Shown here piece by piece: positions 1-49,526 of a stretch of 49,526 bases of DNA. This DNA is from a phage, in the sequence record PZ296778.1; one strand, given 5' to 3'. How positions within the stretch are numbered: position 1 is the stretch's first letter; each line of letters opens with the position of its first letter. A program made the translations under genes and the position numbers. The notes beneath the pieces are model-generated. The model did not search any database, was not told the DNA's origin, and saw nothing but the letters and a program-made list of their open reading frames with translations.

Positions 1-528
1 ATGGCTAAAAACGTTGAGCCTGCTGTAAAGGCATTAAATTTCAAAGAGTTATATAATAAAACTTATGGCGATATTGTCACGCTAAACAACCGCCACAAGT
101 ACACGCCGGAACAGGTTTTTGATATGGCGATCCGCTATTTCACTTGGGCCGAAGAGAATCACATCCAGGCGGCTGAAACTGCTTCCTTTCAGGGTTACGT
201 GTACGAGAGCAGAGTTTACAAGCCTCGCGTTTTCACGGTTAACGGATTCAGCTTGTATCTCGGCGTGACTGAGGCTGCCGTAAGCAAATGGCGTAAAGAG
301 CCTGGATTCTGCGATGTGATGGAGTTTGTTGATAAAGTAATTTACGAGCAAAAATTCCAGCTTGCGGCAAATAACATGATTAATGCTGGATTTATCGGTA
401 AAGAGATCGGCGTAGAGAAGCCAGCAACAGTGAGCGTTGAAGCTAGCGCGGCAGCTAATGCAAGCATTGACGCAGTAACTGCCGATGAGGTGAAAGAGGC
501 TGTTATTGATATTCTGGAGCAACTTTAA
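1..528 (+). CDS. terminase small subunit (putative)
   Basis: 175-aa ORF immediately upstream of the large terminase with TAATG stop/start overlap; HTH-like segment (FSLYLGVTEAAVSKWRK); strong RBS contributed by the window end (aaggagga). Confidence 0.55.
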   Translation: MAKNVEPAVKALNFKELYNKTYGDIVTLNNRHKYTPEQVFDMAIRYFTWAEENHIQAAETASFQGYVYESRVYKPRVFTVNGFSLYLGVTEAAVSKWRKEPGFCDVMEFVDKVIYEQKFQLAANNMINAGFIGKEIGVEKPATVSVEASAAANASIDAVTADEVKEAVIDILEQL

Positions 529-2096
529 TGATCATATGGGAAGATTTGACGGCGGCGCAAAAGCGAGCCATTAAAGAAATCAGTGAGCATTCATTCGAAA
601 AGATGATCAGAATCTGGTTTCAGTTATTGCAGGGGCAAAAATTCCAGAGCAACTGGCATTTTAGCTTATTGTGCAGTGAGGTAGAGAAGATCATCAATGG
701 AGAGTCGCAGAATGTGATTTTCAACATTACGCCAGGTAGCGGTAAGACTGAGATTTTCTCGATCCACATGTCACCCTACGCGTCATTGAAAAGTCGGAAG
801 GTGAGAAACCTTAACCTTTCGTTTAGTGATGGACTTGTCCAGCAAAACAGCAACAGGATAAAGGAGATTATCGGTTCTCCTGAGTGGCAAGAGCTATGGC
901 CAGGAAAACTGGCAAAGGCGAGCGCAAAAGATCTCATAGTTACGGATGGCGGCAAGGTTAAATTGCAAGTTAACTCACGTTCTATTGGCGGACAGGTAAC
1001 AGGTTTGCGTGGCGGCTATATGGACGATGGTTTTACTGGTATGCTGGTTCTGGACGATCCAGACAAGCCGGATGATATGCTTTCTAAGGTCAAGCGTGAG
1101 GCGATCCACATGCGGTTAAAAAACACAGTGCGATCGCGTCGAATGAAAGACACTACGCCGATTGTTATGGTGCAACAGCGACTACACGTTAATGATTCCA
1201 CCTGGTTTATGCTTAATGGCGGGATGGGTGGTATTGAGTTTAAAGTTGTGAGTATTCCGGCGCTGGTTACGAAAGAATACCGCGAAACGCTTCCTGATTG
1301 GTTGAAGCCTGAATTTGATCGTGATGTGTTGTCAAGTAAGCCAGTGATGATAGATGGCGTTGCTCATTATTCATTTTGGCCTGCGAAGGAAAGCGCGGAG
1401 GAATTGCTTGCATTGCGCAATGCAGATCCTTATACGTTCGCCAGTCAGTACCAACAGCAACCCATCGCGCTTGGCGGCAACGTGTTTAAAACAGAGTGGT
1501 TCCAGTATTACGGCAGCGGCGAAAAATGCGCACTTCCTAAACCGGATCGCTTTGAATACACATTTATTACTGGTGATACCGCGCAGAAGGCCGGAGAGCT
1601 TAACGACTATTCAGTTTTTTGTTATTGGGGGATGTATAAGAATCGCGTTTACTTCATTGATGGCATTCGCGGAAAGTGGGAAGCGCCGGATCTTGAATTA
1701 AATTTTATTGCCTTCGTTAATCAGTGCTGGAAGCGCAATAAGGAGTGTGGCAGCTTGCGACGTATCCACATTGAGGATAAGGCCAGCGGCACGGGTTTGA
1801 TTCAGGGGGCCAAAAAGAAGATCCCGATTGATATAAATCCCGTTCAGCGAAGCAATGACAAGGTAACGCGAGCAATGGACGCCGCGCCAGTAATGAGGGC
1901 CGGACGTGTGGCACTGCCAGAAAGTCATCCCATGTTACCTGAGATACTGGCAGAGGTTGCAGCGTTCACTTTTGACGATTCTCATCCCCATGATGATATT
2001 GTCGATAATATAGTTGATGCTGTTAACGTCGAAATGAACTTGGCTGATGATCCGGTAGCAAGGATGAAAAAGCTGGCTGGTCTACGCAATAAATAG
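528..2096 (+). CDS. terminase large subunit
   Basis: 522 aa; Walker A-like PGSGKT and Walker B LVLDDPD in the N-terminal ATPase region; acidic C-terminal nuclease-like region; placed between small terminase and portal. Confidence 0.85.
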   Translation: MIIWEDLTAAQKRAIKEISEHSFEKMIRIWFQLLQGQKFQSNWHFSLLCSEVEKIINGESQNVIFNITPGSGKTEIFSIHMSPYASLKSRKVRNLNLSFSDGLVQQNSNRIKEIIGSPEWQELWPGKLAKASAKDLIVTDGGKVKLQVNSRSIGGQVTGLRGGYMDDGFTGMLVLDDPDKPDDMLSKVKREAIHMRLKNTVRSRRMKDTTPIVMVQQRLHVNDSTWFMLNGGMGGIEFKVVSIPALVTKEYRETLPDWLKPEFDRDVLSSKPVMIDGVAHYSFWPAKESAEELLALRNADPYTFASQYQQQPIALGGNVFKTEWFQYYGSGEKCALPKPDRFEYTFITGDTAQKAGELNDYSVFCYWGMYKNRVYFIDGIRGKWEAPDLELNFIAFVNQCWKRNKECGSLRRIHIEDKASGTGLIQGAKKKIPIDINPVQRSNDKVTRAMDAAPVMRAGRVALPESHPMLPEILAEVAAFTFDDSHPHDDIVDNIVDAVNVEMNLADDPVARMKKLAGLRNK

Positions 2097-2125
2097 CACT
2101 AATTGCTAAAAAGTTATATAATCAA

Positions 2126-2149
2126 GGCTGGATTTTTCCAGCCTTTTTT
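2126..2149 (+). terminator. intrinsic terminator after large terminase gene
   Basis: GGCTGGA-tttt-TCCAGCC hairpin followed by T6. Confidence 0.7.
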
Positions 2150-2166
2150 ATTATGGAGATTTGACG

Positions 2167-3459
2167 ATGAGCGAAAAAACAAGGCTAGTTAAGGCCGATG
2201 GATACAACGAGATTTTCAAGGGTAGTAAGGGCAATGGGCGTGTAGAGTTGCCTTTCTTTATGCAAGGGTTCGAATACACCACGCACGCTGATTTTTACAT
2301 TCGCGACGGCCTAGCAAAACGAATTATCGACGTTGTTCCAGAAGAAATGGTGACGCCTGGATTTAATATTGATGGCGTGGAAGATGAGGAGAGTTTTAGA
2401 TCTTTGTGGGATGAGAAGCGACTAAACGATAAAATCATTGATGCGCTTTGCTGGTCGCGTCTTTTTGGTGGCGCTGCAATCGTGGCAATCGTTCAGGATG
2501 GCAGGTCGTTAAAGTCACCTGTAGCGCCTGGTGCAATCCTTGAAGATGTTCGCGTTTACGATCGCTTTCAGGTTAGGGTAGAAAAGCGCGAAACTAATCC
2601 ACGCAAGGTAAGATATGGTGAGCCATTAATTTACACCATTTCACCTGGTGCCGACTTGCCAGAATACCAGGTTCACTATTCGCGAGTCTGTATTATCGAC
2701 GGTGAGCGGCTACCAAATCAGCGGCGTCAATCAAATGATGGGTGGGGTGAGTCGATCCTGAATAAGAGACTTGTTGAGGCTATTTGTGATTATAACTACT
2801 GCGAAAACTTAGCAACTCAATTGTTGCGACGTAAGCAACAGGCGGTATGGAAAGTTAAAGGTCTTGCTGATCTTTGTGATGATGATGATGGTGTTAGTGC
2901 CGCACGTTTGCGACTTGCTCAAGTTGATGATGAGGGTGGCGTAGGCCGTGCGATCGGCATTGATGCGGAAGATGAGGAATATGATGTTTTAAATTCTGAT
3001 ATTTCTGCCGTCGATTCGTTCTTGGAAAAGAAGATGGATCGCATTGTATCTCTTTCCGGCATCCATGAAATCATCCTCAAAAACAAGAACGTTGGCGGTG
3101 TTAGCGCGAGCCAAAACACGGCGCTTGAAACCTTCTACAAGCTGATCGACAGAAAGCGAAAGGAAGAATACAAACCAATCCTTGAATTTCTGATCCCGTT
3201 CCTTATTCAAGAGGAAGAATGGAGCATTCAGTTTGCGCCGTTAAGCGTTCCAAGCGAAAAGGACCAGGCCGAAATCTTGAACAAGAACATTGATTCTTTG
3301 AGTAAGGCTATTGACGGTCAATTCATGGATGCAGAAGAGGCGCGCGACACATTGCGAGCCATTGCGCCTAACGTTAAACTAAAAGACGGCAATGACATTA
3401 AATTACCTGAGCAAGACGTAGAGCCGGAGCCAGGAACAACAGAGGGTAGCAATCAATGA
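2167..3459 (+). CDS. portal protein
   Basis: About 430 aa, directly downstream of the large terminase; acidic C-terminus; start moved to the ATG after RBS ggag (track start 2161 is TTG). Confidence 0.7.
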   Translation: MSEKTRLVKADGYNEIFKGSKGNGRVELPFFMQGFEYTTHADFYIRDGLAKRIIDVVPEEMVTPGFNIDGVEDEESFRSLWDEKRLNDKIIDALCWSRLFGGAAIVAIVQDGRSLKSPVAPGAILEDVRVYDRFQVRVEKRETNPRKVRYGEPLIYTISPGADLPEYQVHYSRVCIIDGERLPNQRRQSNDGWGESILNKRLVEAICDYNYCENLATQLLRRKQQAVWKVKGLADLCDDDDGVSAARLRLAQVDDEGGVGRAIGIDAEDEEYDVLNSDISAVDSFLEKKMDRIVSLSGIHEIILKNKNVGGVSASQNTALETFYKLIDRKRKEEYKPILEFLIPFLIQEEEWSIQFAPLSVPSEKDQAEILNKNIDSLSKAIDGQFMDAEEARDTLRAIAPNVKLKDGNDIKLPEQDVEPEPGTTEGSNQ

Positions 3460-4211
3460 TAGTGAAAGGCGTCGTTAAACAATGGCGCTTTCCTGAAGCA
3501 AGCGAGCGGCAATTGCGCCGCTCAATTCAGGAGGCGATAAGGGATCTTGTTGTGCTGATGCGCAGCAAAACAAAGGAAATGAAATTTGACGCGGACACCG
3601 AAGAAATCAACGCCGCAGAGGATGAGATTAGTAGCTTCGCGTTAAAGCTAATAGCTGGCATCGCCGCATCACTTCCGGCTATCGGTCTTGCTGTTTATAA
3701 ATTCAACGCGAAGCAATTTATTAACGTAGCCAAATCAACGGGAGGCAAGTCAAATTCAGCCGTTATCATCCTTATGGCTATTGGGGCCAATGCGAATGAG
3801 AGTTGGTATAGGACGCTATACGGTCAATGGCATGACATGACGATCGCATCTCTTCAAAAGCTATTTGGAAACATCGTGTCTGACTGGTCAACCAATATTA
3901 GATTGGCAAACTTTCGCGGAATGAGAGATAGCCAGGTTAATGAATTGGCTGGTAAGAGGTTCGCAGTGTATAGCTCTTGGGGTAAGACAAGGGCGGAAAA
4001 CATCATAGGCGCTTGGAATAGTAGACTCATGCGCCAGCGTCTTTATGATTCAAAAGTAACTCATTATTTTTGGCATGGTATGCTTGATGACAGAGAGCGA
4101 TTGCAGCATGTACAATGGGAAGGTAAGCGCATTGCGCTAGATTCTGAACATGATTTTCCTGGTGAGCCTTTCGGTTGTCGTTGTTGGGCCATACCAGATT
4201 GGAACAGTTAA
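3456..4211 (+). CDS. head morphogenesis / minor head protein (putative)
   Basis: 251 aa, start overlaps portal stop (ATGA); position typical of SPP1 gp7 / Mu F-like minor head proteins. Call is positional. Confidence 0.45.
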   Translation: MIVKGVVKQWRFPEASERQLRRSIQEAIRDLVVLMRSKTKEMKFDADTEEINAAEDEISSFALKLIAGIAASLPAIGLAVYKFNAKQFINVAKSTGGKSNSAVIILMAIGANANESWYRTLYGQWHDMTIASLQKLFGNIVSDWSTNIRLANFRGMRDSQVNELAGKRFAVYSSWGKTRAENIIGAWNSRLMRQRLYDSKVTHYFWHGMLDDRERLQHVQWEGKRIALDSEHDFPGEPFGCRCWAIPDWNS

Positions 4212-4221
4212 GAGGTATTAA

Positions 4222-5337
4222 ATGAAGGCAAAACAAAGATTTGATAGCGCCAAAGTAAAGGCGCACTTTGATGATAACGGGTTTTTAGTTGATCGCCCTA
4301 TCGTGGCGCGAATTGGTTTACAAGTCTATCAGACTCCTTTCGGTGAGCGCCGAGAATTTCGCCCTGCGTCAGAAGTATTCAAGGCCGACTCGCTCGCCAC
4401 CTTTGCAGGGAAGCCGGTCACGGTTGGTCACGTCACGGTAACGCCAGAAAACGCCGAAAAGGTTGTAGTTGGTTCTTGTGCTGGCGCTGGTGTGCCGAAC
4501 GGGATCGGCGTAGAGGTTCCGTTAAGCATTTACTCAAAACGAGCAATCGAAAGCGCAAAGAAGCGAGACACGGCGGAAATTTCAGTTGGTTATACATCGG
4601 TTGATATTGATAAACCAGGCTGGGGCAATAATAAAACTGGTGAGTACGTTTTCGATGAGGACGTTAGCGAAGACTGGAAACCTGATTCTCCTGATTGGGT
4701 TAAGTTTGATGCAATCCAGACTGAAATCAAGGTAAACCACATCGCGTTAGTTTTCCGAGGTCGAGCTGGCATTGCAAAATTAAACCTTGATAGCCAGCAA
4801 GATTTTCCGTATAGTGACGACGTTATTAACAACAAAGAGGATCAAATCATGACTGTAAAAATTAAACTGGATGGCGCTGTAGAGTTTGACGTGCCGAAAG
4901 CGGTTGCGGATCACATTGAATCACTGAAAGCTGATACCAAAGCGCAGAAAGAAAATGCTGACAGCCTGGAAGCTGAGCGAGACGCACTGCAAACCAAAGT
5001 AGATGGCATTCAGGATCAGATTGATGCCGCAGTCAAGAAGGCCAAAAAAGATGCCGAGCAATATGCTCAATTAGTGGCGGACGCTAAAGAGTTAGGCATC
5101 AAGTGCGACGGCCTGGATGCGAAAGCAATCAAGGTTGCATACATCAAGGAAGTTATGGGCAATGACGTTTCTGATAAAACTGATGCCTATATCGAAACAG
5201 CTTTCGACATCGCCAAAAACTCTGATAAAATGGCGGCGCAGCGTAAGAGCATTAAAGGTGACTCTTTCGCGAATGAAAAGCAGGATGACGCAGGTTCTAA
5301 GCTGAATCCTAACGCTCGTTTTGAGAAACTTAAATAA
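4222..5337 (+). CDS. capsid scaffolding protein (putative)
   Basis: 371 aa; C-terminal half is alanine/lysine/glutamate-rich and coiled-coil-like (AEQYAQLVADAKELGIK...); lies between head morphogenesis and capsid genes. Confidence 0.4.
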   Translation: MKAKQRFDSAKVKAHFDDNGFLVDRPIVARIGLQVYQTPFGERREFRPASEVFKADSLATFAGKPVTVGHVTVTPENAEKVVVGSCAGAGVPNGIGVEVPLSIYSKRAIESAKKRDTAEISVGYTSVDIDKPGWGNNKTGEYVFDEDVSEDWKPDSPDWVKFDAIQTEIKVNHIALVFRGRAGIAKLNLDSQQDFPYSDDVINNKEDQIMTVKIKLDGAVEFDVPKAVADHIESLKADTKAQKENADSLEAERDALQTKVDGIQDQIDAAVKKAKKDAEQYAQLVADAKELGIKCDGLDAKAIKVAYIKEVMGNDVSDKTDAYIETAFDIAKNSDKMAAQRKSIKGDSFANEKQDDAGSKLNPNARFEKLK

Positions 5338-5349
5338 GGAGTAATTAAA

Positions 5350-5859
5350 ATGGCTAAAATTGGAGCAAGTTATTTTGACACTATGGCGCGTGCGCTTCCT
5401 GGTCAGGTATCCGATACTTCGGCGTATAACATCGACGGCGCTTGTGTTCTTGACAAGGAAGACGGCATCCCAATCCTGGTTGGCGTGGCTGTTAAGCTAA
5501 AAGGAGTTGACTCAATGGGTAATAAGCTGATCGACGCTATTTCTGGTAGTGGTGATGTTCCTTATGGCGTTGGCATCCGTTCGCACTTTCAAACTACGGC
5601 TGATAATGGACGAATGGTTTATGAGGCTGGCGGCGGAATCAACGTTATGACAGAGGGCCGCGTTTGGATGGTTGGCGATGATACCGACAAGAGCAAAAAA
5701 CCATCGTATCGTGAGCCTGTAAAAATTGATGAAAACACTGGCAAGGTGAAAAGTGCTGGCACTATCAATACCAACTGGATTTACACGGGAGATAAAACCA
5801 CATTTGGAACTGGCGATGATGTGTTGACTTTGTTTGAAGTTCAGGTCTTCCCAAGCTAA
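5350..5859 (+). CDS. virion structural protein, paralog 1 (possible decoration protein)
   Basis: 169 aa; shares motifs with the next ORF (YNIDGACV / YNIDGTGV, VGIRSHF / VAIRSNI, TEGRVWMV / TRGVVWCL); strong RBS; followed by intrinsic terminator. Confidence 0.4.
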   Translation: MAKIGASYFDTMARALPGQVSDTSAYNIDGACVLDKEDGIPILVGVAVKLKGVDSMGNKLIDAISGSGDVPYGVGIRSHFQTTADNGRMVYEAGGGINVMTEGRVWMVGDDTDKSKKPSYREPVKIDENTGKVKSAGTINTNWIYTGDKTTFGTGDDVLTLFEVQVFPS

Positions 5860-5865
5860 AATTAA

Positions 5866-5889
5866 GGCGCTCGCTTGAGCGCCTTTTTT
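5866..5889 (+). terminator. intrinsic terminator
   Basis: GGCGCTC-gctt-GAGCGCC hairpin followed by T6. Confidence 0.75.
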
Positions 5890-5909
5890 ATTATGTAAGG
5901 AGAAATGAA

Positions 5910-6692
5910 ATGGCTAAAGATTATTCATCTGTTATGGGTCTTTCTTGCCCTGGTTGTTTGGTTGATTCTACTCGCTACAATATTGATGGAACTGGCGTTT
6001 GCGGATCTGAGTCGATCATTGCTGGCAAAGTTGTTTTCTTCAAAGAGAGAGTGGAAGGTTATAACATATTTGTTGATCATAAAGAGTATGATGCTGTGGT
6101 TGCTGGTGTTGCTATAAGGAGCAATATCACGACAACGGTTAACGAGGAAGACGGATACTCTGACTATAAGGAAGGAGATTCTATCAATATTTTAACAAGA
6201 GGGGTTGTATGGTGCTTAACTCAAACGATTGAGTCTGCGCCTGAACATGGCGATCTTGTTTATGTTAACAATGATGGTTTTGTAGCAAAAAGTGATGGCG
6301 ATGAAATCGTCGATGGCTGGATTTTTACTGGTGACTTCTACAAGTTTGATGAAACAATGAACATAGTCGGAGTCAGAATAACGCCGCTTCATCATAGAAA
6401 ATACCTTCTCACTGGTGCGATCATTGAGGCCGAAAATGGCTACATAGAGGGAACAGAGACGATTAATAACGTTCAATTAAAGGTAACGGTTGTTCCTACT
6501 TGGGCTGATGACAAAACGGGTCAGTGGACAATTACAAACGAGCAAGATCCAAAGGTTGCCAGCGTTAGCCGTACAGGTCTTGTTGTTCCTACTGGTGTAG
6601 GAGGCAGAGTTAACGTCAACTGGACTGCTAATGATGGTTCTGGAGTTGCTGACCAGTTTGATATTGTATTTACGAAAACCGCTGGCGAATAA
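5910..6692 (+). CDS. virion structural protein, paralog 2 with C-terminal extension
   Basis: 260 aa; N-terminal 150 aa paralogous to 5350-5859; RBS aaggag; the overlapping 5905 ORF in another frame is judged spurious. Confidence 0.4.
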   Translation: MAKDYSSVMGLSCPGCLVDSTRYNIDGTGVCGSESIIAGKVVFFKERVEGYNIFVDHKEYDAVVAGVAIRSNITTTVNEEDGYSDYKEGDSINILTRGVVWCLTQTIESAPEHGDLVYVNNDGFVAKSDGDEIVDGWIFTGDFYKFDETMNIVGVRITPLHHRKYLLTGAIIEAENGYIEGTETINNVQLKVTVVPTWADDKTGQWTITNEQDPKVASVSRTGLVVPTGVGGRVNVNWTANDGSGVADQFDIVFTKTAGE

Positions 6693-6717
6693 CTAATAGC
6701 ATAAAAAAACATTGCAC

Positions 6718-6736
6718 GTTTAACAAAAAGTGCTAT
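6718..6736 (-). promoter_or_regulatory. conserved intergenic motif copy R1 (inverted, variant)
   Basis: GTTTAACAAAAAGTGCTAT upstream of major capsid gene; followed by hairpin plus T-run and RBS. Confidence 0.6.
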
Positions 6737-6742
6737 CATCTA

Positions 6743-6768
6743 GGCCGTTACATTTAACGGCCTTTTTT
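6743..6768 (+). terminator. intrinsic terminator upstream of major capsid gene
   Basis: GGCCGTTA-cattt-TAACGGCC hairpin followed by T6; lies directly after motif copy R1. Confidence 0.7.
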
Positions 6769-6782
6769 ATGGAGGAAGCAAA

Positions 6783-7754
6783 ATGGCTAAAAAATACGAT
6801 GAATTAGATGCTACCATTGTAGCAAATCATTTACAGGTTCAGGGCGTTAAGGGTGATGCTTTTGATATGGGTATTTGGACCGCTCAAGAGCTACACAAGA
6901 TCCGTTCAACGGCATACGAGAAAGAGTATCCGGCAGGTTCCGCACTTCGCGTATTCCCTGTAACAAACGAGCTTTCTGATACTGATAAGACTTTTGAGTA
7001 TCAGACTTTTGATAAGGTTGGCTACGCGAAAATTATCGCCGACTACACCGACGATCTGCCGACCGTGGACGCGCTGATGACTTCTGAATTTGGCAAGGTG
7101 TTCCGCCTGGGTAACGCTTTTCCGATCTCCATTGATGAGATTAAAGCAGGTCAGCGAACTGGCAAGAGCCTGTCAACTCGCAAGGCTAACGCTGCGCAAA
7201 ATGCGCATGATCAGTTGATTAACTTCCTGGTGTTCAAAGGTTCCAAGCCTCATAAGATCGTTTCCGTTTTCGATCACCCTAACCTTACGAAAATTGTTTC
7301 TAAAGGATGGATGAGCCAGGATGGAAACACCAAGTTCCCTGATGTGGCAAGCGATGAACTGGAGGCTGCAATCGAGACTATCGAGGAAGTAACAAAAGGT
7401 CAGCACCGCGCGACTAACATCCTGATCCCGCCGTCCATGCGTAAAGTCTTGACGGTTCGAATGGAAAATACCACTGAAAGTTATCTTGAATACTTCCAGA
7501 AGCAAAACGGCGGAATCACTATCGACTCTATCGCAGAGCTTGAGGATATTGACGGCAAAGGTACGAAAGGTTGCTTGGTTTACGAAAAAGATCCAATGAA
7601 CATGAGCATTGAGATTCCAGAAGCGTTTAACATGCTTCCGGCGCAGCCAAAAGACCTTCATTTCAAGGTTCCTTGCACTTCCAAGTGTACTGGCCTTACG
7701 ATTTACCGTCCGTTTACGATGGTGCTTATTACTGGCTTGAAAAAGTCAGTTTAA
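6783..7754 (+). CDS. major capsid protein
   Basis: 323 aa; strong RBS ggagga; bracketed by intrinsic terminators; size and position typical of an HK97-fold major capsid protein. Confidence 0.7.
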   Translation: MAKKYDELDATIVANHLQVQGVKGDAFDMGIWTAQELHKIRSTAYEKEYPAGSALRVFPVTNELSDTDKTFEYQTFDKVGYAKIIADYTDDLPTVDALMTSEFGKVFRLGNAFPISIDEIKAGQRTGKSLSTRKANAAQNAHDQLINFLVFKGSKPHKIVSVFDHPNLTKIVSKGWMSQDGNTKFPDVASDELEAAIETIEEVTKGQHRATNILIPPSMRKVLTVRMENTTESYLEYFQKQNGGITIDSIAELEDIDGKGTKGCLVYEKDPMNMSIEIPEAFNMLPAQPKDLHFKVPCTSKCTGLTIYRPFTMVLITGLKKSV

Positions 7755-7766
7755 TTAGATAACATG

Positions 7767-7794
7767 GGGAGCCTTAAGGGTTCCCCTTTTTTTT
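7767..7794 (+). terminator. intrinsic terminator after major capsid gene
   Basis: GGGGAGCC-ttaa-GGGTTCCCC hairpin followed by T8. Confidence 0.7.
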
Positions 7795-7812
7795 ATTTAC
7801 GGAGTACACAAA

Positions 7813-8079
7813 ATGAGCAAAACTTTAAAACTTAAAGTAACTGGCGTTTGCATGATTATTATGGACGGTAAGCGTTATCACCCTGGTGATGAGATTGAAA
7901 TTGAATCTGATCGTATTAATGATTCCGCAATTGAATACCTGATCGCTCGCGGCGATGTGGAAGTTAAAGACAATTCCGAAATTAACGAGCAAATCAAGGA
8001 GAAAGCGGAGAAGAAGCGCAAAAAAGATCCTACAGAGGGCAAGAGCCGCAAAGAGCTAGAGGATGGCGGCGAATATTAA
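7813..8079 (+). CDS. hypothetical protein (head-associated)
   Basis: 88-aa ORF with RBS after the capsid terminator; lysine/glutamate-rich C-terminus. Confidence 0.4.
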
Positions 8080-8125
8080 TAATTGGGGCGCTTATGCGCC
8101 CCTTGTCATATCTGGAGAAAACAAA

Positions 8126-8545
8126 ATGGTAGATGAATTTTACACAGACGCTGAAATCGTTCAGCAAATCGTAAAGTTGGCCCCACCAATGCAGCAGGTT
8201 GATCCCGATTTAATTGTGGCATGGATTGAGCTTGCTAAAGAATTTGTTTGCAAAAAACGGTTTAAAAACTCATACCCGAAAGCGGTTGCGCTTTACACTC
8301 TTCACCTTATGACCTTAGACGGGGCAATGAAACAGGAAGGTGAAAGCGTAGAAAGCTATTCCCGCCGCGTTGCATCGTTCACTCTGACTGGTGAGTTTAG
8401 TCAGACGTTTGATCGAATTTCTTCCGATACAAGCGGAAAGCAGATCCGACAAACGCCGTGGGGCAAAATGTACGAAGTGTTAAACCGTAAGCACGGTGGC
8501 GGCTTTGGACTTGTAACTGGATTGCGCCGGAGATGTTGCCGATGA
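8126..8545 (+). CDS. head-tail connector/adaptor protein (putative)
   Basis: Start moved to ATG after RBS ggagaaaacaaa (track start 8063 lies inside a hairpin); position between capsid and tail genes. Confidence 0.4.
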
Positions 8546-8916
8546 ATTACAATGAGATTGCAAGAATGGCTACTGCTGGGATTAACTTTTTCAGCGACGC
8601 TAACGGTATGTTTAAGTGCATCACGCAGCAGGGAGGGGTTGAGATTATCGGCGGAGAGGAAGTTACCAAGCCTGAGATTTCAGTGATGATAAAGGGGCTT
8701 GTTAGATCTCCGAGGACTAGAGAGGTTGACGGTGAAACGATCCGAGTAACCGACAAGTTGGGGGTATTCACCAATGAAACTGAGATCAAAAATGGTTATC
8801 AGATTGAAATTGATGGCGATCGTTATGTTGTCGTTGAAGCAAGACCAGTCAGACAGACTAACATCACGGCAGCTTATCGCCCGATATTAAGGAGGATTGC
8901 AGTGCATGGCGGATAA
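8533..8916 (+). CDS. head-tail joining protein (putative)
   Basis: 127 aa; overlapping start with upstream gene; positional call. Confidence 0.35.
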
Positions 8917-9349
8917 TTATAAGATCAGGGAATTTCACGGTGATATAAGCAGATGGATTGATTCAGTAAGCAGCGGCCTTGTTGATTGCGTTGAAATGTT
9001 CGCGACAAACGTCCACGAGGATCTTGTAAAGCGTTCGCCAGTTGATACGGGCCGATATAAAGCTAACTGGCAGGTAACAGCAAACAAGCCGCCGCTATAT
9101 GCTCTCAATCAATACGATCGCGATGGTAGTAAAACCATTGCAGAAGGCAAGCGAGCAATATATGCAATCATGCGGGGCGGTGGCGCGGTGCGGTCAATCT
9201 ATTTTTCAAACATGCTTATTTACGCCAATGCGCTTGAATACGGGCATTCAAAACAAGCGCCGTCCGGCGTGCTGGGAATCGTGGCGGTAAAGCTGCGATC
9301 CTATATGACTAAGGCAATAAAGGATTCGAGGGCAAAAAATGCACTATGA
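8897..9349 (+). CDS. neck/tail protein (putative)
   Basis: 150 aa; overlapping upstream gene; positional call. Confidence 0.35.
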   Translation: MQCMADNYKIREFHGDISRWIDSVSSGLVDCVEMFATNVHEDLVKRSPVDTGRYKANWQVTANKPPLYALNQYDRDGSKTIAEGKRAIYAIMRGGGAVRSIYFSNMLIYANALEYGHSKQAPSGVLGIVAVKLRSYMTKAIKDSRAKNAL

Positions 9350-9740
9350 TTTAATGTTAGCGGCAAGAAAGGCGCTGGCGGCGGAATATGAATCACGATT
9401 CAAGATCGCCTATGAAAACGTTGATTTTGTTCCGCCTGGTGATGGTTCGATGTGGTTAAAATTTGACTACATGGAAGCCGACACAGATCGCATATCTCTT
9501 GATAGAAAATGCGTTTCTTATATCGGATTGGTTCAGGTTGGAATTGTTATGCCTCCTGGCGGCGGCACTGATAAAGCGCGTTTGCTGGCTAAAGAGATTG
9601 CGAGATTTTTCTATGATGGTAGAATGTTTGAAACTGGCTATATTAGCGATGGGGCAAAGGTCCACACATTACTAAAAAGTGAAACAGGTTGGTTCTTACC
9701 GATCCGTTTCAGTGTTAGGCTTGACACAAAGGAGGAATAA
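9339..9740 (+). CDS. tail completion protein (putative)
   Basis: 133 aa; directly upstream of the putative major tail gene. Confidence 0.35.
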   Translation: MHYDLMLAARKALAAEYESRFKIAYENVDFVPPGDGSMWLKFDYMEADTDRISLDRKCVSYIGLVQVGIVMPPGGGTDKARLLAKEIARFFYDGRMFETGYISDGAKVHTLLKSETGWFLPIRFSVRLDTKEE

Positions 9741-9742
9741 TC

Positions 9743-10405
9743 ATGCACTTGCCTAATGGTTCTCAAATTTTCATCGGCGTTAATATGGGTGAGCCAATTA
9801 GCGCGACTCAAATCAGCAATGCTGATAATCCTGTTTTTACAACCAAAAACACTCAAAGCATCAAAAAAGGCGCTTATGTTCTTATTGAAATATCTTCTTG
9901 GGGCAAACTTGTTAGTCGAGTGCTTCGAGTTAAGGAAGTATCAGATAATGCAAGTGTTACTCTTGAGGGTGTTAGCACTAAAGATACAAACGTATTTCCA
10001 GAAGGACAGAACACAGCAACTTTCCGAGAAGTGAAATCTTGGGTAGAGGTTCCTTGCGTACAGGATCTTGCGCAGGACGGCGGCGAGCAACAGTATTACA
10101 CTTATCAGTGTTTGGCTGATGACCATGAGCAGCAGTTGCCGACCTACAAGAGCGCGGTTTCTCTTACCTACACTTTCGCTCATGAATATGATAACCCGAT
10201 TTATCCGATCTTGCGCGAGGCTGAGGAATCCGGCGACGTAACCGCTTTGCGTATGTACGTGCCGAAAGCTAAAGAGATGCGTTGCTGGGCTGGCGTATTG
10301 TCTTTTAATGACATTCCGCAAACAACTATGAACGAAATGGAAACTGTTTCCCTTTCTGTATCTCTGAAAGGCCGATTCACGTTCTTACCTTCCGACGTTA
10401 AGTAA
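9743..10405 (+). CDS. major tail protein (putative)
   Basis: 220 aa; very strong RBS aaggagga; followed by terminator; immediately upstream of the chaperone and tape measure genes. Confidence 0.5.
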   Translation: MHLPNGSQIFIGVNMGEPISATQISNADNPVFTTKNTQSIKKGAYVLIEISSWGKLVSRVLRVKEVSDNASVTLEGVSTKDTNVFPEGQNTATFREVKSWVEVPCVQDLAQDGGEQQYYTYQCLADDHEQQLPTYKSAVSLTYTFAHEYDNPIYPILREAEESGDVTALRMYVPKAKEMRCWAGVLSFNDIPQTTMNEMETVSLSVSLKGRFTFLPSDVK

Positions 10406-10410
10406 AACAA

Positions 10411-10431
10411 GGGGCGTTGCGCCCCTTTTTT
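10411..10431 (+). terminator. intrinsic terminator after major tail gene
   Basis: GGGGCG-ttg-CGCCCC hairpin followed by T6. Confidence 0.7.
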
Positions 10432-10470
10432 CATTCCTGTAAAATCAATCTATCAAATAAATTAATTCCA

Positions 10471-10490
10471 CTTTTAACAAAAAGTGCTAT
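10471..10490 (-). promoter_or_regulatory. conserved intergenic motif copy R2 (inverted)
   Basis: CTTTTAACAAAAAGTGCTAT directly abutting the RBS of the G-like chaperone gene. Confidence 0.6.
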
Positions 10491-10504
10491 AAGGAGATCT
10501 TAAG

Positions 10505-10822
10505 ATGGCAAAGATGAAACTAACGTTAGGCCCACTGCCTGATTTTAAGCTGCCTGTTTCTTTCGTGCTTCCAAATGGTGATGAGCAAGTTATTGTTTTT
10601 ACCGTGCGCCACAAGAAGGCAAGCGAAATTCACGAACGATACACAGCAGAAAAGCCGATGAGCGACGTAGAAATGATCACCTTCCTTGCTTCCGGTTGGG
10701 ATCTGGAAGATGAATTTAACGAGGAAAACGTTGCTAAATTGCTGGATTATTACCCGTCTGCGTCATTATCGCTGACTGGTCATTATATGAAAGCACTTGC
10801 GGGGCAGCGGGTAAAAAACTAA
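10505..10822 (+). CDS. tail assembly chaperone (G-like)
   Basis: 105 aa directly upstream of the tape measure gene; ends at a slippery A_AAA_AAC heptamer. Confidence 0.7.
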   Translation: MAKMKLTLGPLPDFKLPVSFVLPNGDEQVIVFTVRHKKASEIHERYTAEKPMSDVEMITFLASGWDLEDEFNEENVAKLLDYYPSASLSLTGHYMKALAGQRVKN

Positions 10823-11139
10823 AGCGGGCGGTTTACCTGTTTTACCTCAAGCCGCCAACTGACGCACAATTAGAGGCCGTCGGCCTATCCCGTTCAGACT
10901 ACGAAGGGGAGGAGCCGCCGGAGGTAATTTTTGATGAATCAATGTTTCAATCTTGGGATCTGTTTTGCGCTATGCAGACGCAATGGAGATCGACTAGCGG
11001 CAGTGTGTATGGGTTCGACTATAACGTTTTGCCTATGCTTTTTGACATTTACAAGATTGAGGATCGGGAGATGGCGCTAAATGATTTGCGCATCATGGAA
11101 CAAAAGGCGCTAGAAATGATTCATTCAAACAAAACATAA
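10505..11139 (+). CDS. tail assembly chaperone GT-like fusion (-1 programmed frameshift product)
   Basis: The -1 frame from 10819 is open with no stop for 120 nt and in frame with the track ORF 10942-11139; slippery site A_AAA_AAC at 10813-10819. Confidence 0.6.
10813..10819 (+). other. -1 ribosomal frameshift slippery heptamer A_AAA_AAC
   Basis: X_XXY_YYZ pattern in the zero frame of the G-like ORF, 1 nt before its stop codon. Confidence 0.6.
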
Positions 11140-11159
11140 GCGCCGCGAGGCGCTTTTTT
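11139..11159 (+). terminator. intrinsic terminator after chaperone GT region
   Basis: GCGCC-gcga-GGCGC hairpin followed by T6, just upstream of the tape measure RBS. Confidence 0.55.
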
Positions 11160-11178
11160 AATATCTGGAGGTTTTAAA

Positions 11179-13860
11179 ATGGCTGAAAAATACGCTGGCC
11201 TAACGCTAGGCGTTGACGTGTCGCAGGTCAACAATGCTGTTAAATCATTGCAGCAATTCAAGAAGGCAAACGACGACGCAAAAAAAAGCGTTAATGAATT
11301 TGTTGATTCTGAGGTTGTGGCCCGACAGCAAGCAAAACAGCTTGCCGAAGAACTGGCGCGCCAGAAAGCAGAATTTAAGAAAATCCAGGAGTCAATTGAT
11401 CCCACTGCATCAAAGATGGATAAGCTGCGAAAGGCAGCGACACAGCTTGATGCGCTATGGAAAAAGGGCGTTGTTCCTGATCAGACTTTTTTTGAGCTTG
11501 GGGCAATTCTTGAGACGCAGCAAAACAAGCTGATCGCAACCAAAAAAGCGATGACAGAGGAAGGCCGCGCGGCGCTTGAGGAATCAAAGAACAAGGCGCG
11601 TGCAGCGGAAGAGGCTAAAAAATTCGTCCAGGCTTTGCGTGAGCAGGAAGAAGCAGCAGGAAAAAGCAAGTCTGAATTGCTGGAAATGAAAGCGGCACAG
11701 CTTGGAGTTAGCCAGGAGGCAGCACCTTACATCGCAAGGCTGAAAGAGCAGGAAAAGCAGATCCAGAAACTTGGGATTTCTACAGGCCAATACAAACAAG
11801 CAATGGCGCAATTGCCAATGCAGATCACAGACGTGGTGACTTCACTTGCTTCTGGTATGCCAGTTTGGTTGGTCGCAGTCCAGCAGGGTGGGCAGATCAA
11901 GGATTCTTTTGGTGGTGCATCCAATGCTTTAAAAGCGTTGCTATCTTTCCTGAATCCGGTAAACGTGGCGTTTGGCTTGCTTTCCGGCACGCTGGCAATT
12001 GCTGCATATAATGCCTACAAAGCACAGACAGAGCTTGAGGCAATTAAAAAAACCGTTCAGGAAACAACTGGCTTGAGTGGTGAGTTTGCCGAAAAGATTG
12101 CTATAGGAATCCAGGAGCTTTCCGACAAGACAGGCGAAAGCGCCGAAGATCTGGCAAAGGCTTACATAACAACGAAAGACGGCGCGAGCGAGGCGATTAA
12201 AAAACTGGTTGACGTTGGGATGACTTATGATGACGCAAAAAAGAAAGTCAACGAGTACAAGGGCGCGTCTAGCTTTGTCAGCTTGAATAACGAAATTGCA
12301 AACCACAAAAACAAAGTCCTTGAGTTGGGCGATTCGTGGTATGAGGTTTTGAAAGCGAAGCGTGATTACGCTTCCCCGTCCGGCGGCCTGTTAGGTAAGG
12401 AGCTTGGCTATGTTAACCCTATGCTTAAGTTTGCACTTAACACTTATGAAGACATTGGAAAGGTCGTAAAAGATGCGAATAAGGACATGGCGGAACGAGC
12501 GGAGCGAATCGACAAAGAAAACCTGGCCTTAAACAGAGTGCGCGCAGCACAGGAGGCTTTAAACAAAGCCATTGAGGATCAGAAAAATGTGGCGCGTTCG
12601 GCTGATGAAGAACTGAAAAAGCGCGCGGCTGAAAACGTGGAGTTTAGGCGCAAAGAGCTTGAGGAAATCAAGAAGCAGGAGCAGAAAAAGAAAGAGGCTA
12701 AAGGGGGAATAGTTCGCGGCCCTACTGAGCAGCTTGATAAAGAGTTGTACGTTTTAAAGGCGCAACTGGAAACTCTTAAAGAGCATCGCACTGTTAACGA
12801 TGTTATTTCTCGCCAGCGTAAATCTTTATGGAGCATCGAAAAGCAGATCGAGATCCTGGAGAATGCGCAGAGCAAGCGTAAATTGACCGGAGCGGAACAG
12901 GCGCTACTAAACGAGCAAAAGGCCGTTCTTGAAATGGCAAGACAAAAAGCTGAGCTAGGGGATCAGATTGTTTTGCAGGAGCGCAAAAACAAGCTGGAGC
13001 AAGATAGTCTTAAGTTTATCCGTGAAACTGAGGCTGCTATTGATGCGATTGGCCTTAAGCAACTTGGCTACACTGAAAAGCAGATCGAGCGTGAGCTAGA
13101 GTTACGCAAGCTGCGCACCGACTACGAGGCGCAAGGCGGAAGCGTTAGCGACGAAGTTTTTCAGCAAATGGAGACGAAACTTAAGCTGTATTACCAGGCA
13201 CAAGACGAGGCGCAAGGCAACTGGTTAGCCGGAGCAAAGAACGCATGGGAGCTATTCGCGGAAGATGCAAACAATGCCTATGGCAATGTTCAGCAGATCG
13301 CAAGCGAGGCGTTAAACGGCCTTACAAACCAATTAGCGAATTTTATCGCTACTGGCAAGGCAAACTTTAAAGACTTCTCGACGGCTATCATCAAAATGAT
13401 TATCCAGATGATCACGAAAATGGTCGTCTTTAATGCGTTATCTGGCCTGATGGGTGGTCAAACCTGGACGATGGGGAGCTTGCTTAAGAATATTGGCGGA
13501 TTTGCTGGCGGTGGATACACTGGAGACGGCGGGAAGTATGAGCCAGCCGGAATTGTCCATAAAGGTGAATTTGTCATGACGAAGGAGGCGACGCAGCGTA
13601 TCGGGGTAGGAAACTTGTACCGCATGATGCGAGGCTATGCTAACGGCGGCGTTGTTGGTAGTTCCGGCTATACTGGCGGTGGCGCTGTAACTGGTGGAGC
13701 ACCTCAATTTAACATCGGCGGGATTGATGTTAGCATCACTAACGGAAACGATCCGAAGGGCATCGAAACTGGTGTTAAGATGATCTTTACTGATATGATT
13801 AAACGTTCCTGTATGCAGGGCGGCGAGGTTTACGAATTTGTTATGAGCAAGCGAGGTTGA
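11179..13860 (+). CDS. tail tape measure protein
   Basis: 893 aa; long coiled-coil-rich region; glycine-rich C-terminus; follows the G/GT pair. Confidence 0.85.
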   Translation: MAEKYAGLTLGVDVSQVNNAVKSLQQFKKANDDAKKSVNEFVDSEVVARQQAKQLAEELARQKAEFKKIQESIDPTASKMDKLRKAATQLDALWKKGVVPDQTFFELGAILETQQNKLIATKKAMTEEGRAALEESKNKARAAEEAKKFVQALREQEEAAGKSKSELLEMKAAQLGVSQEAAPYIARLKEQEKQIQKLGISTGQYKQAMAQLPMQITDVVTSLASGMPVWLVAVQQGGQIKDSFGGASNALKALLSFLNPVNVAFGLLSGTLAIAAYNAYKAQTELEAIKKTVQETTGLSGEFAEKIAIGIQELSDKTGESAEDLAKAYITTKDGASEAIKKLVDVGMTYDDAKKKVNEYKGASSFVSLNNEIANHKNKVLELGDSWYEVLKAKRDYASPSGGLLGKELGYVNPMLKFALNTYEDIGKVVKDANKDMAERAERIDKENLALNRVRAAQEALNKAIEDQKNVARSADEELKKRAAENVEFRRKELEEIKKQEQKKKEAKGGIVRGPTEQLDKELYVLKAQLETLKEHRTVNDVISRQRKSLWSIEKQIEILENAQSKRKLTGAEQALLNEQKAVLEMARQKAELGDQIVLQERKNKLEQDSLKFIRETEAAIDAIGLKQLGYTEKQIERELELRKLRTDYEAQGGSVSDEVFQQMETKLKLYYQAQDEAQGNWLAGAKNAWELFAEDANNAYGNVQQIASEALNGLTNQLANFIATGKANFKDFSTAIIKMIIQMITKMVVFNALSGLMGGQTWTMGSLLKNIGGFAGGGYTGDGGKYEPAGIVHKGEFVMTKEATQRIGVGNLYRMMRGYANGGVVGSSGYTGGGAVTGGAPQFNIGGIDVSITNGNDPKGIETGVKMIFTDMIKRSCMQGGEVYEFVMSKRG

Positions 13861-14213
13861 TAATGAAGCTGGATCAGTTTAAGTGGTGTACGCAGGTTCA
13901 GAATGGTGGCGGGGCCATGACGTCATCGAATAACGATCGAGAGATTGCATTCGGTAACGGATACACACAGGTAGCATCTGGAGGTTTTAACACAATCCGG
14001 CGAGAGTTCAGCATTGTTTACGCTGGGCTTGATTACAGAGATGTTGTCAAGTTCCTGAATGAGCACAGGCTAAAACCTTTCTTGTGGATCATGCCAGATG
14101 GAAGCCCTGGATTGTTTAGGGTGAAAAGCGGTAGCGTCGGCCTTACTCCATTGTCGCCAACCGTTCAGGAAGTAAAAGCCACTTTTACGGAACAATTTAC
14201 ATCAATGCAGTAA
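13857..14213 (+). CDS. minor tail protein (lambda M-like)
   Basis: 118 aa; start overlaps tape measure stop (ATGA); conserved order TMP-M-L-K-I-J. Confidence 0.55.
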   Translation: MIMKLDQFKWCTQVQNGGGAMTSSNNDREIAFGNGYTQVASGGFNTIRREFSIVYAGLDYRDVVKFLNEHRLKPFLWIMPDGSPGLFRVKSGSVGLTPLSPTVQEVKATFTEQFTSMQ

Positions 14214-14218
14214 TTTAA

Positions 14219-14242
14219 AGCCGCCTTTGTGCGGCTTTTTTC
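14219..14242 (+). terminator. intrinsic terminator after lambda M-like gene
   Basis: AGCCGC-ctttgt-GCGGCT hairpin followed by T6. Confidence 0.6.
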
Positions 14243-14275
14243 TTGATGTTACAATGAGCAAAAAGGAGGTAGAAA

Positions 14276-15037
14276 ATGGCTAATAAAGAATCAGGTAGAG
14301 TTGAATTTGAGAACTGCCTACAAAGTTTGTACCCAGGCGAAATTATAACGCTTGTAGAGATTGACGGGACGAAGTTCGGAGCAAATATTTACCGATTTCA
14401 CAATGAGAACATCTCTTATACTGCCGAAGAATTAATGCAAGCGCAGCAAACCGGAATATTGCCGCCGAAAGATATTATTTTTCAGGGTGAGGTTTACGGA
14501 GCGCGGCCTTTCGGTGTGAGCGGTATTAACTTCACAAGTAACGGCAGGGCAGATAAGCCTCAGCTTATAGTGTCAAACCTTGACAGCAGGGTGAGCGCCA
14601 TGATCAGAAATTACAATGGCATGATGCAAGCAAAGGTGACTTTCTGGATAACGGCAAAGGAATTTATCGGAGAAGGCGGAGCAATCAAAGATGGCGCTTA
14701 CAGAAAATTGGTTTATTACATTGAGCGCCCAAGCCAGTACAATAGAGAGATAGCGAAATTTGATCTAACATCGCCTTACGATATGGATGGACTGATGATC
14801 CCGCCGCGCATCACTCAAAGCGTTTGCTATTGGGCGCAAAGGGGATGGTACAGGAGCGGAAAGGGTTGCTCTTATAACGGATCGGCAATGTTCGATAAAG
14901 ACAATAAGCCAGTAACAGATCCATCACAAGACTATTGCGCCGGAACTGTAACGGCTTGCAAATTGAGGTTCGGTCAGCAAAACGAATTGGATTTCGGCGG
15001 TTGCGCGGTTGCTTCACTGCTACGGAGGAATCAATAA
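14276..15037 (+). CDS. minor tail protein (lambda L-like)
   Basis: 253 aa; C-terminal cysteine cluster (CYWAQ...GCSYNG...CAG...AC) as in L-type Fe-S tail tip proteins. Confidence 0.6.
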   Translation: MANKESGRVEFENCLQSLYPGEIITLVEIDGTKFGANIYRFHNENISYTAEELMQAQQTGILPPKDIIFQGEVYGARPFGVSGINFTSNGRADKPQLIVSNLDSRVSAMIRNYNGMMQAKVTFWITAKEFIGEGGAIKDGAYRKLVYYIERPSQYNREIAKFDLTSPYDMDGLMIPPRITQSVCYWAQRGWYRSGKGCSYNGSAMFDKDNKPVTDPSQDYCAGTVTACKLRFGQQNELDFGGCAVASLLRRNQ

Positions 15038-15768
15038 TGATTAGTGCAAAAATTAAACTTGAAATAATGCAGCACGTTAAAGAGGAATACCCTAAAGAGG
15101 CTTGCGGCGTCATAACTCAAAAGTCACGGGTACAGAAATATCACCGCATAACCAACGTGCATGACGATCCAGAAAATCATTTTGAAATGGACGCCGTAGA
15201 ATACGCTGAATCGCTCGACAAAGGCGAATTAATCGCGGTGGTGCATTCCCATTGCGGGGATGGTGCTAGCACGATACCGAGCGCGCACGACTCATGTATG
15301 TGCGATGAAATGGGTGTGTCGTGGATTATAGTGTCATGGCCCGAAGGTGATATGAGAATTGTCGAGCCGCAGGAGAGGCCGCTTATCGGTCGCCCGTGGT
15401 CGCTGGGGTCGTTCGATTGCTGGGGTCTTATCATGGCATGGCATAAACAGCACGGAGTAGTATTGAATGACTTCCGAAAGCCTTACGAGTGGTGGAAGTC
15501 AGAATATGGTGAAAATCTTTACCAGGATAATTATTTGAAAGAGGGATTTGTTGAAACTAACGAGCCTCCAAAACCTGGTGATATGGTGATTATGCAGCTA
15601 TCATCGCCAGTCTGGAATCATGCGGGGATTTATTTGGGTAACAATCAGCTATTACATCATGCGTTTGGAAAGCTATCTCGCATTGACTTGTATTCTGGAT
15701 GGTATCAGGAGCACACTGTAAAAATTTGCCGACATAAGGATCTGAAATATGACATTGAAAGTAATTAA
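15037..15768 (+). CDS. tail assembly protein (lambda K-like, JAB/MPN plus NlpC/P60-like)
   Basis: Start at MISAK (TAATG overlap with L-like gene); metal-binding motif HSHCGDGAS; Cys/His pattern downstream. Confidence 0.6.
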   Translation: MISAKIKLEIMQHVKEEYPKEACGVITQKSRVQKYHRITNVHDDPENHFEMDAVEYAESLDKGELIAVVHSHCGDGASTIPSAHDSCMCDEMGVSWIIVSWPEGDMRIVEPQERPLIGRPWSLGSFDCWGLIMAWHKQHGVVLNDFRKPYEWWKSEYGENLYQDNYLKEGFVETNEPPKPGDMVIMQLSSPVWNHAGIYLGNNQLLHHAFGKLSRIDLYSGWYQEHTVKICRHKDLKYDIESN

Positions 15769-16345
15769 GCTATCTGGTTCCCTGGGGCGTAGATTTGGCG
15801 TCTTTCACAAAATGGCGGTTGACTCATACCCCGAAGCAATACGCGCGCTATCTTCCCAGGTTGAAGGGTTCAAAGACTACATGCAAAGCGAAGTAGGATC
15901 GCGCATGAAGTATGCTGTATTCGTTGACGGTAAAAACGTTGGTCAGCATGATGAAAAATCATGGAAGTGCGCGCGAGAGGTTAGAATAATTCCCGTTCCA
16001 ACTGGTTCTAAGTCCGGCGGCCTGTTCAATGTTGTTTTTGGCGCTGTAATTATGGCTACTGCGTTCATTACTGGTGGTGCAAGCCTTGCGGCTATGGGCG
16101 CTTTTGCATCTTCCGCATTTATGATGGGTGGTGCTATCGCGCTGGGGGGTGTCATGCAAATGATTTCGCCGCAGCAGGGCGGAATGAAACTGCAAAGCCA
16201 ATCAGCAGAAAACAGGCCTTCTTACGCTTTCGGCGGTGCAGTAAATACCACGGCGGCAGGTTATCCGGTTCCTTTGCCATATGGATATAGGACGGTAGGC
16301 GGCGCGATCTGGTCGGCTGGAAGCTACGCAGAAGATAAAGCATAA
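15749..16345 (+). CDS. tail assembly protein (lambda I-like)
   Basis: 198 aa; glycine/alanine-rich hydrophobic C-terminal half; lies between K-like and J-like genes; terminator downstream. Confidence 0.55.
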   Translation: MTLKVIKLSGSLGRRFGVFHKMAVDSYPEAIRALSSQVEGFKDYMQSEVGSRMKYAVFVDGKNVGQHDEKSWKCAREVRIIPVPTGSKSGGLFNVVFGAVIMATAFITGGASLAAMGAFASSAFMMGGAIALGGVMQMISPQQGGMKLQSQSAENRPSYAFGGAVNTTAAGYPVPLPYGYRTVGGAIWSAGSYAEDKA

Positions 16346-16352
16346 AAAAATA

Positions 16353-16374
16353 CCCGCCTTGCGCGGGTTTTTTT
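16353..16374 (+). terminator. intrinsic terminator after lambda I-like gene
   Basis: CCCGC-cttg-GCGGG hairpin followed by T7. Confidence 0.65.
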
Positions 16375-16423
16375 GTGCCTTTATAATGTGCAAACCAAGA
16401 AACAGCACAAAAGGTTAAAAGTC

Positions 16424-19400
16424 ATGGCTAAATATATGATAAGCGGCAGTAAGGGAGGCGGTCAAAAGCCCTACGTGCCAAAAGAGATGGAAGATAACCT
16501 GATCTCGATAAACAAGATTAAAGTTTTGCTGGCTGTATCTGATGGCGAGTGCGATCCAGATTTTACGTTGCGTGATCTTTATCTTGATGATGTTCCGGTT
16601 ATTGCCAGCGATGGCACTGTTAACTACGAGGGAGTTACGGCTGAATATCGACCAGGCACGCAGACGCAAGATTACATCCAGGGTTTTACTGACACATCAA
16701 GTGAGGTTACAGTTGCCAGAGATATTACCGGAGACAATCCTTATGTTATTTCTGTTACAAATAAAAATCTATCTGCGGTAAGAATAAAGATCCTGATGCC
16801 AGTAGGCATTAAAACAGAGGATAACGGCGATCTTGTTGGCGTAAGGGTTGAGTATGCCGTAGATATGGCTGTTGATGGCGGTTCTTATAGCGAGGTTATG
16901 AGAGATGTAATTGACGGCAAGACAAGATCAGGATACGACCGCAGCAGAAGGATTGATCTTCCTAAGTTTGATGAGCGCGTTTTAATCCGAGTAAAGCGAC
17001 TGACTCCAGACAGCACATCTTCAAAGGTGACTGATAAAATCAAGCTGCAAAGTTACGCTGAGGTTGTTGATGCAAAATTCCGCTATCCTCTGACTGGACT
17101 TGTATTCGTAGAATTTGACAGCGAATTGTTTCCTACGCAAATCCCTAACATTTCTATAAAAAAGAAATGGAAGATTATTAATGTGCCAAGCAACTATGAT
17201 CCAATATCAAGAGAATATCACGGGTCATGGGATGGGACTTTTAAAAAAGCGTGGTCAAATAATCCTGCTTGGGTTCTTTATGATCTGGTGACAAATCAGC
17301 GTTATGGACTTGATCAGCGAGAGTTAGGAATACAGATCGACAAGTGGAGCTTATACGAGGCGGGCGTTTACTGCGATCAGAAAGTTCCAGACGGTAAAGG
17401 CGGCACTGAGCCTCGCTACCTATGCGATGTGGTGATTCAGAATCAAGTTGAGGCTTATCAGCTAATCCGTGACATTTGCTCAATCTTTCGCGGAATGAGT
17501 TTTTGGAATGGTGAGAGCTTATCAATCGTGATTGATAAGCCGCGCGATCCATCATACGTGTTTACTAATGAAAACGTCATCAACGGTGATTTTCAGTACA
17601 CAAACGCAAGCGAAAAAAGCATGTACACGCAGTGTAACGTGACGTTTGACGACGAACAAAACATGTATCAGCAGGACGTAGAGGGGGTTTTTGATACTGA
17701 GGCGGCATTACGATTTGGATACAACCCAACAAGCATTACAGCGATCGGGTGTACGCGCAGGAGCGAAGCGAATCGTCGCGGTCGTTGGGTTTTGAAAACA
17801 AACCTTAGAAGCACTACTGTAAACTTTGCTACCGGACTAGAGGGGATGATTCCATCAATAGGTGATGTTATTGCTATCGCTGATAATTTTCAGAGTAGCA
17901 ACCTAACGTTAAACCTATCGGGCCGAGTAATGGAAGTTTCAGGGCTGCAGGTTTTCGTTCCGTTTAAGGTTGATGCTCGCCCTGGTGATTTTATTATCAT
18001 CAACAAGCCGGACGGCAAGCCAGTTAAGCGCACGATCTCAAAGGTTAGCGCAGACGGAAAAACCATTGAGTTAAATATTGGATTTGGTTTTGATGTTAAG
18101 CCTGATACTGTTTTTGCGATTGACCGTACTGATCTTGCGTTGCAGCAATACGTTGTGACAACCATCAGCAAGGGTGATGACGAAAACGAGTTTACCTATT
18201 CAATCACGGCTGTAGAGTACGATCCGAACAAATACGACGAGATTGATTATGGAGTAAACATTGATGACAGACCGACTTCAATTGTTCAGCCTGACGTGAT
18301 GGCAGCGCCTGAGAACGTTAAGATCTCATCTTATTCTCGCGTCGTGCAGGGTGTTAGCGTTGAGACTATGGTTGTTTCATGGGATAAGGTTCCTTACGCA
18401 TCGCTTTATGAAATGCAGTGGCGAAAAGGTGATGGTAACTGGCTGAATACGCCGCAGACCGCTAACAAAGAGATAGAGGTAGAAGGGATTTACTCTGGCA
18501 ACTACCAAGTAAGGGTGAGATCCGTTTCTGCAAGCGGTAACGCTTCCCCGTGGTCAAAGATTGCAACCGCCACTCTGACAGGTAAAGTTGGCGAGCCAGG
18601 AGCGCCGATTAATCTTACGGCTTCTGATAATGAAGTTTTTGGCATTCGTGTCAAATGGGGTATGCCGGAAGGATCAGGCGATACGGCTTACATTGAGCTT
18701 CACCAATCGCCAGACGGAACGGTTGAAAACTCAAGTCTGCTTACGCTGATTCCATATCCTCAATATGAGTATTGGCATAGCACGTTACCAGCGGGGCAAG
18801 TTGTATGGTATAGAATCCGCAGCGTTGACAGAATAGGCAACGTTTCAAGCTGGACTGACTTTGTTCGCGGCATGGCGTCAGATGACGTTGAATCTGTTTT
18901 GGGCGACATTCTGGACAAGATTTTTGATACAGAAGCTGGTCAAGAAATCAAAGAGAACGCCATAGACAGTGCCAATAAAATCAAAGACCAGGCGCAATCA
19001 ATCATACAGAACGCGTTGGCAAATGATGCAGATGTGAAGTGGACACGAGTGCAAAACGGAAAGCGCAAGGCTGAATATGGTCATGCTCTTGAGCTTATCG
19101 CCAATGAAACAGAAGCGCGCGTAACTCAAATCGAAGAGTTAAGGGCTTCAATTGATGGCGAGATAACATCAAGCATCAAGACAGTGCAGGAGGCAATTGC
19201 CACTGAATCAGAGACGCGAGCGACTCAAATTCAGCAGCTTGATTCTAAATTCACAAAAGAAATCGACGGCGTGCGCAAGGATACTTCTGCAAGCATTAGC
19301 GATGTAAGGCAGACAATCACTAACGAGTCAGAAGCGCGCGCTCAGGCCGTTCAGCAGCTTGACGCTAAGTTCACGAAAGAGATAAACGACCTTGACGGAG

Positions 19401-20002
19401 TTATCAAAACAGAAGTCGAGGCTAACATCTCAGAAGTGAAACAGGCGATCGCCAATGAGACAGAGGCAAGGGTTCAGGCTGACCAGGCATTAACAGCACG
19501 ATTTGGCGACGTTGAATCTGCATTGGTTGAAAAGTTGGATTCTTGGGCGAGCGTTGATTCAGTTGGCGCTAAATACGCTATGAAACTTGGCCTTACTTAC
19601 AAAGGCCAGCAATACAGCGCAGGAATGGTGATGCAGCTTTCGCAGGGTTCATCCGGCCTTATCTCGCAAATTTTGTTTGATGCTAACAGGTTCGCCATTA
19701 TGACTAGCTCTACTGGAGGGACTTTTACTTTGCCTTTCGTGGTTGAGAATAATCAGGTTTTCATTAATAGTCTTTTGGTGAAGAACGGTTCAATCACTAA
19801 TGCGATGATTGGTAATGTGATTCAGTCAAACAACTTTGTTCAAAACCAGCAAGGATGGAGGCTTGATAAAAACGGAATCTTTGAGAATTACGGATCAACG
19901 CCAGGAGAAGGAGCTACTAAATTCACCAATGAGGGATTGAAGGTAAAAGATGCAAACGGAGTATTGAGGGTTGAAGTCGGAAGGATTACCGGAAGCTGGT
20001 AA
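16424..20002 (+). CDS. central tail fibre / host specificity protein (lambda J-like)
   Basis: About 1190 aa; recognisable similarity to lambda J (VPSNYDPISREYHGSWDGTFKKAWSNNPAWVLYDL, GVYCDQKVPDGKGGTEPRY); start moved to MAKYMISG because track start 16373 lies inside the upstream terminator. Confidence 0.9.
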   Translation: MAKYMISGSKGGGQKPYVPKEMEDNLISINKIKVLLAVSDGECDPDFTLRDLYLDDVPVIASDGTVNYEGVTAEYRPGTQTQDYIQGFTDTSSEVTVARDITGDNPYVISVTNKNLSAVRIKILMPVGIKTEDNGDLVGVRVEYAVDMAVDGGSYSEVMRDVIDGKTRSGYDRSRRIDLPKFDERVLIRVKRLTPDSTSSKVTDKIKLQSYAEVVDAKFRYPLTGLVFVEFDSELFPTQIPNISIKKKWKIINVPSNYDPISREYHGSWDGTFKKAWSNNPAWVLYDLVTNQRYGLDQRELGIQIDKWSLYEAGVYCDQKVPDGKGGTEPRYLCDVVIQNQVEAYQLIRDICSIFRGMSFWNGESLSIVIDKPRDPSYVFTNENVINGDFQYTNASEKSMYTQCNVTFDDEQNMYQQDVEGVFDTEAALRFGYNPTSITAIGCTRRSEANRRGRWVLKTNLRSTTVNFATGLEGMIPSIGDVIAIADNFQSSNLTLNLSGRVMEVSGLQVFVPFKVDARPGDFIIINKPDGKPVKRTISKVSADGKTIELNIGFGFDVKPDTVFAIDRTDLALQQYVVTTISKGDDENEFTYSITAVEYDPNKYDEIDYGVNIDDRPTSIVQPDVMAAPENVKISSYSRVVQGVSVETMVVSWDKVPYASLYEMQWRKGDGNWLNTPQTANKEIEVEGIYSGNYQVRVRSVSASGNASPWSKIATATLTGKVGEPGAPINLTASDNEVFGIRVKWGMPEGSGDTAYIELHQSPDGTVENSSLLTLIPYPQYEYWHSTLPAGQVVWYRIRSVDRIGNVSSWTDFVRGMASDDVESVLGDILDKIFDTEAGQEIKENAIDSANKIKDQAQSIIQNALANDADVKWTRVQNGKRKAEYGHALELIANETEARVTQIEELRASIDGEITSSIKTVQEAIATESETRATQIQQLDSKFTKEIDGVRKDTSASISDVRQTITNESEARAQAVQQLDAKFTKEINDLDGVIKTEVEANISEVKQAIANETEARVQADQALTARFGDVESALVEKLDSWASVDSVGAKYAMKLGLTYKGQQYSAGMVMQLSQGSSGLISQILFDANRFAIMTSSTGGTFTLPFVVENNQVFINSLLVKNGSITNAMIGNVIQSNNFVQNQQGWRLDKNGIFENYGSTPGEGATKFTNEGLKVKDANGVLRVEVGRITGSW

Positions 20003-20006
20003 AAAA

Positions 20007-20024
20007 GGGGGCATAGCCCCCTTT
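20007..20024. terminator. bidirectional terminator between convergent central fibre gene and lipoprotein operon
   Basis: GGGGG-cata-GCCCCC hairpin flanked by an A-run upstream and T-rich sequence downstream. Confidence 0.6.
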
Positions 20025-20028
20025 AATT

Positions 20029-20655
20029 TTAATCATAGTGTGATGCATTTATAACCAAAACAGATGAAGCGGTGTAAATACCAACAGGTCCAGGAGTTTG
20101 TGCAACCTGCCTAGAAAAAGAGTAGATCCCGTTACCATACGCGGCAGCTTGAGACTCAAAAATCATGAATCCACCTAAAGCCGGATTAGGAACAGAGTTT
20201 AATGCTGTCAGTGATGGCATTATGGCGCAAGGATAGCCCATGTTAACATCAAATGCGATCCCGCTTACGCCTACTTGCTTTGCATCTAGCGGCCTCATTT
20301 TTCCATGATAAACCATTTCACCATGAGCATTATAAAACGCTATGCCGTGACTACCTGGGGGAGTCACCATATTACTAAAAGCATAAACAATAACCTCACC
20401 CTGATTATCAGATCTATCAAGTCTTATTGCGTGCCTTCCACCATTGTTAAATTGCGTGAATGATATGTATGATTTAGCGGTCAATCTAACAAAGAAAAAA
20501 CATACCCTATCAACAGGAATTGACGAAGTAAAAACGGTTCCGGTATTAGCAGATATTACGGCCCGATCAATTAGATTAACTGGAGTGAAATCTGGACTTA
20601 ACCATAACGATCCGTCTGATTTTTTTATACTCATCCCGTACATTATCACCCCCAA
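20029..20655 (-). CDS. hypothetical protein (third gene of lipoprotein operon)
   Basis: 208-aa ORF; track start is a TTG inside a T5G5 run overlapping the upstream ORF by 10 nt; an ATG lies 4 codons in. Confidence 0.4.
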   Translation of the reverse strand: MGVIMYGMSIKKSDGSLWLSPDFTPVNLIDRAVISANTGTVFTSSIPVDRVCFFFVRLTAKSYISFTQFNNGGRHAIRLDRSDNQGEVIVYAFSNMVTPPGSHGIAFYNAHGEMVYHGKMRPLDAKQVGVSGIAFDVNMGYPCAIMPSLTALNSVPNPALGGFMIFESQAAAYGNGIYSFSRQVAQTPGPVGIYTASSVLVINASHYD

Positions 20656-20924
20656 AAAGTATATATATATCTTGAATCAGATCCAGAAAGCCCACTCCAT
20701 GTAACGGTGTCGCCACTAACCCCTAAGTTTGGTGCGCCAGGGTCGCCACCACGCCAGGAATTCATGCCAACATATATTGCTTTCAATGATTTACCTGGCG
20801 GCCTGTTTTGGTAAGTCTTGCTACCTGATGGCTGAGTGAATTTATCAAGGAAGAAAACAGGCGTTAAAAGTCCTGTAACTTCCCTTCCTCGATCGTCATA
20901 TATTGCATAACCATATTGCGCCAT
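20646..20924 (-). CDS. hypothetical protein
   Basis: 92 aa; start overlaps the lipoprotein stop (TAATG). Confidence 0.4.
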   Translation of the reverse strand: MAQYGYAIYDDRGREVTGLLTPVFFLDKFTQPSGSKTYQNRPPGKSLKAIYVGMNSWRGGDPGAPNLGVSGDTVTWSGLSGSDSRYIYTFWG

Positions 20925-21199
20925 TAATTACACCTCAAATCAATAAATTTACTTTCATTTTGCCAACGGTTGATAAATTTAACTTCTTTATTGTCAACGC
21001 TCAACCTGTATTGCTTTTGGCTGAATCTGTTTTCGCGGACTGCATTAATTTTGACTTCATGGAATCCGTTAACAGGGAATGTTTTAACGTTAAATTTTGC
21101 CGTGCAATCGATCTCCTTGAAGTTGCCAGTAGGCGACGCTGCGCATCCTGTCAGAGCGGCTACAGTGGCGATAACTGCGATTAACTTTTTCATCTTCAA
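20924..21199 (-). CDS. lipoprotein (candidate Cor/Llp-type superinfection exclusion protein)
   Basis: 91 aa; signal peptide plus lipobox (AALTGC); RBS aaggag; first gene of a leftward operon next to the tail genes. Confidence 0.55.
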   Translation of the reverse strand: MKMKKLIAVIATVAALTGCAASPTGNFKEIDCTAKFNVKTFPVNGFHEVKINAVRENRFSQKQYRLSVDNKEVKFINRWQNESKFIDLRCN

Positions 21200-21248
21200 T
21201 ACTCCTTAGTTGTTGTTGGATGCAACTATACACGATCTTGGGCATCGC

Positions 21249-21267
21249 GTTTAGCAAAAAGTGCTAT
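21249..21267 (-). promoter_or_regulatory. conserved intergenic motif copy R3 (variant)
   Basis: GTTTAGCAAAAAGTGCTAT about 50 nt upstream of the minus-strand lipoprotein gene. Confidence 0.55.
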
Positions 21268-21636
21268 TTGTTATTTTTTGTTTTCCGGTGTTATCGAATT
21301 TAAGACGGCGTAAATTTAGCGCAAAATTTAGACAACATAAGATCAATAAACAATCAATAAAATAGATATATACATATAAAATCAATAGTTTATTTATTTA
21401 TGTATGTATATTTGTTTTTTCTTGTTATCTGCGTTTCTTGTGGTTTTGGTTGTTTGTGGTGATTTTTCTTTCTGAGTATCTGTATGTGCCATCATTCATG
21501 TGTATGTATATAATCCGGCGTATCTGAGAGAACATGGGAACAAGAAAAATAACACACATTAATCATTAACTTATGAGTCAAATCTGTTTTCTTGCCATCT
21601 GAGAACGTTTAGAAAACAGAAAAAACAAAACAGCTA

Positions 21637-21664
21637 TTGACTAAATCAACAAAATGGCTACAAT
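21637..21664 (+). promoter_or_regulatory. sigma70-type early promoter for the exonuclease/Erf/SSB module
   Basis: -35 TTGACT, 16-bp spacer, -10 TACAAT; A-tract (gaaaacagaaaaaacaaaa) immediately upstream; about 30 nt before the exonuclease RBS. Confidence 0.6.
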
Positions 21665-21694
21665 GCACGCATAAAGCAACAAGGAGCATTAAAG

Positions 21695-22750
21695 ATGAGT
21701 GATTTTAACGCCTACACTAGCGAAGAAATGAGCAACGAGCTTTATCATGATCCTAACGCGTGGACGGCTGAATATGTCAGCGGTTCCAGCCTAGCGGAGA
21801 TTTACAGCACTTGCCCGGCGTACTGGAAGTACAAGCCGCGCCAGGAAACTAAAGCACTTGTTTTCGGTACGCAGTCGCATACCAACTTTGAAAGCAAGGA
21901 GCTATTCGAAAAAACATATCGCCGCGCACCGTCGCAGGATGATTTTAAAGATCTGATCACTAGTCAAACGGCGTTAGCATCAAAGCTGAAATCTTTTGGC
22001 CTGAAAGGTACAACGGGCAAACAATACCCTGAATTACTGGAAATGCTGTACAAGTGCGGCGAGGATCTCAATGTGTGGTGGCTTATCGAAATGATGGCAG
22101 AATGCCAGGCCGCAGCGGACGGAGTGCAGTTAATAGACGCTAAAGATTATGATGCCTGTGTAGCGATGCGGCGCGTACTTGAGGCCATACCGGAGCATAA
22201 CGCTTGCATGAACAGCCCAACCGCGCAGCGTGAAATGTCAATATTTGGGATCATCAACGGCGTAAAAGTAAAAGTGCGTCTTGATCACGTTGACGTAAAC
22301 AAGGATGTAAAGGCAACAATCATTAACGGTTACGACGAAAAAGGCAGGCCGATTTATGAAGAAGTCACCTATCCAGAAGCGGTGATTATCACTGACTACA
22401 AAACAACGGTTAGCGCAAATCCGGTTGACTTCCAGCGCCTGGCTTACAATCACGGCTATTATCTTAAAATGGCTTTGCAACATGACTTATTCAAAAAGGC
22501 TTATCCAGACGAGGAAAGGCCAGTAATTGTAAGATTGCTTGCGCAGGAGAAGAAAGAGCCTTACTTGCCGCTTGCTTTCCGCATGAATATTGAGCAATTG
22601 AAGATCGGGCGCATCCAGTACATGAGCGTGATCAACAAGTTCAACGTTTGCCAGCAGTTAGACGAATGGCCTTCGTATGCAAACGGGCAACCGGAAATTG
22701 ATCTTGATACTCCTGATTGGGTTCGTGCTCAATTCAGGCATTATCTTTGA
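21695..22750 (+). CDS. exonuclease (PD-(D/E)XK, RecE/YqaJ-like)
   Basis: 351 aa; D...(I)ITDYKT catalytic-type motif; first gene after a strong early promoter; adjacent to Erf and SSB. Confidence 0.55.
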   Translation: MSDFNAYTSEEMSNELYHDPNAWTAEYVSGSSLAEIYSTCPAYWKYKPRQETKALVFGTQSHTNFESKELFEKTYRRAPSQDDFKDLITSQTALASKLKSFGLKGTTGKQYPELLEMLYKCGEDLNVWWLIEMMAECQAAADGVQLIDAKDYDACVAMRRVLEAIPEHNACMNSPTAQREMSIFGIINGVKVKVRLDHVDVNKDVKATIINGYDEKGRPIYEEVTYPEAVIITDYKTTVSANPVDFQRLAYNHGYYLKMALQHDLFKKAYPDEERPVIVRLLAQEKKEPYLPLAFRMNIEQLKIGRIQYMSVINKFNVCQQLDEWPSYANGQPEIDLDTPDWVRAQFRHYL

Positions 22751-22825
22751 TAAACTAAACAAATAGCTAAACTTTTATAATGGTTGGTGATATAATTCGC
22801 CAACCAGATAACGGGAGAATGAGAA

Positions 22826-23083
22826 ATGACAGACAAAGACAATGCCACATTATTGCATTTAGAACGATTCATTGATCGAGTAACCATTGCAATGAAAGAA
22901 TTTATTAAGCCGATGAACATTAAAGAGTCGGAAGAAATGAAGACTTACATCAAGGACGTGGTTGCATCCATTGACAACGTTATCCTTGTTGCAACGATGA
23001 GCAAGGGAAACAAAGAGCGCGAGAGGTTGGTTGCTGAATCAACAGAAGAATTTATTAAAATGCTTGAAAGCGAGAAGGAATAA
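22826..23083 (+). CDS. hypothetical protein
   Basis: 85-aa ORF between exonuclease and Erf; RBS present. Confidence 0.4.
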   Translation: MTDKDNATLLHLERFIDRVTIAMKEFIKPMNIKESEEMKTYIKDVVASIDNVILVATMSKGNKERERLVAESTEEFIKMLESEKE

Positions 23084-23740
<657 letters not shown>

Positions 23741-23745
23741 TAAAC

Positions 23746-23766
23746 GGGGCGCTTGCGCCCCTTTTG
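23746..23766 (+). terminator. intrinsic terminator / hairpin after Erf gene
   Basis: GGGGCGC-ttg-CGCCCC hairpin followed by TTTTG; near-duplicate of the element at 8085-8104. Confidence 0.5.
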
Positions 23767-23783
23767 TCATAGGAGAAAACAAA

Positions 23784-24236
23784 ATGCACGTTATTACAGG
23801 TGAGATTCGAAAAGAGCCAAAAGTAAAGCAAATGCCTAACGGCAGCACGCTATATGTTATTGATCTTTCCGAGCGATACAAAGACCGAGAAGGAAATTGG
23901 CAGTATACAAACTATGTGTTTTTCTTTAACGCGAAAACAGACGGCCTGAATGGTTGGTATGCCGAGGCGTTCCAGGTAGGCAAGGTTGTTTCTGTTTCCT
24001 GCGATACCTTGCGAGTTGAAACGCGAGAATACAACGGAAAGATTTACAGCACCGTGCAGCCTGGCGGATTTGCAAACTTGCTATTTAGCCAGAGAGGTGA
24101 AAGCCAGCAACAATATCAGCAGCGAACGCAAGGAGGCTGGGGGCAACCACAACAGCAACAGCAACAAAATACTCAACAGCAGCCGCAGCAAAGCAATCAG
24201 CCTCCGATTGACTTTGACGATGATATACCATTCTGA
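23784..24236 (+). CDS. ssb: single-stranded DNA-binding protein
   Basis: OB-fold-like N-terminus, Gln/Gly-rich linker, C-terminal acidic tail DFDDDIPF; start at MHVITGE after RBS ggagaaaacaaa. Confidence 0.85.
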   Translation: MHVITGEIRKEPKVKQMPNGSTLYVIDLSERYKDREGNWQYTNYVFFFNAKTDGLNGWYAEAFQVGKVVSVSCDTLRVETREYNGKIYSTVQPGGFANLLFSQRGESQQQYQQRTQGGWGQPQQQQQQNTQQQPQQSNQPPIDFDDDIPF

Positions 24237-24246
24237 TAACAAAAAG

Positions 24247-24270
24247 CCCCGCATATGCGGGGCATTTTTT
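24247..24270. terminator. bidirectional terminator between SSB (+) and tail fibre (-) genes
   Basis: CCCCGC-atat-GCGGGG hairpin with A-run upstream and T-run downstream. Confidence 0.75.
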
Positions 24271-25006
24271 AGTCTAACGTGGTTGGTTTGTTTACCAGTG
24301 CCGCTACAACCGCTTTTAGCTCGTCAATTTCTTTTCTCATCTCATCGTTTTCCGCTTTCAGTTTCTTAACGTGGTGAATCAGTGGAACAGTTAGGCGGTC
24401 ATACATAACGCCTTCCGCCACCATGCCATTACTTGAAGCAATGGCAGGATCTTCTCCTTCTTGCAGCGGTCGCCAGTGAACGTACTCCGGCGCAATTTCT
24501 CCAACCTCTTCCGCGATTAGCCCGTACCATCCCCAATCTTTACGGTCGCTTTCACAGGTTGACCGATACCACACAGGACGCATTTCAAGCATCAGATCCG
24601 CATATTCATCAATAACCGATTCTACGCTGCGCTTATAACGAGAATAGGAAGTGGAGCGTAAAACTTGCGACACTCCAGCATTTGGATCAAGCCATAAGTT
24701 TGCTGATTGAGAGGTTGTGTTTAGTCTAAACAAATAAAATTTCTCGTTACCAGTCAGGGGGTAAAAACTGCCACCATACCTTCCGCTATCCAACTCGGAC
24801 GATAGATCATTTTGTTTTAGATACAACTTCAACTTATTGTCAACATCAGTAGTTGATGCTTTTCCTGCAACATCCTGTTTTAGTGTCGAAACATCACTTT
24901 TCAGCTTCGTTATATCACCAGGAATAGTAGCAACATCCTGTTTTAGTGTTGAAACGTCATTTTTCAGCTTCGTTATATCACTAGGTATAACAGTGACTGT
25001 AGCCAT
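24269..25006 (-). CDS. tail fibre protein with C-terminal intramolecular chaperone (peptidase S74-like)
   Basis: 245 aa; N-terminal 21-aa tandem repeats (DITKLKNDVSTLKQDVA twice); C-terminal SDRKDWGWYG segment resembling the autoproteolytic chaperone of fibre proteins. Confidence 0.5.
   Translation of the reverse strand: MATVTVIPSDITKLKNDVSTLKQDVATIPGDITKLKSDVSTLKQDVAGKASTTDVDNKLKLYLKQNDLSSELDSGRYGGSFYPLTGNEKFYLFRLNTTSQSANLWLDPNAGVSQVLRSTSYSRYKRSVESVIDEYADLMLEMRPVWYRSTCESDRKDWGWYGLIAEEVGEIAPEYVHWRPLQEGEDPAIASSNGMVAEGVMYDRLTVPLIHHVKKLKAENDEMRKEIDELKAVVAALVNKPTTLD
24867..24985 (-). repeat. 63-bp imperfect tandem repeat in tail fibre gene
   Basis: Two about 63-bp units encoding the 21-aa repeat DITKLK(N/S)DVSTLKQDVA. 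Confidence 0.6.
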
Positions 25007-25018
25007 TTTCCTAACTCC

Positions 25019-25342
25019 TTAAGCCCATTCTCTAATAGGCTGATCTAACTCAACCACGTATCCATTAAAAATTACGGCATCAAACTTATCATCAATGATT
25101 CGCACATTAACGAAATAGCCGTCGTTCTTTCGCGCAATCTCCTCGCCATCGTCAGATCGTGCAATTACTGTATAAGTATTGCCGATTACATCGAGCAGGA
25201 TTGCATCCTGAATGGATTCGTTATCATCCCAATTAATTTTTCCTAAAAAGGCCGAAAACTCGGCCTTGTCTGAAAATTTTAATGTTAAATCACGCATTAA
25301 ACAATTTCCCCCAATTGATGATCTGTTAGTGCCTTGTGCCAT
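25019..25342 (-). CDS. hypothetical protein (tail fibre associated)
   Basis: 107-aa ORF between the two fibre genes, overlapping the upstream gene end. Confidence 0.35.
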   Translation of the reverse strand: MAQGTNRSSIGGNCLMRDLTLKFSDKAEFSAFLGKINWDDNESIQDAILLDVIGNTYTVIARSDDGEEIARKNDGYFVNVRIIDDKFDAVIFNGYVVELDQPIREWA

Positions 25343-27252
25343 ATACGGAAGTTTCTAACGTGCCCGAAAAGATGACGTTCTCCCGTAGTTGTTTGTCCGC
25401 CAATCCTTATAGTAGCCGTCGATCTTATGTATCTCCATTCCGCTTTTGATTCGCTTGATATTATGGAATTACTTACACAACAAGTATTGTAATCACTCTT
25501 TACTCTCATTCCCATGATCATCTTTTTTAGTTTCGCATTCTCGTAAACCCTTCGGTTTGAGTTACCTATGTCGCAATAAGGGAATCCGTCATTATCGCCT
25601 TCGGCAGACCCGAAAGCAAGAATTATTGCCGCTCCGGTTTGATGGCCGGATGTATCAAAAACACGTGGCGCAGCGTTTGGCGTTATACTCCAGTTTTTAT
25701 GAGCTTCCACAAGCACTGTAAACGGCAAATTGTAAAGGTTGTTTTTTATTGGCAATGTAACCATATCGCTTGCCCTTGTTGTCGGACTTTTATTAGTTAT
25801 AATGAATGATGAAGCGCAAGATCCAACCTCTACTTGAGGAGTTGTTAAATCCATAAAGCTATTTTCATCAAAAACTTCTCCTTGTTTATTAACGACCTGT
25901 ATTACCCCCCTAATGTAAGTTGATTCATCAGTAACTTTGTAAACTATTTCTGCAAAAATCCATTCCCCGTCTATGGTAGCGTTCTTTAGCACTATGTTTT
26001 TTGCGTCAACTCCAGAAGTTGCCACCCCTAAGTTATCGCAATCAATAATAGCAGAAGCAACAGAAGATAAAGGATCTCCCTTGTCAAATCTTGCTGCAAA
26101 TCTTACATTTTTCCCCTTAGCCCTAAAAGATATTGTAACTCCATCACCCTTTACAACTGCAATCTTATTTGCAGTAGGTCCAGCTATAATAGTGTAATAG
26201 CCTACGCCACCTAAATATTCCCCTGGTTTAAATGTTGCATACTTAAACCCCCTTTCATCAGTCTTAGTTTCACCTCTTTCTAATCCTGGATTTGGATTCC
26301 ATGATTCAGGCTTATTTGAATTTACAAAATAGTTTGTTCTCTGCCCTTCAATCAAAAGACCATCCTTTTCAAATCTAGGTTCATCAATAGCAGCATCAGT
26401 AAGCAACCCAGACTTATTAATGTAAGTAGCGGTTGATGCACGTTTAAACTTAACAATATTGTCACCTGGCATCGTTATCTCATCATCACCTATGACAATC
26501 TTTTTGTATGACGGCGAGAATCCGGTGATCATATCCAGGGAATCATTAAATGGTATCCACACGTCAGGTAGAGGCTGCAATAAATCTTTGTAAGGTTCTG
26601 CGGCCTGTTTTGCGTATTCCTCCGCTTGATCTCGCGCACTTTCAGCGCCTGCCTTTGCGGTGTTCGCAGCATCACGCGCAGTTTCAGCGCCTTTTCTTGC
26701 AGTTTCAGCGCCAGTCTTTGCAGTGTTTGCAGCGTCGCGCGCGGATTCAGCGGCAGCCTTTGCAGTGTCAGCACCTTTCTTGCTATTCTCTGCATTTGTT
26801 GCGCTTGTCTTTGCGTTATTCTCGCTAGTTTTAGCTGCCTTCTGGCTTGCTGCGGCTGCGTCAGCATTTGTCTTTACGTCTTCCTGGATCTTCTGTAGCT
26901 TATCCCAATCAAAATCCTTGATGATCTCAATAAATCCAGCAAACTCCGATTCCTTCCCCTGGTAATAACGCAACGTTTCCGCTACGTCTTGCGCAAGACC
27001 GTCAACCGTTAACGAGTCATGAAGCAAGATCAGGTAATTTGTCTTCTGTACTACCGCGCCTCCAGTAGTAATTGCGCGAATGCTTGTATCGCTAATCACT
27101 TCTGTAATCACAGCAGCTTGCAAAGGTTGAGCAAGAAAGAAAATAGTTGCACCTGGGCGAATCAAGGTTAATTGCTCACGCCATTTTGTACCGTAACCAG
27201 TTACATAACCTTGCGCGTCCATAGACGCTTGGCCTTGTCTGTAAATCGCCAT
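25297..27252 (-). CDS. tail fibre protein
   Basis: About 650 aa; start moved to ATG after perfect RBS aggagg (track start is a GTG inside the motif); alanine-rich repeat block (AETARKGAETARDAANTAKAGAESARD) then a variable C-terminal domain. Confidence 0.55.
   Translation of the reverse strand: MAIYRQGQASMDAQGYVTGYGTKWREQLTLIRPGATIFFLAQPLQAAVITEVISDTSIRAITTGGAVVQKTNYLILLHDSLTVDGLAQDVAETLRYYQGKESEFAGFIEIIKDFDWDKLQKIQEDVKTNADAAAASQKAAKTSENNAKTSATNAENSKKGADTAKAAAESARDAANTAKTGAETARKGAETARDAANTAKAGAESARDQAEEYAKQAAEPYKDLLQPLPDVWIPFNDSLDMITGFSPSYKKIVIGDDEITMPGDNIVKFKRASTATYINKSGLLTDAAIDEPRFEKDGLLIEGQRTNYFVNSNKPESWNPNPGLERGETKTDERGFKYATFKPGEYLGGVGYYTIIAGPTANKIAVVKGDGVTISFRAKGKNVRFAARFDKGDPLSSVASAIIDCDNLGVATSGVDAKNIVLKNATIDGEWIFAEIVYKVTDESTYIRGVIQVVNKQGEVFDENSFMDLTTPQVEVGSCASSFIITNKSPTTRASDMVTLPIKNNLYNLPFTVLVEAHKNWSITPNAAPRVFDTSGHQTGAAIILAFGSAEGDNDGFPYCDIGNSNRRVYENAKLKKMIMGMRVKSDYNTCCVSNSIISSESKAEWRYIRSTATIRIGGQTTTGERHLFGHVRNFRIWHKALTDHQLGEIV
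26600..26870 (-). repeat. short-period repeat block encoding an alanine-rich region of the tail fibre
   Basis: Reiterated tttcagcgcc / tttgcagtgt units; encodes repeated AETAR/DAANTAK-type peptide units. Confidence 0.55.
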
Positions 27253-27269
27253 TTGTAAAATCCTCCTAA

Positions 27270-27289
27270 ATAGCACTTTTTGCTAATGA
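27270..27289 (+). promoter_or_regulatory. conserved intergenic motif copy F1 (variant)
   Basis: ATAGCACTTTTTGCTAATGA abutting the RBS of the minus-strand tail fibre gene. Confidence 0.55.
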
Positions 27290-27317
27290 CAATGCAGATA
27301 ATAGCATTTTCAAGTGC

Positions 27318-27342
27318 AAAAAAAAACCCCGCATAAGCGGGG
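27318..27342 (-). terminator. intrinsic terminator after primase gene
   Basis: On the minus strand, CCCCGC-ttat-GCGGGG hairpin followed by T9. Confidence 0.75.
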
Positions 27343-27358
27343 CAATACTAGCGGAGTT

Positions 27359-28288
27359 TTATAGCAGTGATTCGGGCTTGTAGAGTTTTCTTTCTACTCC
27401 CTGTTTAAAATTATCGTTAACAGGCATCATTATGTCAAGCCCTCTTTCCTCTGCCGCGATTATCACATCACGATCATCTTTCCGGCAGACTACGCGCATT
27501 CTTCTTTCTCCTTTATATCTATGCGCAACCATTTCAAGATTTGAAGGAGTAAAACAGGCCCACACCTCTTGACCAGTTGATAAATGAACATGCTGAGAAT
27601 CAACCCAATCAAGGCACAAATAGATCGTCTTATCTGTACTACCTGTTTTAACAACAGATCCGCGCGTGTAGTCGCGAGCTAAAAACCAATCCTTTCCATC
27701 CTCATCAATGAAAAGCACGTTACACATTTCATCATCCAGCCCGTCATCATGCACCAGGTGACAAGGTAGCGCGTGAATGTATCGACCATCCTTGACGCCG
27801 CAATCATAATGACAATCTTCCGGCGGATATATCCCCTCATAAACGCTTAAAGGTGTGCGATCGAATTTTAATGTTTTTGCCATCACTTTTTCGCAACATT
27901 CATGACTTGCCTGTTTCCCGAACGAGTAACCAGAAGAACGCGAAGCGCGTTTGTTTGCTCTGATCCTGTAATCTTGTGGCACTTTTCCGAGGAAGCGGCC
28001 CAAAATGTTTATGGCCTCGCTGTAAGGTTCGCCAGTTAATTTCATTAACCAACCGATCCCCGTGTCGTTGCCGCACACGTTGCAGATCGCGCCGCCGTCG
28101 CCCTCTTCATTTAGCTTATCAGTCCATCTAAAACGATCCTTACCGCCGCAGTGTGGGCAAGGTTGATGCTTTTTGTTGAAAACATCGCTATGCAGCCCGC
28201 AAATGCTTTGTAGTGCTTCACGCCATAACCCCTTCATATATGGCAAAACATCTTCTTTCTGATAGGTCATAAAGTTTTCAGTATTCAT
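27359..28288 (-). CDS. DNA primase (zinc-ribbon type, putative)
   Basis: Zinc-binding CPHCGG...CNVCG; start moved to MNTENF after RBS gagg; intrinsic terminator separates it from the upstream HTH gene; co-located with the helicase. Confidence 0.5.
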   Translation of the reverse strand: MNTENFMTYQKEDVLPYMKGLWREALQSICGLHSDVFNKKHQPCPHCGGKDRFRWTDKLNEEGDGGAICNVCGNDTGIGWLMKLTGEPYSEAINILGRFLGKVPQDYRIRANKRASRSSGYSFGKQASHECCEKVMAKTLKFDRTPLSVYEGIYPPEDCHYDCGVKDGRYIHALPCHLVHDDGLDDEMCNVLFIDEDGKDWFLARDYTRGSVVKTGSTDKTIYLCLDWVDSQHVHLSTGQEVWACFTPSNLEMVAHRYKGERRMRVVCRKDDRDVIIAAEERGLDIMMPVNDNFKQGVERKLYKPESLL

Positions 28289-28301
28289 GGCAAACCTCAA
28301 T

Positions 28302-28337
28302 AAAAAAGCCCAGCAAATATTATCATTTCGCTGGGCC
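28302..28337 (-). terminator. intrinsic terminator after HTH gene
   Basis: On the minus strand, GCCCAGC...GCTGGGC hairpin followed by T6, then the primase RBS. Confidence 0.6.
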
Positions 28338-28343
28338 TTATCA

Positions 28344-28820
28344 TTAGCTATTCGTGCTGTTATCACCTTTGTAGAATCTTCCGCCTGGTTCGTAGTCTGA
28401 ATTTTTGACTACGCGCAACATTTCGTATTTGTCGCAACGGGTAGTAAGAGGCTTGCCGTTAGAATCAAACCGCAGATCTGGACGACAAAACGAGGCGCGG
28501 TATCCTTTGCATCCATTATATTTGTAGTCGTTATGCACCTTTTGTGCTCCAGCGGCTGAAATCATACCACGCTTTCGCCATTGGTTAACGACTTGCTGAG
28601 ATACGCGCAGACGTCGAGCCATAGCAGGAACGCCGCCGTAATACTCGATCAGAATGTCAAGGCGAGATTTCAGGCTTGCTTTTACCTCATCTCGCAGGAT
28701 AAGAAATCCGGTTCGGTGTTTTCGTGGTTTTTTGTCTTTACCTCGTCGCGTTCCGTTGTTACCGTTAATAGTGCGCTTGTCGATCTCACCCGTAGATACT
28801 GCAATTCGTGCATCTTTCAT
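28344..28820 (-). CDS. HTH DNA-binding protein (putative regulator)
   Basis: 158 aa; Xre-like helix-turn-helix (ARRLRVSQQVVNQWRKRG); RBS gaggtg; transcribed divergently from the helicase. Confidence 0.45.
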   Translation of the reverse strand: MKDARIAVSTGEIDKRTINGNNGTRRGKDKKPRKHRTGFLILRDEVKASLKSRLDILIEYYGGVPAMARRLRVSQQVVNQWRKRGMISAAGAQKVHNDYKYNGCKGYRASFCRPDLRFDSNGKPLTTRCDKYEMLRVVKNSDYEPGGRFYKGDNSTNS

Positions 28821-28831
28821 CTAGTCACCTC

Positions 28832-28851
28832 ATAGCATTTTTTGTTAAAAC
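28832..28851 (+). promoter_or_regulatory. conserved intergenic motif copy F2 (variant)
   Basis: ATAGCATTTTTTGTTAAAAC in the divergent region upstream of the helicase gene. Confidence 0.55.
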
Positions 28852-28907
28852 AGTTTATTGTAATGAGTATATTATATACTCCAAATGGCATTTTTTAAAG
28901 GTTTAAG

Positions 28908-30905
28908 ATGATTCCAAATATCGAAAAACAAATATCAGCATTAGGCGAGGCAGTAATAAAAAGCATCCAAGAGCGATTCACGGTTGGCAATATAGTGCCT
29001 TATCCTTATCAGTGCGTTGCGTATGCAGAGATCGCAAAGCGCATGAAAAACTATGAGCATCCTTTCTTTGTTAAGGCTTCTGTATCGGCTGGCAAAACAT
29101 TGATGTTTGCGATGGTTGCGGCGCAATGCCGCAAAATGGGATTGAAAATGATGGTCCTTGCTCGCCAGGCTGAAATTGTTGATCAGGATTCGGAGGAGAT
29201 CAGCAATCTTGGCGTGCCAAACTCAATCTATTGCGCCGGACTGAAAACAAAAAGCGCATACTTTCCGATCGTAGTCGGTTCTGAGGGCACTGTAGTAAAC
29301 GGATTGTTTAAGTCGTTAGGTGATTATGTTCCGCACGTTATCGGTATTGATGAATGTCACCAGGTGGATTGGGAGGATCTCGCGGACGCGATAGAAAATA
29401 ATGAATCTTACCAGCAGATGACCACTAAGAAGGATTTGCCTGTACTGATTGGAGAAGAACAGCAATTTGATTCCAATGGCGATCCAATGTTCGGAACAGG
29501 GCGCACACAGTACACCGTAATAATCATGGAAATGATGCGTAGGTGTCGCGAGGCATACGGGCACGAATTGCGAATATTCGGCATGACTGGATCTGAGTTT
29601 CGCGGCGTGGTTCCAATACTGGTTGAAGATAAGAACAAAAAGGGATTCTGGCGTGAGCAGGTGACTAACATAGACACAAACTACTTAATCAAATTCGGTT
29701 CGGTAGTGCCAACAAACTTCGGCGACGTAGGCGACCTGGGTTATGACCTTTCAGAGTTCGAAGCCAGTAGCGAGGATGGCGTTTCAGACTTTGACGCTAA
29801 AACATTGCGCAAGATGGAAGAAAAGATCCATCAAGACGCAACAATGACACAGAAAATCATGGCTAAAGTCCATGAGATATGCAAAGACAGGAACGGAGTT
29901 TTAGTTACATGCGCAGGGGAAAGGCACTGCAAGGAGGCCGCCGCCGCACTGCCGCCAGGCGTTGAATACAGGATCATAACTGGCAAGACTGGAGATAATC
30001 AGCGTAAAGAGTGGCTGAGGGAGGCATACGAGGGAAAAGTAAAATACATCTTCCAGGTACAGGCGCTTACCACTGGCGTTAACGTTCCGTTTTGGGATAC
30101 TTCGGTAATACTGAGAAAGATAGGATCTCTAACATTGCTTATCCAGCTTTTGGGGCGCGGCATGCGACTGCTTAAGCAATGGCACATTGAACAGGGATTC
30201 AAGAAAAAAGATCATCTTGTATTGGATTTTGCAGGTACTATGGATGAGTTAGGTGATTTGTATTTCGATCCAATCCTTGAGCAAGCGCAATTCCAAAAGA
30301 GATTTACAAACGGGAAAGAGCCTAAGACTTGTCCGATATGTGGAACGCTAAACAGCTTTTACGCTCGCCGATGTATGCACGTAGACGATAACGGGAAGCG
30401 ATGTGAGCATTTTTGGACTTACAGAATTTGCGAGGACCAGGTAGATCCGAGAACGAAAAAGATAATCAAGCGCGGTTGTGGAACAAAAAACGACGTAGTG
30501 GCGAGAGTATGCCGTTGTTGCGATATTTCTCTTGTCGATCCTAACGAGAAGTTAAGCGGTAAGCACTACACCAAAAACGATTGGTGCAACGTTAAATCTT
30601 TCCGCGTTGATATGACGAAAAACCAGAAAGGAATTATTTTTTGCTATGAGCTTGAGGCCAACGGCGACACGTTCAAGGCATACGAAAGATTTTTCCCTGA
30701 GTCAGAAAGCAACATTTGCCGGACGATATGGAGAAAAATAGCATTGCAGCACATACCGGATCGCAAGATTGCTGGTATGGTGGCGAGCTATAGAAATGCT
30801 CGTAAAATAATGTCATACGCTCATCACATCATGCCGCCTGTACGCGTAACGCATCGCAAAAACGGCAAAGGTGAGGATAACATTGCAAAACGGGAGTTTG
30901 TTTAA
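28908..30905 (+). CDS. superfamily 2 DNA helicase
   Basis: 665 aa; motif I SAGKT, motif II DECH, motif VI QLLGRGMR; C-terminal Cys-rich zinc-ribbon-like region. Confidence 0.8.
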   Translation: MIPNIEKQISALGEAVIKSIQERFTVGNIVPYPYQCVAYAEIAKRMKNYEHPFFVKASVSAGKTLMFAMVAAQCRKMGLKMMVLARQAEIVDQDSEEISNLGVPNSIYCAGLKTKSAYFPIVVGSEGTVVNGLFKSLGDYVPHVIGIDECHQVDWEDLADAIENNESYQQMTTKKDLPVLIGEEQQFDSNGDPMFGTGRTQYTVIIMEMMRRCREAYGHELRIFGMTGSEFRGVVPILVEDKNKKGFWREQVTNIDTNYLIKFGSVVPTNFGDVGDLGYDLSEFEASSEDGVSDFDAKTLRKMEEKIHQDATMTQKIMAKVHEICKDRNGVLVTCAGERHCKEAAAALPPGVEYRIITGKTGDNQRKEWLREAYEGKVKYIFQVQALTTGVNVPFWDTSVILRKIGSLTLLIQLLGRGMRLLKQWHIEQGFKKKDHLVLDFAGTMDELGDLYFDPILEQAQFQKRFTNGKEPKTCPICGTLNSFYARRCMHVDDNGKRCEHFWTYRICEDQVDPRTKKIIKRGCGTKNDVVARVCRCCDISLVDPNEKLSGKHYTKNDWCNVKSFRVDMTKNQKGIIFCYELEANGDTFKAYERFFPESESNICRTIWRKIALQHIPDRKIAGMVASYRNARKIMSYAHHIMPPVRVTHRKNGKGEDNIAKREFV

Positions 30906-31324
30906 TGGCTATAACTGATAAAGGAGATTATCTTGAGTTTTACGAAAGAGATCCAACCGACACGAGAAAGGAAGTTAATCACCAGATAGATAGCTTTCAG
31001 TGGTTGACTTATGCTCATCCTTATTTGCTAGCGTGGCATACGGTAAACGAGAATGAGAAGTCGAAAGTAACGGCGATGATTGATCAGCAGTCCGGCTTGG
31101 TTAAGGGGGTAAGCGATTTCATCATCCTGATTGGTTCAAACGGAAAATACCCCTTTGCAGCGATTGAGATCAAACGAGTTAATAAATCAGGCAAGGGGAA
31201 AGCATCACCAGTCAGCGATGAACAAAAGGCTTTTTTGCGTCGCGTTCGCAGCTTAGGAGGATTCGCTGCGGTCGCCTACGGATTTAATCAGTTTAAGTTA
31301 GCTATTGAATACATGCTTAAATAG
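30905..31324 (+). CDS. VRR-NUC family nuclease (putative)
   Basis: 139 aa; PD-(D/E)XK-like GVSDFIIL...AIEIKR; start overlaps helicase stop; stop TAG is part of a motif copy. Confidence 0.55.
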   Translation: MAITDKGDYLEFYERDPTDTRKEVNHQIDSFQWLTYAHPYLLAWHTVNENEKSKVTAMIDQQSGLVKGVSDFIILIGSNGKYPFAAIEIKRVNKSGKGKASPVSDEQKAFLRRVRSLGGFAAVAYGFNQFKLAIEYMLK

Positions 31325-31340
31325 CACTTTTTGTTAAAAC
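31321..31340 (+). promoter_or_regulatory. conserved intergenic motif copy F3
   Basis: ATAGCACTTTTTGTTAAAAC; its TAG is the VRR-NUC stop codon; followed by hairpin TGGCGC...GCGCCA. Confidence 0.65.
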
Positions 31341-31404
31341 TGGCGCGATGGATTGCGCCATAATTCAATAACACGAGATGGCTTTTAATAGCGGAGAAAT
31401 GAAA

Positions 31405-32130
31405 ATGGCTAAAGATATTTTAGATAAAGACACACATGACGCATTCGTTAGCTTTGAGCAGTTGGAGAGAGAAACGTTTATAGGAAATGCTCTTGCAACT
31501 GGAGGCCATTACCAGGCAGTAAAGCCAAATCAATATTATAAGGTAAGCGGCAACCGATACGCTGGAAGCACTACGCCGGACGTTGTGCGCGATATGTGGA
31601 GCACACCTCAAGAGATCGTGGAGTGGATGGAATCAGAATTTGGCGAATACGATCTCGACGCGGCAGCAAGCCATGAAAACGCAGTTTGCGAGAAGTTCTA
31701 TAGCAAGGAAACAAACTGCTTAAAGCGTTGGTGGGGTAGCAACAAGCACGTATGGCTTAACCCGCCGTACAGCAACCCAACGCCATTTATCAAGAAAGCA
31801 ATTGAGCAAATGGAGCACAACAACCAAATTGATGTTTTGCTGCCTGCCGACAATTCCACGGCCTGGTTTTATGAGGCGCAGAAAAACGCGGCTGAAATCA
31901 TCTGGATCACTGGAGAAGTTTACGAAGAGGGGGGAGTGGAATATTCCCGCACCGGAAGAATCGCCTTTGTGTCTGGATTGACTGGCGAGCCTGTACAGGG
32001 CAACAATAAGGGAAGCGTGATTTTTGTCATGCGCAAACTTAAAGAAGGCGAGGAGCAGAAAACGCGATACGTTAAGATCAGCGATATTTGCCCCTCTGTA
32101 ACCGAACGCCGCGCGCGCAAACGGAGCTAA
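31405..32130 (+). CDS. DNA N6-adenine methyltransferase (phage Dam-like)
   Basis: NPPY catalytic motif (WLNPPYSN); start at MAKDIL after RBS ggag. Confidence 0.75.
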   Translation: MAKDILDKDTHDAFVSFEQLERETFIGNALATGGHYQAVKPNQYYKVSGNRYAGSTTPDVVRDMWSTPQEIVEWMESEFGEYDLDAAASHENAVCEKFYSKETNCLKRWWGSNKHVWLNPPYSNPTPFIKKAIEQMEHNNQIDVLLPADNSTAWFYEAQKNAAEIIWITGEVYEEGGVEYSRTGRIAFVSGLTGEPVQGNNKGSVIFVMRKLKEGEEQKTRYVKISDICPSVTERRARKRS

Positions 32131-32134
32131 CACG

Positions 32135-32392
32135 ATGAAAAAAGAGAGAAGCGTTTATTTAAATGAAACTGGCGAGTGGTTGTTATTTCGCGCTATGGTG
32201 TGCGATGCACTTGATAAAAACCCTAACGTGAAAAAGATGATTGATTGCGATCCGTGGGAATTTTCAAGCGCATTAGATATGAGCTTTGATGAGACAAGAA
32301 AACTCCCTCTTGAAAAATGGCACGAACAAATCAGAAATGATATGCAAGAGTTTGTAGATTCGTGGAATTTTCAGAACGGAATGATCCACTAA
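32135..32392 (+). CDS. hypothetical protein
   Basis: 85-aa ORF; stop abuts a motif copy. Confidence 0.45.
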   Translation: MKKERSVYLNETGEWLLFRAMVCDALDKNPNVKKMIDCDPWEFSSALDMSFDETRKLPLEKWHEQIRNDMQEFVDSWNFQNGMIH

Positions 32393-32411
32393 TAGCACTT
32401 TTTGTTAAAAC
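32392..32411 (+). promoter_or_regulatory. conserved intergenic motif copy F4
   Basis: Exact 20-mer immediately after stop TAA; followed by a hairpin. Confidence 0.65.
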
Positions 32412-32461
32412 GCCCGGCATTTTGTCGGGAATAATTATTTCATCGAAACGAACGTGAGGAA

Positions 32462-32647
32462 ATGAAAATGGTAGTATATAGCAAGAAAGCATTTGACCAG
32501 GCGCAACAAGCCGCACGAGAGGCGGTAAAAGGTGGAACGAAAAACAATATGCAGCTTGATTGGGGCGCTGCAATGATTCTACTTCGCGTTGCATATGGTC
32601 ACTACCCATTAGAATTTTCGGAGGCATATTATAAGCATGAAGGTTGA
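32462..32647 (+). CDS. hypothetical protein
   Basis: 61-aa ORF with RBS gagg downstream of motif plus hairpin. Confidence 0.4.
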   Translation: MKMVVYSKKAFDQAQQAAREAVKGGTKNNMQLDWGAAMILLRVAYGHYPLEFSEAYYKHEG

Positions 32648-32879
32648 ACAAGGTAGAGAGGCGGTATGGAATCACGCTAAAGAATGCGGAATAGCCGACG
32701 ATATAAAGAAGATCGCGCAATACTTTGATATTGCAGATGTGAGCATAATTAGCGGCGATAAGATGACTTTCCTCAAGGAAAGGCCGCGAAAAATGGTAAG
32801 AGTTCCAGCAGTTCCAACAAAAATTGATTTCAAAGAGGCAATGGCTAAAATCCGAGAGCCTCGCAAATATTATAAATGA
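32637..32879 (+). CDS. hypothetical protein
   Basis: 80-aa ORF overlapping the upstream stop. Confidence 0.4.
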   Translation: MKVEQGREAVWNHAKECGIADDIKKIAQYFDIADVSIISGDKMTFLKERPRKMVRVPAVPTKIDFKEAMAKIREPRKYYK

Positions 32880-32973
32880 GGATAGTTATCATGTGGCGCT
32901 TGTTTGTTCTACCGTTACCCGTTATCATCGCTGTTACAGTTATGTACCATATAGTGATGAGATAGGTGGCAGA

Positions 32974-34089
32974 ATGAAAAATGTAAAAATTACAGATGAG
33001 CAATTCAAGATCGAACGGGCGGCGGGTAAGACATATAAACAGATCGCTCAAGAGTACGGAATGAATGTGAGAAGCGTCGAGCGTCGCGCGGCGCGACTTG
33101 CAAAGCAAGGCCAGGTATCCACCATTGGAGCGCCTGGTTTTGGCGTTCATGGTGAGTCAGTAATGACTGACAAAGAAGGCAACATAATCCTAAAGTGGAC
33201 TAAAACCAGCAAGGATAAAGAGCAATTAGAAGCATTAATGCGCGCAGCAATGGAGGCATTTAGCGAGGAAGTGCCGCGATTAGATCCGGTTCCATTACAG
33301 GAGCGCGACTATAACGAAACGCTTTCCTTGTATCCGATCTTTGACATGCACTTAGGCGCTATGGCCCATAAGCACGAATGCGGCGAAAATTGGGATACTG
33401 CCACGGCAGAGCGCGTTATGAATAACTTTATCGACTATGCTTTAATGTGCGCGCCGGATAGCGAAAAGGCTGTCATCCTGATTGGTGGCGATATGCTGCA
33501 TAGCGACGGCCTGGAGGCGGTTACACCTGCAAGCGGTCACGTACTGGATCAAGATAGTCGATATGCAAAATTGGTTTACGTTGCCATCCGTGCAATGCGA
33601 CGCGCAATCAATAAAATGTTGTTAAAGCATAAACATGTTGAAGTCCAGATCGTAGAGGGCAATCATGACCAATCAGGAATGATTTGGCTGCGCGCAGCAA
33701 TGGCGGCAGCATATGAAAACGAGCCGCGCGTTTACGTTGATGTTTCACCTCGCGTTGTGCACCACACGCAATACGGAAAAACTTTCCTTGCGTACCATCA
33801 CGGGCACACAGTGCGTAAACCGGAGACTTTGCTAATGATGTGCGCGTCAGATTGGCGGGAGGACTTCGGAAACTCAAAAACGATGTATGCGCACGTAGGG
33901 CACTGGCATCACCAGACCGTAACGGAAACGTCGCTTGGCATCGTGGAAGTACATAGCACCCTGGCGGCAAAAGACGCATACGCAGCGCGCGGTGGCTGGC
34001 GATCTCGACGCCGTGCGGCGGTTATCATTTACGACAAAGAGCATGGAGAGGTTGGGCGATTTGTTCACTATCCAGAAATGATGAATTGA
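32974..34089 (+). CDS. HTH-domain metallophosphoesterase (calcineurin-like)
   Basis: Start at MKNVKIT after RBS aggtgg; N-terminal HTH (KTYKQIAQEYGMNVRSVERRAARL); phosphoesterase motifs DMHLG, GGDMLHSDG, GNHDQ, HHGH, GHWHH. Confidence 0.6.
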   Translation: MKNVKITDEQFKIERAAGKTYKQIAQEYGMNVRSVERRAARLAKQGQVSTIGAPGFGVHGESVMTDKEGNIILKWTKTSKDKEQLEALMRAAMEAFSEEVPRLDPVPLQERDYNETLSLYPIFDMHLGAMAHKHECGENWDTATAERVMNNFIDYALMCAPDSEKAVILIGGDMLHSDGLEAVTPASGHVLDQDSRYAKLVYVAIRAMRRAINKMLLKHKHVEVQIVEGNHDQSGMIWLRAAMAAAYENEPRVYVDVSPRVVHHTQYGKTFLAYHHGHTVRKPETLLMMCASDWREDFGNSKTMYAHVGHWHHQTVTETSLGIVEVHSTLAAKDAYAARGGWRSRRRAAVIIYDKEHGEVGRFVHYPEMMN

Positions 34090-34234
34090 TGAATTTTTAT
34101 TTAAATCAATGACAAATTAAATCAAAAACTTGCAAAGGGGCGGCGTTTGTCGCCTCTTTTTTTTGTTTAATTTTTTACCATGTACGTTTATCATGCGGTC
34201 AATATATTGACTTTAATTAATATGGAGAATAAAA

Positions 34235-34450
34235 ATGAAAGATTTTATTAACGCAGCTACCGCTGGATCTGGCGGTTCATCTATCGCAAGCGCCGCTACA
34301 GGGCAGTTAACCATTGCTATTGCCAGCTTTGTTTTAATGGCTGCATTCGGTGCATGGGGCGCTTACCTTCGCTGGCGTGATAGTAAAAAATTCCACGAAG
34401 CGATCGAAAAAGGTGATATTCAAAAAGCTATTGAAATCAGGGGCAAGTAA
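34235..34450 (+). CDS. holin
   Basis: 71 aa; central hydrophobic transmembrane segment; charged C-terminus; immediately upstream of the endolysin with ATGA overlap. Confidence 0.6.
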
Positions 34451-34941
34451 TGAGCATAAAGAACAGGGTAGCGGCTGCGGCCTTTGGCGTTGCGGTTGCC
34501 TTGACTTCTCCACTTCTTGAAGAGATCGAAGGGGTAAGATACAAGCCATACAAAGATATTGCTGGAGTATGGACGGTTTGCGCAGGAATCACCGGACCAG
34601 ATGTTATCCTGGGGAAAACGTACACTAAAAAAGAGTGTGATGCTTTGTTGGCTAAGCATATCCAGGTTGCTAAAAAGGAAGTTGACAAGCAAGTTAAGGT
34701 TGATATTCCTGATAGTATGCGTGCAGCAATGTACTCATTCACTTACAATGCAGGTGTGGGAGCTTTCAGAAATTCAACAATGCTGAAACTCATCAACCAG
34801 GGGAAATTAAACGAGGCTTGCGATCAGCTTTATCGTTGGACTTATTACCATAACCCAAAAACAGGAAAGCGCGAGAAGTCTAAAGGCTTACTTAACAGGC
34901 GCAAGGTCGAATACAAATATTGCACAATGGATCTGAAATGA
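34450..34941 (+). CDS. endolysin (GH24 lysozyme)
   Basis: 163 aa; catalytic-triad spacing E-x8-D-x5-T ([16 protein letters not shown]) as in T4 lysozyme. Confidence 0.85.
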
Positions 34942-35333
34942 TGAAGAATTTTTTACTTACACCAATCGCAATGGCGGTGATCTTGTCTGGATGTTCAAGC
35001 GTTACGCCACTGACCGGATTAATCGGCAGTAAGCCGGAAATCACAGCACAGGCTGGAGCGGAGAACGTGAAGCAGACAGTTGGCATTACAGCAAAGCAGG
35101 ACGCCAGCACAAAACAGGAAACCACAATAAAGGAATCTGCGGTTGACAAGGTGGACACGTCCAGCAAGAAGGATTTCACAACATCAACCATTCAGGCCAA
35201 TACCATCAAGGCAGACAAAATTCAGGTCGTGCAGGGTAATAACGGCAGATGGTACGATCCAGTAATCATATGCGTGGTTGTGTTTCTTGTGCTGATTTGT
35301 CTTTACTGGAGAGAAAAGAAAAAGGAGGCTTAA
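34938..35333 (+). CDS. unimolecular spanin (T1 gp11-like)
   Basis: N-terminal lipoprotein signal with lipobox (ILSGCSS) plus C-terminal transmembrane helix ([16 protein letters not shown]); last gene of the lysis cassette. Confidence 0.65.
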
Positions 35334-35350
35334 TGCCTCCTTTATTTTTA
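35323..35350. terminator. terminator after lysis cassette (likely bidirectional)
   Basis: AGGAGGC-ttaat-GCCTCCT hairpin overlapping the spanin stop, followed by a T-rich run; convergent minus-strand gene ends here. Confidence 0.6.
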
Positions 35351-35572
35351 TGCGTCGGGCCACATATGAGTTTCGTTTGTTGGCTTGTTCGATTCGTCGT
35401 ACTGCCTTACTTCAATGCTGCAAGTGTCGCCGTACATTTCTGCAATCTTGCGCTCATTTTCAACCGCCGATTGCTCACTCCAGCCTGAATCCTTATCGTA
35501 AACTGTCGGAATTTCAGAAGAAGATCCATTTGCATGATTGTATACGCGAACTACTAAAAACTTGCTGGACAT
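35348..35572 (-). CDS. hypothetical protein
   Basis: Start moved to MSSKFLVV after RBS aagga; downstream of motif copy R4. Confidence 0.4.
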   Translation of the reverse strand: MSSKFLVVRVYNHANGSSSEIPTVYDKDSGWSEQSAVENERKIAEMYGDTCSIEVRQYDESNKPTNETHMWPDA

Positions 35573-35633
35573 AATTTTTCCTTTTTGGTTGGTTCGTTTC
35601 GATGAAACAAATATACCCGACACAAGATCGGGA

Positions 35634-35653
35634 GTTTTAACAAAAAATGCTAT
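35634..35653 (-). promoter_or_regulatory. conserved intergenic motif copy R4 (variant)
   Basis: GTTTTAACAAAAAATGCTAT on the + strand; forward-oriented relative to the minus-strand early operon. Confidence 0.55.
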
Positions 35654-35770
35654 TCCATACGCTTTACTGTAACCAATAACACACCATCATCATTGCATAA
35701 AACGTGTTCAGTGGTGCTAAAAGCTCGCATATCTGAATAAAGTAGCGTAAGTAAAGCATGAATAAAATCA

Positions 35771-36166
35771 TCATGTGATATTGAATTTACGGCGCAGTGC
35801 TTCAAGATCTTGTCTATTAGCTTTTGCCTGGAACAATTCATCATCGCCCATCTCCCCTATTCTAGCTATATCCCTGATCCAGTCGTTGCGCATACCATCC
35901 AGGCTATACAATTCGAATCCGAAAGGCCGCTTTGACGATCCTTTGGACCAGTATTTTCCGCATACTCCATCTATATAACCAGCCGTCATCATTCTTGCGC
36001 AAAATTCCTTAGATGCAAGGCTGGCGAACATTCGCGGCGTAAGTCCGGCGGCCCGTGCGAGCCGCTCACATTCTCTATGCTGATAGATAAATTTGGCTAT
36101 GTGCTGCCTGTTAAACCAATCGTATGACTCACACCATTTATACAGATCAAGCAAAAACATAATCAT
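35771..36166 (-). CDS. hypothetical protein
   Basis: 131-aa ORF; start overlaps stop of the upstream P-loop gene (ATGA). Confidence 0.45.
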   Translation of the reverse strand: MIMFLLDLYKWCESYDWFNRQHIAKFIYQHRECERLARAAGLTPRMFASLASKEFCARMMTAGYIDGVCGKYWSKGSSKRPFGFELYSLDGMRNDWIRDIARIGEMGDDELFQAKANRQDLEALRRKFNIT

Positions 36167-37854
36167 CCCAGCAGTATTGGATTGACAAAAATAACACCAT
36201 TAATCACACAAACATAATTTCTTTCTTCCAGCATTGGCAGTAAGTGCCCTTCTATCCTTTTCATTACGCCAGCCTGACCAACGAAAGGTTTTACCTTTCT
36301 CGCTGATTCGTACAGGGCGCGGATATTCAGAATCCCTTTATTAGCCTTGCCGTGCCTCGTGATCAATTCAATCAATTTACCCATTTCAGCATCATCACCA
36401 GCATAACCAGAAGCATTGGCGGCGCTAATGTATGTTTTGCTCAATTCCTGAAACATGATCAACGCCTCTTGCATTGTTTCCACGTCGATCTCTTTCGACT
36501 TCTGCGGGTATCCGGCAGGATTAAACCAGTTACGGATAACATGCAGGACGGAAGCAAGCCTGATCACCTGTTTATCCATTTTACCCAGCGCACCGCGTAA
36601 CATTGTATGAGAATACTTTCCTCCGTCTGCAAGATGCGGTTCCATATCCTGGCGAGCAATGTTGAGCACTCGCATAGCTGAACGGCTTATTTTCAGCGAT
36701 ATATTTGATTCGCTCATGATGTTATGCACCAATTGATAATATTGGGCTTTCAATTCAGAATCCACCGCCTCATAGGTAGAATCACCATTTTCATCAATGA
36801 ATGAGCGACGGCCTAAGAATGATTCCTCGCGGACCAACAAAAAACGCTCACTAACACCGATGCCTCGCGATCCAGCGTCCATGATTCCGCTTATCGTTTC
36901 ATCCTGGGCTATAACGCTCATACATCCAAGCGCGCGAAAACTCATATTATTGTCAGCATTAGCGCGGGCAATTGATACGTGACCATTATCCCACGCCTTA
37001 AGCACTAACTCACTGTTAGTCTTCCTTTCGCTATTTGCATAGGTCAAGCCTAACAGACTGTTAATACTTGTTGCTTCATCAGATATTACGGCAAAGTTAC
37101 CTTGCTTGTTGTTGATTTTCGCCAAGCCTTCTGGAGTTGTATCTGAGACAGGAAAAGTTATATCACACATTTTTTCCAGTTTTTCCTCCAGATCCTCTTT
37201 TTCCTGGTATAGAGATTCCATATCAGCGCCGGATCTTTCGCTTTTCATCTCCTTTGCAAGACCTGCCAGCTTTGCCTGTATTTTCTTTCTTTCCTTGCGG
37301 CGTTGCTCGTTGATCTTCTCAACTTCCGCAATCATCGGAGCAATAGCCATGCTGTTGATCGCAGATTTACCAGTTGACGGCGGCTGGCTTGTAACGACGT
37401 AAAGCGCAGTCGGCTGATCGGTTCCGTGATAGTCAACCGTAAAGCGTCCAAGCATAGCGGCAGAAATGCAGCCGATAAAGTGCATGTAAGCCGATGATTC
37501 AGGGAATTGAACGGATCGCGCAATGCTGCGTGATAACTTGCCGACAACATCAATATCATTACCAAGAGAAATAACGGGGTAGCGATCGTGACCGCTATTC
37601 ACATCCGATTCAGGGAATTGAACGGATCGCGCAATGCTGCGTGATAACTTGCCGACAACATCAATATCATTACCAAGAGAAATAACGGGGTAGCGATCGT
37701 GACCGCTATTCACATCCTTTACGTCGCCCCAAAAGCTGGACGACTGGCGATAGCCGTTAGCCTGAATTGATACGCGAACTGGCGAAAGGTTCTGGCTTTC
37801 AGCCATAGCGATTATTTGTTGTGGAGTTAATTTGTTCGTTTCTAATGAAAACAT
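36163..37854 (-). CDS. P-loop NTPase of unknown function (DUF3987-like?)
   Basis: 563 aa; Walker A-like PSTGKS and Walker B-like FAVISDEAT; N-terminus carries a perfect 37-aa tandem duplication; RBS aaggag. Confidence 0.5.
   Translation of the reverse strand: MFSLETNKLTPQQIIAMAESQNLSPVRVSIQANGYRQSSSFWGDVKDVNSGHDRYPVISLGNDIDVVGKLSRSIARSVQFPESDVNSGHDRYPVISLGNDIDVVGKLSRSIARSVQFPESSAYMHFIGCISAAMLGRFTVDYHGTDQPTALYVVTSQPPSTGKSAINSMAIAPMIAEVEKINEQRRKERKKIQAKLAGLAKEMKSERSGADMESLYQEKEDLEEKLEKMCDITFPVSDTTPEGLAKINNKQGNFAVISDEATSINSLLGLTYANSERKTNSELVLKAWDNGHVSIARANADNNMSFRALGCMSVIAQDETISGIMDAGSRGIGVSERFLLVREESFLGRRSFIDENGDSTYEAVDSELKAQYYQLVHNIMSESNISLKISRSAMRVLNIARQDMEPHLADGGKYSHTMLRGALGKMDKQVIRLASVLHVIRNWFNPAGYPQKSKEIDVETMQEALIMFQELSKTYISAANASGYAGDDAEMGKLIELITRHGKANKGILNIRALYESARKVKPFVGQAGVMKRIEGHLLPMLEERNYVCVINGVIFVNPILLG
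37496..37717 (-). repeat. perfect 111-bp in-frame tandem duplication inside the P-loop gene
   Basis: Two identical adjacent 111-bp units (37496-37606 and 37607-37717) encoding a duplicated 37-aa segment. Confidence 0.85.
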
Positions 37855-37906
37855 TCGTTAGCTTCTCCTTTGTGGGCCGTAAATTTTAACGGCCCAATAC
37901 TACCCC

Positions 37907-37926
37907 GTTTTGTCAAAAAGTGCTAT
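37907..37926 (-). promoter_or_regulatory. conserved intergenic motif copy R5 (variant)
   Basis: GTTTTGTCAAAAAGTGCTAT; followed on the minus strand by hairpin GGGCCGT...ACGGCCC, RBS aaggag and the P-loop gene start. Confidence 0.6.
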
Positions 37927-38144
37927 TTGATCCGCTCTATTGCAACCAGAAGTCGATCAGGCTGGCGGTCGCTGTAGCATTCTCCTGTAATCCCATCCTT
38001 AAACGTAAAGTAAAGCGCCTTATGATATGAAAAACCAATCAGCCAACCTACCGCCGTTTTTTTGATGGGCCTGACTATATCGCCAGGCTTGAAAGTCTTT
38101 GTGGTAGAATGCGTTACTTTGTAACGGTTTTCACTGTTTATCAC
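37923..38144 (-). CDS. hypothetical protein
   Basis: 73-aa ORF whose stop TAG lies within motif copy R5. Confidence 0.4.
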   Translation of the reverse strand: MINSENRYKVTHSTTKTFKPGDIVRPIKKTAVGWLIGFSYHKALYFTFKDGITGECYSDRQPDRLLVAIERIK

Positions 38145-38527
38145 AGATATTTGCCCTCAAACAGATAACAGCCGCCAGCAGAGAATCCGACCTCTTCACG
38201 GTACAGGTTCCAGCGGTCGCCGCACTCATCAAAAACATAACCCGCAACGCTTCCAAGCGGTCGCCCTTTCTCGATCTGGTATCGCTTGCCCTGCTTAAAG
38301 TGCTTTTTGCACGGCATGTTATGATCTACAAACGTGCAAAGAACGGTCTTTGTGTTAATGGCGCGGTAATCATCTCGGTTTGCTGGAAGCCAACGGCTAC
38401 CCTTAACAAGCGTCTTAACCTGGAACTCTTCCACCTCGATCACATCATTACTTCCTGCAATCTTCTGATAAACCGTTTTAAAACGGCCTTTCATCAATAC
38501 GTTGGTTTCATTACAGATAACATTCAT
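38141..38527 (-). CDS. hypothetical protein
   Basis: 128-aa ORF; overlapping start/stop with the downstream gene. Confidence 0.45.
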   Translation of the reverse strand: MNVICNETNVLMKGRFKTVYQKIAGSNDVIEVEEFQVKTLVKGSRWLPANRDDYRAINTKTVLCTFVDHNMPCKKHFKQGKRYQIEKGRPLGSVAGYVFDECGDRWNLYREEVGFSAGGCYLFEGKYL

Positions 38528-38580
38528 GATTAGATCTCCTTTGTTTGTTCGATGTGATTATGCCAGGTTTTTACACCTGG

Positions 38581-38600
38581 CTTTTAACAAAAAGTGCTAT
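38581..38600 (-). promoter_or_regulatory. conserved intergenic motif copy R6
   Basis: CTTTTAACAAAAAGTGCTAT; contains the stop TAG of the methyltransferase gene on the minus strand. Confidence 0.6.
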
Positions 38601-39314
38601 TTTGAGTTTGACTCAAAGACGGCGCGAGCAAAGCCGCGCGGAGTGAGGGAGCGGATCATCTTTGTGCGCGATGACTTGCCGCCAGTTTTGGCCCAGCCTG
38701 GATTATCTTTGTCTTCCTCTTTCGGCAGGATTAAAGCGCGTGGAGGAATAACAAAGCCGTTGCCAGTCCAGAGGCACGTTTTCTTAAAATAGCGATCACG
38801 CGCCGGAATAATATCAGGGAAGTCGGGATGTTTATCATCTTCCGGCAGATAGCCAGCGTAATCGCACGGATGGAACGTATAATCAGGCTTACGCCATAAC
38901 GTTGACAACTTGCCAACCGGATTTTCGATCATGTAAGGAACACCGAAATAATCAGCTATATCAGCCGCGATTCTGCAAGTGTCGGCGGCCTCATCCTGGA
39001 ACGATGGATTCTCAAGGCGTTTTTTGGCCCAATGGCGAGATCCGCTATTTGCAAGGTCGGTGCACGGCGGAAATGCCATAATAAAATCAGGATTGCCCCA
39101 CTCATTATTGATTGCCTTAACATAAAAAGCATCGTCAATCCAGACGTTAACGTATTCGATATTCTCATGCTGTATGCGCACTGACTGGTAATCACCGTGA
39201 TCGCCACCGTCAGCATTAAAGCAAATGCACTTATAGCCATTATCAGCCCAATCTTTAACGGCTTTACCAGATCCATCAAATAGGGAGAATATTAAACCTT
39301 TATACATCGTCATT
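38597..39314 (-). CDS. DNA cytosine-5 methyltransferase (small, putative)
   Basis: Motif I LFDGSG, catalytic PC motif AFPPCTD, ENV-like motif MIENPVG; start at MTMYKG after RBS gagg; stop TAG within motif copy R6. Confidence 0.6.
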
Positions 39315-39317
39315 ACC

Positions 39318-39542
39318 TCAAAACGGAAAACAGCGCGGACAACCAGGATCGAAATCGCATCCACAATCATTAACAATCATAGTGGGATCTGCAAATATTG
39401 CGCTTGATTCAAGATCCATATCCATATCACCTAAAGCCTCATCAAGAGTCTTAATTTTATATGCCACTTCAAGAGCCGCCTCTTTATTTAGTCCGGCATC
39501 TTCTGCCATTTGAAGGCGCTCAAAAAATCCGTCTTGACTCAT
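39318..39542 (-). CDS. acidic Cys-rich small protein
   Basis: 74 aa; highly acidic; C-terminal CGCDFDPGCPRC; immediately upstream of the methyltransferase. Confidence 0.4.
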   Translation of the reverse strand: MSQDGFFERLQMAEDAGLNKEAALEVAYKIKTLDEALGDMDMDLESSAIFADPTMIVNDCGCDFDPGCPRCFPF

Positions 39543-39656
39543 CGCATAATCCCCTTAATAACAGCCAAGATAATAGCCATGCCAGCAGCAGTAACCAAAA
39601 AGCCAACCGCGCCAATAATCGAATAAAAAAAGAAATCAATAGCCTTATCTATCATT
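39540..39656 (-). CDS. small hydrophobic protein (ORF below track threshold)
   Basis: About 38 codons read by eye (MIDKAIDFFFYSIIGAVGFLVTAAGMAIILAVIKGIMR); RBS gaggtg; stop overlaps the next start (ATGA). Coordinates approximate. Confidence 0.3.
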
Positions 39657-39696
39657 TCCACCTCATTTAAAAGGCGGCAAAACGCCGCCATATTAA

Positions 39697-39924
39697 TTAA
39701 AGAGCACGCCAACTTTGAATATAGAAAGCGTTTTCTTCCAGTAATTCTTTTAACTGATCTTTATTGTATTTGCGCACCTTACCGCCTGGATGGATACCAA
39801 TAAGATAGCCGCCTTTGCCCTCGGTGATAGTGATTTGGCTAATTCCACAAGACTTATCAAGTTTTACAGCCACGCGGTGATGAGCGTCAATAGTTGACAT
39901 AATGTTTAAAACTTTTGCTTTCAT
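39697..39924 (-). CDS. hypothetical protein
   Basis: 75-aa ORF followed by a hairpin plus T-run. Confidence 0.4.
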   Translation of the reverse strand: MKAKVLNIMSTIDAHHRVAVKLDKSCGISQITITEGKGGYLIGIHPGGKVRKYNKDQLKELLEENAFYIQSWRAL

Positions 39925-40032
39925 TTAAATATCCTCAATTGAAATATGAATGGCGTCGTGCTCTTTTTCCGTCGCCGCCGTAATGGTCATTTGCAACCGC
40001 TACCATCCAGGCATTTTTGAAAATAAATAGCC

Positions 40033-40245
40033 TCATTTCTTATTTTTCATCTTAAATTTATGGCCTAGAACACCAGCACCAATATAGCCATCGTTGTATT
40101 CCATTAAATAAAGGTGAAGGCCATTATCTGAAATTACATGAGGATCTTCTTTGAGATTTCCCATTAGCGGGTATTCTTTTCCGCGCGTAAATCTCCAAGT
40201 TGAGTCATAAGTTTCTACGCATTTAAGTTTTAATTGCTTTGCCAT
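40033..40245 (-). CDS. hypothetical protein
   Basis: 70-aa ORF; overlapping start/stop with the upstream gene. Confidence 0.4.
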   Translation of the reverse strand: MAKQLKLKCVETYDSTWRFTRGKEYPLMGNLKEDPHVISDNGLHLYLMEYNDGYIGAGVLGHKFKMKNKK

Positions 40246-40442
40246 TAGATGATCTCCATGTATGTTTCAAAGCCATTTAACTTGAACAGGCCGTTTTCAC
40301 ATTTGCGAACGTTCCAAGTTAGCCCTGAGTGGTACGCCTCCATATCATCAAGGTCAATGGTGATTTCAGCACCTTTCTTAAACAAACCTTTTTCGTGAGA
40401 CTTGTCGCGCTTAACAACTTTAACATCAACCTGATTTTCCAT
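40245..40442 (-). CDS. hypothetical protein (first gene of leftward early operon)
   Basis: Start moved to MENQVDV after RBS gagga; the track start at 40565 would read through motif copy R7 and its hairpin. Confidence 0.4.
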   Translation of the reverse strand: MENQVDVKVVKRDKSHEKGLFKKGAEITIDLDDMEAYHSGLTWNVRKCENGLFKLNGFETYMEII

Positions 40443-40496
40443 CTTTAAATCCTCGTTTGTTGTCGATGCGCTTACTATACCAATCAGCAGCGCATC

Positions 40497-40517
40497 GTTT
40501 TTAACAAAAAGTGCTAT
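40497..40517 (-). promoter_or_regulatory. conserved intergenic motif copy R7
   Basis: GTTTTTAACAAAAAGTGCTAT at the head of the leftward early operon; followed on the minus strand by hairpin GATGCGCT...AGCGCATC, RBS and ATG. Confidence 0.6.
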
Positions 40518-40565
40518 TTGACGGTTAGCACCAGGATTGTGATCGAAATAATCAAAAGTAATCAT

Positions 40566-41131
40566 TCGTAATCAAATCGCGTCAAAATGATGATTGCCTT
40601 TGCAAATTTGATGAGAAAAGCAATCACGTTTAATCATTGGTTGCAGGGGAGATAGTGAAACCTTCCCCTCTTGCCTCACTTTTCCGCCTGGCTGTCAGCG
40701 GTTGTTGTCTTTTGTTCACCCCTGTTACCGATTTCAGGCGGCGTGTTTCCGCGCGGTTTTCCGGTGTATCGAAAACGGAAAAAACAAAAAAAATCCTTTA
40801 TAATACATTGAAAATAAAGATTATTTATTTATATATATCTATAATGTTTTCTTTTTGTTCTCACTGTTACAGTGCTTTTTGTTGGGTGTGGTGTTGTTGT
40901 GTGTTGGTATATATGGATAGTTGCGCGCGCGGCGGATTGCATATGTATATATACTTTTTCCGGCGGATTGCGTTAACAGCGTGAACAGAAAAATAACAGC
41001 CCTGAAATCAATAACTTGCGCATGATTTTGTAGTTTTTCGATATTGGTAACGTTTTGAATACAACAAAAACATTGACACGCACCAAATAGCTTTTATAAT
41101 GCGCCAACAGTCAACAACTGGAGGAAAGGAA
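40566..41131. promoter_or_regulatory. AT-rich non-coding control region between divergent early operons
   Basis: About 565 bp; A-tracts shared with 21200-21694, direct repeat CGGCGGATTGC twice, GT-rich tract, consensus promoter at 41073; the track ORF 40637-40984 is judged spurious. Confidence 0.5.
41073..41100 (+). promoter_or_regulatory. consensus sigma70 early promoter for the rightward early gene array
   Basis: -35 TTGACA, 16-bp spacer, -10 TATAAT; A-rich upstream tract; about 30 nt before RBS ggagga and ATG at 41132. Confidence 0.65.
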
Positions 41132-41596
41132 ATGGAACAGAAGACCACTAAGGACTATTGCGATTGGCTTCGCGAACTTGGTCGCCGCCTGGCTAGTGGC
41201 GATATTGAAGAGTATAAAATGTCACTAATTGACCTGGCCGGAATGTTAAGCGGTGACGACTGCTACAAGATCACGCGCAGTTCATCCTACAGCCGGACCA
41301 TTATCAACCGCGTTCCAGAAGTAAGGGCCGCAGGTCGGGTAAGCATCAAGGTAGAGGAAACGGAAGATGATAAATTTTACGTTTTCCGCATGGTCCGCGA
41401 ATCGAAAAGGAAAATCATCACACCCGAAGAATTGCCAGCCATCAAGGCAAGGGCGATCAAAAAGTTTGCCGATCGCATACTGGCAGCAATCCCGAATATC
41501 GTTGACCTGGAAGGGGATAAACTGGCTGGGGCTTGCGAGGGCGTAAGCCGCTACCAGGATATGATCCGCGAAATCATCAAAGAGGAAGAGCAATGA
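41132..41596 (+). CDS. hypothetical protein (first rightward early gene)
   Basis: Start at MEQKTT after RBS ggagga, about 30 nt downstream of a consensus sigma70 promoter. Confidence 0.5.
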   Translation: MEQKTTKDYCDWLRELGRRLASGDIEEYKMSLIDLAGMLSGDDCYKITRSSSYSRTIINRVPEVRAAGRVSIKVEETEDDKFYVFRMVRESKRKIITPEELPAIKARAIKKFADRILAAIPNIVDLEGDKLAGACEGVSRYQDMIREIIKEEEQ

Positions 41597-41865
41597 AAAA
41601 GGCATTAATCAGCGTTTTGGCGGCAATGGCATTCCTGACCGGATGCAAAGAAGATGGCGCGCATGTTGGCAATGTGCAGATGGCTAACCCTGGCGATGAC
41701 TACAGCGTAAGGGAGCTATTCACCGCTGACGGTTGCACCGTTTACCGATTCTATGACGATCGCACTGTTTACTTCACCAACTGCAAGGGCACTACTAGCT
41801 GGGAAGTGTCGAAAAGCAATGGCAAAGGCACGAAGACAGAACATATGACCGTCGAGACAAAATAG
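41593..41865 (+). CDS. lipoprotein
   Basis: Start at MKKALIS (ATGA overlap); signal peptide plus lipobox LTGC; 90 aa; stop TAG is the start of motif copy F5. Confidence 0.55.
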   Translation: MKKALISVLAAMAFLTGCKEDGAHVGNVQMANPGDDYSVRELFTADGCTVYRFYDDRTVYFTNCKGTTSWEVSKSNGKGTKTEHMTVETK

Positions 41866-41881
41866 CACTTTTTGTTAAAAC
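41862..41881 (+). promoter_or_regulatory. conserved intergenic motif copy F5
   Basis: Exact 20-mer; TAG is the lipoprotein stop; followed by hairpin GCCAGGC...GCCTGGC. Confidence 0.65.
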
Positions 41882-41937
41882 GCCAGGCGCAAAGCCTGGC
41901 ATAATAGCCTCATCGAAACGAGATTGAGGAAACAAAA

Positions 41938-42123
41938 ATGGCACGTCGCATCACCAAAGACCTTAAAGTCCTGAACAAAGAAAACGTAGTTAAAATCCTT
42001 GTTATCTGGGGCTACAACGAAGAAACAGCAAAGCAGAAGGTAGAGGCAGGTTATGACCTGGCTGTAAAAGCAATGCCAAACGATGACGCCAAAGGCATTG
42101 CAAACTATGTAGCGTTCTTTTAA
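41938..42123 (+). CDS. hypothetical protein
   Basis: 61-aa ORF preceded by motif, hairpin and RBS gagga. Confidence 0.4.
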   Translation: MARRITKDLKVLNKENVVKILVIWGYNEETAKQKVEAGYDLAVKAMPNDDAKGIANYVAFF

Positions 42124-42138
42124 TTAGCAGGTGAATAG

Positions 42139-42324
42139 ATGAAAACGAAACTAGTCCATAAGTCAGAAATCAAGATCGGCGATACTGTGATTCACAACGG
42201 CGAGCTTAGAACGGTTGGCAAGGAGTCAATAAGCCACGATGAATTTATGGGGATCTTGTTGTTCGGTGACTCTTATCGTCTTGGTTACAAGATGGTTGAG
42301 CTTGTGGAAGAGGTCAAATTCTAA
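42139..42324 (+). CDS. hypothetical protein
   Basis: 61-aa ORF; stop TAA abuts motif copy F6. Confidence 0.4.
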   Translation: MKTKLVHKSEIKIGDTVIHNGELRTVGKESISHDEFMGILLFGDSYRLGYKMVELVEEVKF

Positions 42325-42344
42325 ATAGCACTTTTTGTTAAAAC
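42325..42344 (+). promoter_or_regulatory. conserved intergenic motif copy F6
   Basis: Exact 20-mer immediately after stop TAA. Confidence 0.65.
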
Positions 42345-42422
42345 TCGAAAACGATAACCAGGCATAATAAATCACATAGGGCGGCACGGCGTCGCCCACA
42401 AAACCAATCAGGAGAAAGCACC

Positions 42423-43316
42423 ATGTTAAAACTTGCTGACATTAAATTCCCGATCACCTTCGAATCTCGCGGCATTGGTCATTACATTTTTACCGATGAA
42501 AAAACATGCCATAAGGTTGATATGAATAGCGACAAACTAAGCCCATCAGACATGGAGATTGAACACTTTATTGATGCGCACAATACGCAGTACAACGCAC
42601 TTAAAGACTATGGCTATGCAATGCCAGGATATACCAGCTTCCACTACAAGCCATATAAAGGCCAGGTGTTGCCAGTGCGCTCACCGGAACGCGCAGAGAT
42701 TCCGATGGTCGAGATGAAAACATGCGACTATAAAAAGCTGTGGTGCTTAAGTGTTGACAATATCAAGTATCCGATCACGTTCTACACGGTTGGTAATTCA
42801 ACGATTCGATTCACATCGCGCGACAATGGCGTTTATAGCGATGGTACGAAATCAGAGTTGAAAGTTGATTTCTTTGTCAACGGTCACAATAGATACAATC
42901 CGCACAACGAAAAAGATAAAGTGTATTACGTGGAAGATATTACAAAACACTTATTTGGAGAAACTCCATTCGGCGGCGGTAAGACGTCAATTCAAAAAAT
43001 CATTGGCGATGAGATCCACAAAGCGGCTGCCGAAATGAAAGCGCCTGGAGGCTGGCGTATTGACAAGAGCGCCTTTGCCTATCAAGAAATCGTAACGCAG
43101 GGCGCAATTGAAGATATGCCAGTTGCAGCCACGCTAAAAGGAGTCCGGCTTGATGACGGCACCTGGTATGAAGTAACGGCTACGCCAAAGACGATCGAGA
43201 TTCATGATGACGTTGTTATCCTTCTGCTTCACTACGGCGGCTATAAAAACCGGACGATTGCAGGTGAGATCAGCATTAAGCGCGGAACGATGGTTAAGTG
43301 GAAGGTCAAAGTGTAA
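42423..43316 (+). CDS. hypothetical protein with internal domain duplication
   Basis: 297 aa; two related segments (LADIKFPITFESRGIGHYIFTD / VDNIKYPITFYTVGNSTIRFTS); RBS ggaga. Confidence 0.5.
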   Translation: MLKLADIKFPITFESRGIGHYIFTDEKTCHKVDMNSDKLSPSDMEIEHFIDAHNTQYNALKDYGYAMPGYTSFHYKPYKGQVLPVRSPERAEIPMVEMKTCDYKKLWCLSVDNIKYPITFYTVGNSTIRFTSRDNGVYSDGTKSELKVDFFVNGHNRYNPHNEKDKVYYVEDITKHLFGETPFGGGKTSIQKIIGDEIHKAAAEMKAPGGWRIDKSAFAYQEIVTQGAIEDMPVAATLKGVRLDDGTWYEVTATPKTIEIHDDVVILLLHYGGYKNRTIAGEISIKRGTMVKWKVKV

Positions 43317-43336
43317 ATAGCACGAATTGTTAAAAC
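43317..43336 (+). promoter_or_regulatory. conserved intergenic motif copy F7 (variant)
   Basis: ATAGCACGAATTGTTAAAAC after stop TAA; followed by hairpin GTGGGGCC...GGCCCCAC. Confidence 0.6.
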
Positions 43337-43389
43337 TCAAATGTGGGGCCAGGTATAATGGCCCCACTTTCAACGAAGGAGATAAAACG

Positions 43390-43611
43390 ATGTACATTAA
43401 AAAGAAGATGAAATGCATTTCCGTTAACTATGCTTGCTCTGGCATGTTCAATCCTGGCGAAATCTATACGGCGCAAAAACTGAAATCATCAACCGGATCT
43501 TTTTACGTGAGCAATAGTAAGGGGCATCGCATGTTCCTGAACGGCGGCGAAGGCACTAAGGTTATGGCACACGCTATGGTAATGGCTGAATTTGAGGAAG
43601 TGAAACAATGA
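43390..43611 (+). CDS. hypothetical small protein, paralog A
   Basis: Start at MYIKKK after RBS aaggag; shares FxPGxxY...FYLNG...AEFEE pattern with the next ORF. Confidence 0.45.
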   Translation: MYIKKKMKCISVNYACSGMFNPGEIYTAQKLKSSTGSFYVSNSKGHRMFLNGGEGTKVMAHAMVMAEFEEVKQ

Positions 43612-43853
43612 TCATTGAAAACAATTTTCTTTGCGTTAAGAGCAATAGACCATTCTTCACGCCTGGCAAGGTGTACCAGGGCAAGAAGGACACAAGAGAT
43701 GGTCACTCTTATCATGTTCACTGCAACAACGGATACAAGTTTTACCTTAACGGCGAGAATGGAACAGAGATCGTTGCGTTTGAAAACGTAGTTGCCGAGT
43801 TTGAGCAGATTACAGACGCGGAATTTGAGGAAGTGAAAGATGAAAACAAATAA
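43608..43853 (+). CDS. hypothetical small protein, paralog B
   Basis: 81 aa; ATGA overlap with paralog A. Confidence 0.45.
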   Translation: MIIENNFLCVKSNRPFFTPGKVYQGKKDTRDGHSYHVHCNNGYKFYLNGENGTEIVAFENVVAEFEQITDAEFEEVKDENK

Positions 43854-44061
43854 GCGCGTCAAGCACAGGTTTACTGATAACCACGGCGACGCGATTGATG
43901 TATACAAGTTTGGCGATCGAGTTTTTATTGATGGCACGTTTGAAGGTGGGCGTAGGCCGGATTTTAGGTCGATACTTACCGTTGACCAAGTGCGCAAGCT
44001 GGCAGATAAGTTAAATGATCTGGCAGATGAAATAGAATACAAGCAAATCCATTTTAATTGA
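43840..44061 (+). CDS. hypothetical protein
   Basis: 73-aa ORF overlapping the upstream stop. Confidence 0.4.
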   Translation: MKTNKRVKHRFTDNHGDAIDVYKFGDRVFIDGTFEGGRRPDFRSILTVDQVRKLADKLNDLADEIEYKQIHFN

Positions 44062-44072
44062 TAGGTTTTATA

Positions 44073-44612
44073 ATGAAAAAATACACTTTCGAACTATGGG
44101 GCAAGAAGTACGAATTAATCACCAGCAAGCCGATTGTTATCGTTGACCTGGACGGCACACTATCGGACGGATCGCATCGTTTGCATTTGCTGCCAACTGA
44201 AAACTTGCACCTTACGGAATCGTGGAGCGAATTTAACAGGGCCGCCGCCGGAGATTCACCGATTAAAAGCACGATCGCGGTTATTAACGGTTTGTGGGTG
44301 TCGGGATTTGCCATCGTCATCTTGACCGGACGCAGCGACGAGGTGCGCTATGAAACCTGCAAATGGTTGAATGAGAGCGGCGTGAAGTTTGACGAAATCA
44401 TCATGCGCCGCCAGGAGGACAACCGAAAGGATACGGTTATTAAAGAAGAAGCCTTGCGCGCTATTGGCCTGGAAAATATTGTTTGCGCCTTTGACGATTC
44501 GCCGAACGTTGTTAAGCACTTCCGCAGCCTGGGAATCACAACCTATCAGGTCACGGAATACGACAAGCCGCACGCTCACCTGCAATCTCACGGCGTGGAG
44601 TGTTTAAAATGA
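44073..44612 (+). CDS. HAD-superfamily phosphatase (polynucleotide 3'-phosphatase / nucleotidase-like)
   Basis: HAD motif I VDLDGTL, motif II VILTGR, motif IV AFDDSPNVV; start at MKKYTF (track start is TTG). Confidence 0.55.
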   Translation: MKKYTFELWGKKYELITSKPIVIVDLDGTLSDGSHRLHLLPTENLHLTESWSEFNRAAAGDSPIKSTIAVINGLWVSGFAIVILTGRSDEVRYETCKWLNESGVKFDEIIMRRQEDNRKDTVIKEEALRAIGLENIVCAFDDSPNVVKHFRSLGITTYQVTEYDKPHAHLQSHGVECLK

Positions 44613-44770
44613 CTTGGTTGCTTTTAATCTTTGTCACAAGTTACAACTCCGCAGCTATTGAGTCGCAGGAGTTCCACGGCGAATCAAGATGCCAGGAAGC
44701 GCGAAAGCAAGTTGTTCTCCACATGTCAGATAGTGGGAAGGATGTAACAGCGTTATGCGTTCGTAAATAG
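44609..44770 (+). CDS. small membrane protein (ORF below track threshold)
   Basis: About 53 codons read by eye (MTWLLLIFVTSYNSAAIES...); ATGA overlap with HAD gene stop; stop TAG is part of motif copy F8. Coordinates approximate. Confidence 0.3.
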   Translation: MTWLLLIFVTSYNSAAIESQEFHGESRCQEARKQVVLHMSDSGKDVTALCVRK

Positions 44771-44787
44771 CACTTTTTGCAAAAAAC
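44767..44787 (+). promoter_or_regulatory. conserved intergenic motif copy F8 (variant)
   Basis: ATAGCACTTTTTGCAAAAAAC; followed by hairpin GGGCTT...AAGCCC and RBS. Confidence 0.55.
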
Positions 44788-44842
44788 AGATCATCGGGCT
44801 TGCTGTATAGTAAGCCCATCAACAACAAACGAGGATTAAATC

Positions 44843-45106
44843 ATGGCTAACAAGATCGAGTTTTTTAAAGCTGTAGACATTATCGACGGCGCGCCTAGCT
44901 TCTTTGCTATCCATTCTATTGACGGCAATGATATTGGGTACAACGTTATCCGTCGAGATGGAATATCAAAAATTAGTGACCTGGTAGGCCATATTGTGTC
45001 AAACGGGAAATGCGCATGGCCCGATTCGCCACGAGAGCCGCGCCGCCGCGACATGGTAGAGCCTGTTCTGCTTTACACTCTGGTAGTAGAGGGAGAAAAT
45101 AAATGA
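44843..45106 (+). CDS. hypothetical protein
   Basis: 87-aa ORF preceded by motif, hairpin and RBS gagga. Confidence 0.4.
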   Translation: MANKIEFFKAVDIIDGAPSFFAIHSIDGNDIGYNVIRRDGISKISDLVGHIVSNGKCAWPDSPREPRRRDMVEPVLLYTLVVEGENK

Positions 45107-45288
45107 TTTTGTTACTTGCTTTTTTGGTTGTTTTTCTTTACATTTCAGGCTTATTCACGTTCCGCGCGTTTGTGAAATATTCTGGCACGACAGACAAGGA
45201 CGATAAAATCGTTCTCGCTTTCTGGTTTGTTTGGGTGTGGTTAGCAATTTACGAGATCATCAGAGACAAACAGAAATTTGAGTGGTGA
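45103..45288 (+). CDS. small membrane protein (two predicted TM helices)
   Basis: 61 aa; two hydrophobic segments; ATGA overlap with upstream gene. Confidence 0.4.
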   Translation: MILLLAFLVVFLYISGLFTFRAFVKYSGTTDKDDKIVLAFWFVWVWLAIYEIIRDKQKFEW

Positions 45289-45347
45289 TTCTTGCTATGG
45301 CGCATTCATGCAGTGCGCCATGTTGAGAAAACCTAAAGGGGGAGACG

Positions 45348-45497
45348 ATGCGTAACTTTGAAAAAATCATTACCAAAAAGAAGCGTCGCGGGTACGATGA
45401 GCATGTGGAGCTTGTGAAAAAGCAACGCAAGAAGCGCAACGAAGACAAGAAGCGCGGGAAAAAATTTAATGCGATTTTTCGCTATGGAGATCATTAA
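45348..45497 (+). CDS. small basic protein (ORF below track threshold)
   Basis: About 49 codons read by eye (MRNFEKIITKKKRRGYDEHVELVKKQRKKRNEDKKRGKKF...); RBS aaagggggag; ends just before the kinase start. Coordinates approximate. Confidence 0.35.
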   Translation: MRNFEKIITKKKRRGYDEHVELVKKQRKKRNEDKKRGKKFNAIFRYGDH

Positions 45498-45499
45498 TC

Positions 45500-46090
45500 A
45501 TGAAACGAGACATTATCATCCTTAATGGGCCGCCAGGTTGCGGGAAGGACACTATTGCAGCTTACCTAACGGGCCATCGTTACCCAGCGGTTAAGGCGTC
45601 ATTCAAACAGCCGATGTTCGATATTGCGTTTTCCATGCTTGGCCCGACTCGATATGATGAGTTTATTGACCTGTACAACGACCGAGATCAAAAAGAAAAG
45701 CCTCAAGTTATCTTAGGCGGCAAGTCACCTCGACAATTCATGATCTGGATTAGCGAGGATGTAATGAAGCCAGTCTTTGGGGATCACTATTTCGGGCGTC
45801 GAATGGTTGAAGAGATTCACGAGATGTACCGAGATTTAGCGGTTGTGATCAGCGATGGAGGATTCCCCGAAGAAGTCAAGCCGCTTGTTAAGGCAGGGCA
45901 TGAGGTGCATATTTGCCGATTGCATCGCGACGGCTTCACGTTTGCTGGCGATTCGAGAGACTACATTGACCTGAGCGGTTATCACTATCGAATCCATCAC
46001 TATGACTTCCACTTGCAGGACGGCAAGCCGGAACTGGCTGTAAGCGAGATCGTCAATGCAGTCAAATGGAAGCACACACAGATTAAATAG
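45500..46090 (+). CDS. P-loop kinase, dNMP-kinase-like
   Basis: 196 aa; Walker A GPPGCGKDT with GKDT as in T4-type dNMP kinases; stop TAG is part of motif copy F9. Confidence 0.5.
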   Translation: MKRDIIILNGPPGCGKDTIAAYLTGHRYPAVKASFKQPMFDIAFSMLGPTRYDEFIDLYNDRDQKEKPQVILGGKSPRQFMIWISEDVMKPVFGDHYFGRRMVEEIHEMYRDLAVVISDGGFPEEVKPLVKAGHEVHICRLHRDGFTFAGDSRDYIDLSGYHYRIHHYDFHLQDGKPELAVSEIVNAVKWKHTQIK

Positions 46091-46105
46091 CACGAATTGC
46101 TAAAC
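46087..46105 (+). promoter_or_regulatory. conserved intergenic motif copy F9 (variant)
   Basis: ATAGCACGAATTGCTAAAC; its TAG is the kinase stop codon. Confidence 0.55.
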
Positions 46106-46160
46106 GCGGGGCGCAATGCCTCGCTATAATGCAAACACCAATCAACGAGAGGAAACAATC

Positions 46161-46562
46161 ATGGTGGAGTTAAACGACATTCGCGTTGGAACAAAATTTC
46201 GCGTAACCTGGGCAGATAAATATTGTGGCGTTAGCAAGGGCCAGGTTGTTGCGGTGGATAGTATTTATCGTGGTGTTAGTGGTGACTTTCGCCGTCCGCG
46301 CATCAATAATGGCTATATCATTACTCGCCGTATTGGCTTTGATAATTATTGCGTAGTGGCGACTCAAGGAGTTTTGATTGAGCTTAAGAGAATCAGCGAT
46401 CATCGCGGTCGTCATGTTAAGGCAATGAAAACACCATTTCAGCGAGCGAGATACGATGCGCGACGTATGCGCCGACTTGCGCGAAATGCGATCAAGTTCA
46501 AAAAGCCTGGCGATGATTTTTACGGCATGTATAAGGGGATTGCTCGCAATGCTGGGAAATAA
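46161..46562 (+). CDS. hypothetical protein
   Basis: Start at MVELND after RBS gagagga (track start 46116 lacks an RBS); basic C-terminal half. Confidence 0.45.
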   Translation: MVELNDIRVGTKFRVTWADKYCGVSKGQVVAVDSIYRGVSGDFRRPRINNGYIITRRIGFDNYCVVATQGVLIELKRISDHRGRHVKAMKTPFQRARYDARRMRRLARNAIKFKKPGDDFYGMYKGIARNAGK

Positions 46563-46680
46563 CAATAACGCAACGAATCCTAAGCCACCTTTTGATTTTC
46601 ATTCCGCAATGATTGCGGTATTATCAATGCTACTTTTTCTTTATAGCATGAGGGCGCTACTATGGTTTTTAACGCATTGA
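46549..46680 (+). CDS. small membrane protein (putative)
   Basis: 43-aa ORF from an internal Met of the track ORF 46456-46680; hydrophobic C-terminus; overlaps upstream stop. Uncertain. Confidence 0.3.
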   Translation: MLGNNNNATNPKPPFDFHSAMIAVLSMLLFLYSMRALLWFLTH

Positions 46681-46910
46681 AACGACTGTTTAAGCCGGAA
46701 TACCGGATCGTATTTTGCCGAGACTGTTCTACTTATCATGTGCAGCGACGCAGCTTAGGCGGCAATTGGCACTATGTTACAGATGACTTTTTCGGCATCA
46801 TTGCCACTGAATTTAAGTGTTATAGCGATGCTTATATGTACGTCAAGAAGCGCCACCGCTTACGCAAGTGTCGTTTTTCCGCACTGATTCACTTTAATGA
46901 TTGTTACTGA
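46662..46910 (+). CDS. hypothetical Cys-rich protein
   Basis: 82 aa with CRDC...C...C pattern. Confidence 0.4.
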   Translation: MVFNALKRLFKPEYRIVFCRDCSTYHVQRRSLGGNWHYVTDDFFGIIATEFKCYSDAYMYVKKRHRLRKCRFSALIHFNDCY

Positions 46911-46917
46911 GGTGAAA

Positions 46918-47100
46918 ATGAAAACTGGTGTTATTATTCTTTTTCTGATCCTTTTCGGCAGCCATTTAACCATTAACTATGAGGGCATTATGGCCTTTTG
47001 GGGCAACTTGATGATGTTTGCCGCTGGTTCAATTGCTGGCTACTCTGACGGGAAAAAGGATGGTGTGCGCAAGATGCTGATGGGGCTTAAACAAAAATAA
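46918..47100 (+). CDS. small membrane protein
   Basis: Start at MKTGVIILF after RBS gaggtg; two hydrophobic segments. Confidence 0.4.
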   Translation: MKTGVIILFLILFGSHLTINYEGIMAFWGNLMMFAAGSIAGYSDGKKDGVRKMLMGLKQK

Positions 47101-47111
47101 GGGGATATGAA

Positions 47112-47402
47112 ATGGCAAACAAAACTTACCGCAAACTACTGGTTAACGCTTTTGAAAACATCGCGCAGTGTAACAAGTGGAACGACTCTAAACACTCGCC
47201 AATCACAATGAAGCGCGCCGGATTCAAAAATGCTCGTTCATGGGCGCGAGCTTTCGCAGCTTGCTATATGCCGGATGGCGGACTAGGGGTGATGAACGAT
47301 TTTTTGATCAACATGATAGAGGAAGCGGCGCGAGAGGATCGACCGCTGACACAGCGAGATTTTGACGGCTTCGCGCGCGATGAGCTTTACTATCTGAGCT
47401 AA
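47112..47402 (+). CDS. hypothetical protein
   Basis: 96-aa ORF; stop TAA abuts motif copy F10. Confidence 0.45.
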   Translation: MANKTYRKLLVNAFENIAQCNKWNDSKHSPITMKRAGFKNARSWARAFAACYMPDGGLGVMNDFLINMIEEAAREDRPLTQRDFDGFARDELYYLS

Positions 47403-47421
47403 TAGCACTTTTTGTTAAAAC
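47402..47421 (+). promoter_or_regulatory. conserved intergenic motif copy F10
   Basis: Exact 20-mer after stop TAA; followed by hairpin AAGGGCA...TGCCCTT. Confidence 0.65.
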
Positions 47422-47477
47422 TTCCGCAAGGGCATTTGGTAAAGTGCCCTTATTGAAGCGAAACAGAGGAAAGCGCA

Positions 47478-47690
47478 ATGAAAATCAAAATCACCAAAAT
47501 CGACACTATCAACGGCGACGGATCAATCACTCTTGAGCAATGTGGCTTGGTTGTTGGTGATGTGCTGGAAGTTGACGGACATTTCAGCGACGGATCTTAT
47601 TGTGTTATTGCGCCGCGTAACAGCGAGTTTATCAAGGCTGGCGACAATATTAGTGTTAACCATGACGAATGCGAGGTAGTAGAAGAATGA
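47478..47690 (+). CDS. hypothetical protein
   Basis: 70-aa acidic ORF preceded by motif, hairpin and RBS. Confidence 0.4.
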   Translation: MKIKITKIDTINGDGSITLEQCGLVVGDVLEVDGHFSDGSYCVIAPRNSEFIKAGDNISVNHDECEVVEE

Positions 47691-47950
47691 TCACGATTAA
47701 CCTGTCAGAGCAGCAAGCGCGCATTATATTAGCTGCCTTTGGCTGGCGAGATGATGACGGCATCCAGGCAACGGTTAAAATTCCTGAGCCAGTGGCGCGT
47801 GAAGTTTTCAGCCAGCTAGAACACGCATTTGATCCTGCTGGCACTGAGCAAGCGGAAACTGCCGCATGGTTCGGAGAGAACGGATACAGAGATCAGCAAG
47901 TCGAAAACTGGAAGCGCATAAACGAGACTATGGAGGAATCAGGTTTATGA
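47687..47950 (+). CDS. hypothetical protein
   Basis: Start at MITINLS (ATGA overlap). Confidence 0.4.
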   Translation: MITINLSEQQARIILAAFGWRDDDGIQATVKIPEPVAREVFSQLEHAFDPAGTEQAETAAWFGENGYRDQQVENWKRINETMEESGL

Positions 47951-48261
47951 TTTATATTCACTACTACCAAATAGGAACTAACGAGAACAAGAAAGAGCAT
48001 CGTTTCATCCATGATGATTTGGACAAGGCAAAGGCACAGCAACAGGTTTTAGGCGGTGTCATTCAGGCTTTTGAGCCTGTAGAAGATATTGAGTACCGCG
48101 AGCATTTAAAAGATGTTGTTATTGATGAGATCTCTTGCTTGATTGATGATATGACAAATCACGGCCCTGGTTCCCCGTGGGAAGATGCAGGATCTGTAAC
48201 GTGGGATAAGGCCAAAGTTAAGACGCTAAACAACTTTCGAGAGATTCTCGACGGTTTTTAA
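47947..48261 (+). CDS. hypothetical protein
   Basis: Start at MIYIHYY (ATGA overlap). Confidence 0.4.
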   Translation: MIYIHYYQIGTNENKKEHRFIHDDLDKAKAQQQVLGGVIQAFEPVEDIEYREHLKDVVIDEISCLIDDMTNHGPGSPWEDAGSVTWDKAKVKTLNNFREILDGF

Positions 48262-48330
48262 TTAAAAACGCATAGCCGTTAGAGCGCCTAAATCGCATTC
48301 TAACGAGCTATTTTTCTGGTAAGGTGATTT

Positions 48331-48459
48331 AATGGATGAGTACAAACAACCCTCGCAATGGTGCAAAGAGAAGCAGGAGGAAGCACTTGAGCGCGGAGAT
48401 GTAGAAGAAGCTATGAACTATTTCAAACTTGCGGAAGAATGGAAGGGGAGAGGATACTG
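48331..48459 (+). CDS. small protein (ORF below track threshold)
   Basis: About 42 codons read by eye (MDEYKQPSQWCKEKQEEALERGDVEEAMNYFKLAEEWKGRGY); RBS aaggtg; stop overlaps the next start. Coordinates approximate. Confidence 0.3.
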
Positions 48460-48690
48460 ATGTTCGGCATGAACGAGGCGCAATTCAACGCAGCTAAACG
48501 CCAGGCTAAAAAGTGCGGCGAGGCAATGAAAGCGGATGTGGAAAAGCGCGGGAAGTATGTTGATGAAGTAATGAAGGGCATCATTGCAGAACACTACCAG
48601 CCAATCGCGCCAATGTTGACGATCACTCAATTCATTTGGCTATGTGGTTACTTGCGCGGACGTTGGGGGAACGCTTTCGACAGGGAATGA
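48460..48690 (+). CDS. hypothetical protein
   Basis: Start at MFGMNEAQ, coupled to the upstream small ORF. Confidence 0.4.
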   Translation: MFGMNEAQFNAAKRQAKKCGEAMKADVEKRGKYVDEVMKGIIAEHYQPIAPMLTITQFIWLCGYLRGRWGNAFDRE

Positions 48691-48851
48691 TTGACAACTC
48701 TTTCCTGATTGGTTAGCATGGCGTCGTTTACATAAGAGCGGCTTTGTCCGAACGCGTGACGCGATAGTCACACAACAACGGCGATATGCAGGAGGTTTTT
48801 GCAATGCAAAATAATCCGTAAGACGTATCGCCTTTTTAATGGAGATCCAAA

Positions 48852-49085
48852 ATGATTAAATACAAATTAACCGTTTCTTTCCGTGATACCGTTATTCATC
48901 CTTTCTACAATAGCTTTGTTAACAGCTTTACAGTAGAAGCGACAAATGATCAGCTTGGAGGTGACGAAACTTGCATTTCTATCGGCAATGTTGCTTATCC
49001 GATTCACAACATTACCAGCATTAAGCGTGAGGTTGTCGCTGATGAATTACAAAGTGAAGATGACGATCCGGCGAATGGGGCGTAA
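48852..49085 (+). CDS. hypothetical protein
   Basis: 77-aa ORF with RBS ggaga. Confidence 0.4.
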   Translation: MIKYKLTVSFRDTVIHPFYNSFVNSFTVEATNDQLGGDETCISIGNVAYPIHNITSIKREVVADELQSEDDDPANGA

Positions 49086-49227
49086 CTGCCAATCATGCAA
49101 ACAGGAATATGAATGCGTAGTTGATGCTCTTGATGAACTGGAAGCAGTAGAAAAAGCAAAAGAGCAATCGGGCGCTAATCCTGAAACACATCAATTTTCA
49201 ATTAACCTTGTGAGGGCTTTACAATGA
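49042..49227 (+). CDS. hypothetical Cys-containing protein
   Basis: Start at MNYKVKM after RBS gaggttg; overlaps the 3' end of the previous ORF in another frame, so one of the two may be shorter. Confidence 0.35.
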   Translation: MNYKVKMTIRRMGRNCQSCKQEYECVVDALDELEAVEKAKEQSGANPETHQFSINLVRALQ

Positions 49228-49448
49228 TCGCATTATCTTTCTGCATTGGTTTTATCATGGCTATCATTATCTTTTCCGTTGTCATGCGCTTTGCTTATAA
49301 GTTCGTGATTAATAAAGGTTGGTACGCTTCTGCAATCTGGAGCGAAAAACAAAAGAAATGGCTTGTCCGTGGTCAATACCTGATGATCGGCAGCAAGATT
49401 CTAAATTCCATTCGAGCCAAAGATGGAAAAGTAAAATATACAGCTTAA
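49224..49448 (+). CDS. small membrane protein
   Basis: 74 aa with N-terminal TM helix; ATGA overlap; followed by a strong intrinsic terminator. Confidence 0.45.
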   Translation: MIALSFCIGFIMAIIIFSVVMRFAYKFVINKGWYASAIWSEKQKKWLVRGQYLMIGSKILNSIRAKDGKVKYTA

Positions 49449-49454
49449 AAATTA

Positions 49455-49476
49455 CCCGCCGCACGGCGGGTTTTTT
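49455..49476 (+). terminator. intrinsic terminator at window end
   Basis: CCCGCCG-cac-GGCGGG hairpin followed by T6. Confidence 0.75.
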
Positions 49477-49526
49477 ATTGCCCGTTGTCTGGTATAATCA
49501 GGCATCTAACCAAAGGAGGATTAACA

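What the first reader, a model, noticed from the sequence alone, without database searches (positions are those of the whole stretch)
8085..8128. Near-identical hairpin plus RBS module duplicated upstream of the connector gene and the SSB gene
GGGGCGCTTATGCGCCCC...GTCATA...GGAGAAAACAAAATG at 8085-8128 closely matches GGGGCGCTTGCGCCCC...GTCATAGGAGAAAACAAAATG at 23746-23786. The same 5' leader is reused on a late structural gene and an early replication gene, and both hairpins resemble those that follow the conserved motif. This suggests modular shuffling or a shared post-transcriptional control element.
Basis: seen in the sequence. Interest (0 to 1): 0.35.

Follow-up and report, generated by a model that had tools for sequence, protein, structure and literature searches.

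The report
Duplicated terminator hairpin and ribosome site
Two gene junctions in this T1-like coliphage carry almost the same stem-loop and ribosome-binding leader, but each is an ordinary, family-wide terminator-type hairpin followed by a start site, and their near-identity arose only within the genus Warwickvirus.

Summary
Sites 8077-8128 and 23738-23786 align with 45 of 47 ungapped columns identical and three short indels. The local score is 66, against a maximum of 33 in 100 surrogate genomes.

The window is a Warwickvirus (Drexlerviridae, T1-like). In about 90 related loci, both junctions (DUF7444 gene|head-tail adaptor, and erf|ssb) carry a GC stem-loop in nearly every lineage. The two hairpins are therefore ancient positional orthologues, not a recently moved module.

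Site 1 is the canonical intrinsic terminator already listed as T36B in phage TLS. Site 2 is a conserved hairpin with very stable tetraloops, and most lineages lack a U-tract after it.

High site1-site2 similarity (scores 54-66) occurs only in genomes with the Warwick-type ssb leader. It is 28 or less in the 52 other distinct pairs listed. Only about 22-25 nt between hairpin and ATG (GTCATA...GGAGAAAACAAAATG) were homogenised, most simply by short-patch gene conversion. Within the genus the two copies then drift independently, and mosaic breakpoints do not fall on them. I found no support for a shuffling cassette or a shared regulator.

By-product: a sigma-70-like promoter inside erf, conserved at synonymous sites, lies about 25 nt upstream of the ssb hairpin.

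The parts
7766..7786 (+). Strong terminator-like hairpin (9 bp, then T8) after the major capsid gene 6783-7754. Together with site 1 it brackets the small DUF7444 gene 7813-8079.
   Evidence: The homologous element is listed as T36A in TLS.
8077..8082 (+). TAATAA: the stop codon of the DUF7444 gene (8077-8079) plus a second in-frame stop.
8085..8102 (+). Site 1 stem-loop GGGGCGC-TTAT-GCGCCCC (7 bp, -15.6 kcal/mol). It is the positional orthologue of a family-wide intrinsic terminator.
   Evidence: Annotated as a terminator in SA12KD and Sweeny and listed as T36B in TLS.
8103..8113 (+). Site 1 tail TTGTCATATCT. It is a weakened U-tract (UUGU) followed by an AU-rich spacer. The segment 'TTTGTCATATCTGGAG' is ancestral and shared with Hanrivervirus, Changchunvirus and K50-like phages. 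Webervirus has TTTTTCATATC[AT]GGAG.
8114..8128 (+). Site 1 Shine-Dalgarno GGAG, 8-nt A-rich spacer AAAACAAA, and ATG of the adaptor gene (8126-8545).
10409..10427 (+). Third, partial relative: the terminator after the major tail gene, AAGGGGCGTTGCGCCCCTT followed by TTTTCAT. It shares its hairpin and tail with site 2 (score 39, against 37 for site 1) but not the RBS part.
23685..23714 (+). Sigma-70-like promoter inside the 3' end of erf: TTGACA, 18 nt, TAAAAT. The predicted start is near 23721, about 25 nt before the site 2 hairpin.
23738..23743 (+). TAATAA: the stop codon of erf (23738-23740) plus a second stop.
23746..23761 (+). Site 2 stem-loop GGGGCG-CTTG-CGCCCC (6 bp, -11.2 kcal/mol). It is identical to the hairpin at the same place in some Hanrivervirus-type relatives, so it is orthologous rather than copied.
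23762..23771 (+). Site 2 tail TTTTGTCATA. The U-tract is shared with Hanrivervirus-type relatives. GTCATA is found only in the Warwick-type leader and matches site 1.
23772..23786 (+). Site 2 Shine-Dalgarno GGAG, spacer AAAACAAA, and ATG of ssb (23784-24236).
24246..24263 (.). Bidirectional terminator-like hairpin that closes the exoVIII-erf-ssb cluster against the converging minus-strand tail-fibre genes.

Best explanation
Each copy is an ordinary junction between two co-directional genes. It consists of the stop codons of the upstream gene, a short and very stable GC stem-loop, a U/AU-rich unstructured tail, and GGAG placed 8 nt before the ATG of the next gene. The stem-loop acts in the RNA.

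Site 1 follows the small DUF7444 gene that comes after the major capsid gene. It is the family-wide intrinsic terminator. In this phage the U-tract is weak (UUGU), so it should work as a leaky attenuator and 3'-end protector. That would keep capsid-region transcripts abundant while letting some polymerases read into the head-completion and tail genes.

Site 2 lies between erf and ssb. It is a family-wide hairpin closed by extra-stable tetraloops, and it sits in the 5' untranslated region of an ssb transcript started from a conserved promoter inside erf. In Warwick- and Hanriver-type phages it also has a U-tract. It can therefore end or attenuate transcripts and protect the erf 3' end, while the unstructured A-rich stretch keeps the ssb ribosome site open.

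The near-identity of the two leaders is not an ancient shared element. Two independently old, compositionally similar junctions were homogenised over about 22-25 nt (GTCATA...GGAGAAAACAAAATG) in the Warwickvirus lineage. The most likely route is short-patch gene conversion from site 1 into site 2, plus two substitutions at site 1. Since then the copies have evolved independently.

Shown here: the sequence anatomy, positional orthology, pairing conservation, the lineage restriction of the similarity, and the independent drift. Inferred: termination or stabilisation activity, promoter activity, and copying rather than convergence.
For: Anatomy and chance.

Stability: the hairpins fold at -15.6 and -11.2 kcal/mol and the downstream leaders are largely unpaired.

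Positional orthology: 49 of the 51 distinct site 1 leaders and most of the 49 distinct site 2 leaders contain a GC hairpin; the 2 site 1 exceptions have a misplaced start codon. Counted from the loop, the first 6 pairs (site 1, 28 distinct hairpins) and the first 5 pairs (site 2, 34 distinct hairpins) are standard pairs in every sequence. Changes include compensatory ones, such as GGGAGC/GCTCCC, GAGGCGC/GCGCCTC and GGGCGG/CCGCCC.

Site 1 as a terminator: 46 of 49 variants have at least 5 T in the 8 nt after the GC core. Others predict a terminator at this position in SA12KD, Sweeny and TLS, where it is T36B.

Site 2: 37 of 49 variants have 0-1 T in the first 4 nt after the stem. The loops are GAAA, GCAA, GTAA, TTCG and CTTG.

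Lineage restriction: same-genome site1-site2 scores are 66, 61 and 54.5 only where the Warwick-type site 2 is present, and 28 or less in the 52 other distinct pairs listed.

Direction of copying: L011 combines a Hanriver-type site 1 with a Warwick-type site 2 and still scores 54.5. The site 1 tail is shared by several genera, whereas the Warwick site 2 tail differs from its Hanriver orthologue at 6 positions, all towards the site 1 state.

Independent drift within the genus.

Promoter: GTTGnnn-N18-TAnAAT is present in 67 of 69 distinct erf 3' ends, with the Val codons invariant as GTT and GTA. In contrast, 18 other conserved four-fold-degenerate codons of erf show 3-4 different third bases.
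Against: I found no transcript-end, transcript-start or expression data for any T1-like phage, so every activity is inferred.

The window's site 1 has only UUGU after the stem, so it may terminate very little.

Site 2 lacks a U-tract in most of the family, so 'terminator' may be the wrong label for its ancestral role. It also lies downstream of the putative ssb promoter, which makes a pure terminator role awkward.

Copying and convergent selection cannot be cleanly separated on about 25 nt. The baseline identity of the tails is already about 67% in the sister genus. Four leaders of this phage share GGAG-N4-CAAAATG, which points to a preferred initiation sequence.

Only about 10 Warwick-type sequences were examined.
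Confidence: 0.65

Rival explanations
1. Convergence without copying. Both junctions independently evolved towards the same optimum for this phage and host: a strong GC hairpin, a short U-run, and GGAG with an 8-nt A-rich spacer ending in CAAA before ATG. The identity would then be the end point of parallel selection.
For: The tails are already 18/27 identical in the sister genus, simply from shared constraints. Four of the five RBS-spacer substitutions on the Warwick branch are changes to A. GGAG-N4-CAAAATG is used by four leaders (major capsid, DUF7444, adaptor, ssb) against 0.05 expected. The GGGGCG/CGCCCC stem recurs at a third terminator, 10409.
Against: GTCATA has no known role in initiation, yet it was also acquired at site 2. 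All of about 8 lineage-specific differences end in identity. No other pair among 55 junction pairs approaches this similarity. Site 1 has since drifted away (GGAGAAAAAAATG, GTCACA) with the phages still viable, which argues against a sharp optimum.
Confidence: 0.22
2. A shared post-transcriptional operator. The common leader is bound by one trans-acting factor, for example the phage SSB on unstructured A/U-rich RNA next to a nucleating hairpin, as T4 gp32 does on its own mRNA. That factor would co-regulate translation of ssb and the adaptor gene.
For: There is near-identity from the hairpin to the ATG. The site 2 leader is invariant in 9 of 10 Warwick-type sequences, the exception being SECphi27 with one extra A in the spacer, while the flanking 350 nt differ by 3-4%. 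A stable hairpin followed by an unstructured AU-rich stretch is the general layout of known SSB autoregulatory leaders (my own knowledge, not tested here).
Against: The sister genus and all other genera have dissimilar leaders at the two genes. Site 1 varies freely within the genus, including its spacer length and stem. No third copy exists. No Rfam family matches.
Confidence: 0.05
3. A mobile regulatory cassette that mediates modular shuffling, like the PeSL cassettes of T4-type phages. The repeated module would serve as a recombination point for exchanging gene blocks.
For: A repeated intergenic stem-loop module exists, and the phage encodes its own recombination system (exoVIII, Erf, SSB). 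Drexlerviridae are mosaic.
Against: There are only two copies, in direct orientation and 15.7 kb apart. Recombination between them would delete the neck and tail genes (8126-20002). The module holds no promoter downstream of the stem-loop. The junctions and their flanking genes are syntenic across the family. The mapped mosaic breakpoints lie inside genes, not at the modules.
Confidence: 0.03
4. A chance resemblance between two GC hairpins and two RBSs.
For: None beyond the generic composition of such junctions.
Against: The score is 66 against surrogate maxima of 33 or less. The same pair is present in independent genomes.
Confidence: 0.01

Closest known systems
Predicted rho-independent terminators of T1-like phages: TLS 'T36B' and its neighbours, the SA12KD and Sweeny annotations, and the T1 'transcriptons' flanked by terminators (PMC11447400, section 17 and Table S1)
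   Same: Site 1 is the positional and sequence orthologue of TLS T36B (gggcgc..gcgcc + T-run), located after the small gene that follows the major capsid gene. SA12KD annotates terminators at both junctions.
   Different: In this phage the U-tract of site 1 has decayed to UUGU. The site 2 hairpin is not in the TLS terminator list and is not annotated in Sweeny, because it lacks a U-tract there. The near-identity of the two junctions is not mentioned in the papers read here or in the record annotations seen, and it is specific to Warwickvirus.
PeSL (promoter-early stem-loop) cassettes of T4-type phages (PMC2839356, PMC4122927)
   Same: Both are short repeated intergenic modules that contain a terminator-type stem-loop, and both can undergo homologous exchange between copies.
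   Different: PeSLs are composite terminator+promoter units, present in many copies in hyperplastic regions, and they flank indels and gene swaps. Here there are two copies between core genes, the module has no promoter after the stem-loop, and no breakpoints fall at the modules.
Intercistronic hairpins with extra-stable tetraloops (UUCG, GNRA, CUUG), as described in T4 intercistronic regions, and mRNA-stabilising intercistronic stem-loops (REP-type) in E. coli operons. This comparison rests on my own knowledge and was not checked in the paper library.
   Same: Site 2 across the family is a 5-7 bp GC stem closed by GAAA, GCAA, GTAA, TTCG or CTTG. It usually has no U-tract and sits a few nt before the next Shine-Dalgarno.
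   Different: No stability or processing data exist for these phages. In Warwick and Hanriver types a U-tract is present, so termination is also possible.
Translational autoregulation of phage ssDNA-binding proteins through their own leader (T4 gp32; filamentous-phage gene V protein acting on gene II mRNA). My own knowledge.
   Same: A structured element is followed by an unstructured AU-rich stretch that covers the ribosome site of an ssb gene.
   Different: There is no pseudoknot and no evidence of binding. The leader is not conserved in sequence between genera, and the second copy sits on an unrelated virion gene in one genus only.

Membership tests
Intrinsic (rho-independent) terminator | GC-rich stem of about 5-14 bp with a 3-8 nt loop, stable in RNA | tested here: met
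   Site 1: 7 bp, loop 4, -15.6 kcal/mol. Site 2: 6 bp, loop 4, -11.2 kcal/mol.
Intrinsic (rho-independent) terminator | A run of U immediately 3' of the stem | tested here: inconclusive
   The window's site 1 has UUGUCAUA (weak). Site 2 has UUUUGUCA (acceptable). Family-wide, site 1 has at least 5 T of 8 in 46/49 variants, and site 2 has 0-1 T in the first 4 nt in 37/49.
Intrinsic (rho-independent) terminator | Located just downstream of a stop codon, on the transcribed strand, in an intergenic region | tested here: met
   The hairpin starts 5 nt after the stop codon at both sites (3' of DUF7444 and of erf). All flanking genes are on the + strand.
Intrinsic (rho-independent) terminator | Produces RNA 3' ends and reduces downstream transcription | not testable with these tools
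   No transcript mapping for T1-like phages was found.
PeSL-type mobile regulatory cassette (T4-type phages) | A composite unit: a terminator stem-loop immediately followed by an early sigma-70 promoter | tested here: not met
   After the stem-loop comes only a tail, SD and ATG. No conserved promoter lies near site 1. The conserved promoter at site 2 lies upstream of the hairpin, inside erf.
PeSL-type mobile regulatory cassette (T4-type phages) | Many copies that flank indels and gene replacements between close relatives | tested here: not met
   There are two full copies only. The flanks are syntenic in all loci, and the breakpoints are elsewhere.
Shared cis-regulatory RNA operator (regulon-type element) | The same element is retained on the co-regulated genes in related genomes, and the copies co-vary | tested here: not met
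   Similarity is confined to Warwick-type genomes. Site 1 changes while site 2 does not.
Curated RNA families (Rfam 15) | A match at gathering threshold | tested here: not met
   There were no matches in the whole window.
Sigma-70 promoter (for the element inside erf, 23685-23714) | TTGACA-like and TATAAT-like hexamers with a 16-18 nt spacer, conserved beyond coding needs | tested here: met
   It matches 11 of 12 positions in the window. The fixed 18-nt spacer and invariant TTG / TA-AAT occur in 67/69 distinct sequences, with synonymous sites frozen. Activity was not tested.

The most novel reading that the evidence does not exclude
In Warwickviruses, the homogenised 22-25 nt leader (UUGUCAUA..GGAGAAAACAAAAUG next to a stable hairpin) is a shared operator. 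Through it, one trans-acting factor couples translation of ssb to that of the head-tail adaptor gene. The most plausible factor is the phage SSB binding unstructured A/U-rich RNA nucleated at the hairpin. The copying event was selected because it placed a virion gene under the control of the replication/recombination state.
Probability: 0.04. Interest if true: 0.5.

Novelty: new member of a known kind. Interest (0 to 1): 0.17.

Why it matters
The finding itself matters little. It is a tidy example of how two old, functionally similar gene junctions (terminator-type hairpin plus ribosome site) can become nearly identical in one phage genus. It is also a caution that such look-alikes need not be mobile cassettes or shared regulators.

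It has some practical value. First, the true starts of the adaptor and ssb genes are the SD-ATG after the hairpin, yet some GenBank records annotate longer ORFs that run through the hairpin. Second, the comparison shows that the erf|ssb hairpin is conserved family-wide without a U-tract, and that it lies downstream of a promoter embedded in erf and conserved at synonymous sites. This gives a concrete, testable model for how T1-like phages express SSB separately from the rest of the recombination operon.

Tried and rejected
- RNAalifold on MAFFT alignments of the two leader sets gave no usable consensus. Variable loop lengths put the 3' arms out of register.
- N-padded, loop-anchored sequences were re-shifted by MAFFT. 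I tallied pairs from the loop outwards in a script instead.
- The Rfam scan of the window gave no matches.
- A search for transcriptome, Term-seq or TSS data on T1-like phages found nothing relevant. The T1 genome paper is not held.
- I looked for a conserved promoter upstream of site 1 and found none.
- I looked for further full copies with mismatches and by sliding local alignment. There are none, only the partial relative at 10409 and the shared ATATCTGGAG in the tape-measure leader.
- The TAATAA similarity upstream of the hairpins was rejected as part of the copied unit. It belongs to the conserved C-terminal codons and stops of the two different upstream genes in all lineages.
- The hairpins themselves were rejected as recently copied. 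The site 1 hairpin is identical in relatives whose adaptor is only 71% identical (L024, L025), and the site 2 hairpin is identical in Hanriver-type loci (L014, L015).

Full report
WHAT THE WINDOW IS. The window is a T1-like siphophage. A 2.5-kb stretch around site 1 is up to 99.8% identical, and a 1.6-kb stretch around site 2 up to 99.6% identical, to Escherichia phages such as Tuinin, ityhuna, swan01, tunus, JK16 and SECphi27. GenBank files close relatives under Drexlerviridae; Tempevirinae; Warwickvirus. Genes 1-20002 on the + strand are the terminase, portal, capsid, neck and tail genes. Genes 21695-24236 on the + strand are exonuclease VIII, a small ORF, Erf and SSB.

CHECK OF THE OBSERVATION.
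- The best local alignment runs from the double stop TAATAA to the ATG. It has 45 of 47 ungapped columns identical and three indels.
- The score is 66. The next best place in the window scores 31.5. In 100 first-order Markov surrogates of the window the maxima had mean 26.7, sd 2.0 and largest 33.
- GGGGCGC-N2-8-GCGCCCC and the 15-mer GGAGAAAACAAAATG each occur only at these two places.
- Among 11 hairpin+RBS junctions of this genome, the pair scores 66, against 41.5 for the next pair and a median of 20.5.

The gene after site 1 (8126-8545) is a DUF4054/phrog_302 head-tail adaptor-type virion protein, not the portal. The gene after site 2 (23784-24236) is the SSB (phrog_44). The site 2 stem is 6 bp with a CTTG loop.

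ANATOMY. Each site reads: stop codons of the upstream gene, a 2-nt gap, a GC stem-loop (-15.6 and -11.2 kcal/mol), a U/AU-rich tail, GGAG, an 8-nt A-rich spacer, and ATG. Site 1 follows a small DUF7444 gene (7813-8079). That gene itself follows the major capsid gene and a strong terminator at 7766-7786. Site 2 separates erf (23087-23740) from ssb. A bidirectional terminator at 24246-24263 closes the cluster. No Rfam family matches anywhere in the window.

COMPARATIVE EVIDENCE. I collected 14 GenBank stretches spanning both junctions. I also collected 80 IMG/VR loci, found with an alignment of the tail-tip K protein and 10-kb flanks. Where the contig allowed, each of these loci holds both sites; 67 of the sources held at that point, window included, yielded both leaders.

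Result 1: both hairpins are ancient and positional.
- All but 2 of the 51 distinct site 1 leaders, and most of the 49 distinct site 2 leaders, have a GC hairpin at the same place. The 2 site 1 exceptions have a misplaced start codon.
- Counted from the loop, the first 6 (site 1, 28 distinct hairpins) or first 5 (site 2, 34 distinct hairpins) pairs are standard pairs in every sequence.
- Several true compensatory changes occur: GGGCGC/GCGCCC to GGGAGC/GCTCCC or GAGGCGC/GCGCCTC, and GGGGCG/CGCCCC to GGGCGG/CCGCCC.
- Site 1 is followed by a T-run almost everywhere (at least 5 T of 8 in 46/49). It is annotated or predicted as a rho-independent terminator in SA12KD, Sweeny and TLS, where it is T36B.
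- Site 2 is different. Its loops are the extra-stable tetraloops GAAA, GCAA, GTAA, TTCG and CTTG. In 37 of 49 variants the first four bases after the stem hold 0-1 T, and the Shine-Dalgarno follows within a few bases. It is absent from the TLS terminator list and from the Sweeny annotation. A U-tract is present only in Warwick-, Hanriver- and a few other types.

Result 2: the similarity between the two sites is lineage-specific.
- The same-genome site1-site2 score is 66, 61 and 54.5 in genomes that carry the Warwick-type ssb leader. It is 28 or less in the 52 other distinct pairs listed, including the sister genus Hanrivervirus at 18-28.
- The site 1 hairpin GGGGCGCTTATGCGCCCC is identical in phages whose adaptor is only 71% identical (L024, L025).
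- The site 1 tail TTTGTCATATCTGGAG is shared by Hanriver-, Changchun- and K50-type phages, and nearly by Webervirus.
- The site 2 hairpin GGGGCGCTTGCGCCCC is identical in Hanriver-type loci L014 and L015.

So neither hairpin was recently copied. The stems resemble each other because this family uses a narrow kind of GC stem. A third terminator in the window, 10409-10427, is as close to the site 2 hairpin+tail (score 39) as site 1 is (37).

What is special to Warwick-type genomes is the stretch from the end of the stem to the ATG. The Warwick site 2 differs from its Hanriver orthologue at five substitutions and one indel, all towards the site 1 state. The Warwick site 1 differs from the Hanriver site 1 at two RBS positions, both towards site 2. 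Locus L011 carries a Hanriver-type site 1 and a Warwick-type site 2 and still scores 54.5. This shows that site 2 moved towards site 1.

Result 3: there is no concerted evolution afterwards. Among Warwick-type sequences, site 1 shows GCGCCCT/GTCACA (MikeNSara, EC167), a 2-nt spacer deletion (XY3, SLUR29) and a stem mismatch (SLUR29). Site 2 is unchanged in nine relatives, apart from one extra A in SECphi27.

Result 4: mosaic breakpoints against the window lie inside genes, not at either module. L011 breaks near 8300. EC167 breaks near 8800-8900 and near 18400.

A RELEVANT BY-PRODUCT. The promoter scan found TTGACA-18-TAAAAT at 23685-23714, inside the last codons of erf.
- The pattern GTTGnnn-N18-TAnAAT is present in 67 of 69 distinct erf 3' ends from all genera sampled. 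Examples are TTGAAG/TACAAT in T1-like phages, TTGCGA/TAGAAT in Webervirus and TTGAAA/TAAAAT in Tlsvirus.
- The spacer is always 18 nt, although its sequence and the encoded residues vary freely.
- The two Val codons inside the hexamers are always GTT and GTA. In contrast, 18 other conserved four-fold-degenerate codons of erf show 3-4 different third bases, with entropy 1.2-1.9 bits.

This is constraint at the nucleotide level, and its form is that of a sigma-70 promoter. Transcripts would start near 23721, so the site 2 hairpin lies in the 5' untranslated region of an ssb transcript as well as at the 3' end of erf. No such conserved promoter precedes site 1. The TLS re-annotation lists only three intergenic promoters and not this one.

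HOW IT MOST LIKELY WORKS. Site 1 is a leaky intrinsic terminator and 3'-end protector. It helps set the ratio between capsid-region transcripts and the downstream neck and tail genes. In this phage the U-tract is reduced to UUGU, so read-through should be high. Site 2 is a stable RNA hairpin between erf and ssb. In most of the family it cannot be a canonical terminator. It probably protects the erf 3' end after processing and keeps the ssb ribosome site in an unstructured context. In Warwick and Hanriver types the added U-tract may also attenuate transcription. These activities are inferred from sequence and conservation only.

The near-identity of the leaders is best explained by short-patch gene conversion. 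The phage encodes ExoVIII, Erf and SSB, and the similar stems and the GGAG give flanking microhomology. Convergent optimisation of initiation regions cannot be excluded. Four leaders share GGAG-N4-CAAAATG, and the sister genus already shows 67% identity in this stretch.

COMPARISON WITH WHAT IS KNOWN. Terminator-flanked 'transcriptons' in T1, and 21 predicted terminators in TLS, are published, and site 1 is one of them. The hairpins that follow it in the window share nothing specific with sites 1 and 2. PeSL cassettes of T4-type phages are the nearest precedent for 'modular shuffling', but their defining features are not met here.

VERDICT. Two orthologous terminator-type junctions were homogenised over about 25 nt in one genus. 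Novelty is low (new member of a known kind) and interest is 0.17. The most novel reading still open is a shared translational operator, at about 4% probability.

Noticed in passing
window 23685-23714 (+), inside erf 23087-23740: A sigma-70-like promoter (TTGACA, 18 nt, TAAAAT) is embedded in the last codons of erf. The pattern GTTGnnn-N18-TAnAAT is kept in 67 of 69 distinct sequences across Drexlerviridae genera, with the two Val codons frozen as GTT and GTA while other conserved four-fold codons vary freely. This is probably a dedicated ssb promoter. It is not in the TLS promoter list.
   Followed up: partly
It is already described for TLS, T1, Rtp and Rogue1 as aaATAGCACnnnTTGnTAAAA, about 76 nt upstream of start codons, with unknown function (PMC11447400).
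   Followed up: partly
window 10409-10427 (+): The terminator after the major tail gene (AAGGGGCGTTGCGCCCCTT followed by TTTTCAT) shares the GGGGCG/CGCCCC stem, the TTG loop core and the T-run+CAT with the ssb-leader hairpin. It is as close to that hairpin as site 1 is.
   Followed up: partly
window 11161-11170 (+) and leaders at 6771, 7801, 8114, 23772: ATATCTGGAG occurs exactly twice, in the adaptor leader and in the tape-measure leader, both right after terminator hairpins. GGAG-N4-CAAAATG is used by exactly four genes (major capsid, DUF7444, adaptor, ssb), against 0.05 expected. This suggests a preferred initiation sequence for strongly expressed genes.
   Followed up: no
window 8063-8125 and 23733-23783; GenBank OK272486 (JLBYU10), NC_047938 (SECphi27): In both genes the reading frame stays open upstream through the hairpin. 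Some public records annotate the adaptor and SSB from these upstream starts (483-nt and 504-nt CDS), so that the CDS runs across the stem-loop. Other records, and the conserved SD-ATG, point to 8126 and 23784 as the starts.
   Followed up: partly
window 37496-37717 (- strand ORF 36163-37854): A perfect tandem duplication of 111 nt (two copies, 100% identical) lies inside a 563-aa ORF.
   Followed up: no
window 24867-24989 and 26636-26761 (- strand ORFs 24269-25006 and 25297-27276): There are 63-nt tandem repeats (92% and 76% identical) inside the two tail-fibre-region ORFs.
   Followed up: no
window 21379-21470 and 40818-40900: T-rich, low-complexity repeated stretches (TTTATTTATTTATGTATGTATATTTG...; GTTTCTTGTGGTTTTGGTTGTTTGTGG...) lie in the two large divergent intergenic regions.
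   Followed up: no
L011 (IMGVR_UViG_3300045988_032316) and L004 (EC167, ON185587) against window 5000-26000: Clear mosaicism. L011 is 70-88% identical to the window up to about 8300 and 95-100% over most of the region beyond. EC167 is 93-97% identical up to about 8800, about 65-86% from 8800 to 18400, and mostly above 90% again after that. All breakpoints lie inside genes.
   Followed up: partly

What the first reader, a model, noticed from the sequence alone, without database searches (positions are those of the whole stretch)
10813..11139. Programmed -1 frameshift joining the tail chaperone G-like ORF to a downstream T-like ORF
The G-like ORF ends one codon after a canonical slippery heptamer A_AAA_AAC (10813-10819). 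The -1 frame is open from 10819 for 120 nt and runs in frame into the track ORF 10942-11139, giving a GT-like fusion of about 210 aa. This is the conserved G/GT arrangement upstream of tape measure genes; the ORF track shows the two parts as unrelated ORFs.
Basis: partly seen in the sequence, partly recalled or inferred. Interest (0 to 1): 0.5.

Follow-up and report, generated by a model that had tools for sequence, protein, structure and literature searches.

The report
Tail chaperone G/GT programmed frameshift
This T1-like coliphage makes a short tail-assembly chaperone and, when ribosomes occasionally slip back one base at A_AAA_AAC, a longer fusion of it; the reading is almost certainly right, but it is ordinary and already annotated in sister phages.

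Summary
The window is a Warwickvirus (Drexlerviridae, T1-like), identical here to phage orkinos. Three genes lie in order: major tail protein (9743-10405), a 105-aa chaperone (10505-10822, Pfam Phage_TAC_4) and the tape measure gene (11179-13860). The chaperone ends ...GTA AAA AAC TAA, so A_AAA_AAC (10813-10819) is in phase and abuts the stop. The -1 frame is open from 10738 to 11139 and has no ATG/GTG/TTG before 10942. The Pfam DUF1799 match begins at 10885, upstream of that ATG.

Comparative evidence is strong. 1086 phage records encode the 211-aa conceptual fusion in two pieces. The -1 frame has no stop in any of 87 distinct relatives. Linker substitutions concentrate at -1-frame third positions (339/247/872). 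The heptamer plus adjacent stop is kept in 67 of 98 loci, while the neighbouring Arg codon varies freely. Distant relatives carry G_GGA_AAC at the same place. In Dhillonvirus relatives the possible shift window is exactly the heptamer.

A hairpin 7 nt downstream has modest support. The frameshift is already annotated as a joined CDS in TLS (tfmS) and Klebsiella phage Sushi, and is mentioned for Stevie and U136B. Orkinos-type records omit it. The verdict is a real, ordinary, already known feature, useful only as an annotation fix. No experiment has shown the fusion protein.

The parts
10493..10498 (+). Shine-Dalgarno AAGGAG, 6 nt upstream of the G start codon
   Evidence: Read directly from the sequence.
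10505..10822 (+). G-like tail assembly (tape measure) chaperone ORF, 105 aa plus TAA; the product of standard decoding
   Evidence: ORF list and translation. Pfam PF08748 Phage_TAC_4, E = 5.2e-31, full length. Annotated 'tape measure chaperone' in orkinos.
10813..10819 (+). Slippery heptamer A_AAA_AAC, with zero-frame codons AAA at 10814-10816 and AAC at 10817-10819
   Evidence: In phase. It is the only in-phase X_XXY_YYZ in the 10738-10819 overlap. It is conserved with an adjacent stop in 67 of 98 related loci. The preceding codon changes amino acid (V/A/E/T) but always ends in A.
10820..10822 (+). Zero-frame stop TAA directly abutting the heptamer; possibly part of the signal
   Evidence: In 96 of the 98 loci a stop (TAA or TGA) sits two codons after the slip-prone Lys codon, or after GGA in the G_GGA_AAC relatives. 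The other two loci, L045 and L085, are aberrant.
10827..10856 (+). Candidate stimulatory hairpin GGCGGUUU / AAGCCGCC: 8 bp, 14-nt loop, 7-nt spacer after the heptamer
   Evidence: RNA fold gives -13.4 kcal/mol, but z = 0.18 against dinucleotide shuffles. It is more stable than 95.6% of synonymous recodings (p = 0.044); p <= 0.002 in TLS, T1 and Hanrivervirus relatives, and absent in DTL, Sd1 and others. 74.9% of cells are paired against 30-50% in slid controls, but the covariation is not decisive.
10819..11139 (+). T segment in the -1 frame: 106 codons plus TAA, reached only by frameshift; contains DUF1799
   Evidence: The frame is open from 10738 to 11139, with no ATG/GTG/TTG before 10942. 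Pfam PF08809, E = 1.5e-12, starts at T residue 23, which is nt 10885. The third-position substitution bias is 339/247/872 over the 41 linker codons. A109, Y114, P118, L123, G127 and D132 are conserved upstream of the ATG.
10505..11139 (+). Conceptual GT fusion, 211 aa: 10505-10819 joined to 10819-11136, with base 10819 read twice
   Evidence: PHROG 17368 (213 positions) matches G at positions 1-107 and T at 109-211. tblastn finds 1086 records covering at least 80% of the fusion in two pieces. The orthologous joined CDS are TLS tfmS and Sushi gp15.
9743..10405 (+). Context: major tail (tube) protein gene upstream
   Evidence: Pfam Phage_tail_3, E = 2.7e-62.
11179..13860 (+). Context: tape measure protein gene downstream
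   Evidence: Pfam TMP_2 (E = 8e-36) and Tape_meas_lam_C (E = 2e-22).

Best explanation
This is the tail assembly chaperone pair of a T1-like siphovirus, expressed by programmed -1 ribosomal frameshifting.

Most ribosomes that start at ATG 10505 terminate at TAA 10820 and make the 105-aa G-like chaperone. A minority slip back one base while tRNA-Lys and tRNA-Asn occupy AAA AAC (10814-10819), re-pairing on AAA AAA (10813-10818). They then read CUA AAG CGG... from 10819 to the TAA at 11137, producing a 211-aa GT-like fusion whose C-terminal half is a DUF1799 domain.

By analogy with lambda gpG/gpGT (inferred, not shown here), many G copies coat the tape measure protein. The rare GT copies use the T domain to recruit the major tail protein, and neither protein ends up in the virion.

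A_AAA_AAC is a weak slip site in E. coli compared with A_AAA_AAG. That fits a low GT:G ratio. The adjacent stop and a hairpin 7 nt downstream may tune the ratio.

What is shown: the anatomy, the coding signature of the -1 frame, conservation of the site, and family membership. What is inferred: the existence of the fusion protein, the efficiency of slipping, and the roles of the stop and the hairpin.
For: - Anatomy: exact phase and an open -1 frame.
- Gene order: tube protein, chaperone, T segment, tape measure.
- Families: G is Phage_TAC_4. T is DUF1799, with the match starting upstream of the only ATG. PHROG 17368 covers both halves as one 213-position family.
- Breadth: 1129 phage records match the conceptual fusion, and 1086 cover at least 80% of it in two pieces.
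- Open frame: in 87 distinct relatives the -1 frame has 0 stops over about 105 codons, while the other two frames have 0-9 or more, nearly always several.
- No conserved start: the first possible start codon in the T frame falls at inconsistent positions, codon indices 4, 7, 17, 22, 31, 41, 67, 74 and others.
- Coding signature: the linker substitutions by -1-frame codon position are 339/247/872, matching the control from the end of G, 445/272/891.
- Slip site under selection: AAA AAC is kept with an A before it, while the amino acid of that preceding codon varies (V/A/E/T) and the adjacent Arg codon uses CGC, CGA, CGG and CGT.
- Distant relatives: Pseudomonas and Ralstonia homologues have G_GGA_AAC TGA at the same position. 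In Dhillonvirus homologues a -1-frame TGA lies directly before the heptamer, so the shift can only occur on those 7 nt.
- Prior annotation: joined CDS in TLS and Sushi.
[quoted passage not shown] U136B (PMC8104045). Review of lambda G/GT and of A_AAA_AAC being less shifty than A_AAA_AAG in E. coli (PMC5009743).
Against: - No protein-level evidence for the fusion in this phage or, as far as I found, in any T1-like phage.
- The heptamer alone is not statistically unusual.
- The hairpin is not significant against dinucleotide shuffles and is missing in several subfamilies.
- Some relatives (Webervirus A_AAA_GTT/GTC, others A_AAG_GTC or A_AAG_GAT) lack a canonical tandem-slip heptamer. The exact slip mechanism may therefore be single-tRNA slippage rather than tandem slippage.
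- There is no detectable sequence similarity to lambda GT (hhalign probability 0.4%). The functional analogy therefore rests on gene position and family names.
Confidence: 0.9

Rival explanations
1. The downstream ORF is an independent 65-aa gene initiated at ATG 10942, as annotated in JLBYU19, tunus and many other records. There is no frameshift, and the 120-nt gap is non-coding.
For: Several GenBank and RefSeq records annotate it this way. GGAGG lies at 10920-10924.
Against: - The GGAGG is 17 nt from ATG 10942, which is too far. Its good spacing is to an out-of-frame ATG at 10934.
- The Pfam DUF1799 match begins 19 codons upstream of the ATG.
- The 'gap' shows a clear -1-frame third-position substitution bias and conserved residues.
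- The first start codon in this frame is not positionally conserved among 87 relatives.
- Gene callers give T homologues arbitrary N-termini, with lengths of 50-145 aa.
Confidence: 0.04
2. The same fusion is made by transcriptional slippage. RNA polymerase adds one A in the A6 run (10813-10818), so that a subset of mRNAs carries G and T in one frame.
For: An A insertion would give the same reading-frame change. Dhillonvirus relatives have A7.
Against: - From my own knowledge, productive slippage by bacterial RNA polymerase needs runs of about 8-9 or more A or T. A6 is too short.
- Homologues with G_GGA_AAC (Pseudomonas, Ralstonia) and with A_AAA_GTT or A_AAG_GTC (Webervirus, Rogunavirinae-like) keep the same arrangement without a long homopolymer.
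- The conserved feature is the codon phase (xxA AAA AAC), which matters to ribosomes and not to the polymerase.
Confidence: 0.03
3. This is a variant of the main explanation. The shift is a single-tRNA slip of peptidyl-tRNA-Lys on A_AAA, possibly promoted by the nearby stop, rather than a tandem two-tRNA slip. The AAC codon is only partly relevant.
For: In 96 of 98 loci (all except the aberrant L045 and L085) an A-preceded Lys codon, or GGA in the G_GGA_AAC relatives, sits two codons before the stop. In 27 loci the following codon cannot re-pair in the -1 frame: GTT, GTC, GCC or GAT. With a slip at the Lys codon, the Webervirus junction reads K-S-L-R-R, which aligns length for length with K-N-L-K-R here (reasoning from the sequences).
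Against: AAC is strictly kept in 69 of 98 loci, including the two distant relatives whose P-site codon differs (G_GGA_AAC). This argues that the A-site codon matters in this lineage.
Confidence: 0.15
4. The frame break is a sequencing or assembly error, or a pseudogene, within a single 211-aa gene.
For: None beyond the formal possibility, since homopolymer runs are error-prone.
Against: The same two-frame layout is found in 1086 independently sequenced phage records and in 96 of 98 loci inspected. No in-frame fusion of 200 aa or more was seen among the 150 best T-domain representatives out of 1.84 billion proteins, apart from one compositional artefact.
Confidence: 0.01

Closest known systems
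Phage TLS tfmA/tfmS and the tape measure chaperones of other T1-like phages (Klebsiella phage Sushi gp14/gp15, Citrobacter phage Stevie, E. coli phage U136B)
   Same: These are orthologous genes; the conceptual fusion is 63% identical to TLS. They share the position between the tube and tape measure genes. TLS and T1 have the same A_AAA_AAC TAA site, the same junction sequence ...KN|LKRAVYL... and a similar downstream hairpin. The frameshift is already annotated as a joined CDS or mentioned in print.
   Different: Only minor differences. In this phage the inner part of the hairpin is disrupted (CTC where relatives have CAG), so the stem is weaker. Its closest GenBank record, orkinos, does not annotate the T part at all. 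Sushi uses A_AAA_GTT instead of A_AAA_AAC.
Bacteriophage lambda gpG/gpGT (Levin et al. 1993; Xu, Hendrix and Duda 2004, 2013, 2014, as summarised in PMC5009743)
   Same: Both have two ORFs between the major tail protein gene and the tape measure gene. In both, the second ORF lies in the -1 frame without its own start, and an in-phase heptamer sits near the end of the first ORF. The expected outcome is a short product in excess plus a rare fusion.
   Different: No detectable sequence similarity (hhalign probability 0.4%), and different Pfam families (Phage_TAC_4 and DUF1799). The lambda site is G_GGA_AAG with the G stop 15 nt downstream, whereas here A_AAA_AAC abuts the stop. The proteins are smaller: 105/211 aa against lambda's 140-aa gpG and a conceptual GT of about 279 aa.
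E. coli dnaX -1 frameshift (A_AAA_AAG, upstream SD-like element, downstream stem-loop)
   Same: Both are a tRNA-Lys-based A-rich heptamer decoded by E. coli ribosomes. This locus also has a candidate stem-loop at a 7-nt spacer.
   Different: The A-site codon is AAC, which is much less shift-prone in E. coli (PMC5009743). No upstream SD-like stimulator was established. In dnaX the shift shortens the product, whereas here it extends it.

Membership tests
Conserved tail assembly chaperone G/GT frameshift of long-tailed dsDNA phages (Xu et al. 2004) | Two consecutive ORFs located between the major tail protein gene and the tape measure gene | tested here: met
   Phage_tail_3 at 9743-10405, G at 10505-10822, T to 11139, and TMP_2/Tape_meas_lam_C at 11179-13860.
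Conserved tail assembly chaperone G/GT frameshift of long-tailed dsDNA phages (Xu et al. 2004) | The second ORF lies in the -1 frame, overlaps the end of the first, and lacks a conserved start codon or RBS of its own | tested here: met
   The -1 frame is open from 10738 to 11139. The first ATG/GTG/TTG is at 10942, with GGAGG 17 nt upstream. The position of the first start is inconsistent across 87 relatives.
Conserved tail assembly chaperone G/GT frameshift of long-tailed dsDNA phages (Xu et al. 2004) | An in-phase slippery sequence (X_XXY_YYZ) within the overlap | tested here: met
   A_AAA_AAC at 10813-10819 is the only in-phase heptamer in the overlap.
Conserved tail assembly chaperone G/GT frameshift of long-tailed dsDNA phages (Xu et al. 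2004) | The arrangement and the coding capacity of the extension are conserved in relatives | tested here: met
   1086 records carry the fusion in two pieces. There are 0 stops in the -1 frame in 87 distinct relatives. Third-position bias is 339/247/872. Conserved residues lie upstream of the ATG.
Conserved tail assembly chaperone G/GT frameshift of long-tailed dsDNA phages (Xu et al. 2004) | Both G and a low-abundance GT fusion are made, both are required for tail assembly, and both are absent from virions | not testable with these tools
   This needs proteomics and genetics. No such data for T1-like phages turned up in the literature searches.
Pfam PF08748 Phage_TAC_4 (phage tail assembly chaperone) | Score above the curated gathering threshold over the full domain | tested here: met
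   107.9 bits against a cut-off of 21.1, covering residues 1-105 and profile positions 1-124 of 124.
Pfam PF08809 DUF1799 (TLS TfmB-like domain) | Score above the curated gathering threshold | tested here: met
   48.0 bits against a cut-off of 26, covering T residues 23-101 and profile positions 3-80 of 80.
PHROG 17368 (family built from fused chaperone products) | Both halves match one family end to end | tested here: met
   G matches positions 1-107 (E = 1.6e-39) and T matches positions 109-211 (E = 1.8e-52) of 213.
Lambda gpG / gpT sequence families | Detectable sequence homology to lambda G or T | tested here: not met
   hhalign of alignment A1 against lambda GT gives probability 0.4%. There is no PDB relative by sequence. 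The locus therefore works like lambda G/GT but is not a member of its sequence families.
dnaX-type stimulated -1 frameshift | A downstream stem-loop 5-9 nt after the heptamer that is under selection | tested here: inconclusive
   An 8-bp stem lies at a 7-nt spacer. It gives p = 0.044 against synonymous recodings here and p <= 0.002 in TLS, T1 and Hanrivervirus relatives, but it is absent in DTL, Sd1 and L046. 74.9% of cells are paired against 30-50% in slid controls, but the covariation score equals that of the -1 slide.
dnaX-type stimulated -1 frameshift | An upstream internal Shine-Dalgarno-like stimulator | not tested
   G-rich stretches (GCGGGG, GCGGG) lie 2-12 nt upstream, but they encode the conserved A-G-Q-R motif. 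I ran no test that separates the two constraints.
Transcriptional slippage (programmed RNA polymerase stuttering) | A long homopolymeric A or T run at the shift site, conserved as a run | tested here: not met
   The run is A6 here. Homologues have GGGAAAC, AAAAGTT or AAAGGTC at the same site.

The most novel reading that the evidence does not exclude
In this chaperone family the zero-frame stop codon is an integral, selected part of the frameshift signal. It always lies two codons after the slip-prone Lys codon, which puts the heptamer-to-stop distance at 0, against 15 nt in lambda and a mean of 26 nt in SEA-PHAGES chaperones. On this reading, a 'shifty stop' together with a lineage-specific hairpin sets the G:GT ratio, and could make that ratio responsive to termination efficiency or to host release-factor or tRNA status. 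The alternative is that the stop's position is only a by-product of where the G protein has to end.
Probability: 0.25. Interest if true: 0.3.

Novelty: already known. Interest (0 to 1): 0.1.

Why it matters
The main value is annotation hygiene. The closest GenBank record, orkinos, leaves the T part unannotated. Many Drexlerviridae records split the locus into two unrelated 'hypothetical' or mislabelled 'tail length tape measure protein' ORFs with arbitrary starts. A joined CDS, 10505..10819 with 10819..11139, would be the correct feature.

Biologically this is another instance of the near-universal G/GT strategy for fixing the stoichiometry of tail chaperones. The only mildly interesting points are:

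- the strict placement of the stop directly after the heptamer across this family;
- the replacement of the canonical heptamer by A_AAA_GTY or A_AAG_GTC in some clades;
- a downstream hairpin that is selected in only some subfamilies.

Tried and rejected
- The conceptual fusion could not be submitted to the search of protein representatives or structure prediction, because it spans two frames and is not an exact window sequence. I therefore made no structure and ran no fold search.
- The search for homologous proteins with the fusion returned only three T-part proteins whose N-termini are gene-caller artefacts. That is too few for an AlphaFold alignment.
- A profile search of the PDB found nothing, and NCBIfam has no model.
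- hhalign against lambda GT found no homology.
- The representative search with T (318 hits at E <= 1e-3) listed, among its best 150, only short stand-alone ORFs of 50-145 aa, plus one 2059-aa acidic repeat protein that is a compositional artefact of the EEPPE stretch.
- A dinucleotide-shuffle test of the hairpin was negative (z = 0.18). I replaced it with a synonymous-recoding control.
- I considered and rejected an overlapping zero-frame ORF from ATG 10934, which has a well-spaced GGAGG. That frame carries 1-9 stops in all 87 relatives.
- A whole-window scan for other heptamer-plus-open-frame candidates gave only spurious overlaps and one ATGA start/stop overlap at 44609.
- Two literature searches using strict term combinations returned nothing.

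Full report
**Identity of the window.** Region 10400-11200 is 100% identical to Escherichia phage orkinos (MN850586; Drexlerviridae, Tempevirinae, Warwickvirus). It is at least 99% identical to 34 records in the phage collection. The orkinos record annotates 'tape measure chaperone' (window 10505-10822) and the tape measure protein. It leaves the stretch between them unannotated. Other near-identical records annotate a separate 65-aa ORF at the position of 10942-11139.

**Checking the observation.** The ORF from ATG 10505, preceded by AAGGAG at 10493-10498, ends ...CGG GTA AAA AAC TAA.
- A_AAA_AAC at 10813-10819 is therefore in the X_XXY_YYZ phase, and the stop at 10820-10822 abuts it.
- The -1 frame has no stop from 10738 to the TAA at 11137-11139, and it contains no ATG, GTG or TTG before 10942.
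- The conceptual fusion is 105 + 106 = 211 aa.
- The motif alone is unremarkable. There are 27 AAAAAAC in the window against 21 +/- 5 expected. About 0.09 in-phase heptamers are expected in the 27-codon overlap.
- The signal comes from the configuration and its conservation, not from the motif.

**What the pieces are.**
- The G ORF is Pfam Phage_TAC_4 (E = 5e-31, full length).
- The -1-frame segment is Pfam DUF1799 (E = 1.5e-12). The match starts at residue 23 of the segment, which is nt 10885, 19 codons upstream of the only ATG.
- The flanking genes are the tube protein (Phage_tail_3) and the tape measure protein (TMP_2 and Tape_meas_lam_C).
- PHROG 17368 is a 213-position family. It matches G at positions 1-107 and T at positions 109-211, so it was built from fused products.

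**Comparative evidence for translation through the junction.**
- tblastn with the conceptual fusion finds 1129 phage records. Of these, 1086 cover at least 80% of it, always in two pieces.
- I inspected 17 annotated loci and 80 IMG/VR loci. With the window itself this makes 98 loci.
- In 87 distinct sequences the -1 frame has no stop for about 105 codons past the G stop. The other two frames carry 0-9 or more stops, nearly always several.
- The first possible start codon in the T frame sits at inconsistent positions.
- Over the 41 linker codons (10819-10941), differences from the window fall 339/247/872 on -1-frame codon positions 1/2/3. This matches the control from the end of G, 445/272/891.
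- In a protein alignment reaching down to 27% identity, A109, Y114, P118, L123, G127 and D132 are invariant or nearly so. All lie before M147, the residue encoded by the ATG at 10942.
- L106 is also invariant, but this is forced by its overlap with the stop codon (C + TA or TG).

**Evidence for the slip site.**
- 67 of 98 loci have AAAAAAC directly followed by TAA or TGA.
- Within that class the codon before AAA encodes V, A, E or T but always ends in A. The neighbouring Arg codon uses CGC, CGA, CGG and CGT freely. This is selection on nucleotides in a fixed phase.
- Pseudomonas and Ralstonia homologues have G_GGA_AAC TGA at the same position.
- In Dhillonvirus homologues (36-38% identity) a -1-frame TGA lies immediately before the heptamer. 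The only place a -1 shift can occur there is the heptamer itself.
- Webervirus and some other clades have A_AAA_GTT/GTC, A_AAG_GTC or A_AAG_GAT. An A-preceded Lys codon two codons before the stop is thus the most general feature. A single-tRNA slip remains a possible mechanistic variant.

**Possible stimulators.**
- A hairpin (GGCGGUUU, 14-nt loop, AAGCCGCC; 10827-10856) starts 7 nt after the heptamer, with a free energy of -13.4 kcal/mol.
- It is not significant against dinucleotide shuffles (z = 0.18).
- Against synonymous recodings that keep the T protein sequence, it is more stable than 95.6% of samples here. In TLS, T1, Hanrivervirus, Changchunvirus and K50 it beats 99.8% or more.
- No such structure exists in DTL, Sd1, L046 and others.
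- On 46 sequences, 74.9% of cells pair, against 30-50% for slid registers. The covariation score equals that of the -1 slide.
- The hairpin is therefore plausible and lineage-specific, but unproven.
- According to the review PMC5009743, A_AAA_AAC is much less shift-prone than A_AAA_AAG in E. coli. This fits a low GT:G ratio such as lambda's roughly 1:30.

**Rival explanations.**
- Independent initiation at 10942 is contradicted by the spacing of the GGAGG, by the domain match and conservation upstream of the ATG, and by the absence of a conserved start.
- Transcriptional slippage is unlikely on an A6 run. It cannot explain homologues with GGGAAAC or AAAAGTT at the same site.
- A sequencing error is excluded by recurrence in more than 1000 genomes.
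- The 150 best of 318 T-domain representatives (from 1.84 billion proteins) are short stand-alone calls of 50-145 aa. None is an in-frame G-T fusion.

**Comparison with what is known.**
- The TLS record annotates tfmS as a two-piece joined CDS over the orthologous locus.
- Klebsiella phage Sushi does the same.
- The U136B announcement describes manual annotation of the slippery-sequence chaperone (PMC8104045).
- The general phenomenon is that of Xu, Hendrix and Duda 2004, cited in those papers and in the PMC5009743 review.
- The locus works like lambda G/GT but shows no detectable sequence similarity to it. In lambda the G stop lies 15 nt after G_GGA_AAG, whereas here the distance is 0.

**Verdict.** The feature is already known for this phage family. 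Its value is a corrected annotation, so interest is low.

Noticed in passing
window 10409-10435 and 11138-11162: Terminator-like GC hairpins followed by T-runs bracket the G-T pair. One lies right after the tube protein stop and the other right after the T stop. The Sushi record annotates terminators at the same two positions. They may attenuate transcription and help set tube: chaperone: tape measure stoichiometry.
   Followed up: partly
window 10920-11080: GGAGG at 10920-10924 sits 9 nt upstream of an ATG at 10934 in the zero frame, which opens a 48-aa Cys- and Leu-rich ORF running to 11080. That frame has 1-9 stops in all 87 distinct relatives, so the ORF is not conserved and is probably a by-product of the EEPPEV/FDE codons.
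   Followed up: yes
L006, L015 and L063-L084 (Webervirus); L054, L055 and L060; L019: Some clades lack the canonical heptamer and carry A_AAA_GTT/GTC/GCC, A_AAG_GTC or A_AAG_GAT before the stop. This suggests single-tRNA-Lys slippage, or a less efficient site, in those lineages. L069 sits within the same sequence group and has AAAAAAC.
   Followed up: partly
L016 and L017 (Dhillonvirus AV129 and JL1), locus positions 751-763: A -1-frame TGA lies immediately upstream of A_AAA_AAC and the zero-frame TAA lies immediately downstream. The frameshift window is therefore exactly 7 nt, a natural pinpointing of the slip site.
   Followed up: yes
window 44603-44612: T_TTA_AAA is followed directly by TGA, with 52 open -1 codons beyond it, which looks like a second frameshift candidate. 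In fact the next small gene starts at ATG 44609 in an ATGA start/stop overlap, so this is ordinary translational coupling.
   Followed up: yes
GenBank/RefSeq records of relatives (H10, H11, H13, H16 and others): RefSeq and PHROG-derived annotation names both chaperone pieces 'tail length tape measure protein'. Gene callers give the T piece arbitrary N-termini, for example 133-136 aa proteins that start in the -1 frame inside G.
   Followed up: partly
P0041 (2059 aa, from the representative library): An acidic protein with about 10 repeats matched the T segment in 10 stretches. On inspection the match is to the low-complexity ...GGEEPPENTF... stretch, so it is compositional and not homologous.
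   Followed up: yes
L029 (IMGVR_UViG_2974737826_000001): This IMG/VR contig has exactly the window's length (49526 bp), but its chaperone locus is only about 81% identical at protein level and sits at a different offset. I treated the equal length as a coincidence and did not check it.
   Followed up: no

What the first reader, a model, noticed from the sequence alone, without database searches (positions are those of the whole stretch)
20029..21267. Leftward three-gene operon headed by a lipoprotein, convergent with the tail genes
A 91-aa lipoprotein (signal peptide plus lipobox LTGC) is translationally coupled to a 92-aa ORF and then a 208-aa ORF, all on the minus strand, with a motif copy about 50 nt upstream. 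Small lipoproteins next to receptor-binding genes in T5 (Llp) and T1/phi80 (Cor) block the phage receptor and exclude superinfection. The two downstream proteins have no recognisable motifs and could be receptor-binding or accessory tail-tip proteins.
Basis: partly seen in the sequence, partly recalled or inferred. Interest (0 to 1): 0.55.

Follow-up and report, generated by a model that had tools for sequence, protein, structure and literature searches.

The report
Phage receptor-binding and exclusion gene cassette

Summary
The three minus-strand genes exist as described. There are two corrections: homologues and RefSeq use ATG starts, giving 89, 92 and 204 aa. The window is a Warwickvirus (Drexlerviridae) genome, 99.9% identical here to phage tonn.

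The locus matches the published "bona fide RBP locus" found downstream of the J-like tail-tip gene in small siphophages. BASEL phage FritzSarasin (Bas04) carries this allele (ORF3 98.5%, lipoprotein 98.9% identical) and depends on BtuB.

- **ORF2 and ORF3** fall in the same PHROG families as T1 orf32/orf31 and Stx-phage gp55/gp54.
- **The lipoprotein** has a lipobox, an outer-membrane sorting signal and two invariant cysteines. Once its signal peptide is removed it shows no significant similarity to Cor or Llp. It works like Cor but is not a demonstrable family member.

A phage promoter-like motif plus TATAGT lies upstream, and a bidirectional terminator is shared with J. Verdict: real, interpretation supported, already known in kind. 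The biochemistry of the BtuB allele is untested.

The parts
21249..21268 (-). Conserved phage promoter-like motif AATAGCACTTTTTGCTAAAC, 56 nt upstream of the lipoprotein ATG
   Evidence: There are 17 copies in the window against 0.01 expected. Fifteen are in sense orientation upstream of genes with the same downstream layout. The motif is conserved upstream of the lipoprotein gene in tonn, tonijn, KarlJaspers and vB_EcoP_06.
21225..21230 (-). -10-like hexamer TATAGT, 18 nt after the motif
   Evidence: Read directly from the sequence. It has the same position relative to the motif as CATAAT/TATAAT/TATAGT in the other copies. The TTGCTA inside the motif lies 21 nt from it, too far for a canonical -35.
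20924..21193 (-). Outer-membrane lipoprotein gene (89 aa; signal peptide 1-16, lipobox LTGC, lipidated Cys17, Ala at +2; invariant Cys30 and Cys88). Predicted superinfection-exclusion / receptor-blocking protein.
   Evidence: only hydrophobic N-terminus of the three proteins, KD 1.76. PHROG 1119 'Cor' E 8e-8 for the full length, but no hit once the signal peptide is removed. 98.9% identical to the protein of BtuB-dependent Bas04.
20646..20924 (-). 92-aa soluble protein (PHROG 557, mis-named 'outer membrane protein'). Predicted adaptor or accessory subunit at the tail tip.
   Evidence: PHROG 557 E 4e-20, the same family as T1 orf32 and 933W L0126. No hydrophobic segment. TAATG overlap with the upstream gene. 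Described as a small Ig-like protein in PMC12309495; its fold was not tested here.
20029..20643 (-). 204-aa receptor-binding protein of the central tail tip (PHROG 425, mis-named 'membrane associated protein'). Predicted BtuB binder.
20001..20028 (.). Bidirectional intrinsic terminator between the convergent J-like gene and ORF3: A6, GGGGGC-ATA-GCCCCC, then TTTAATTTT
   Evidence: The scan found the hairpin at 20004-20024. Direct reading shows the stem is followed by TTTTTT on the minus strand and by TTTAATTTT on the plus strand.
16424..20002 (+). J-like central tail fibre / tip protein (1192 aa from the ATG). Presumed docking platform for ORF2 and ORF3.
   Evidence: Its C-terminal ~250 aa align (26% identity, E 1e-6) to the very end of 933W L0125, which by position (immediately upstream of L0126/L0127) I take to correspond to the phi24B needle gp56; L0126 and L0127 are the ORF2 and ORF3 homologues.

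Best explanation
The locus is the host-recognition and exclusion cassette of a T1-like (Warwickvirus) phage, transcribed leftward as one operon.

- **Transcription (inferred).** It starts at the phage's own promoter type (the 20-nt motif plus TATAGT) and stops at a hairpin shared with the convergent J-like gene.
- **ORF3 (inferred from fold, homologues and literature).** This 204-aa soluble all-beta protein caps the trimeric C-terminal tip of the J-like central fibre. It is the terminal receptor-binding protein. It probably inserts variable loops into the extracellular face of the TonB-dependent vitamin B12 transporter BtuB.
- **ORF2 (role not established).** This 92-aa protein is a small accessory or adaptor subunit of the same tip.
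- **The lipoprotein (inferred by analogy).** The first gene encodes an 89-aa prelipoprotein. It is exported, lipidated on Cys17 and sorted to the inner leaflet of the outer membrane. By analogy with T5 Llp on FhuA and Rtp45 on LptDE, it binds the same receptor from the periplasmic side. This would change or block the extracellular loops, so that superinfecting phages and released progeny cannot adsorb.

Shown here: the gene structure, signals, family matches, fold match, near-identity to a BtuB-dependent phage, and movement of the cassette as a unit.

Inferred: presence of ORF2/ORF3 in the virion, BtuB binding by ORF3, and BtuB blocking by the lipoprotein.
For: - **Position and layout.** The cassette lies directly downstream of the J-like gene and is 99.9% identical to Warwickvirus tonn.
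- **Literature.** PMC8594841 matches alleles of this locus to the terminal receptor 'without exception' and notes cognate exclusion proteins.
- **Receptor.** Bas04 FritzSarasin (ORF3 98.5%, lipoprotein 98.9%) and Bas06 KarlJaspers (same three-gene layout; 64%/56%) are both listed with BtuB as terminal receptor.
- **Families.** ORF2, ORF3 and the full-length lipoprotein hit PHROGs 557, 425 and 1119. These are the same families as T1 orf32/orf31/Cor, and 557/425 as 933W L0126/L0127.
- **Virion evidence in a relative.** The phi24B preprint detects gp54 (204 aa), the ORF3 homologue, in the virion proteome, and sees extra density at the needle tip. AF2-multimer work places the hand-like protein on the spike tip (PMC12309495).
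- **Docking platform.** The C-terminus of J is homologous to that of 933W L0125.
- **Conservation pattern.** ORF3's termini are conserved and its centre is variable across homologues.
- **Solubility.** Only the lipoprotein has a hydrophobic N-terminus.
- **Lipoprotein family.** Lipobox, Cys30 and Cys88 are invariant in 12 homologues and in more distant representatives.
- **Horizontal movement.** The cassette is 53-67% identical in a Dhillonvirus whose J is only 32-42% identical, and it is complete in E. coli prophages.
- **Exclusion mechanisms.** Solved for Llp-FhuA and Rtp45-LptDE (PMC9586334; PMC12685063).
Against: - No experiment exists for this allele. BtuB dependence is a genetic result for whole phages, not for ORF3.
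- Foldseek gives only marginal support for the 9rpt_C match (E 1.3e-2, TM 0.33, rank 2).
- Sequence profiles find nothing in the PDB.
- The role, stoichiometry and fold of ORF2 were not tested here.
- The KanT1 paper (PMC13164509) interprets the two proteins as membrane proteins linked to exclusion.
Confidence: 0.8

Rival explanations
1. ORF2 and ORF3 are not virion proteins. They are host-membrane-associated factors that act with the lipoprotein in superinfection exclusion, as their database names and the KanT1 paper suggest.
For: [quoted passage not shown]
- PMC13164509 assumes a link to the exclusion mechanism because of co-location with cor.
- Here all three genes form one operon headed by the lipoprotein gene.
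Against: - Neither protein has a signal peptide or hydrophobic segment (max KD 0.55 and 1.18).
- ORF3's fold matches a solved RBP.
- The Stx-phage homologue (phi24B gp54) is in the virion proteome.
- The gene pair occurs without an annotated lipoprotein gene beside it in JenP2 and 933W.
- Membrane-affinity estimates in PMC12309495 argue against embedding.
Confidence: 0.06
2. The cassette is a receptor-binding plus exclusion module, but its receptor is not BtuB (for example another TonB-dependent transporter).
For: - Receptor assignment is by near-identity to Bas04, not by a test on this phage.
- The JLBYU warwickviruses carrying this allele are reported only as 'not FhuA-dependent, receptor unknown'.
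- ORF3 varies by up to 13% within the genus, for example in tonijn.
Against: - ORF3 is 98.5% and the lipoprotein 98.9% identical to BtuB-dependent Bas04.
- A second, more divergent allele with the same layout (Bas06) is also BtuB-dependent.
- BASEL reports that allele-receptor matching has no exceptions.
Confidence: 0.1
3. The lipoprotein has another role, such as a lysis or spanin-like function or a lysogenic-conversion factor unrelated to the receptor. Its position next to the RBP genes is then incidental.
For: - The mature domain has no significant similarity to Cor or Llp.
- Small phage lipoproteins have several known roles (general knowledge).
Against: - It is co-inherited with ORF2/ORF3 across Drexlerviridae, a Dhillonvirus and E. 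coli prophages in the same order.
- Between the two BtuB-dependent phages it diverges along with the RBP allele.
- The same arrangement holds experimentally verified exclusion lipoproteins in T5, T1 and Rtp.
- No partner inner-membrane spanin gene is adjacent.
Confidence: 0.05

Closest known systems
[quoted passage not shown] 2021, PMC8594841); BtuB allele of BASEL phages FritzSarasin (Bas04) and KarlJaspers (Bas06)
   Same: Same position after the J-like gene, same three genes in the same order and orientation, and 98.5-98.9% protein identity to Bas04.
   Different: Nothing substantive. This is the same allele in another Warwickvirus isolate.
Phage T1 orf32 / orf31 / cor cassette (FhuA)
   Same: Same three PHROG families for the full-length proteins (557, 425, 1119), and the same position after J.
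   Different: In T1 the two soluble proteins are co-directional with J and only cor is on the opposite strand. Here all three form one leftward operon led by the lipoprotein gene. Pairwise identity is low (about 23-31% over partial alignments). The mature lipoprotein is not significantly similar to T1 Cor. The receptor is FhuA in T1 and BtuB here.
Oekolampad RBP-LptDE and Rtp45-LptDE (van den Berg lab 2025, PMC12685063; PDB 9RPT, 9RPS)
T5 pb5 / Llp (FhuA) and the Cor family
   Same: The functional logic is the same: the RBP gene lies next to a small outer-membrane lipoprotein with an intramolecular disulphide that blocks the receptor from the periplasm (PMC9586334).
Stx-phage (933W, phi24B) L0126/L0127 = gp55/gp54 tip proteins, proposed BamA binders
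   Same: ORF3 is 44% and ORF2 about 51% identical to the Stx-phage proteins. The gene pair follows a central fibre whose C-terminus is homologous to that of J.
   Different: These are podoviruses, with genes co-directional with the needle gene, no adjacent lipoprotein gene annotated (lom follows instead), and BamA as receptor.

Membership tests
Small-siphophage RBP + exclusion cassette downstream of gpJ (Maffei 2021) | Encoded immediately downstream of the J-like central tail fibre gene | tested here: met
   J ends at 20002 and ORF3 ends at 20029, convergent.
Small-siphophage RBP + exclusion cassette downstream of gpJ (Maffei 2021) | The allele matches that of phages with an experimentally determined terminal receptor | tested here: met
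   98.5% (ORF3) and 98.9% (lipoprotein) identity to Bas04. Bas06 has the same layout. Both are BtuB-dependent.
Small-siphophage RBP + exclusion cassette downstream of gpJ (Maffei 2021) | The cassette varies and moves independently of the phage backbone | tested here: met
   Identity dips in the cassette relative to the flanks in tonijn. The cassette is 53-67% identical in a Dhillonvirus whose J is 32-42% identical, and is present in E. coli prophages.
Small-siphophage RBP + exclusion cassette downstream of gpJ (Maffei 2021) | The RBP is on the virion tip and binds the receptor | not testable with these tools
   There is only indirect support: the Stx-phage homologue (phi24B gp54) is in the virion proteome and the fold matches 9rpt_C.
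PHROG 425 'hand-like' tip protein / Oekolampad-type RBP fold | Significant profile match | tested here: met
   E 1.8e-49 over the full length. T1 orf31 and 933W L0127 fall in the same family.
PHROG 425 'hand-like' tip protein / Oekolampad-type RBP fold | Fold similarity confirmed by a second method (Foldseek) or by sequence profile | tested here: inconclusive
   Foldseek places 9rpt_C at rank 2 with E 1.3e-2, prob 0.97 and TM 0.33. The profile search of PDB sequences found nothing.
PHROG 557 small Ig-like tip protein | Significant profile match | tested here: met
   E 4.3e-20. T1 orf32 and 933W L0126 fall in the same family.
PHROG 557 small Ig-like tip protein | [quoted passage not shown] | not tested
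The claim rests on PMC12309495.
Cor exclusion lipoproteins (T1, phi80, N15) | Signal peptidase II signal with lipobox, and outer-membrane sorting | tested here: met
   LTGC with Cys17 and Ala at +2; hydrophobic N-terminus KD 1.76. The sorting rule is established knowledge of the E. coli Lol pathway.
Cor exclusion lipoproteins (T1, phi80, N15) | Two further conserved cysteines in the mature protein (intramolecular disulphide) | tested here: met
   Cys30 and Cys88 are invariant in 12 homologues and in distant representatives. T1 Cor has the same placement. The bond itself was not tested.
Cor exclusion lipoproteins (T1, phi80, N15) | Significant sequence homology of the mature domain, or a score above the curated cut-off | tested here: not met
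   The mature domain gives no hit to PHROG 1119 at E up to 1. NCBIfam lamb_exclu_cor scores 19.2 bits against a cut-off of 31. hhalign against mature T1 Cor gives probability 2%, and 21 of 500 shuffles reach the observed score.
T5 Llp fold | Structural similarity to Llp (8A60 chain B) | tested here: inconclusive
Canonical sigma-70 promoter | -35 and -10 hexamers 16-18 nt apart | tested here: not met
   The scan finds no minus-strand promoter upstream of the operon. TTGCTA lies 21 nt from TATAGT. The conserved 20-nt motif suggests an UP-element-like or factor-dependent phage promoter.

The most novel reading that the evidence does not exclude
The 204-aa protein, the Stx-phage gp54 proteins, T1 orf31 and the LptD-binding Oekolampad RBP may all derive from one ancestral monomeric tip-RBP scaffold. 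In that case its loops have been retargeted to BtuB, BamA, FhuA and LptD. The accompanying lipoprotein would be a separate, narrow family (only about five 50%-identity clusters worldwide) that jams BtuB from the periplasm, independently of Cor and Llp. If true, a single small scaffold and its matched blocker could be engineered or swapped to redirect phages to essential outer-membrane proteins.
Probability: 0.45. Interest if true: 0.45.

Novelty: already known. Interest (0 to 1): 0.22.

Why it matters
The locus determines which outer-membrane protein the phage uses, and probably how infected cells become refractory to further adsorption. Knowing the allele predicts the receptor from sequence (BtuB here), which is useful for choosing phage cocktails and for engineering resistant production strains.

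Tried and rejected
- Pfam gave nothing above threshold for any of the three proteins. NCBIfam gave only sub-threshold lipoprotein hits.
- PDB sequence searches found nothing meaningful, with single sequences or with profiles.
- Foldseek against the PDB for ORF3 gave no hit at E <= 0.001; 9rpt_C was only marginal.
- I tested whether ORF3 is an internal duplication of an ORF2-like module. A ~22-residue motif (YG-x-A/S-I/F-x-D/N-x-x-G...P-V/L) occurs at the ORF2 N-terminus, the ORF3 N-terminus and ORF3 residues 98-119. hhalign gives at most 25% probability, and the two halves of ORF3 do not align. I rejected this as unproven.
- I tested whether the lipoprotein connects to Cor through intermediates. 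An exhaustive phmmer search with the mature domain returned 8 hits at E <= 0.001. Five are 87-97-aa lipoproteins and none is Cor-like.
- Rfam gave no match in the whole window.
- One paper (Wietzorrek 2006, PMC1367250) is not held. Statements about it are second-hand, from PMC13164509.

Full report
**Identity of the window**

The region 19900-21500 is 99.9% identical over its full length to Escherichia phages tonn and ityhuna. It is at least 99% identical to about 30 other Drexlerviridae records. RefSeq places tonn in Tempevirinae, genus Warwickvirus. The window is therefore essentially a complete T1-like phage genome.

**Checking the observation**

Three consecutive minus-strand ORFs exist at the stated place.

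- **Lipoprotein gene.** It has an AAGGAG Shine-Dalgarno at 21202-21207. The TTG at 21199 follows it by only 2 nt, while the ATG at 21193 follows by 8 nt. RefSeq annotates 270 nt, and homologues begin MKK. The product is therefore 89 aa: MKKLIAVIATVAALTG|C, with lipobox LTGC, Cys17 and Ala at +2.
- **ORF2 (92 aa).** It starts at an ATG that overlaps the lipoprotein stop (TAATG).
- **ORF3.** All homologues begin MYG, and RefSeq annotates 615 nt. The product is 204 aa starting at 20643, two bases after the ORF2 stop (TGATAATG).
- **Motif.** It has 17 copies at up to 3 mismatches, against 0.01 expected. One copy lies at 21249-21268 on the minus strand, 56 nt before the ATG.
- **Terminator.** The J-like gene (16424-20002) and ORF3 (ending at 20029) converge on a single hairpin, GGGGGC-ATA-GCCCCC. 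It is flanked by an A-run and a T-rich run, so it reads as a terminator on both strands.

**What the proteins are**

Pfam finds nothing above threshold, but PHROGs does.

| Protein | PHROG family | PHROG name | E-value |
|---|---|---|---|
| ORF2 | 557 | 'outer membrane protein' | 4e-20 |
| ORF3 | 425 | 'membrane associated protein' | 2e-49 |
| Lipoprotein (full length) | 1119 | 'Cor superinfection exclusion protein' | 8e-8 |

T1 orf32, orf31 and Cor fall in the same three families. 933W L0126 and L0127 fall in families 557 and 425. The membrane names are not supported by the sequences. Only the lipoprotein has a hydrophobic N-terminus (Kyte-Doolittle 1.76). ORF2 and ORF3 peak at 0.55 and 1.18.

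**Literature context**

- Maffei et al. (PMC8594841) describe 'bona fide RBP loci' directly downstream of gpJ homologues in Drexlerviridae, Dhillonvirus, Nonagvirus and Seuratvirus. These loci come with cognate superinfection-exclusion proteins. Their allelic type matches the experimentally determined terminal receptor without exception.
- Their supplementary table lists FritzSarasin (Bas04, Warwickvirus) and KarlJaspers (Bas06, Hanrivervirus) with BtuB as terminal receptor.
- Bas04 carries this allele: ORF3 98.5% and lipoprotein 98.9% identical. Bas06 has the same three-gene layout convergent with J, with 64%, 72% and 56% identity for ORF3, ORF2 and the lipoprotein.
- JLBYU warwickviruses with this allele are reported as not FhuA-dependent.
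- Matusiak et al. (PMC12309495) model the small 'Ig-like' and the 'hand-like' proteins as a cap on the tail-spike tip. In their models the hand-like protein is the best receptor binder.
- A 2026 preprint on phi24B reports extra density at the needle tip. It detects gp54 (204 aa) in the virion proteome. ORF3 is 44% identical to the homologous protein of phi24B and 933W.
- The KanT1 paper (PMC13164509) describes the same cassette in T1. It found no structural hits for the two proteins and notes that BtuB-targeting Tempevirinae carry a Cor-like protein.

**New tests here**

- *ORF3 fold.* An AlphaFold2 model from a 14-sequence alignment is confident (pLDDT 86.3, pTM 0.81), all-beta, with a disordered N-terminal ~20 residues.
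  - Foldseek ranks the same chain second, but only marginally (E 1.3e-2, prob 0.97, TM 0.33). Sequence profiles do not detect it.
  - PMC12685063 shows that this RBP inserts into the receptor lumen. It also shows that the neighbouring lipoprotein of phage Rtp (Rtp45) binds LptDE from the periplasmic side and prevents RBP binding.
- *Docking platform.* The C-terminal ~250 residues of J align to the end of 933W L0125. L0125 sits immediately upstream of L0126/L0127. By position I take it to correspond to the phi24B needle protein gp56. ORF3's N- and C-terminal segments are the most conserved parts across homologues that use different receptors. Both facts fit a conserved docking interface with variable receptor-binding loops.
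- *Lipoprotein.* Its model is moderate (pLDDT 74) and forms a small beta barrel.
  - Without its signal peptide the protein no longer hits the Cor PHROG.
  - The NCBIfam Cor model scores 19.2 bits against a 31-bit cut-off.
  - hhalign and shuffling against mature T1 Cor are not significant.
  - An exhaustive phmmer search with the mature domain finds a narrow family. Of the eight hits, five are 87-97-aa lipoproteins. All five carry a lipobox, a Cys about 8-14 residues after the lipidated Cys (mostly in a D-C-T motif) and a Cys within a few residues of the C-terminus.
  - The protein therefore shares Cor/Llp architecture and genomic context but is not a demonstrable member of the Cor family.

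**Cassette behaviour**

| Phage | Lipoprotein | ORF2 | ORF3 | J, last 150 aa | Other flanks |
|---|---|---|---|---|---|
| tonijn (same genus) | 95.5% | 92% | 87% | 91% | 99% (exoVIII; J, residues 300-500 from the C-terminus) |
| BEK2-2 (Dhillonvirus) | 53% | 67% | 61% | 42% | 32% (J, residues 300-500 from the C-terminus) |

E. coli chromosomal prophages carry the complete cassette in the same order, with the lipoprotein 54% and ORF3 63% identical. JenP2 and 933W have the ORF2/ORF3 pair with no annotated lipoprotein gene beside it. The module therefore moves horizontally as a unit, and the lipoprotein is a frequent but not obligatory passenger.

**Expression signals**

The motif copy upstream of the operon is followed after 18 nt by TATAGT. 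The same layout is seen for 15 sense-oriented copies upstream of other genes, mostly in the replication and early region. The TTGYTA inside the motif lies about 21-22 nt from the -10 element, so this is not a canonical -35. The consensus scan finds no standard promoter there.

The motif plus TATAGT is conserved upstream of the lipoprotein gene in tonn, tonijn, KarlJaspers and vB_EcoP_06. It is absent in the Dhillonvirus and the prophages. The cassette is therefore wired into each host phage's own promoter system. Sharing a promoter type with non-structural genes would fit early production of an exclusion protein, but I have no timing data.

**Conclusion**

- The receptor is most likely BtuB.
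- ORF3 is the receptor-binding tip protein.
- ORF2 is an accessory tip subunit of unproven role.
- The lipoprotein is a functional analogue of Cor, Llp and Rtp45 rather than a proven homologue.

All of this is already described in kind for near-identical phages. What remains open is the biochemistry of the BtuB allele.

Noticed in passing
window, 17 sites, e.g. 31320-31339(+), 41861-41880(+), 40499-40518(-), 21249-21268(-): The 20-nt motif AATAGCACTTTTTGTTAAAA is followed after about 18-20 nt by a -10-like hexamer. The interval, or the -10 itself, often lies within a short inverted repeat whose sequence differs between copies but whose pairing is kept. Examples are GCCAGGC-gcaaa-GCCTGGC at 41882-41900 and GATGCGCT...AGCGCATC around TATAGT after 40499. 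This looks like a phage-specific promoter class with an UP-element-like upstream half. The role of the hairpins is unexplained.
   Followed up: partly
window 6718-6737(-) and 10472-10491(-); T1 locus L003 833-852(-): Two motif copies lie antisense inside the plus-strand structural gene block, in the intergenic gaps before the ORFs at 6783 and 10505. T1 has a copy, also antisense to its tail genes, in the gap between the major tail protein and tape-measure chaperone genes. These could be antisense promoters or binding sites that work in either orientation.
   Followed up: no
window 37496-37717: A perfect tandem duplication of 111 nt (37 codons) lies near the 5' end of the DNA helicase gene (36163-37854, minus strand; PHROG 2373). 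The PHROG match starts only at residue 84. It could be a real in-frame duplication or an assembly artefact.
   Followed up: no
window 24269-27276 (minus strand): A second leftward three-gene cluster encodes the lateral tail fibre (659 aa), a 107-aa protein and a 245-aa tail-fibre-tip-like protein. It contains 63-nt tandem repeats at 24867-24989 and 26636-26761.
   Followed up: partly
window 19097-19472: The J-like gene carries four diverged copies of a repeat spaced 99-132 nt apart (peptide ...ITNESEARAQAVQQLDAKFTKEI...), just upstream of the C-terminal tip domain. It is probably a coiled-coil spacer of variable length.
   Followed up: no
window 21270-21694: The intergenic region of about 500 bp between the lipoprotein operon and the divergent exonuclease VIII gene (425 bp of it upstream of the promoter motif) is AT-rich. 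It contains short overlapping T-rich repeats (21379-21468) and a plus-strand promoter-like site at 21637-21664.
   Followed up: no
ORF2 residues 3-25; ORF3 residues 2-25 and 98-119: A ~22-residue motif (Y/H-G-x-A/S-I/F-x-D/N-x-x-G ... P-V/L) recurs in both tip proteins, and in T1 orf31 and orf32. It may be a shared docking hairpin. The profile comparison was not significant (at most 25% probability).
   Followed up: partly
phage collection records MG065649, MG065657, MG065681: Records named 'Campylobacter phage' A143, C4 and A139 (49,946 bp) carry this Drexlerviridae cassette, with ORF3 64% and the lipoprotein 52% identical. They may be mislabelled coliphage-type genomes.
   Followed up: no

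What the first reader, a model, noticed from the sequence alone, without database searches (positions are those of the whole stretch)
21200..21694. 495-bp AT-rich non-coding region with iteron-like repeats and a strong early promoter
The region separates the leftward lipoprotein operon from the rightward recombination module. It contains short ATCAATA-type repeats, two imperfect 35-bp direct repeats, a GT-rich tract, motif copy R3 and a near-consensus sigma70 promoter (TTGACT-16-TACAAT) preceded by an A-tract. A-tract and GT-rich elements are shared with the 40566-41131 region. It is a candidate replication origin or early control hub.
Basis: seen in the sequence. Interest (0 to 1): 0.55.

Follow-up and report, generated by a model that had tools for sequence, protein, structure and literature searches.

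The report
Duplicated early-promoter and origin-like module
The 500-base gap upstream of the recE gene of this T1-like coliphage is one of two ancient, strongly conserved copies of a control module: a strong host-type early promoter preceded by mirror-image arrays of short repeats around the most easily melted DNA of the genome, which may be the family's still-unmapped replication origin.

Summary
The window is a T1-like phage (Drexlerviridae, Warwickvirus). The gap 21194-21694 is non-coding and 31.5% GC.

- Already known: the 'R3' motif is the family's 21-nt direct repeat, here pointing left. The TTGACT-16-TACAAT promoter corresponds to TLS 'P51' and to the T1 recE promoter, which drives GFP reporters and is repressed by the phage regulator Pir.
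- Apparently undescribed: 21268-21666 is one of exactly two paralogous ~400-bp blocks per genome. The other is 40702-41102, which ends in the genome's only perfect sigma70 promoter.
- The duplication predates the Tempevirinae genera, and the block changes more slowly than four-fold sites of recE.
- Each block has TGTT(C) triplets at 10-bp phase, mirrored by inverted GAACA triplets, around a TA-rich core. In four genomes, including T1, the two cores are the two least stable 100-bp stretches.
- No RNA family, conserved RNA fold, conserved small ORF, DnaA box or CRP site was found.

Best reading: a divergent early-promoter hub (well supported) whose dyad and AT-rich core is an origin-like unwinding and protein-loading site (inferred, about 0.4). 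The main rival is a purely transcriptional regulator platform (about 0.35). The repeats resemble phage P4 iterons, but no protein resembling P4's origin-binding domain was found.

The parts
20924..21193 (-). First gene of the leftward operon: a 89-aa lipoprotein (signal peptide plus lipobox LTGC), at the position where related phages carry Cor. Its start codon at 21191-21193 sets the left edge of the gap.
   Evidence: The RBS AAGGAG (minus strand) is at 21203-21208 (read).
21225..21230 (-). -10 hexamer TATAGT of the leftward DR-type promoter. The predicted transcript start is near 21218.
   Evidence: ACTATAC is conserved in the orthologue alignment. Every DR copy in the window has the same DR-to-(-10) geometry. 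The transcript start is inferred, not mapped.
21249..21269 (-). It points left and begins 76 nt upstream of the ATG. It contains the dyad TAGCA-N5-TGCTA, centred about -42 from the -10.
   Evidence: The consensus and the ~76-nt spacing come from PMC11447400. Assigning it as a Pir operator is my inference, from Pir activating the T1 dam promoter, which carries a perfect DR.
21268..21315 (+). Left arm (IR-L, the L array): TGTT at 21269, 21279 and 21289, exactly 10 bp apart. Other genera have TGTTC(A/T)C here.
   Evidence: TGTT columns invariant in 12/12 sequences.
21320..21392 (+). A-rich segment with ATCAATA x3 (21342, 21353, 21381) and an exact IHF consensus, AATCAATAGTTTA, at 21380-21392.
   Evidence: The IHF-like copy is conserved in most Tempevirinae. 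IHF binding was not tested.
21323..21422 (.). TA-rich core. It is the least stable 100-bp stretch of the whole window (the 40-bp minimum of this block is 21357-21396) and the centre of the block's dyad symmetry.
   Evidence: z 4.96. The same holds in T1, aalborv and W011D. Dyad symmetry: (I1).
21409..21475 (+). T/G-rich M array: YGTT at 21413, 21423, 21432 and 21451, plus the conserved GTGGTGAT at 21456-21463.
21501..21520 (+). TGTATGTATAT, an exact repeat of 21401-21411, followed by the conserved CCGGCG (21515-21520). The GTGCCA-17-TATAAT promoter-like hit at 21486-21514 lies here but is not conserved.
   Evidence: (D11).
21508..21554 (-). Right arm (IR-R, the R array): an inverted copy of IR-L (GAGAACA, GGGAACA, AATAACA), with AACA at 21531, 21539 and 21551. 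Other genera have GTGAACA here.
   Evidence: TGTTCA/TGAACA columns pair in all 12 sequences.
21561..21573 (+). IHF-like site AATCATTAACTTA, one mismatch from WATCAANNNNTTR. The aligned position in regB (41006-41018) and in several genera matches the consensus exactly. It lies about 65-75 bp upstream of the -35.
   Evidence: Binding not tested.
21600..21636 (+). A-rich promoter-proximal array (AACR at 21604, 21615, 21624, 21629), at the position of an UP element.
   Evidence: An UP-element function is inferred.
21637..21664 (+). Early sigma70 promoter of the recE-erf-ssb operon: -35 TTGACT (21637-21642), a 16-nt spacer, and -10 TACAAT (21659-21664). The predicted transcript start is near 21671, and the RBS AAGGAG is at 21681-21686.
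   Evidence: It is orthologous to TLS P51 and lies within the region equivalent to the T1 PrecE-gfp fragment.
40702..41102 (+). The paralogous block (regB), with the same order of elements. It ends in TTGACA-16-TATAAT (41073-41100), the only 12/12 promoter of the window, which reads into the rightward early gene cluster (DUF7174 protein, probable ATG at 41133).
40499..40519 (-). DR copy of regB. It points left towards the Gp54-family gene (40245-40565) and the operon that contains the DUF3987 helicase.

Best explanation
The gap is a divergent early-control module, one of two paralogous copies per genome.

Shown or well supported:
(1) Its right end is a host sigma70 early promoter that transcribes recE-erf-ssb.
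(2) Its left end is a DR-type promoter for the lipoprotein operon. The 21-nt repeat sits about -42 from a -10 hexamer and there is no -35, the layout of an activator-dependent promoter.
(3) The ~290 bp between them is under purifying selection. It is built as TGTT(C) triplet, A-rich stretch, TA-rich core, TGTT array, then an inverted GAACA triplet.

Inferred: this core is a protein-loading and unwinding element, most likely an origin of replication. A phage DNA-binding protein would occupy the phased arrays on both sides in opposite orientation. The winged-helix C-terminus of the DUF3987 helicase is the best candidate, and Pir the alternative. IHF would bend the DNA, and outward transcription from the flanking promoters would add negative supercoiling. 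The TA-rich core would then melt, so that the helicase and the P4-alpha-like primase can enter. The second copy (40702-41102) would be a second origin or a cis-acting partner, as with P4 ori/crr or SPP1 oriL/oriR.

My confidence is about 0.85 for the promoter-hub part and about 0.4 for the origin part. The figure given for this explanation is the origin figure.
For: - Identity and neighbours: 99.8% identical to Warwickvirus phages. RecE and Erf lie to the right and a lipoprotein to the left.
- Promoter: conserved across the family, T1 included. It is one of three sigma70-type intergenic promoters in this window and in TLS (P01, P51, P57). T1 PrecE-gfp is active and is repressed by Pir and cAMP-CRP.
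- DR promoter: 20 DR matches, each with a -10 about 20-22 nt downstream. The T1 dam promoter, which Pir activates, carries a perfect DR.
- Two copies: profile nhmmer finds exactly two full-length blocks in the window, aalborv and W011D (E 1e-78 to 1e-89). All Tempevirinae-type recE loci tested carry a full-length block except the unverified 2019SD1 assembly (L047), where the match is split. Orthologues are far closer than paralogues (188 against 54 bits), so the duplication is old and both copies have been kept.
- Selection: block identity exceeds identity at four-fold sites of recE, 96% against 81% for L007 and 66-69% against 44-51% across genera. The gap is 460-530 bp in almost all 43 relatives, including TLS-like phages where the left neighbour is co-directional.
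- Arrays: TGTT/AACA counts are 15 and 17 against about 7.8 expected. Phased pairs are 5 and 9 against 0.4 expected, reached in 0 of 1000 shuffles.
- Dyad: the arms are inverted copies of each other, and the reverse-strand self-hit recurs in several genomes.
- Unwinding: the two block cores are the two least stable 100-bp stretches of the genome in the window, T1, aalborv and W011D (z 4.3-5.9).
- IHF: exact consensus sites at 21380 and 41006.
- Replication proteins: the primase is homologous to P4 alpha residues 20-263 (E 4e-16). The P4 type-1 iteron TGTTCACC, phased at 10-11 bp in ori and crr, matches the ancestral arm motif TGTTCAC/GTGAACA. The helicase C-terminus is predicted as a winged helix (pLDDT 84).
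Against: - There are no replication data for any T1-like phage, so the origin reading rests on architecture alone.
- The invariant repeat core is only TGTT, in T-rich low-complexity DNA. I chose the set of phasing distances after seeing the data.
- The regA arm symmetry alone is weak (z about 1.5).
- There are no DnaA boxes in either block.
- Neither the helicase nor any other replication protein tested shows homology to the P4 alpha origin-binding domain (hhalign probability 0.1%; blastp). Foldseek gives only generic winged-helix hits, none at E<1e-3.
- Both flanking promoters read away from the core, unlike the transcription-primed origins of T7 and T4.
- The promoter is an integral part of the duplicated unit at fixed spacing, which is just as well explained by shared transcriptional control.
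- In T1 the repeat motifs of the two regions differ (TGTAACA against GATTAAC/ATTACGC).
- A- and T-tract helical periodicity is not unusual here.
Confidence: 0.4

Rival explanations
1. The module is purely transcriptional. The whole 400-bp block would be the upstream regulatory region of a strong early promoter. The phased TGTT/GAACA arrays and the AT-rich core would bind a phage regulator (Pir or another early protein) or host nucleoid proteins (IHF, Fis, H-NS). These would boost the promoter at the start of infection and shut it off later, perhaps by looping between the two arms. The block occurs twice because the phage has two early operons under the same control. It would play no part in replication.
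For: - The promoter sits at a fixed distance at the same end of both copies.
- T1 recE promoter activity is repressed by Pir and cAMP-CRP within a fragment that covers only the right third of the block, the R array to the promoter.
- IHF-like sites lie at promoter-typical distances, and an A-rich stretch sits at the UP-element position.
- TGTTA is the right half-site of the DR, the presumed Pir operator.
- No initiator homologue was found.
Against: - 400 bp of selected DNA is very long for a sigma70 promoter. The far arm and the core lie 120-370 bp upstream.
- No full DR-like site exists inside the block (PWM scan), and there is no CRP site with two or fewer mismatches.
- The arm motif changes between subfamilies (TGTTCAC against TGTAAC/TTAC) while the DR stays constant, so the arrays are unlikely to be read by the same protein as the DR.
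- The core being the least stable DNA of the genome in four genomes, despite sequence turnover, is not needed for a promoter enhancer.
Confidence: 0.35
2. The gap encodes a non-coding RNA, for example an A/C-rich leftward transcript or a G/U-rich rightward one, that acts as a regulator or sponge. The sequence conservation would reflect the RNA.
For: - Both strands fold slightly better than shuffles (z -1.8 and -2.3).
- A promoter-like GTGCCA-17-TATAAT lies inside the gap.
- The authors of PMC6737242 speculated about a phage-encoded small RNA or riboswitch.
Against: - No Rfam family reaches threshold and there is no tRNA.
- RNAalifold on 12 orthologues gives -1.98 kcal/mol. The only conserved pairing is between the two arms about 290 nt apart.
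- The modest z-scores occur on both strands, as expected from a DNA-level dyad.
- The internal promoter-like site is not conserved.
- No terminator lies inside the gap.
Confidence: 0.04
3. The gap holds small protein-coding genes on the minus strand, as annotated in some GenBank records (44, 32 and 29 aa).
For: Three 'hypothetical protein' CDS are annotated in ExeQuayColi, G3B1 and other records, at positions equivalent to 21251-21385, 21394-21492 and 21492-21581.
Against: - Outside the closest relatives, these frames mostly carry stops or frameshifts: the 32-aa and 21425-21559 frames are broken in nearly every other genus, and the 44-aa and 29-aa frames survive intact in only a few sequences.
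- The peptides are low-complexity.
- Most records annotate nothing here.
Confidence: 0.02
4. The block is a site for another DNA transaction, such as packaging (pac), a recombination hotspot for RecE/Erf, or a structural or partition-like site.
For: - regA adjoins the recombination genes.
- The T1 GenBank record, whose first 2.8 kb is annotated as the terminal repeat, begins inside the extra segment next to the T1 regB block.
Against: - The record start falls in the regB-specific ~180-bp extra segment, not in the shared block, and regA has no such segment.
- The TLS authors place pac by similarity to the P22 pac sequence.
- Nothing ties the phased arrays to terminase or recombinase binding.
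Confidence: 0.05

Closest known systems
TLS promoter P51 and the T1 recE promoter (PrecE)
   Same: Orthologous. Both are the sigma70-type promoter immediately upstream of recE, with the same -35 TTGACT and a TAnAAT -10. In T1 the fragment drives GFP and is repressed by Pir and cAMP-CRP.
   Different: Nothing was measured in this phage. The published work treats only the promoter, and the T1 reporter holds only the promoter-proximal ~200 bp.
Drexlerviridae 21-nt intergenic direct repeats (TLS DR1-DR18; PMC11447400)
   Same: 21249-21269 fits the consensus. [quoted passage not shown]
   Different: The authors list the function as an open question. Reading it as a class-II-type Pir operator (dyad TAGCA-N5-TGyTA at about -42) is my inference.
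Phage P4 ori and crr (type-1 iterons TGTTCACC, bound by the C-terminal domain of the alpha primase-helicase)
   Same: - Two separated cis regions share one short repeat, in both orientations and phased at 10-11 bp next to AT-rich DNA.
- The ancestral arm motif TGTTCAC/GTGAACA equals 7 of the 8 iteron bases, and regB carries an exact TGTTCACC.
- The phage primase is homologous to the P4 alpha primase domain.
   Different: - No homologue of the alpha origin-binding domain (Pfam Pox_D5, residues 670-768) was detected.
- The helicase belongs to a different family (DUF3987 rather than D5-type).
- The invariant core here is only TGTT.
- A 7-mer match could be chance.
Bacillus phage SPP1 oriL and oriR
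   Same: A virulent siphovirus with two distant origin regions bound by one origin-binding protein (abstract of PMC3485210).
   Different: There is no sequence or protein homology. The details of the SPP1 origins are from my own knowledge and were not checked here.
Origins with inverted initiator sites flanking an AT-rich unwinding element (archaeal oriC ORB/DUE, SV40, HSV oriS)
   Same: Inverted arrays on either side of the least stable DNA, the geometry used for head-to-head helicase loading. A winged-helix domain sits on the candidate helicase. The comparison itself is from established knowledge.
   Different: The arms are about 190 bp apart, much further than in those origins. Nothing here was tested biochemically.
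IHF- and UP-stimulated strong phage early promoters (lambda PL, Mu Pe, T5/T7 early promoters)
   Same: A near-consensus or consensus sigma70 promoter with an A-rich stretch just upstream of the -35 and an IHF-like site about 70 bp upstream. The comparison is from established knowledge.
   Different: Those promoters need less than about 120 bp. Here a further ~270 bp is conserved.

Membership tests
Sigma70 (host RNA polymerase) early promoter | -35 and -10 hexamers close to TTGACA and TATAAT with a 16-18 nt spacer | tested here: met
   TTGACT-16-TACAAT at 21637-21664, 10/12. regB has 12/12.
Sigma70 (host RNA polymerase) early promoter | Conserved among relatives at the same position relative to the gene | tested here: met
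   ATTGACTAAA...GGCTAyAATG is the best-conserved stretch of the gap in 15 representatives, T1 included.
Sigma70 (host RNA polymerase) early promoter | Demonstrated transcription initiation | not testable with these tools
   Known only for the T1 orthologue, through a GFP reporter (PMC6737242). No TSS data were found for any T1-like phage.
Drexlerviridae 21-nt direct repeat (DR) | Match to aaATAGCACnnnTTGnTAAAA | tested here: met
   21249-21269 on the minus strand, one mismatch in 15 specified bases.
Drexlerviridae 21-nt direct repeat (DR) | Intergenic, in the direction of transcription, about 76 nt upstream of a start codon | tested here: met
   The repeat begins at 21269 and the ATG is at 21193, a distance of 76 nt on the minus strand.
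Iteron-type replication origin (P4 ori/crr, lambda ori, plasmid oriV) | Several copies of an initiator-binding repeat at helical phase | tested here: inconclusive
   TGTT/AACA triplets at 8-12 bp spacing in four arrays per block are far above shuffles and conserved. However, only 4-7 bp are specified and the binding protein is unknown.
Iteron-type replication origin (P4 ori/crr, lambda ori, plasmid oriV) | Adjacent AT-rich DNA unwinding element | tested here: met
   The block cores are the two least stable 100-bp stretches in four genomes. Actual unwinding was not tested.
Iteron-type replication origin (P4 ori/crr, lambda ori, plasmid oriV) | A cognate initiator or origin-binding protein encoded by the element | tested here: inconclusive
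   There is no homologue of the P4 alpha origin-binding domain. Candidates exist: the helicase C-terminal winged helix and the Cro-like Pir.
Iteron-type replication origin (P4 ori/crr, lambda ori, plasmid oriV) | Replication starts there, or the region confers replication | not testable with these tools
   No data exist. PMC11447400 and PMC7718038 both report that no origin was found.
DnaA-dependent (oriC-like) origin | A cluster of DnaA boxes, TTWTNCACA | tested here: not met
   Three boxes in the whole window (5.5 expected) and none in either block.
Structured non-coding RNA | An Rfam match, or a conserved secondary structure with covariation | tested here: not met
   No Rfam hit. RNAalifold gives -1.98 kcal/mol.
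Small protein-coding genes | An open frame kept across relatives | tested here: not met
   Outside the closest relatives the annotated frames mostly carry stops or frameshifts; a few sequences keep the 44-aa or 29-aa frame open.
IHF binding site | WATCAANNNNTTR with an AT-rich flank, conserved | tested here: inconclusive
   There are exact matches at 21380 and 41006 and a one-mismatch site at 21561, and the aligned positions are conserved. The genome-wide count is not enriched (6 against 3.7 expected).

The most novel reading that the evidence does not exclude
The two paralogous blocks (21268-21666 and 40702-41102) are the long-sought replication origins of T1-like phages. In this reading, inverted and helically phased TGTT(C) arrays load the DUF3987 helicase through its C-terminal winged helix onto the TA-rich core from both sides, with help from IHF and from outward early transcription. 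The two copies would work as a pair, like ori/crr of P4, whose primase is related and whose iteron is nearly the same.
Probability: 0.3. Interest if true: 0.6.

Novelty: new member of a known kind. Interest (0 to 1): 0.42.

Why it matters
T1 is a classical phage and a notorious laboratory contaminant, yet its origin of replication and its transcription programme have never been mapped. Recent genome papers say they could not find an origin, and they list the function of the 21-nt repeats as an open question.

This analysis gives two precise, conserved ~400-bp targets for origin mapping. It also suggests a simple regulatory scheme to test:
- Three host-type early promoters: two in these blocks and one for pir.
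- The regulator Pir then switches on the roughly 20 DR promoters and turns the early promoters down.

The two promoters, especially the perfect one at 41073-41100, and their control region could also serve as parts for phage engineering. If the blocks turn out to be only promoter enhancers, the finding is of specialist interest.

Tried and rejected
- Rfam at gathering threshold over the whole window: nothing. tRNA and tmRNA: none.
- RNA folding of both strands: only modest z-scores. RNAalifold on 12 orthologues: no conserved structure.
- Small ORFs annotated in some records: mostly not conserved.
- DnaA boxes: none in the blocks.
- CRP sites: none with two or fewer mismatches, although T1 PrecE is CRP-sensitive.
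- Further DR-like (presumed Pir) sites inside the block, by PWM: none.
- A- and T-tract 10-11 bp periodicity, as a sign of intrinsic curvature: the blocks do not stand out.
- P4 link at protein level: only the primase domain is homologous. The helicase is not related to the alpha origin-binding domain (hhalign probability 0.1%). PDB sequence searches found nothing for the helicase and only Cro-like proteins for Pir. Foldseek of the helicase C-terminus gave only generic winged-helix hits.
- The block is absent from plasmids and from complete E. coli genomes, so there is no sign of satellites or plasmids borrowing it.
- The internal promoter-like GTGCCA-17-TATAAT (21486-21514) is not conserved.
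- A search for regB orthologues through the downstream DUF7174 protein returned only two loci.
- Literature searches for T1 TSS mapping or origin mapping found nothing. The T1 genome paper is not held.
Full report
**What the window is.** The 1.1 kb around the finding is 99.8% identical to Escherichia phages tinuso and AV105 and to other members of Warwickvirus (Drexlerviridae, Tempevirinae). The gene order matches T1. A leftward lipoprotein operon ends at ATG 21193 (MKKLIAVIATVAALTGC...). A rightward recE (DUF3799/PDDEXK) and erf operon, followed by a gene annotated ssb in relatives, starts at 21695. The non-coding gap is therefore 21194-21694 (501 bp), with 31.5% GC against 44.7% overall.

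**Checking the observation.**
- ATCAATA occurs three times within 40 bp (21342, 21353, 21381), out of 31 copies on both strands of the window.
- The '35-bp direct repeats' are weak: 23/35 identical, with a 21-nt core at 86%.
- The GT-rich tract lies at 21409-21475.
- The 'R3' motif is at 21249-21269 on the minus strand.
- TTGACT-16-TACAAT lies at 21637-21664.
- The similarity to 40566-41131 is much stronger than 'shared elements'. 21267-21682 aligns collinearly with 40701-41117 (nhmmer E 4e-19; blastn E 8e-27). regB has an extra ~180 bp between its DR and the shared block.

**What is already known.** The R motif is the family's 21-nt direct repeat, aaATAGCACnnnTTGnTAAAA. It was described for TLS (18 intergenic copies, in the direction of transcription, about 76 nt upstream of start codons) and its function is listed there as an open question (PMC11447400). 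The copy here begins exactly 76 nt upstream of the leftward ATG.

The rightward promoter is the orthologue of TLS P51. The TLS authors found only three sigma70-like intergenic promoters: P01, P51 and P57. My scan of this window gives the same three positions: 41073 (12/12, the only perfect promoter), 21637, and the pir promoter at 28898.

In T1, Laganenka et al. cloned about 200 bp upstream of recE in front of gfp (T1 30178 to about 30398). This corresponds to roughly 21500-21694 here. The fragment is an active promoter and is repressed by the phage regulator Pir (Orf23) and by cAMP-CRP. Pir activates the hol and dam promoters and represses its own (PMC6737242). The window's 158-aa Cro/YdaS-like protein (28344-28820, minus strand) is the Pir orthologue, at 55% identity. 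The lysogeny claim of that paper is disputed (PMC8262962). The reporter results do not depend on it.

**The DR promoters.** All 20 DR matches in the window are followed, 20-22 nt after TTGnTA, by a -10-like hexamer (CATAAT, TATAGT, TATAAT) with no usable -35. This puts the DR's internal dyad (TAGCA-N5-TGyTA) at about -42. That is the layout of an activator-dependent promoter. The T1 dam promoter, which Pir activates, has a perfect DR. The pir/helicase divergent gap has one pointing at the helicase, in both T1 and this window. I infer that the DR is the Pir operator, and that the left end of the gap is a Pir-dependent promoter for the lipoprotein operon. This is an inference, not a demonstration.

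**What appears to be new: a duplicated, selected 400-bp block.**
- A profile built from both regions of three genera finds exactly two full-length copies in each of the window, aalborv (Hanrivervirus) and W011D (Changchunvirus) (E 1e-78 to 1e-89).
- It finds a full-length copy upstream of recE in the Tempevirinae-type IMG/VR loci. The one exception is the unverified 2019SD1 assembly (L047), where the match is split.
- Orthologues are much closer than paralogues (188 against 54 bits). The duplication therefore predates these genera, and both copies have been kept without homogenisation.
- The gap upstream of recE is 460-530 bp in almost all 43 relatives. This includes TLS-like phages where the left neighbour is co-directional, so the block is not just the space between divergent genes.
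- The block changes more slowly than four-fold degenerate sites of the adjacent recE. For L007, which aligns without gaps, identity is 96% against 81%. Across genera it is 66-69% against 44-51%.
- The tiny ORFs that some records annotate here mostly carry stops or frameshifts in other genera.
- There is no Rfam hit or tRNA. RNAalifold finds no conserved structure, at -1.98 kcal/mol.

**Anatomy of the block.** From left to right in regA:
1. TGTT at 21269, 21279 and 21289, exactly 10 bp apart. regB has 40703, 40713 and 40723. Other genera read TGTTC(A/T)C.
2. An A-rich stretch ending in an exact IHF consensus (21380-21392).
3. A TA-rich core.
4. A second rightward TGTT array (21413, 21423, 21432) within a G/T-rich tract that contains the conserved GTGGTGAT.
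5. TATGTATATAAT followed by CCGGCG.
6. An inverted triplet GAGAACA, GGGAACA, AATAACA (21527-21554). Elsewhere this reads GTGAACA.
7. An IHF-like site (21561-21573). The aligned position in regB is an exact match.
8. An A-rich array (21600-21636).
9. The promoter.

TGTT/AACA counts are about twice the dinucleotide-shuffle expectation. Helically phased pairs are 5 and 9 against 0.4 expected, reached in 0 of 1000 shuffles. I chose the distance set after looking at the data. The left and right arms are inverted copies of each other (z about 3.8 in regB and about 1.5 in regA). The TGTTCA/TGAACA columns pair in all 12 orthologues. The profile also hits its own reverse strand in several genomes.

The cores of the two blocks are the two least stable 100-bp stretches of the entire genome in the window (z 4.96 and 4.26). 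The same is true in T1, aalborv and W011D (z 4.7-5.9), even though T1's sequence there is no longer alignable. T1-group phages keep phased TGT-type triplets at the same positions but with another motif, TGTAAC or TGTAATC. The DR, by contrast, is unchanged. The arrays are therefore probably read by something other than the DR-binding protein.

**Comparison with P4.**
- The P4 record annotates type-1 iterons TGTTCACC, six in ori and ten in crr, phased at 10-11 bp. This is nearly the ancestral arm motif here, and regB carries an exact TGTTCACC.
- The window's primase is homologous to P4 alpha residues 20-263 (E 4e-16).
- The alpha origin-binding domain (Pox_D5, residues 670-768) has no detectable counterpart. 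This was tested by blastp and by hhalign of the DUF3987 helicase family (probability 0.1%).
- The helicase C-terminus is predicted with good confidence as a winged helix. Foldseek gives only generic winged-helix matches, none significant.
- The region therefore resembles a P4-type two-site origin but cannot be filed as one.

**Weighing the readings.**
- The promoter-hub reading is well supported, at about 0.85.
- For the ~290-bp core I favour an origin-like loading and unwinding element, at about 0.4. The reasons are the inverted phased arrays flanking the least stable DNA, the IHF-like sites, the amount of selected DNA, and conservation of the physical property in T1 despite sequence turnover.
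- The main rival, at about 0.35, is a purely transcriptional platform. The promoter is part of the duplicated unit at fixed spacing, and in T1 Pir and CRP act on the promoter-proximal third.
- Several results count against or fail to support the origin reading: no DnaA boxes, no CRP sites, no extra DR-like sites, no unusual A-tract periodicity, and no copies in plasmids or E. coli genomes.
- No replication or TSS data for T1-like phages were found. Two genome papers state that no origin could be identified.

**Verdict.** The feature is real and strongly conserved. Its two promoters are already known or predictable. The duplicated dyad and AT-core architecture appears undescribed and gives exact targets for mapping the T1 family's origin and early regulation. 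It belongs to known kinds of element (early promoter region, iteron-and-DUE-like origin). Interest is moderate.

Noticed in passing
whole window: 2093, 6718, 10472, 21249, 27270, 28832, 31321, 32392, 35635, 37908, 38582, 40499, 41862, 42325, 43317, 44767, 46087, 47402 (start of each 19-mer): The DR copies all have the same layout: ATAGCAC-N3-TTGnTAAAA, then a -10-like hexamer 20-22 nt after TTGnTA, and no -35. The internal dyad TAGCA-N5-TGyTA is centred near -42. Pir activates the T1 dam promoter, which carries a perfect DR, so the DR may be the Pir operator of about 20 middle/late promoters. The TLS paper lists the DR's function as an open question.
   Followed up: partly
window 40521-40700; T1 (L003) 48760-48836 plus 1-200: regB has an extra ~180-bp conserved segment between its DR and the shared block. 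It contains AATCA/TGATT-type repeats and a GGGGAG...CCCCTC hairpin. The T1 GenBank record, whose first 2800 bp are annotated as the terminal repeat, begins inside the homologous segment, so this may be the pac region.
   Followed up: no
window 41073-41100: TTGACA-16-TATAAT is the only 12/12 sigma70 consensus promoter in the window. It corresponds to TLS P01, at the head of the rightward early cluster. The downstream DUF7174 gene probably starts at ATG 41133 (RBS GGAGG), not at 41099 as in the ORF list.
   Followed up: partly
window 28821-28907: The pir/SNF2-helicase divergent gap carries a DR variant (ATAGCATTTTTTGTTAAAAC, 28832-28850) pointing at the helicase. It overlaps the region of the leftward pir promoter (TTAAAA-16-TATAAT, 28898-28871). 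This layout would explain Pir's negative autoregulation reported for T1.
   Followed up: partly
window 36163-36400 (minus strand; C-terminal ~80 aa of the DUF3987 helicase): The helicase ends in a confidently predicted winged-helix domain (H-strand-H-H-hairpin, pLDDT about 90) with no significant PDB match. PHROGs treats this stretch as a separate family of unknown function (phrog_7327). Homologues are about 526 aa, so the true start is about 37 codons inside the 563-aa ORF.
   Followed up: partly
GenBank MG065637-MG065681 (hits H59-H64, H76): Eighteen records named 'Campylobacter phage', with host Campylobacter jejuni, carry this T1-like intergenic region at about 74% identity. Their genome sizes are also T1-like. 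They look like Drexlerviridae coliphage-type genomes, so the host attribution may be wrong.
   Followed up: no
L001 (OR896819.1) 3352-3682 and 4927-5184; window 21251-21581 and 22826-23083: Some records annotate three tiny CDS inside the gap; their frames are mostly broken in other genera. They also name the 85-aa ORF between recE and erf 'tail length tape measure protein'. Both look like annotation artefacts.
   Followed up: partly
window 40245-40565 (minus strand): The first gene leftward of regB belongs to Pfam PF25180, 'phage antiviral trigger protein Gp54' (E 7e-38). A known defence-system trigger therefore sits at the head of an operon driven from this control region.
   Followed up: no

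What the first reader, a model, noticed from the sequence alone, without database searches (positions are those of the whole stretch)
24269..27252. Minus-strand tail fibre module separate from the main tail operon, one fibre with a self-cleaving chaperone-like C-terminus
Two fibre-like genes sit between the recombination and replication modules, bounded by bidirectional terminators and headed by an inverted motif copy at the RBS of the upstream gene. The 245-aa protein has 21-aa N-terminal tandem repeats and a C-terminal SDRKDW segment resembling the autoproteolytic intramolecular chaperone of fibre and tailspike proteins. The 650-aa protein has an alanine-rich repeat block and a variable C-terminal domain, so it is a likely host-range determinant.
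Basis: partly seen in the sequence, partly recalled or inferred. Interest (0 to 1): 0.4.

Follow-up and report, generated by a model that had tools for sequence, protein, structure and literature searches.

The report
Three-gene lateral tail fibre cassette
This is the ordinary side-fibre locus of a T1-like coliphage: three tightly coupled genes, not two, that most likely build one composite fibre whose small end piece carries a self-cleaving folding domain.

Summary
The window is a Warwickvirus (Drexlerviridae) coliphage, 98.7% identical here to phage tunzivis. Coordinates 24269-27252 (minus strand) are the family's known lateral tail fibre (LTF) locus between ssb and primase.

- There are three genes, not two. 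They are a 651-aa LTF, an overlooked 92-aa gene (stop/start overlap TAATG) and the 245-aa protein.
- The 245-aa protein does carry a peptidase-S74 intramolecular-chaperone domain. Its Ser-Lys dyad is S120/K125 (STS|YSRYK), not "SDRKDW".
- The variable part of the LTF is a lectin/CBM-like beta-sandwich (aa 312-470). The last 180 aa are conserved.
- Only the downstream terminator is bidirectional.

The same cassette recurs in other Drexlerviridae, Queuovirinae, Dhillonvirus, T5-like phages and lambdoid E. coli prophages. It consists of a conserved LTF C-terminal scaffold, a ~92-aa protein, and an S74 fibre starting M-x-T-x-T-x-IP-x-DIT-x-LK. In 76 of 78 IMG/VR loci the ~92-aa gene is followed by that fibre.

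It is homologous to IrisVonRoten gp22/23/24, whose distal fibre was already modelled as docking on a proximal fibre. The 245-aa protein is therefore most likely a minimal distal fibre (mature ~119 aa).

The 92-aa family remains uncharacterised. Cleavage and assembly are inferred, not shown. Interest is low to moderate.

The parts
27326..27343 (-). Intrinsic-terminator-like hairpin (GCCCCGC-TTAT-GCGGGGT + T9) ending the primase transcript. It is the upstream boundary of the fibre operon and is unidirectional.
27270..27286 (-). Copy (TTAGCAAAAAGTGCTAT) of a 17-nt motif repeated across the genome, placed immediately 5' of the AGGAGG RBS (27262-27267) of the LTF gene. It has the same orientation and placement as the copies before structural genes at 6720 and 10474.
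25297..27252 (-). Proximal lateral tail fibre protein, 651 aa. Domains: virion anchor (aa 1-120, nt 26893-27252); Ala-rich coiled-coil shaft with 21-aa repeats (aa 121-221, nt 26590-26892); conserved scaffold, first part (aa 222-311, nt 26320-26589); variable CBM/lectin-like beta-sandwich (aa 312-470, nt 25843-26319); conserved scaffold, second part, ending GGQTTTGERHLFGHVRNFRIWHKALTDHQLGEIV (aa 471-651, nt 25300-25842).
25843..26319 (-). Hypervariable insert of the LTF (aa 312-470). Identity to seven homologues is 23-54% here, against 58-81% in the flanking blocks. It coincides with the only confidently modelled domain (pLDDT about 90), a ConA/CBM-like jelly roll.
25019..25297 (-). 92-aa protein of unknown function (phrog_1361). 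It is translationally coupled to the LTF (TAATG) and always follows the conserved LTF scaffold in other phages.
24269..25006 (-). Distal mini-fibre, 245 aa. Domains: N-terminal adaptor MATVTVIPSDITKLKND (aa 1-17, nt 24956-25006); two 21-aa heptad-type repeats (aa 7-48, nt 24863-24988); short tip (aa about 70-119); S74 intramolecular chaperone domain (aa 120-245, nt 24272-24649) with the S120 codon at 24647-24649 and the K125 codon at 24632-24634.
24246..24263 (.). Bidirectional terminator-like hairpin (GCCCCGC-ATAT-GCGGGGC with A/T runs on both sides), shared by the convergent ssb and distal-fibre genes.

Best explanation
The three genes encode one composite lateral tail fibre.

The 651-aa protein is the proximal part. 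Its N-terminal anchor fixes it to the tail tip and an Ala-rich trimeric coiled coil forms the shaft. Its C-terminal region is a conserved scaffold into which an exchangeable lectin/CBM-like glycan-binding domain is inserted.

The 245-aa protein is a minimal distal fibre. Its conserved N-terminal adaptor of about 17 aa docks it to the conserved end of the proximal fibre. Heptad repeats form a short trimeric stalk. The C-terminal S74 domain drives trimer folding and then removes itself by Ser120/Lys125-dependent cleavage between T119 and S120, leaving a mature subunit of about 119 aa.

The 92-aa protein, made by translational coupling with the LTF, acts on the conserved LTF scaffold. It is either a small structural connector or cap, or an assembly factor.

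The fibre as a whole serves reversible primary adsorption to surface glycans and is dispensable on rough K-12.

Shown here: gene structure, homologies, the conserved dyad, the cassette linkage and the mosaic pattern. Inferred: cleavage, docking, the role of the 92-aa protein and the ligand.
For: - S74 domain. A family profile matches the C-terminal end of DT57C LtfA (8hqz_d, E=2.8e-10), S16 gp37 and the MYRF ICA domain. S120, K125 and G162/I164/A165 are invariant in 21 homologues. Every adaptor-bearing distal fibre examined has S-x4-K-x2-[IV] about 40 aa before G-x-IA-[EQ].
- Cassette linkage. In 78 IMG/VR loci holding the 92-aa gene, 76 have a downstream gene starting with M..T.IP.DI[TK].LK, at a 9-nt gap in 74. 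The LTF C-terminal motif was checked in 77 of them: a strict pattern matched 62, and in spot checks of three misses, two carried a variant of the motif (YHLFGH) or an overlapping stop and one (L032) had a different C-terminal end. All five independent look-ups of adaptor-bearing S74 proteins (in prophage, T5-like and Queuovirinae contigs) show the same three genes.
- Variable cargo. The adaptor is joined to distal fibres of 227-583 aa complete with their S74 domain (151-583 aa if truncated variants are counted), carrying unrelated tips.
- Homology to a described system. IrisVonRoten gp22/gp23/gp24 are homologous to all three proteins (58%, 49%, and 76% over the adaptor). PMC11990801 models gp24 as a distal fibre attached to the proximal fibre, which has a protruding galectin-like domain.
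- Fused versions exist. DT57C LtfA carries the gp24-type distal part in one chain, and phrog_3299 aligns the whole 245 aa to the end of a 1385-position profile.
- Purifying selection. dN/dS is 0.18-0.34 for the 245-aa gene and 0.05-0.38 for its S74 part. Length variants of 245, 231 and 224 aa differ by 14 or 21 aa, that is whole heptads.
- Tight coupling: TAATG overlap, and a stop/RBS overlap.
Against: - No direct evidence of cleavage, of virion incorporation or of contacts between the proteins. No multimer modelling could be run.
- The Pfam S74 hit of the window protein alone is below the gathering score (20.2 vs 22 bits).
- The mature tip (about 50 aa between stalk and cleavage site) is very small and 91-96% conserved among Warwickviruses. 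That is unusual for an O-antigen-binding tip.
- Some relatives keep the LTF and the 92-aa gene but lack a distal fibre (Lambda_ev203, L014, rV5-like JeffSchatz). The 92-aa protein therefore cannot be only a connector for the distal piece.
- In phage orkinos the distal gene is split into two ORFs, so it is dispensable on K-12 at least.
- The conserved LTF scaffold was modelled poorly as a monomer (pLDDT below 50 for aa about 225-305 and much of aa 485-651), so its architecture is unknown.
Confidence: 0.6

Rival explanations
1. The 245-aa protein is a stand-alone, trans-acting chaperone for the 651-aa fibre, as some GenBank records name it ('putative lateral tail fiber chaperone', 'chaperone of endosialidase'). 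On this view it is not a virion component.
For: - The LTF has no S74 domain and no Tfa-like partner of its own.
- The mature part of the 245-aa protein is tiny and conserved.
- The gene always accompanies this LTF scaffold.
- GenBank annotations use this name in PeterMerian, VogelGryff, JK16 and HMD-P4.
Against: - S74 domains characterised so far act in cis on the polypeptide that carries them (endoNF, T5 pb1; own knowledge). PMC4728585 describes them only as autocleavable C-terminal chaperone domains of receptor-recognition proteins.
- Proteins with the same adaptor and the same gene position carry large receptor-binding domains, for example IrisVonRoten gp24 at 574 aa. The family is therefore one of fibres.
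- Heptad-preserving length variation of the stalk suggests a structural shaft.
- LTF and the 92-aa gene exist without this gene in Lambda_ev203 and L014, so the LTF can apparently fold without it.
Confidence: 0.15
2. The 245-aa protein is an independent second fibre or whisker. It attaches to some other virion site through its N-terminal adaptor, possibly via the 92-aa protein, rather than to the end of the 651-aa fibre.
For:
- Weak similarity of the N-terminal repeats to trimeric coiled coils of other virion appendages: the P22 gp26 needle, fibritin and Lpp.
- The linkage data cannot tell which partner the adaptor binds.
Against: - The adaptor-bearing gene travels with the LTF scaffold and the 92-aa gene across phage families whose tails are otherwise unrelated (Drexlerviridae, T5-like, Queuovirinae, lambdoid). 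The only common partner is the cassette itself.
- Fused single-chain versions exist.
- The published AlphaFold-Multimer model for the IrisVonRoten homologues places the distal fibre on the proximal one.
Confidence: 0.15
3. The 245-aa ORF is a non-functional remnant, left when a recombination event replaced the middle of an ancestral single-chain fibre.
For: - It aligns over its full length to the C-terminal end of a 1385-position fibre family profile.
- In phage orkinos it is split into two ORFs.
- The LTF locus is highly mosaic.
Against: - dN/dS is 0.18-0.34 and the catalytic dyad is intact.
- It has its own RBS and ATG at a conserved spacing.
- The same N-terminus and gene order are kept in 76 of 78 loci and at 55-60% protein identity across phage families.
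Confidence: 0.05

Closest known systems
Lateral tail fibre genes gp22-gp23-gp24 of Tequintavirus IrisVonRoten (Bas32), described in PMC11990801
   Same: - Same gene order and overlaps.
- The gp22 C-terminal region is 58% identical to LTF aa 192-651.
- gp23 is 49% identical to the 92-aa protein.
- The first 17 aa of gp24 are 76% identical to the adaptor, and gp24 ends in an S74 domain.
- The paper models gp24 as a distal fibre on a proximal fibre with a protruding galectin-like domain.
   Different: - The virion anchor differs (T5 pb1-type vs Drexlerviridae-type).
- gp24 is a 574-aa 'T-shaped' fibre with two receptor-binding domains that targets O16. Here the distal protein has only about 50 aa between stalk and cleavage site.
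- The text passages of that paper retrieved here do not discuss the 92-aa protein; the paper was not read in full.
Peptidase S74 / C-terminal intramolecular chaperone domains (K1F endosialidase, T5 pb1, DT57C LtfA, S16 gp37, MYRF ICA)
   Same: - C-terminal position.
- A Ser-x4-Lys dyad at the domain border.
- A G-x-IA-[EQ]-E core and a terminal helical segment.
- Profile-level homology.
   Different: - The cleavage motif is degenerate (STS|YSRYK instead of S|DxxLK).
- The passenger is unusually short (119 aa).
- The protein is encoded as a separate small gene.
Branched lateral fibres of T5-like phage DT57C (LtfA + LtfB; PMC4728585, PMC10713586)
   Same: A second fibre protein with an S74 domain hangs on a first, tail-anchored fibre. 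The locus is mosaic and dispensable on rough hosts.
   Different: - DT57C LtfA has its own S74 domain and there is no 92-aa gene.
- The LtfB N-terminus (MSRPLMPKSG...) is unrelated to the adaptor found here.
- DT57C LtfA contains, in one chain, what IrisVonRoten splits into gp22 and gp24.
Drexlerviridae lateral tail fibre locus (PMC8594841) and N-terminal anchors of Klebsiella siphovirus depolymerases (PDB 7LZJ, 7VYV)
   Same: - Position between the recombination and primase genes.
- Only the 5' end of the large gene is conserved across the family.
- LTF aa 1-175 are about 65% identical to the solved depolymerase N-termini.
   Different: The distal part here is a lectin-like scaffold plus a docked mini-fibre, instead of an enzymatic beta-helix depolymerase.

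Membership tests
Peptidase S74 / intramolecular chaperone domain (PF13884) | Match to the Pfam model at its gathering score | tested here: inconclusive
   The window protein scores E=7.6e-4 and 20.2 bits against a cut-off of 22, over aa 123-176 and profile positions 4-57 of 58. Many homologues at 45-65% identity carry a precomputed PF13884 hit.
Peptidase S74 / intramolecular chaperone domain (PF13884) | Homology to proteins with solved S74/ICA domains | tested here: met
   A profile of 21 homologues hits DT57C LtfA residues 953-1074 (E=2.8e-10), S16 long tail fibre 6f45 (E=8e-4) and MYRF 7dc3 (E=9e-4).
Peptidase S74 / intramolecular chaperone domain (PF13884) | Catalytic Ser-x4-Lys dyad at the N-terminal border of the domain | tested here: met
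   S120 and K125 are invariant in the 21-sequence alignment. The same spacing is found in all ten distal fibres compared.
Peptidase S74 / intramolecular chaperone domain (PF13884) | Autoproteolytic release after trimer folding | not testable with these tools
   Needs protein chemistry or virion mass spectrometry.
Drexlerviridae lateral tail fibre locus | Location between the recombination/ssb genes and the primase, with a conserved N-terminal anchor on the largest gene | tested here: met
   Gene order. The anchor is 88-100% identical among Warwickviruses while downstream parts vary. The locus is described in PMC8594841.
Split proximal/distal fibre cassette (IrisVonRoten gp22-24 type) | All three gene products homologous and in the same order and spacing | tested here: met
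   The cassette also recurs in 76 of 78 IMG/VR loci and in five independent contig look-ups.
Split proximal/distal fibre cassette (IrisVonRoten gp22-24 type) | Physical docking of the distal trimer on the proximal fibre | not testable with these tools
   No multimer prediction was available. The monomer model of the conserved scaffold has low confidence.
DT57C-type branched fibre (LtfA/LtfB) | Both fibre proteins end in an S74 domain, and LtfB has a phiEco32 gp15-like N-terminus | tested here: not met
   The 651-aa LTF has no S74 match and ends in the conserved GGQT...RHLFGH...W scaffold. The DT57C LtfB N-terminus is unrelated to the adaptor.
Separate tail fibre assembly chaperones (Tfa/gp38-like), considered for the 92-aa protein | Sequence or fold similarity to a known fibre chaperone family | tested here: not met
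   - No Pfam or NCBIfam family, and only the unknown-function phrog_1361.
- No significant PDB sequence hit (best E=0.16).
- No fusions to fibre proteins among 68 representatives.

The most novel reading that the evidence does not exclude
The conserved LTF C-terminal scaffold, the uncharacterised ~92-aa protein (phrog_1361) and the ~17-aa N-terminal adaptor M-x-T-x-T-x-IP-x-DIT-x-LK may together form a portable 'socket, pin and plug' joint. Unrelated tailed phages would use it to swap self-folding (S74-bearing) distal fibre tips without touching the tail-anchored part. The carriers are Drexlerviridae, Dhillonvirus, Queuovirinae, T5-like phages and lambdoid prophages. On this reading the 92-aa protein is a structural virion component, a new small connector family. 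The 245-aa protein of this phage would be the minimal plug, little more than adaptor, stalk and chaperone.
Probability: 0.35. Interest if true: 0.45.

Novelty: new member of a known kind. Interest (0 to 1): 0.25.

Why it matters
Practical value is modest.
- It corrects database names. The 245-aa family is labelled variously 'chaperone', 'tail fiber protein' or 'hypothetical'. The 92-aa family is 'hypothetical' in all but a few of the phage records listed; IrisVonRoten names it 'tail fiber protein'.
- It pinpoints which segment of the large fibre is the exchangeable, probably glycan-binding part (aa 312-470).
- It defines a recurring three-gene cassette with a short, recognisable adaptor. If the docking model holds, this is a natural plug-in point for engineering the host range of T1-like, T5-like and lambdoid phages.

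It does not change what is understood about tail fibres in general.

Tried and rejected
- Search for 'Rosetta-stone' fusions of the 92-aa domain. A full HMMER scan of 1.84 billion representatives gave 68 hits, nearly all of them short proteins or fragments (36-150 aa). The three large hits are repeat proteins (C-type lectin, PKD, TPR) and are spurious.
- Test of whether DT57C LtfB uses the same adaptor. It does not.
- Model of LTF aa 225-651. Only the central domain is reliable and the conserved flanks have pLDDT below 50. No conclusion was drawn on the 'socket'.
- Own promoter for the operon. The consensus scan finds none in the 73-nt gap. Promoter-like hits in the region are not above shuffles (12 vs 10.5).
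- Remnant/pseudogene reading of the 245-aa ORF. Rejected on dN/dS and cassette conservation.
- Literature. No paper in the library uses 'lateral tail fiber chaperone'. None combines 'chaperone of endosialidase' with mass spectrometry and 'Escherichia phage'.
Full report
**Identity of the window.** A megablast of 24000-27500 finds 120 phage records. The best is Escherichia phage tunzivis (98.7% over 100%), followed by orkinos, Phunderstruck, JLBYU19 and Shigella phage JK16. All five are Warwickvirus, Tempevirinae, Drexlerviridae. The plus-strand block 1-20002 holds the structural genes up to a 1209-aa J-like protein. The recombination genes (exonuclease, Erf-like, SSB) follow on the plus strand up to 24236. 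Then comes a minus-strand block with the fibre genes, the primase (27359-28366) and a regulator. This is the position at which Maffei et al. (PMC8594841) place the lateral tail fibre (LTF) locus of Drexlerviridae. They note that only the 5' end of the largest gene is conserved, and that such fibres may consist of one or of several proteins.

**Checking the observation.** Both ORFs exist as described.
- The large one starts at ATG 27252, nine bases after an AGGAGG. It encodes 651 aa, the same length as its closest homologues.
The 107-aa ORF 25019-25342 matches phrog_1361 only from its residue 16, and all homologues are 91-93 aa starting MRDLTLKF. Its ATG at 25297 overlaps the LTF stop (TAATG). 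Its own stop overlaps the GGAG of the next gene, whose ATG follows 12 nt later. The three genes therefore form one tightly coupled unit.
- Tandem Repeats Finder confirms the 63-nt, two-copy repeat in the 245-aa gene and the Ala-rich 63-nt repeats in the LTF.
- The hairpin at 24246-24263 scores as a terminator on both strands. The one at 27326-27343 scores on the minus strand only.
- The 'inverted motif' is real. TTAACAAAAAGTGCTAT occurs 17 times (up to 3 mismatches) against 0.23 expected, and the copy at 27270-27286 abuts the LTF RBS.

**The 245-aa protein.**
- Pfam gives Peptidase_S74 just below threshold (20.2 vs 22 bits, aa 123-176) among many coiled-coil hits to the two ends.
- PHROGs aligns the whole protein to the last 240 positions of a 1385-position fibre family and to several 'tail fiber' families.
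- A database search returns 93 relatives. Many are small stand-alone proteins of 220-270 aa from coliphages and E. coli prophages, most with a precomputed PF13884 hit. Their names range from 'chaperone of endosialidase' and 'putative lateral tail fiber chaperone' to 'tail fiber protein'.
- In an alignment of 21 of them, the invariant residues are S120, K125, G162, I164, A165, P173 and V176.
- A profile of that alignment hits the C-terminal, predicted autocleavable chaperone region of DT57C LtfA (E=2.8e-10), the S16 long tail fibre and the MYRF ICA domain.
- The dyad is therefore S120/K125 in RSTS|YSRYK, with the same Ser-x4-Lys spacing as in the canonical SDxxLK motif. SDRKDW (aa 153-158) lies 33 residues further on, inside the domain.
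- Cleavage before S120 would leave a 119-aa mature chain: adaptor, two 21-aa heptad-type repeats, a linker and a tip of about 50 aa.
- Relatives have 224-, 231- and 245-aa versions that differ by 21 or 14 residues in the repeat region. These are whole heptads.

**The 651-aa protein.**
- Residues 1-175 are about 65% identical to the N-termini of solved Klebsiella siphovirus depolymerases (7LZJ, 7VYV). This is the family's virion anchor plus the start of the coiled coil.
- The C-terminal 427 aa have 2477 relatives. These are joined to Drexlerviridae-type, lambda Stf-type (PF08400) or T5-type N-termini.
- NCBIfam places a 'GTA spike fiber' domain at aa 300-494.
- Comparison with six Warwickviruses shows mosaicism centred on this domain. 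Aa 231-500 are 51-53% identical to tunus, PeterMerian and SLUR29. The anchor, the shaft, aa 501-651, the 92-aa protein and the 245-aa protein stay at 86-100% against those three phages.
- Across eight phages of four groups, identity to the window falls to 23-54% for aa 312-491 (23-44% for aa 312-461). It is 58-81% on both sides, and the last 40 aa are kept even where aa 501-610 are replaced, as in G3B1 and a prophage.
- The 'variable C-terminal domain' is therefore an internal, probably glycan-binding insert in a conserved scaffold.

**The cassette.**
- Looking up the contigs of five different adaptor-bearing S74 proteins gave the same arrangement each time: a large fibre, a gene of 89-92 aa, and the S74 protein. 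The contigs were a lambdoid E. coli prophage next to an integrase, two T5-like contigs and two roughly 60-kb Queuovirinae-like contigs.
- A pattern scan of IMG/VR with the 92-aa alignment returned 80 loci, of which 78 contain the gene. In 76 the next gene starts with M..T.IP.DI[TK].LK, and 74 of these have a 9-nt gap. One exception lacks the downstream DNA.
- Nearly all of these loci have the ...GGQ...HLFGH..N.R.W motif at the end of the upstream gene. A strict pattern matched 62 of the 77 loci with enough upstream DNA, and spot checks of three misses showed the motif in a variant form in two and a different C-terminus in one, L032.
- tblastn finds the 92-aa gene in 179 phage records. These include Warwickvirus and other Drexlerviridae, Nonagvirus and Seuratvirus, Dhillonvirus, lambdoid phages and many T5-like phages. 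rV5-like myoviruses show about 28% identity. The gene is almost always annotated 'hypothetical'.
- The downstream fibres complete with their S74 domain range from 227 to 583 aa with unrelated middles (truncated or S74-less ORFs of 151-227 aa also occur). They share the adaptor (mean 66% identity over 16 aa) and an S74 domain with the dyad.

**Relation to published work.** IrisVonRoten (Bas32, Tequintavirus) carries the homologous trio gp22/gp23/gp24. Humolli et al. (PMC11990801) model gp24 as a 'T-shaped' distal fibre with an intramolecular chaperone. In their model it attaches to a proximal fibre whose C-terminus bears a protruding galectin-like domain. The phage infects K-12 with restored O16 antigen. 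The kind of system is therefore already described. The passages of that paper that I retrieved do not discuss the 92-aa protein. DT57C shows the fused alternative: its LtfA contains, in one chain, the sequence that follows the adaptor in gp24. Its branched partner LtfB uses a different N-terminus and there is no 92-aa gene.

**Mechanism proposed.**
- Shown: three coupled genes; S74 homology with an intact dyad; the linkage of scaffold, 92-aa gene and adaptor; an exchangeable lectin-like insert; purifying selection on the small gene (dN/dS 0.18-0.34).
- Inferred: the 245-aa protein trimerises through its S74 domain, cleaves at T119|S120 and docks by its adaptor on the conserved end of the LTF. 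This gives a composite fibre for reversible glycan binding.
- The 92-aa protein is tied to the scaffold rather than to the distal piece. Lambda_ev203, L014 and rV5-like phages keep it without an adaptor-bearing fibre. It could be a connector or cap, or an assembly factor. Fold and profile searches do not discriminate.
- The main rival is that the small protein is a trans chaperone, as some records call it. Three things weaken it: the cis action of known S74 domains, the large receptor-binding relatives with the same adaptor, and natural LTF-plus-92-aa loci that lack it.
- The split gene in orkinos fits a fibre that is dispensable on rough K-12. The BASEL papers report the same for lateral fibres in general.

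**Verdict.** This is an ordinary, correctly recognised lateral tail fibre locus in a new isolate of a well-sampled genus. The open points are the function of the 92-aa family and whether the adaptor/scaffold pair is a portable joint.

Noticed in passing
window 2093, 6720, 10474, 21251, 27270, 28832, 31321, 32392, 35637, 37910, 38584, 40501, 41862, 42325, 43317, 44767, 47402: A 17-nt motif, TTAACAAAAAGTGCTAT, occurs 17 times against 0.23 expected. It falls into two placement classes. In the first it is in the sense orientation, 11-46 nt before the start codon; this applies to genes at 6783 and 10505, the LTF and the regulator gene at 28820. The copy at 21251 is in the same orientation, but the nearest listed start is farther away. 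In the second it is antisense, followed by a GC hairpin, ATAAT and an RBS, before most early or replication-side genes. It is probably a phage promoter or operator element.
   Followed up: partly
window 37496-37717: A perfect 111-nt tandem duplication (two identical copies) lies in the minus-strand block between 36163 and 38527.
   Followed up: no
window 27410-27438 (minus strand): A sigma-70-like site matching 11 of 12 positions (TTGACA-17-GATAAT) sits inside the 3' end of the primase gene, about 70 nt before the terminator hairpin that precedes the LTF gene. If real, LTF expression would need read-through. Promoter-like hits in the region are not above chance (12 vs 10.5).
   Followed up: no
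L096 (Lambda_ev203) 1983-4585; L014; L004 2957-3244: Some lambdoid loci keep the LTF and the 92-aa gene but lack the S74 distal fibre. The next gene is then a hydrophobic protein of about 97 aa (MDISPLLHALCAV...). The same protein follows the distal fibre gene in the prophage locus L004.
   Followed up: partly
L091 (phage orkinos) 570-1308: In orkinos (98% identical to the window here) the distal fibre gene is annotated as two overlapping ORFs of 168 and 86 aa. This is either a frameshift or a sequencing error. The phage was isolated on rough K-12.
   Followed up: partly
L095 (rV5-like JeffSchatz) 4001-4333: A distant (about 28% identical) 110-aa homologue of the 92-aa protein directly follows the 1479-aa lateral fibre gene of Vequintavirus phages, with stop/start overlap. 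The next gene has no adaptor motif.
   Followed up: partly
L094 (DT57C) 2189-5419 versus L088 (IrisVonRoten) 5289-7013: DT57C LtfA contains internally the sequence NLSDLADRAAAWLNVRPIGSTPLAGDP... In IrisVonRoten gp24 this sequence comes right after the 17-aa adaptor. This is a natural fused versus split pair of the same fibre.
   Followed up: partly
phage records MG065692 (Campylobacter phage C13), MG065676 (Campylobacter phage A116), OR847733 and OR848352 (Listeria phages): Records named as Campylobacter or Listeria phages carry the coliphage-type 92-aa gene at 50-100% identity to T5-like or E. coli versions. The host labels or the assemblies look doubtful.
   Followed up: no
window 25019-25342 and 25297-27276: The mechanical ORF calls over-extend two genes. 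The 107-aa ORF really starts at its Met16 (25297). The 659-aa GTG ORF really starts at ATG 27252.
   Followed up: yes
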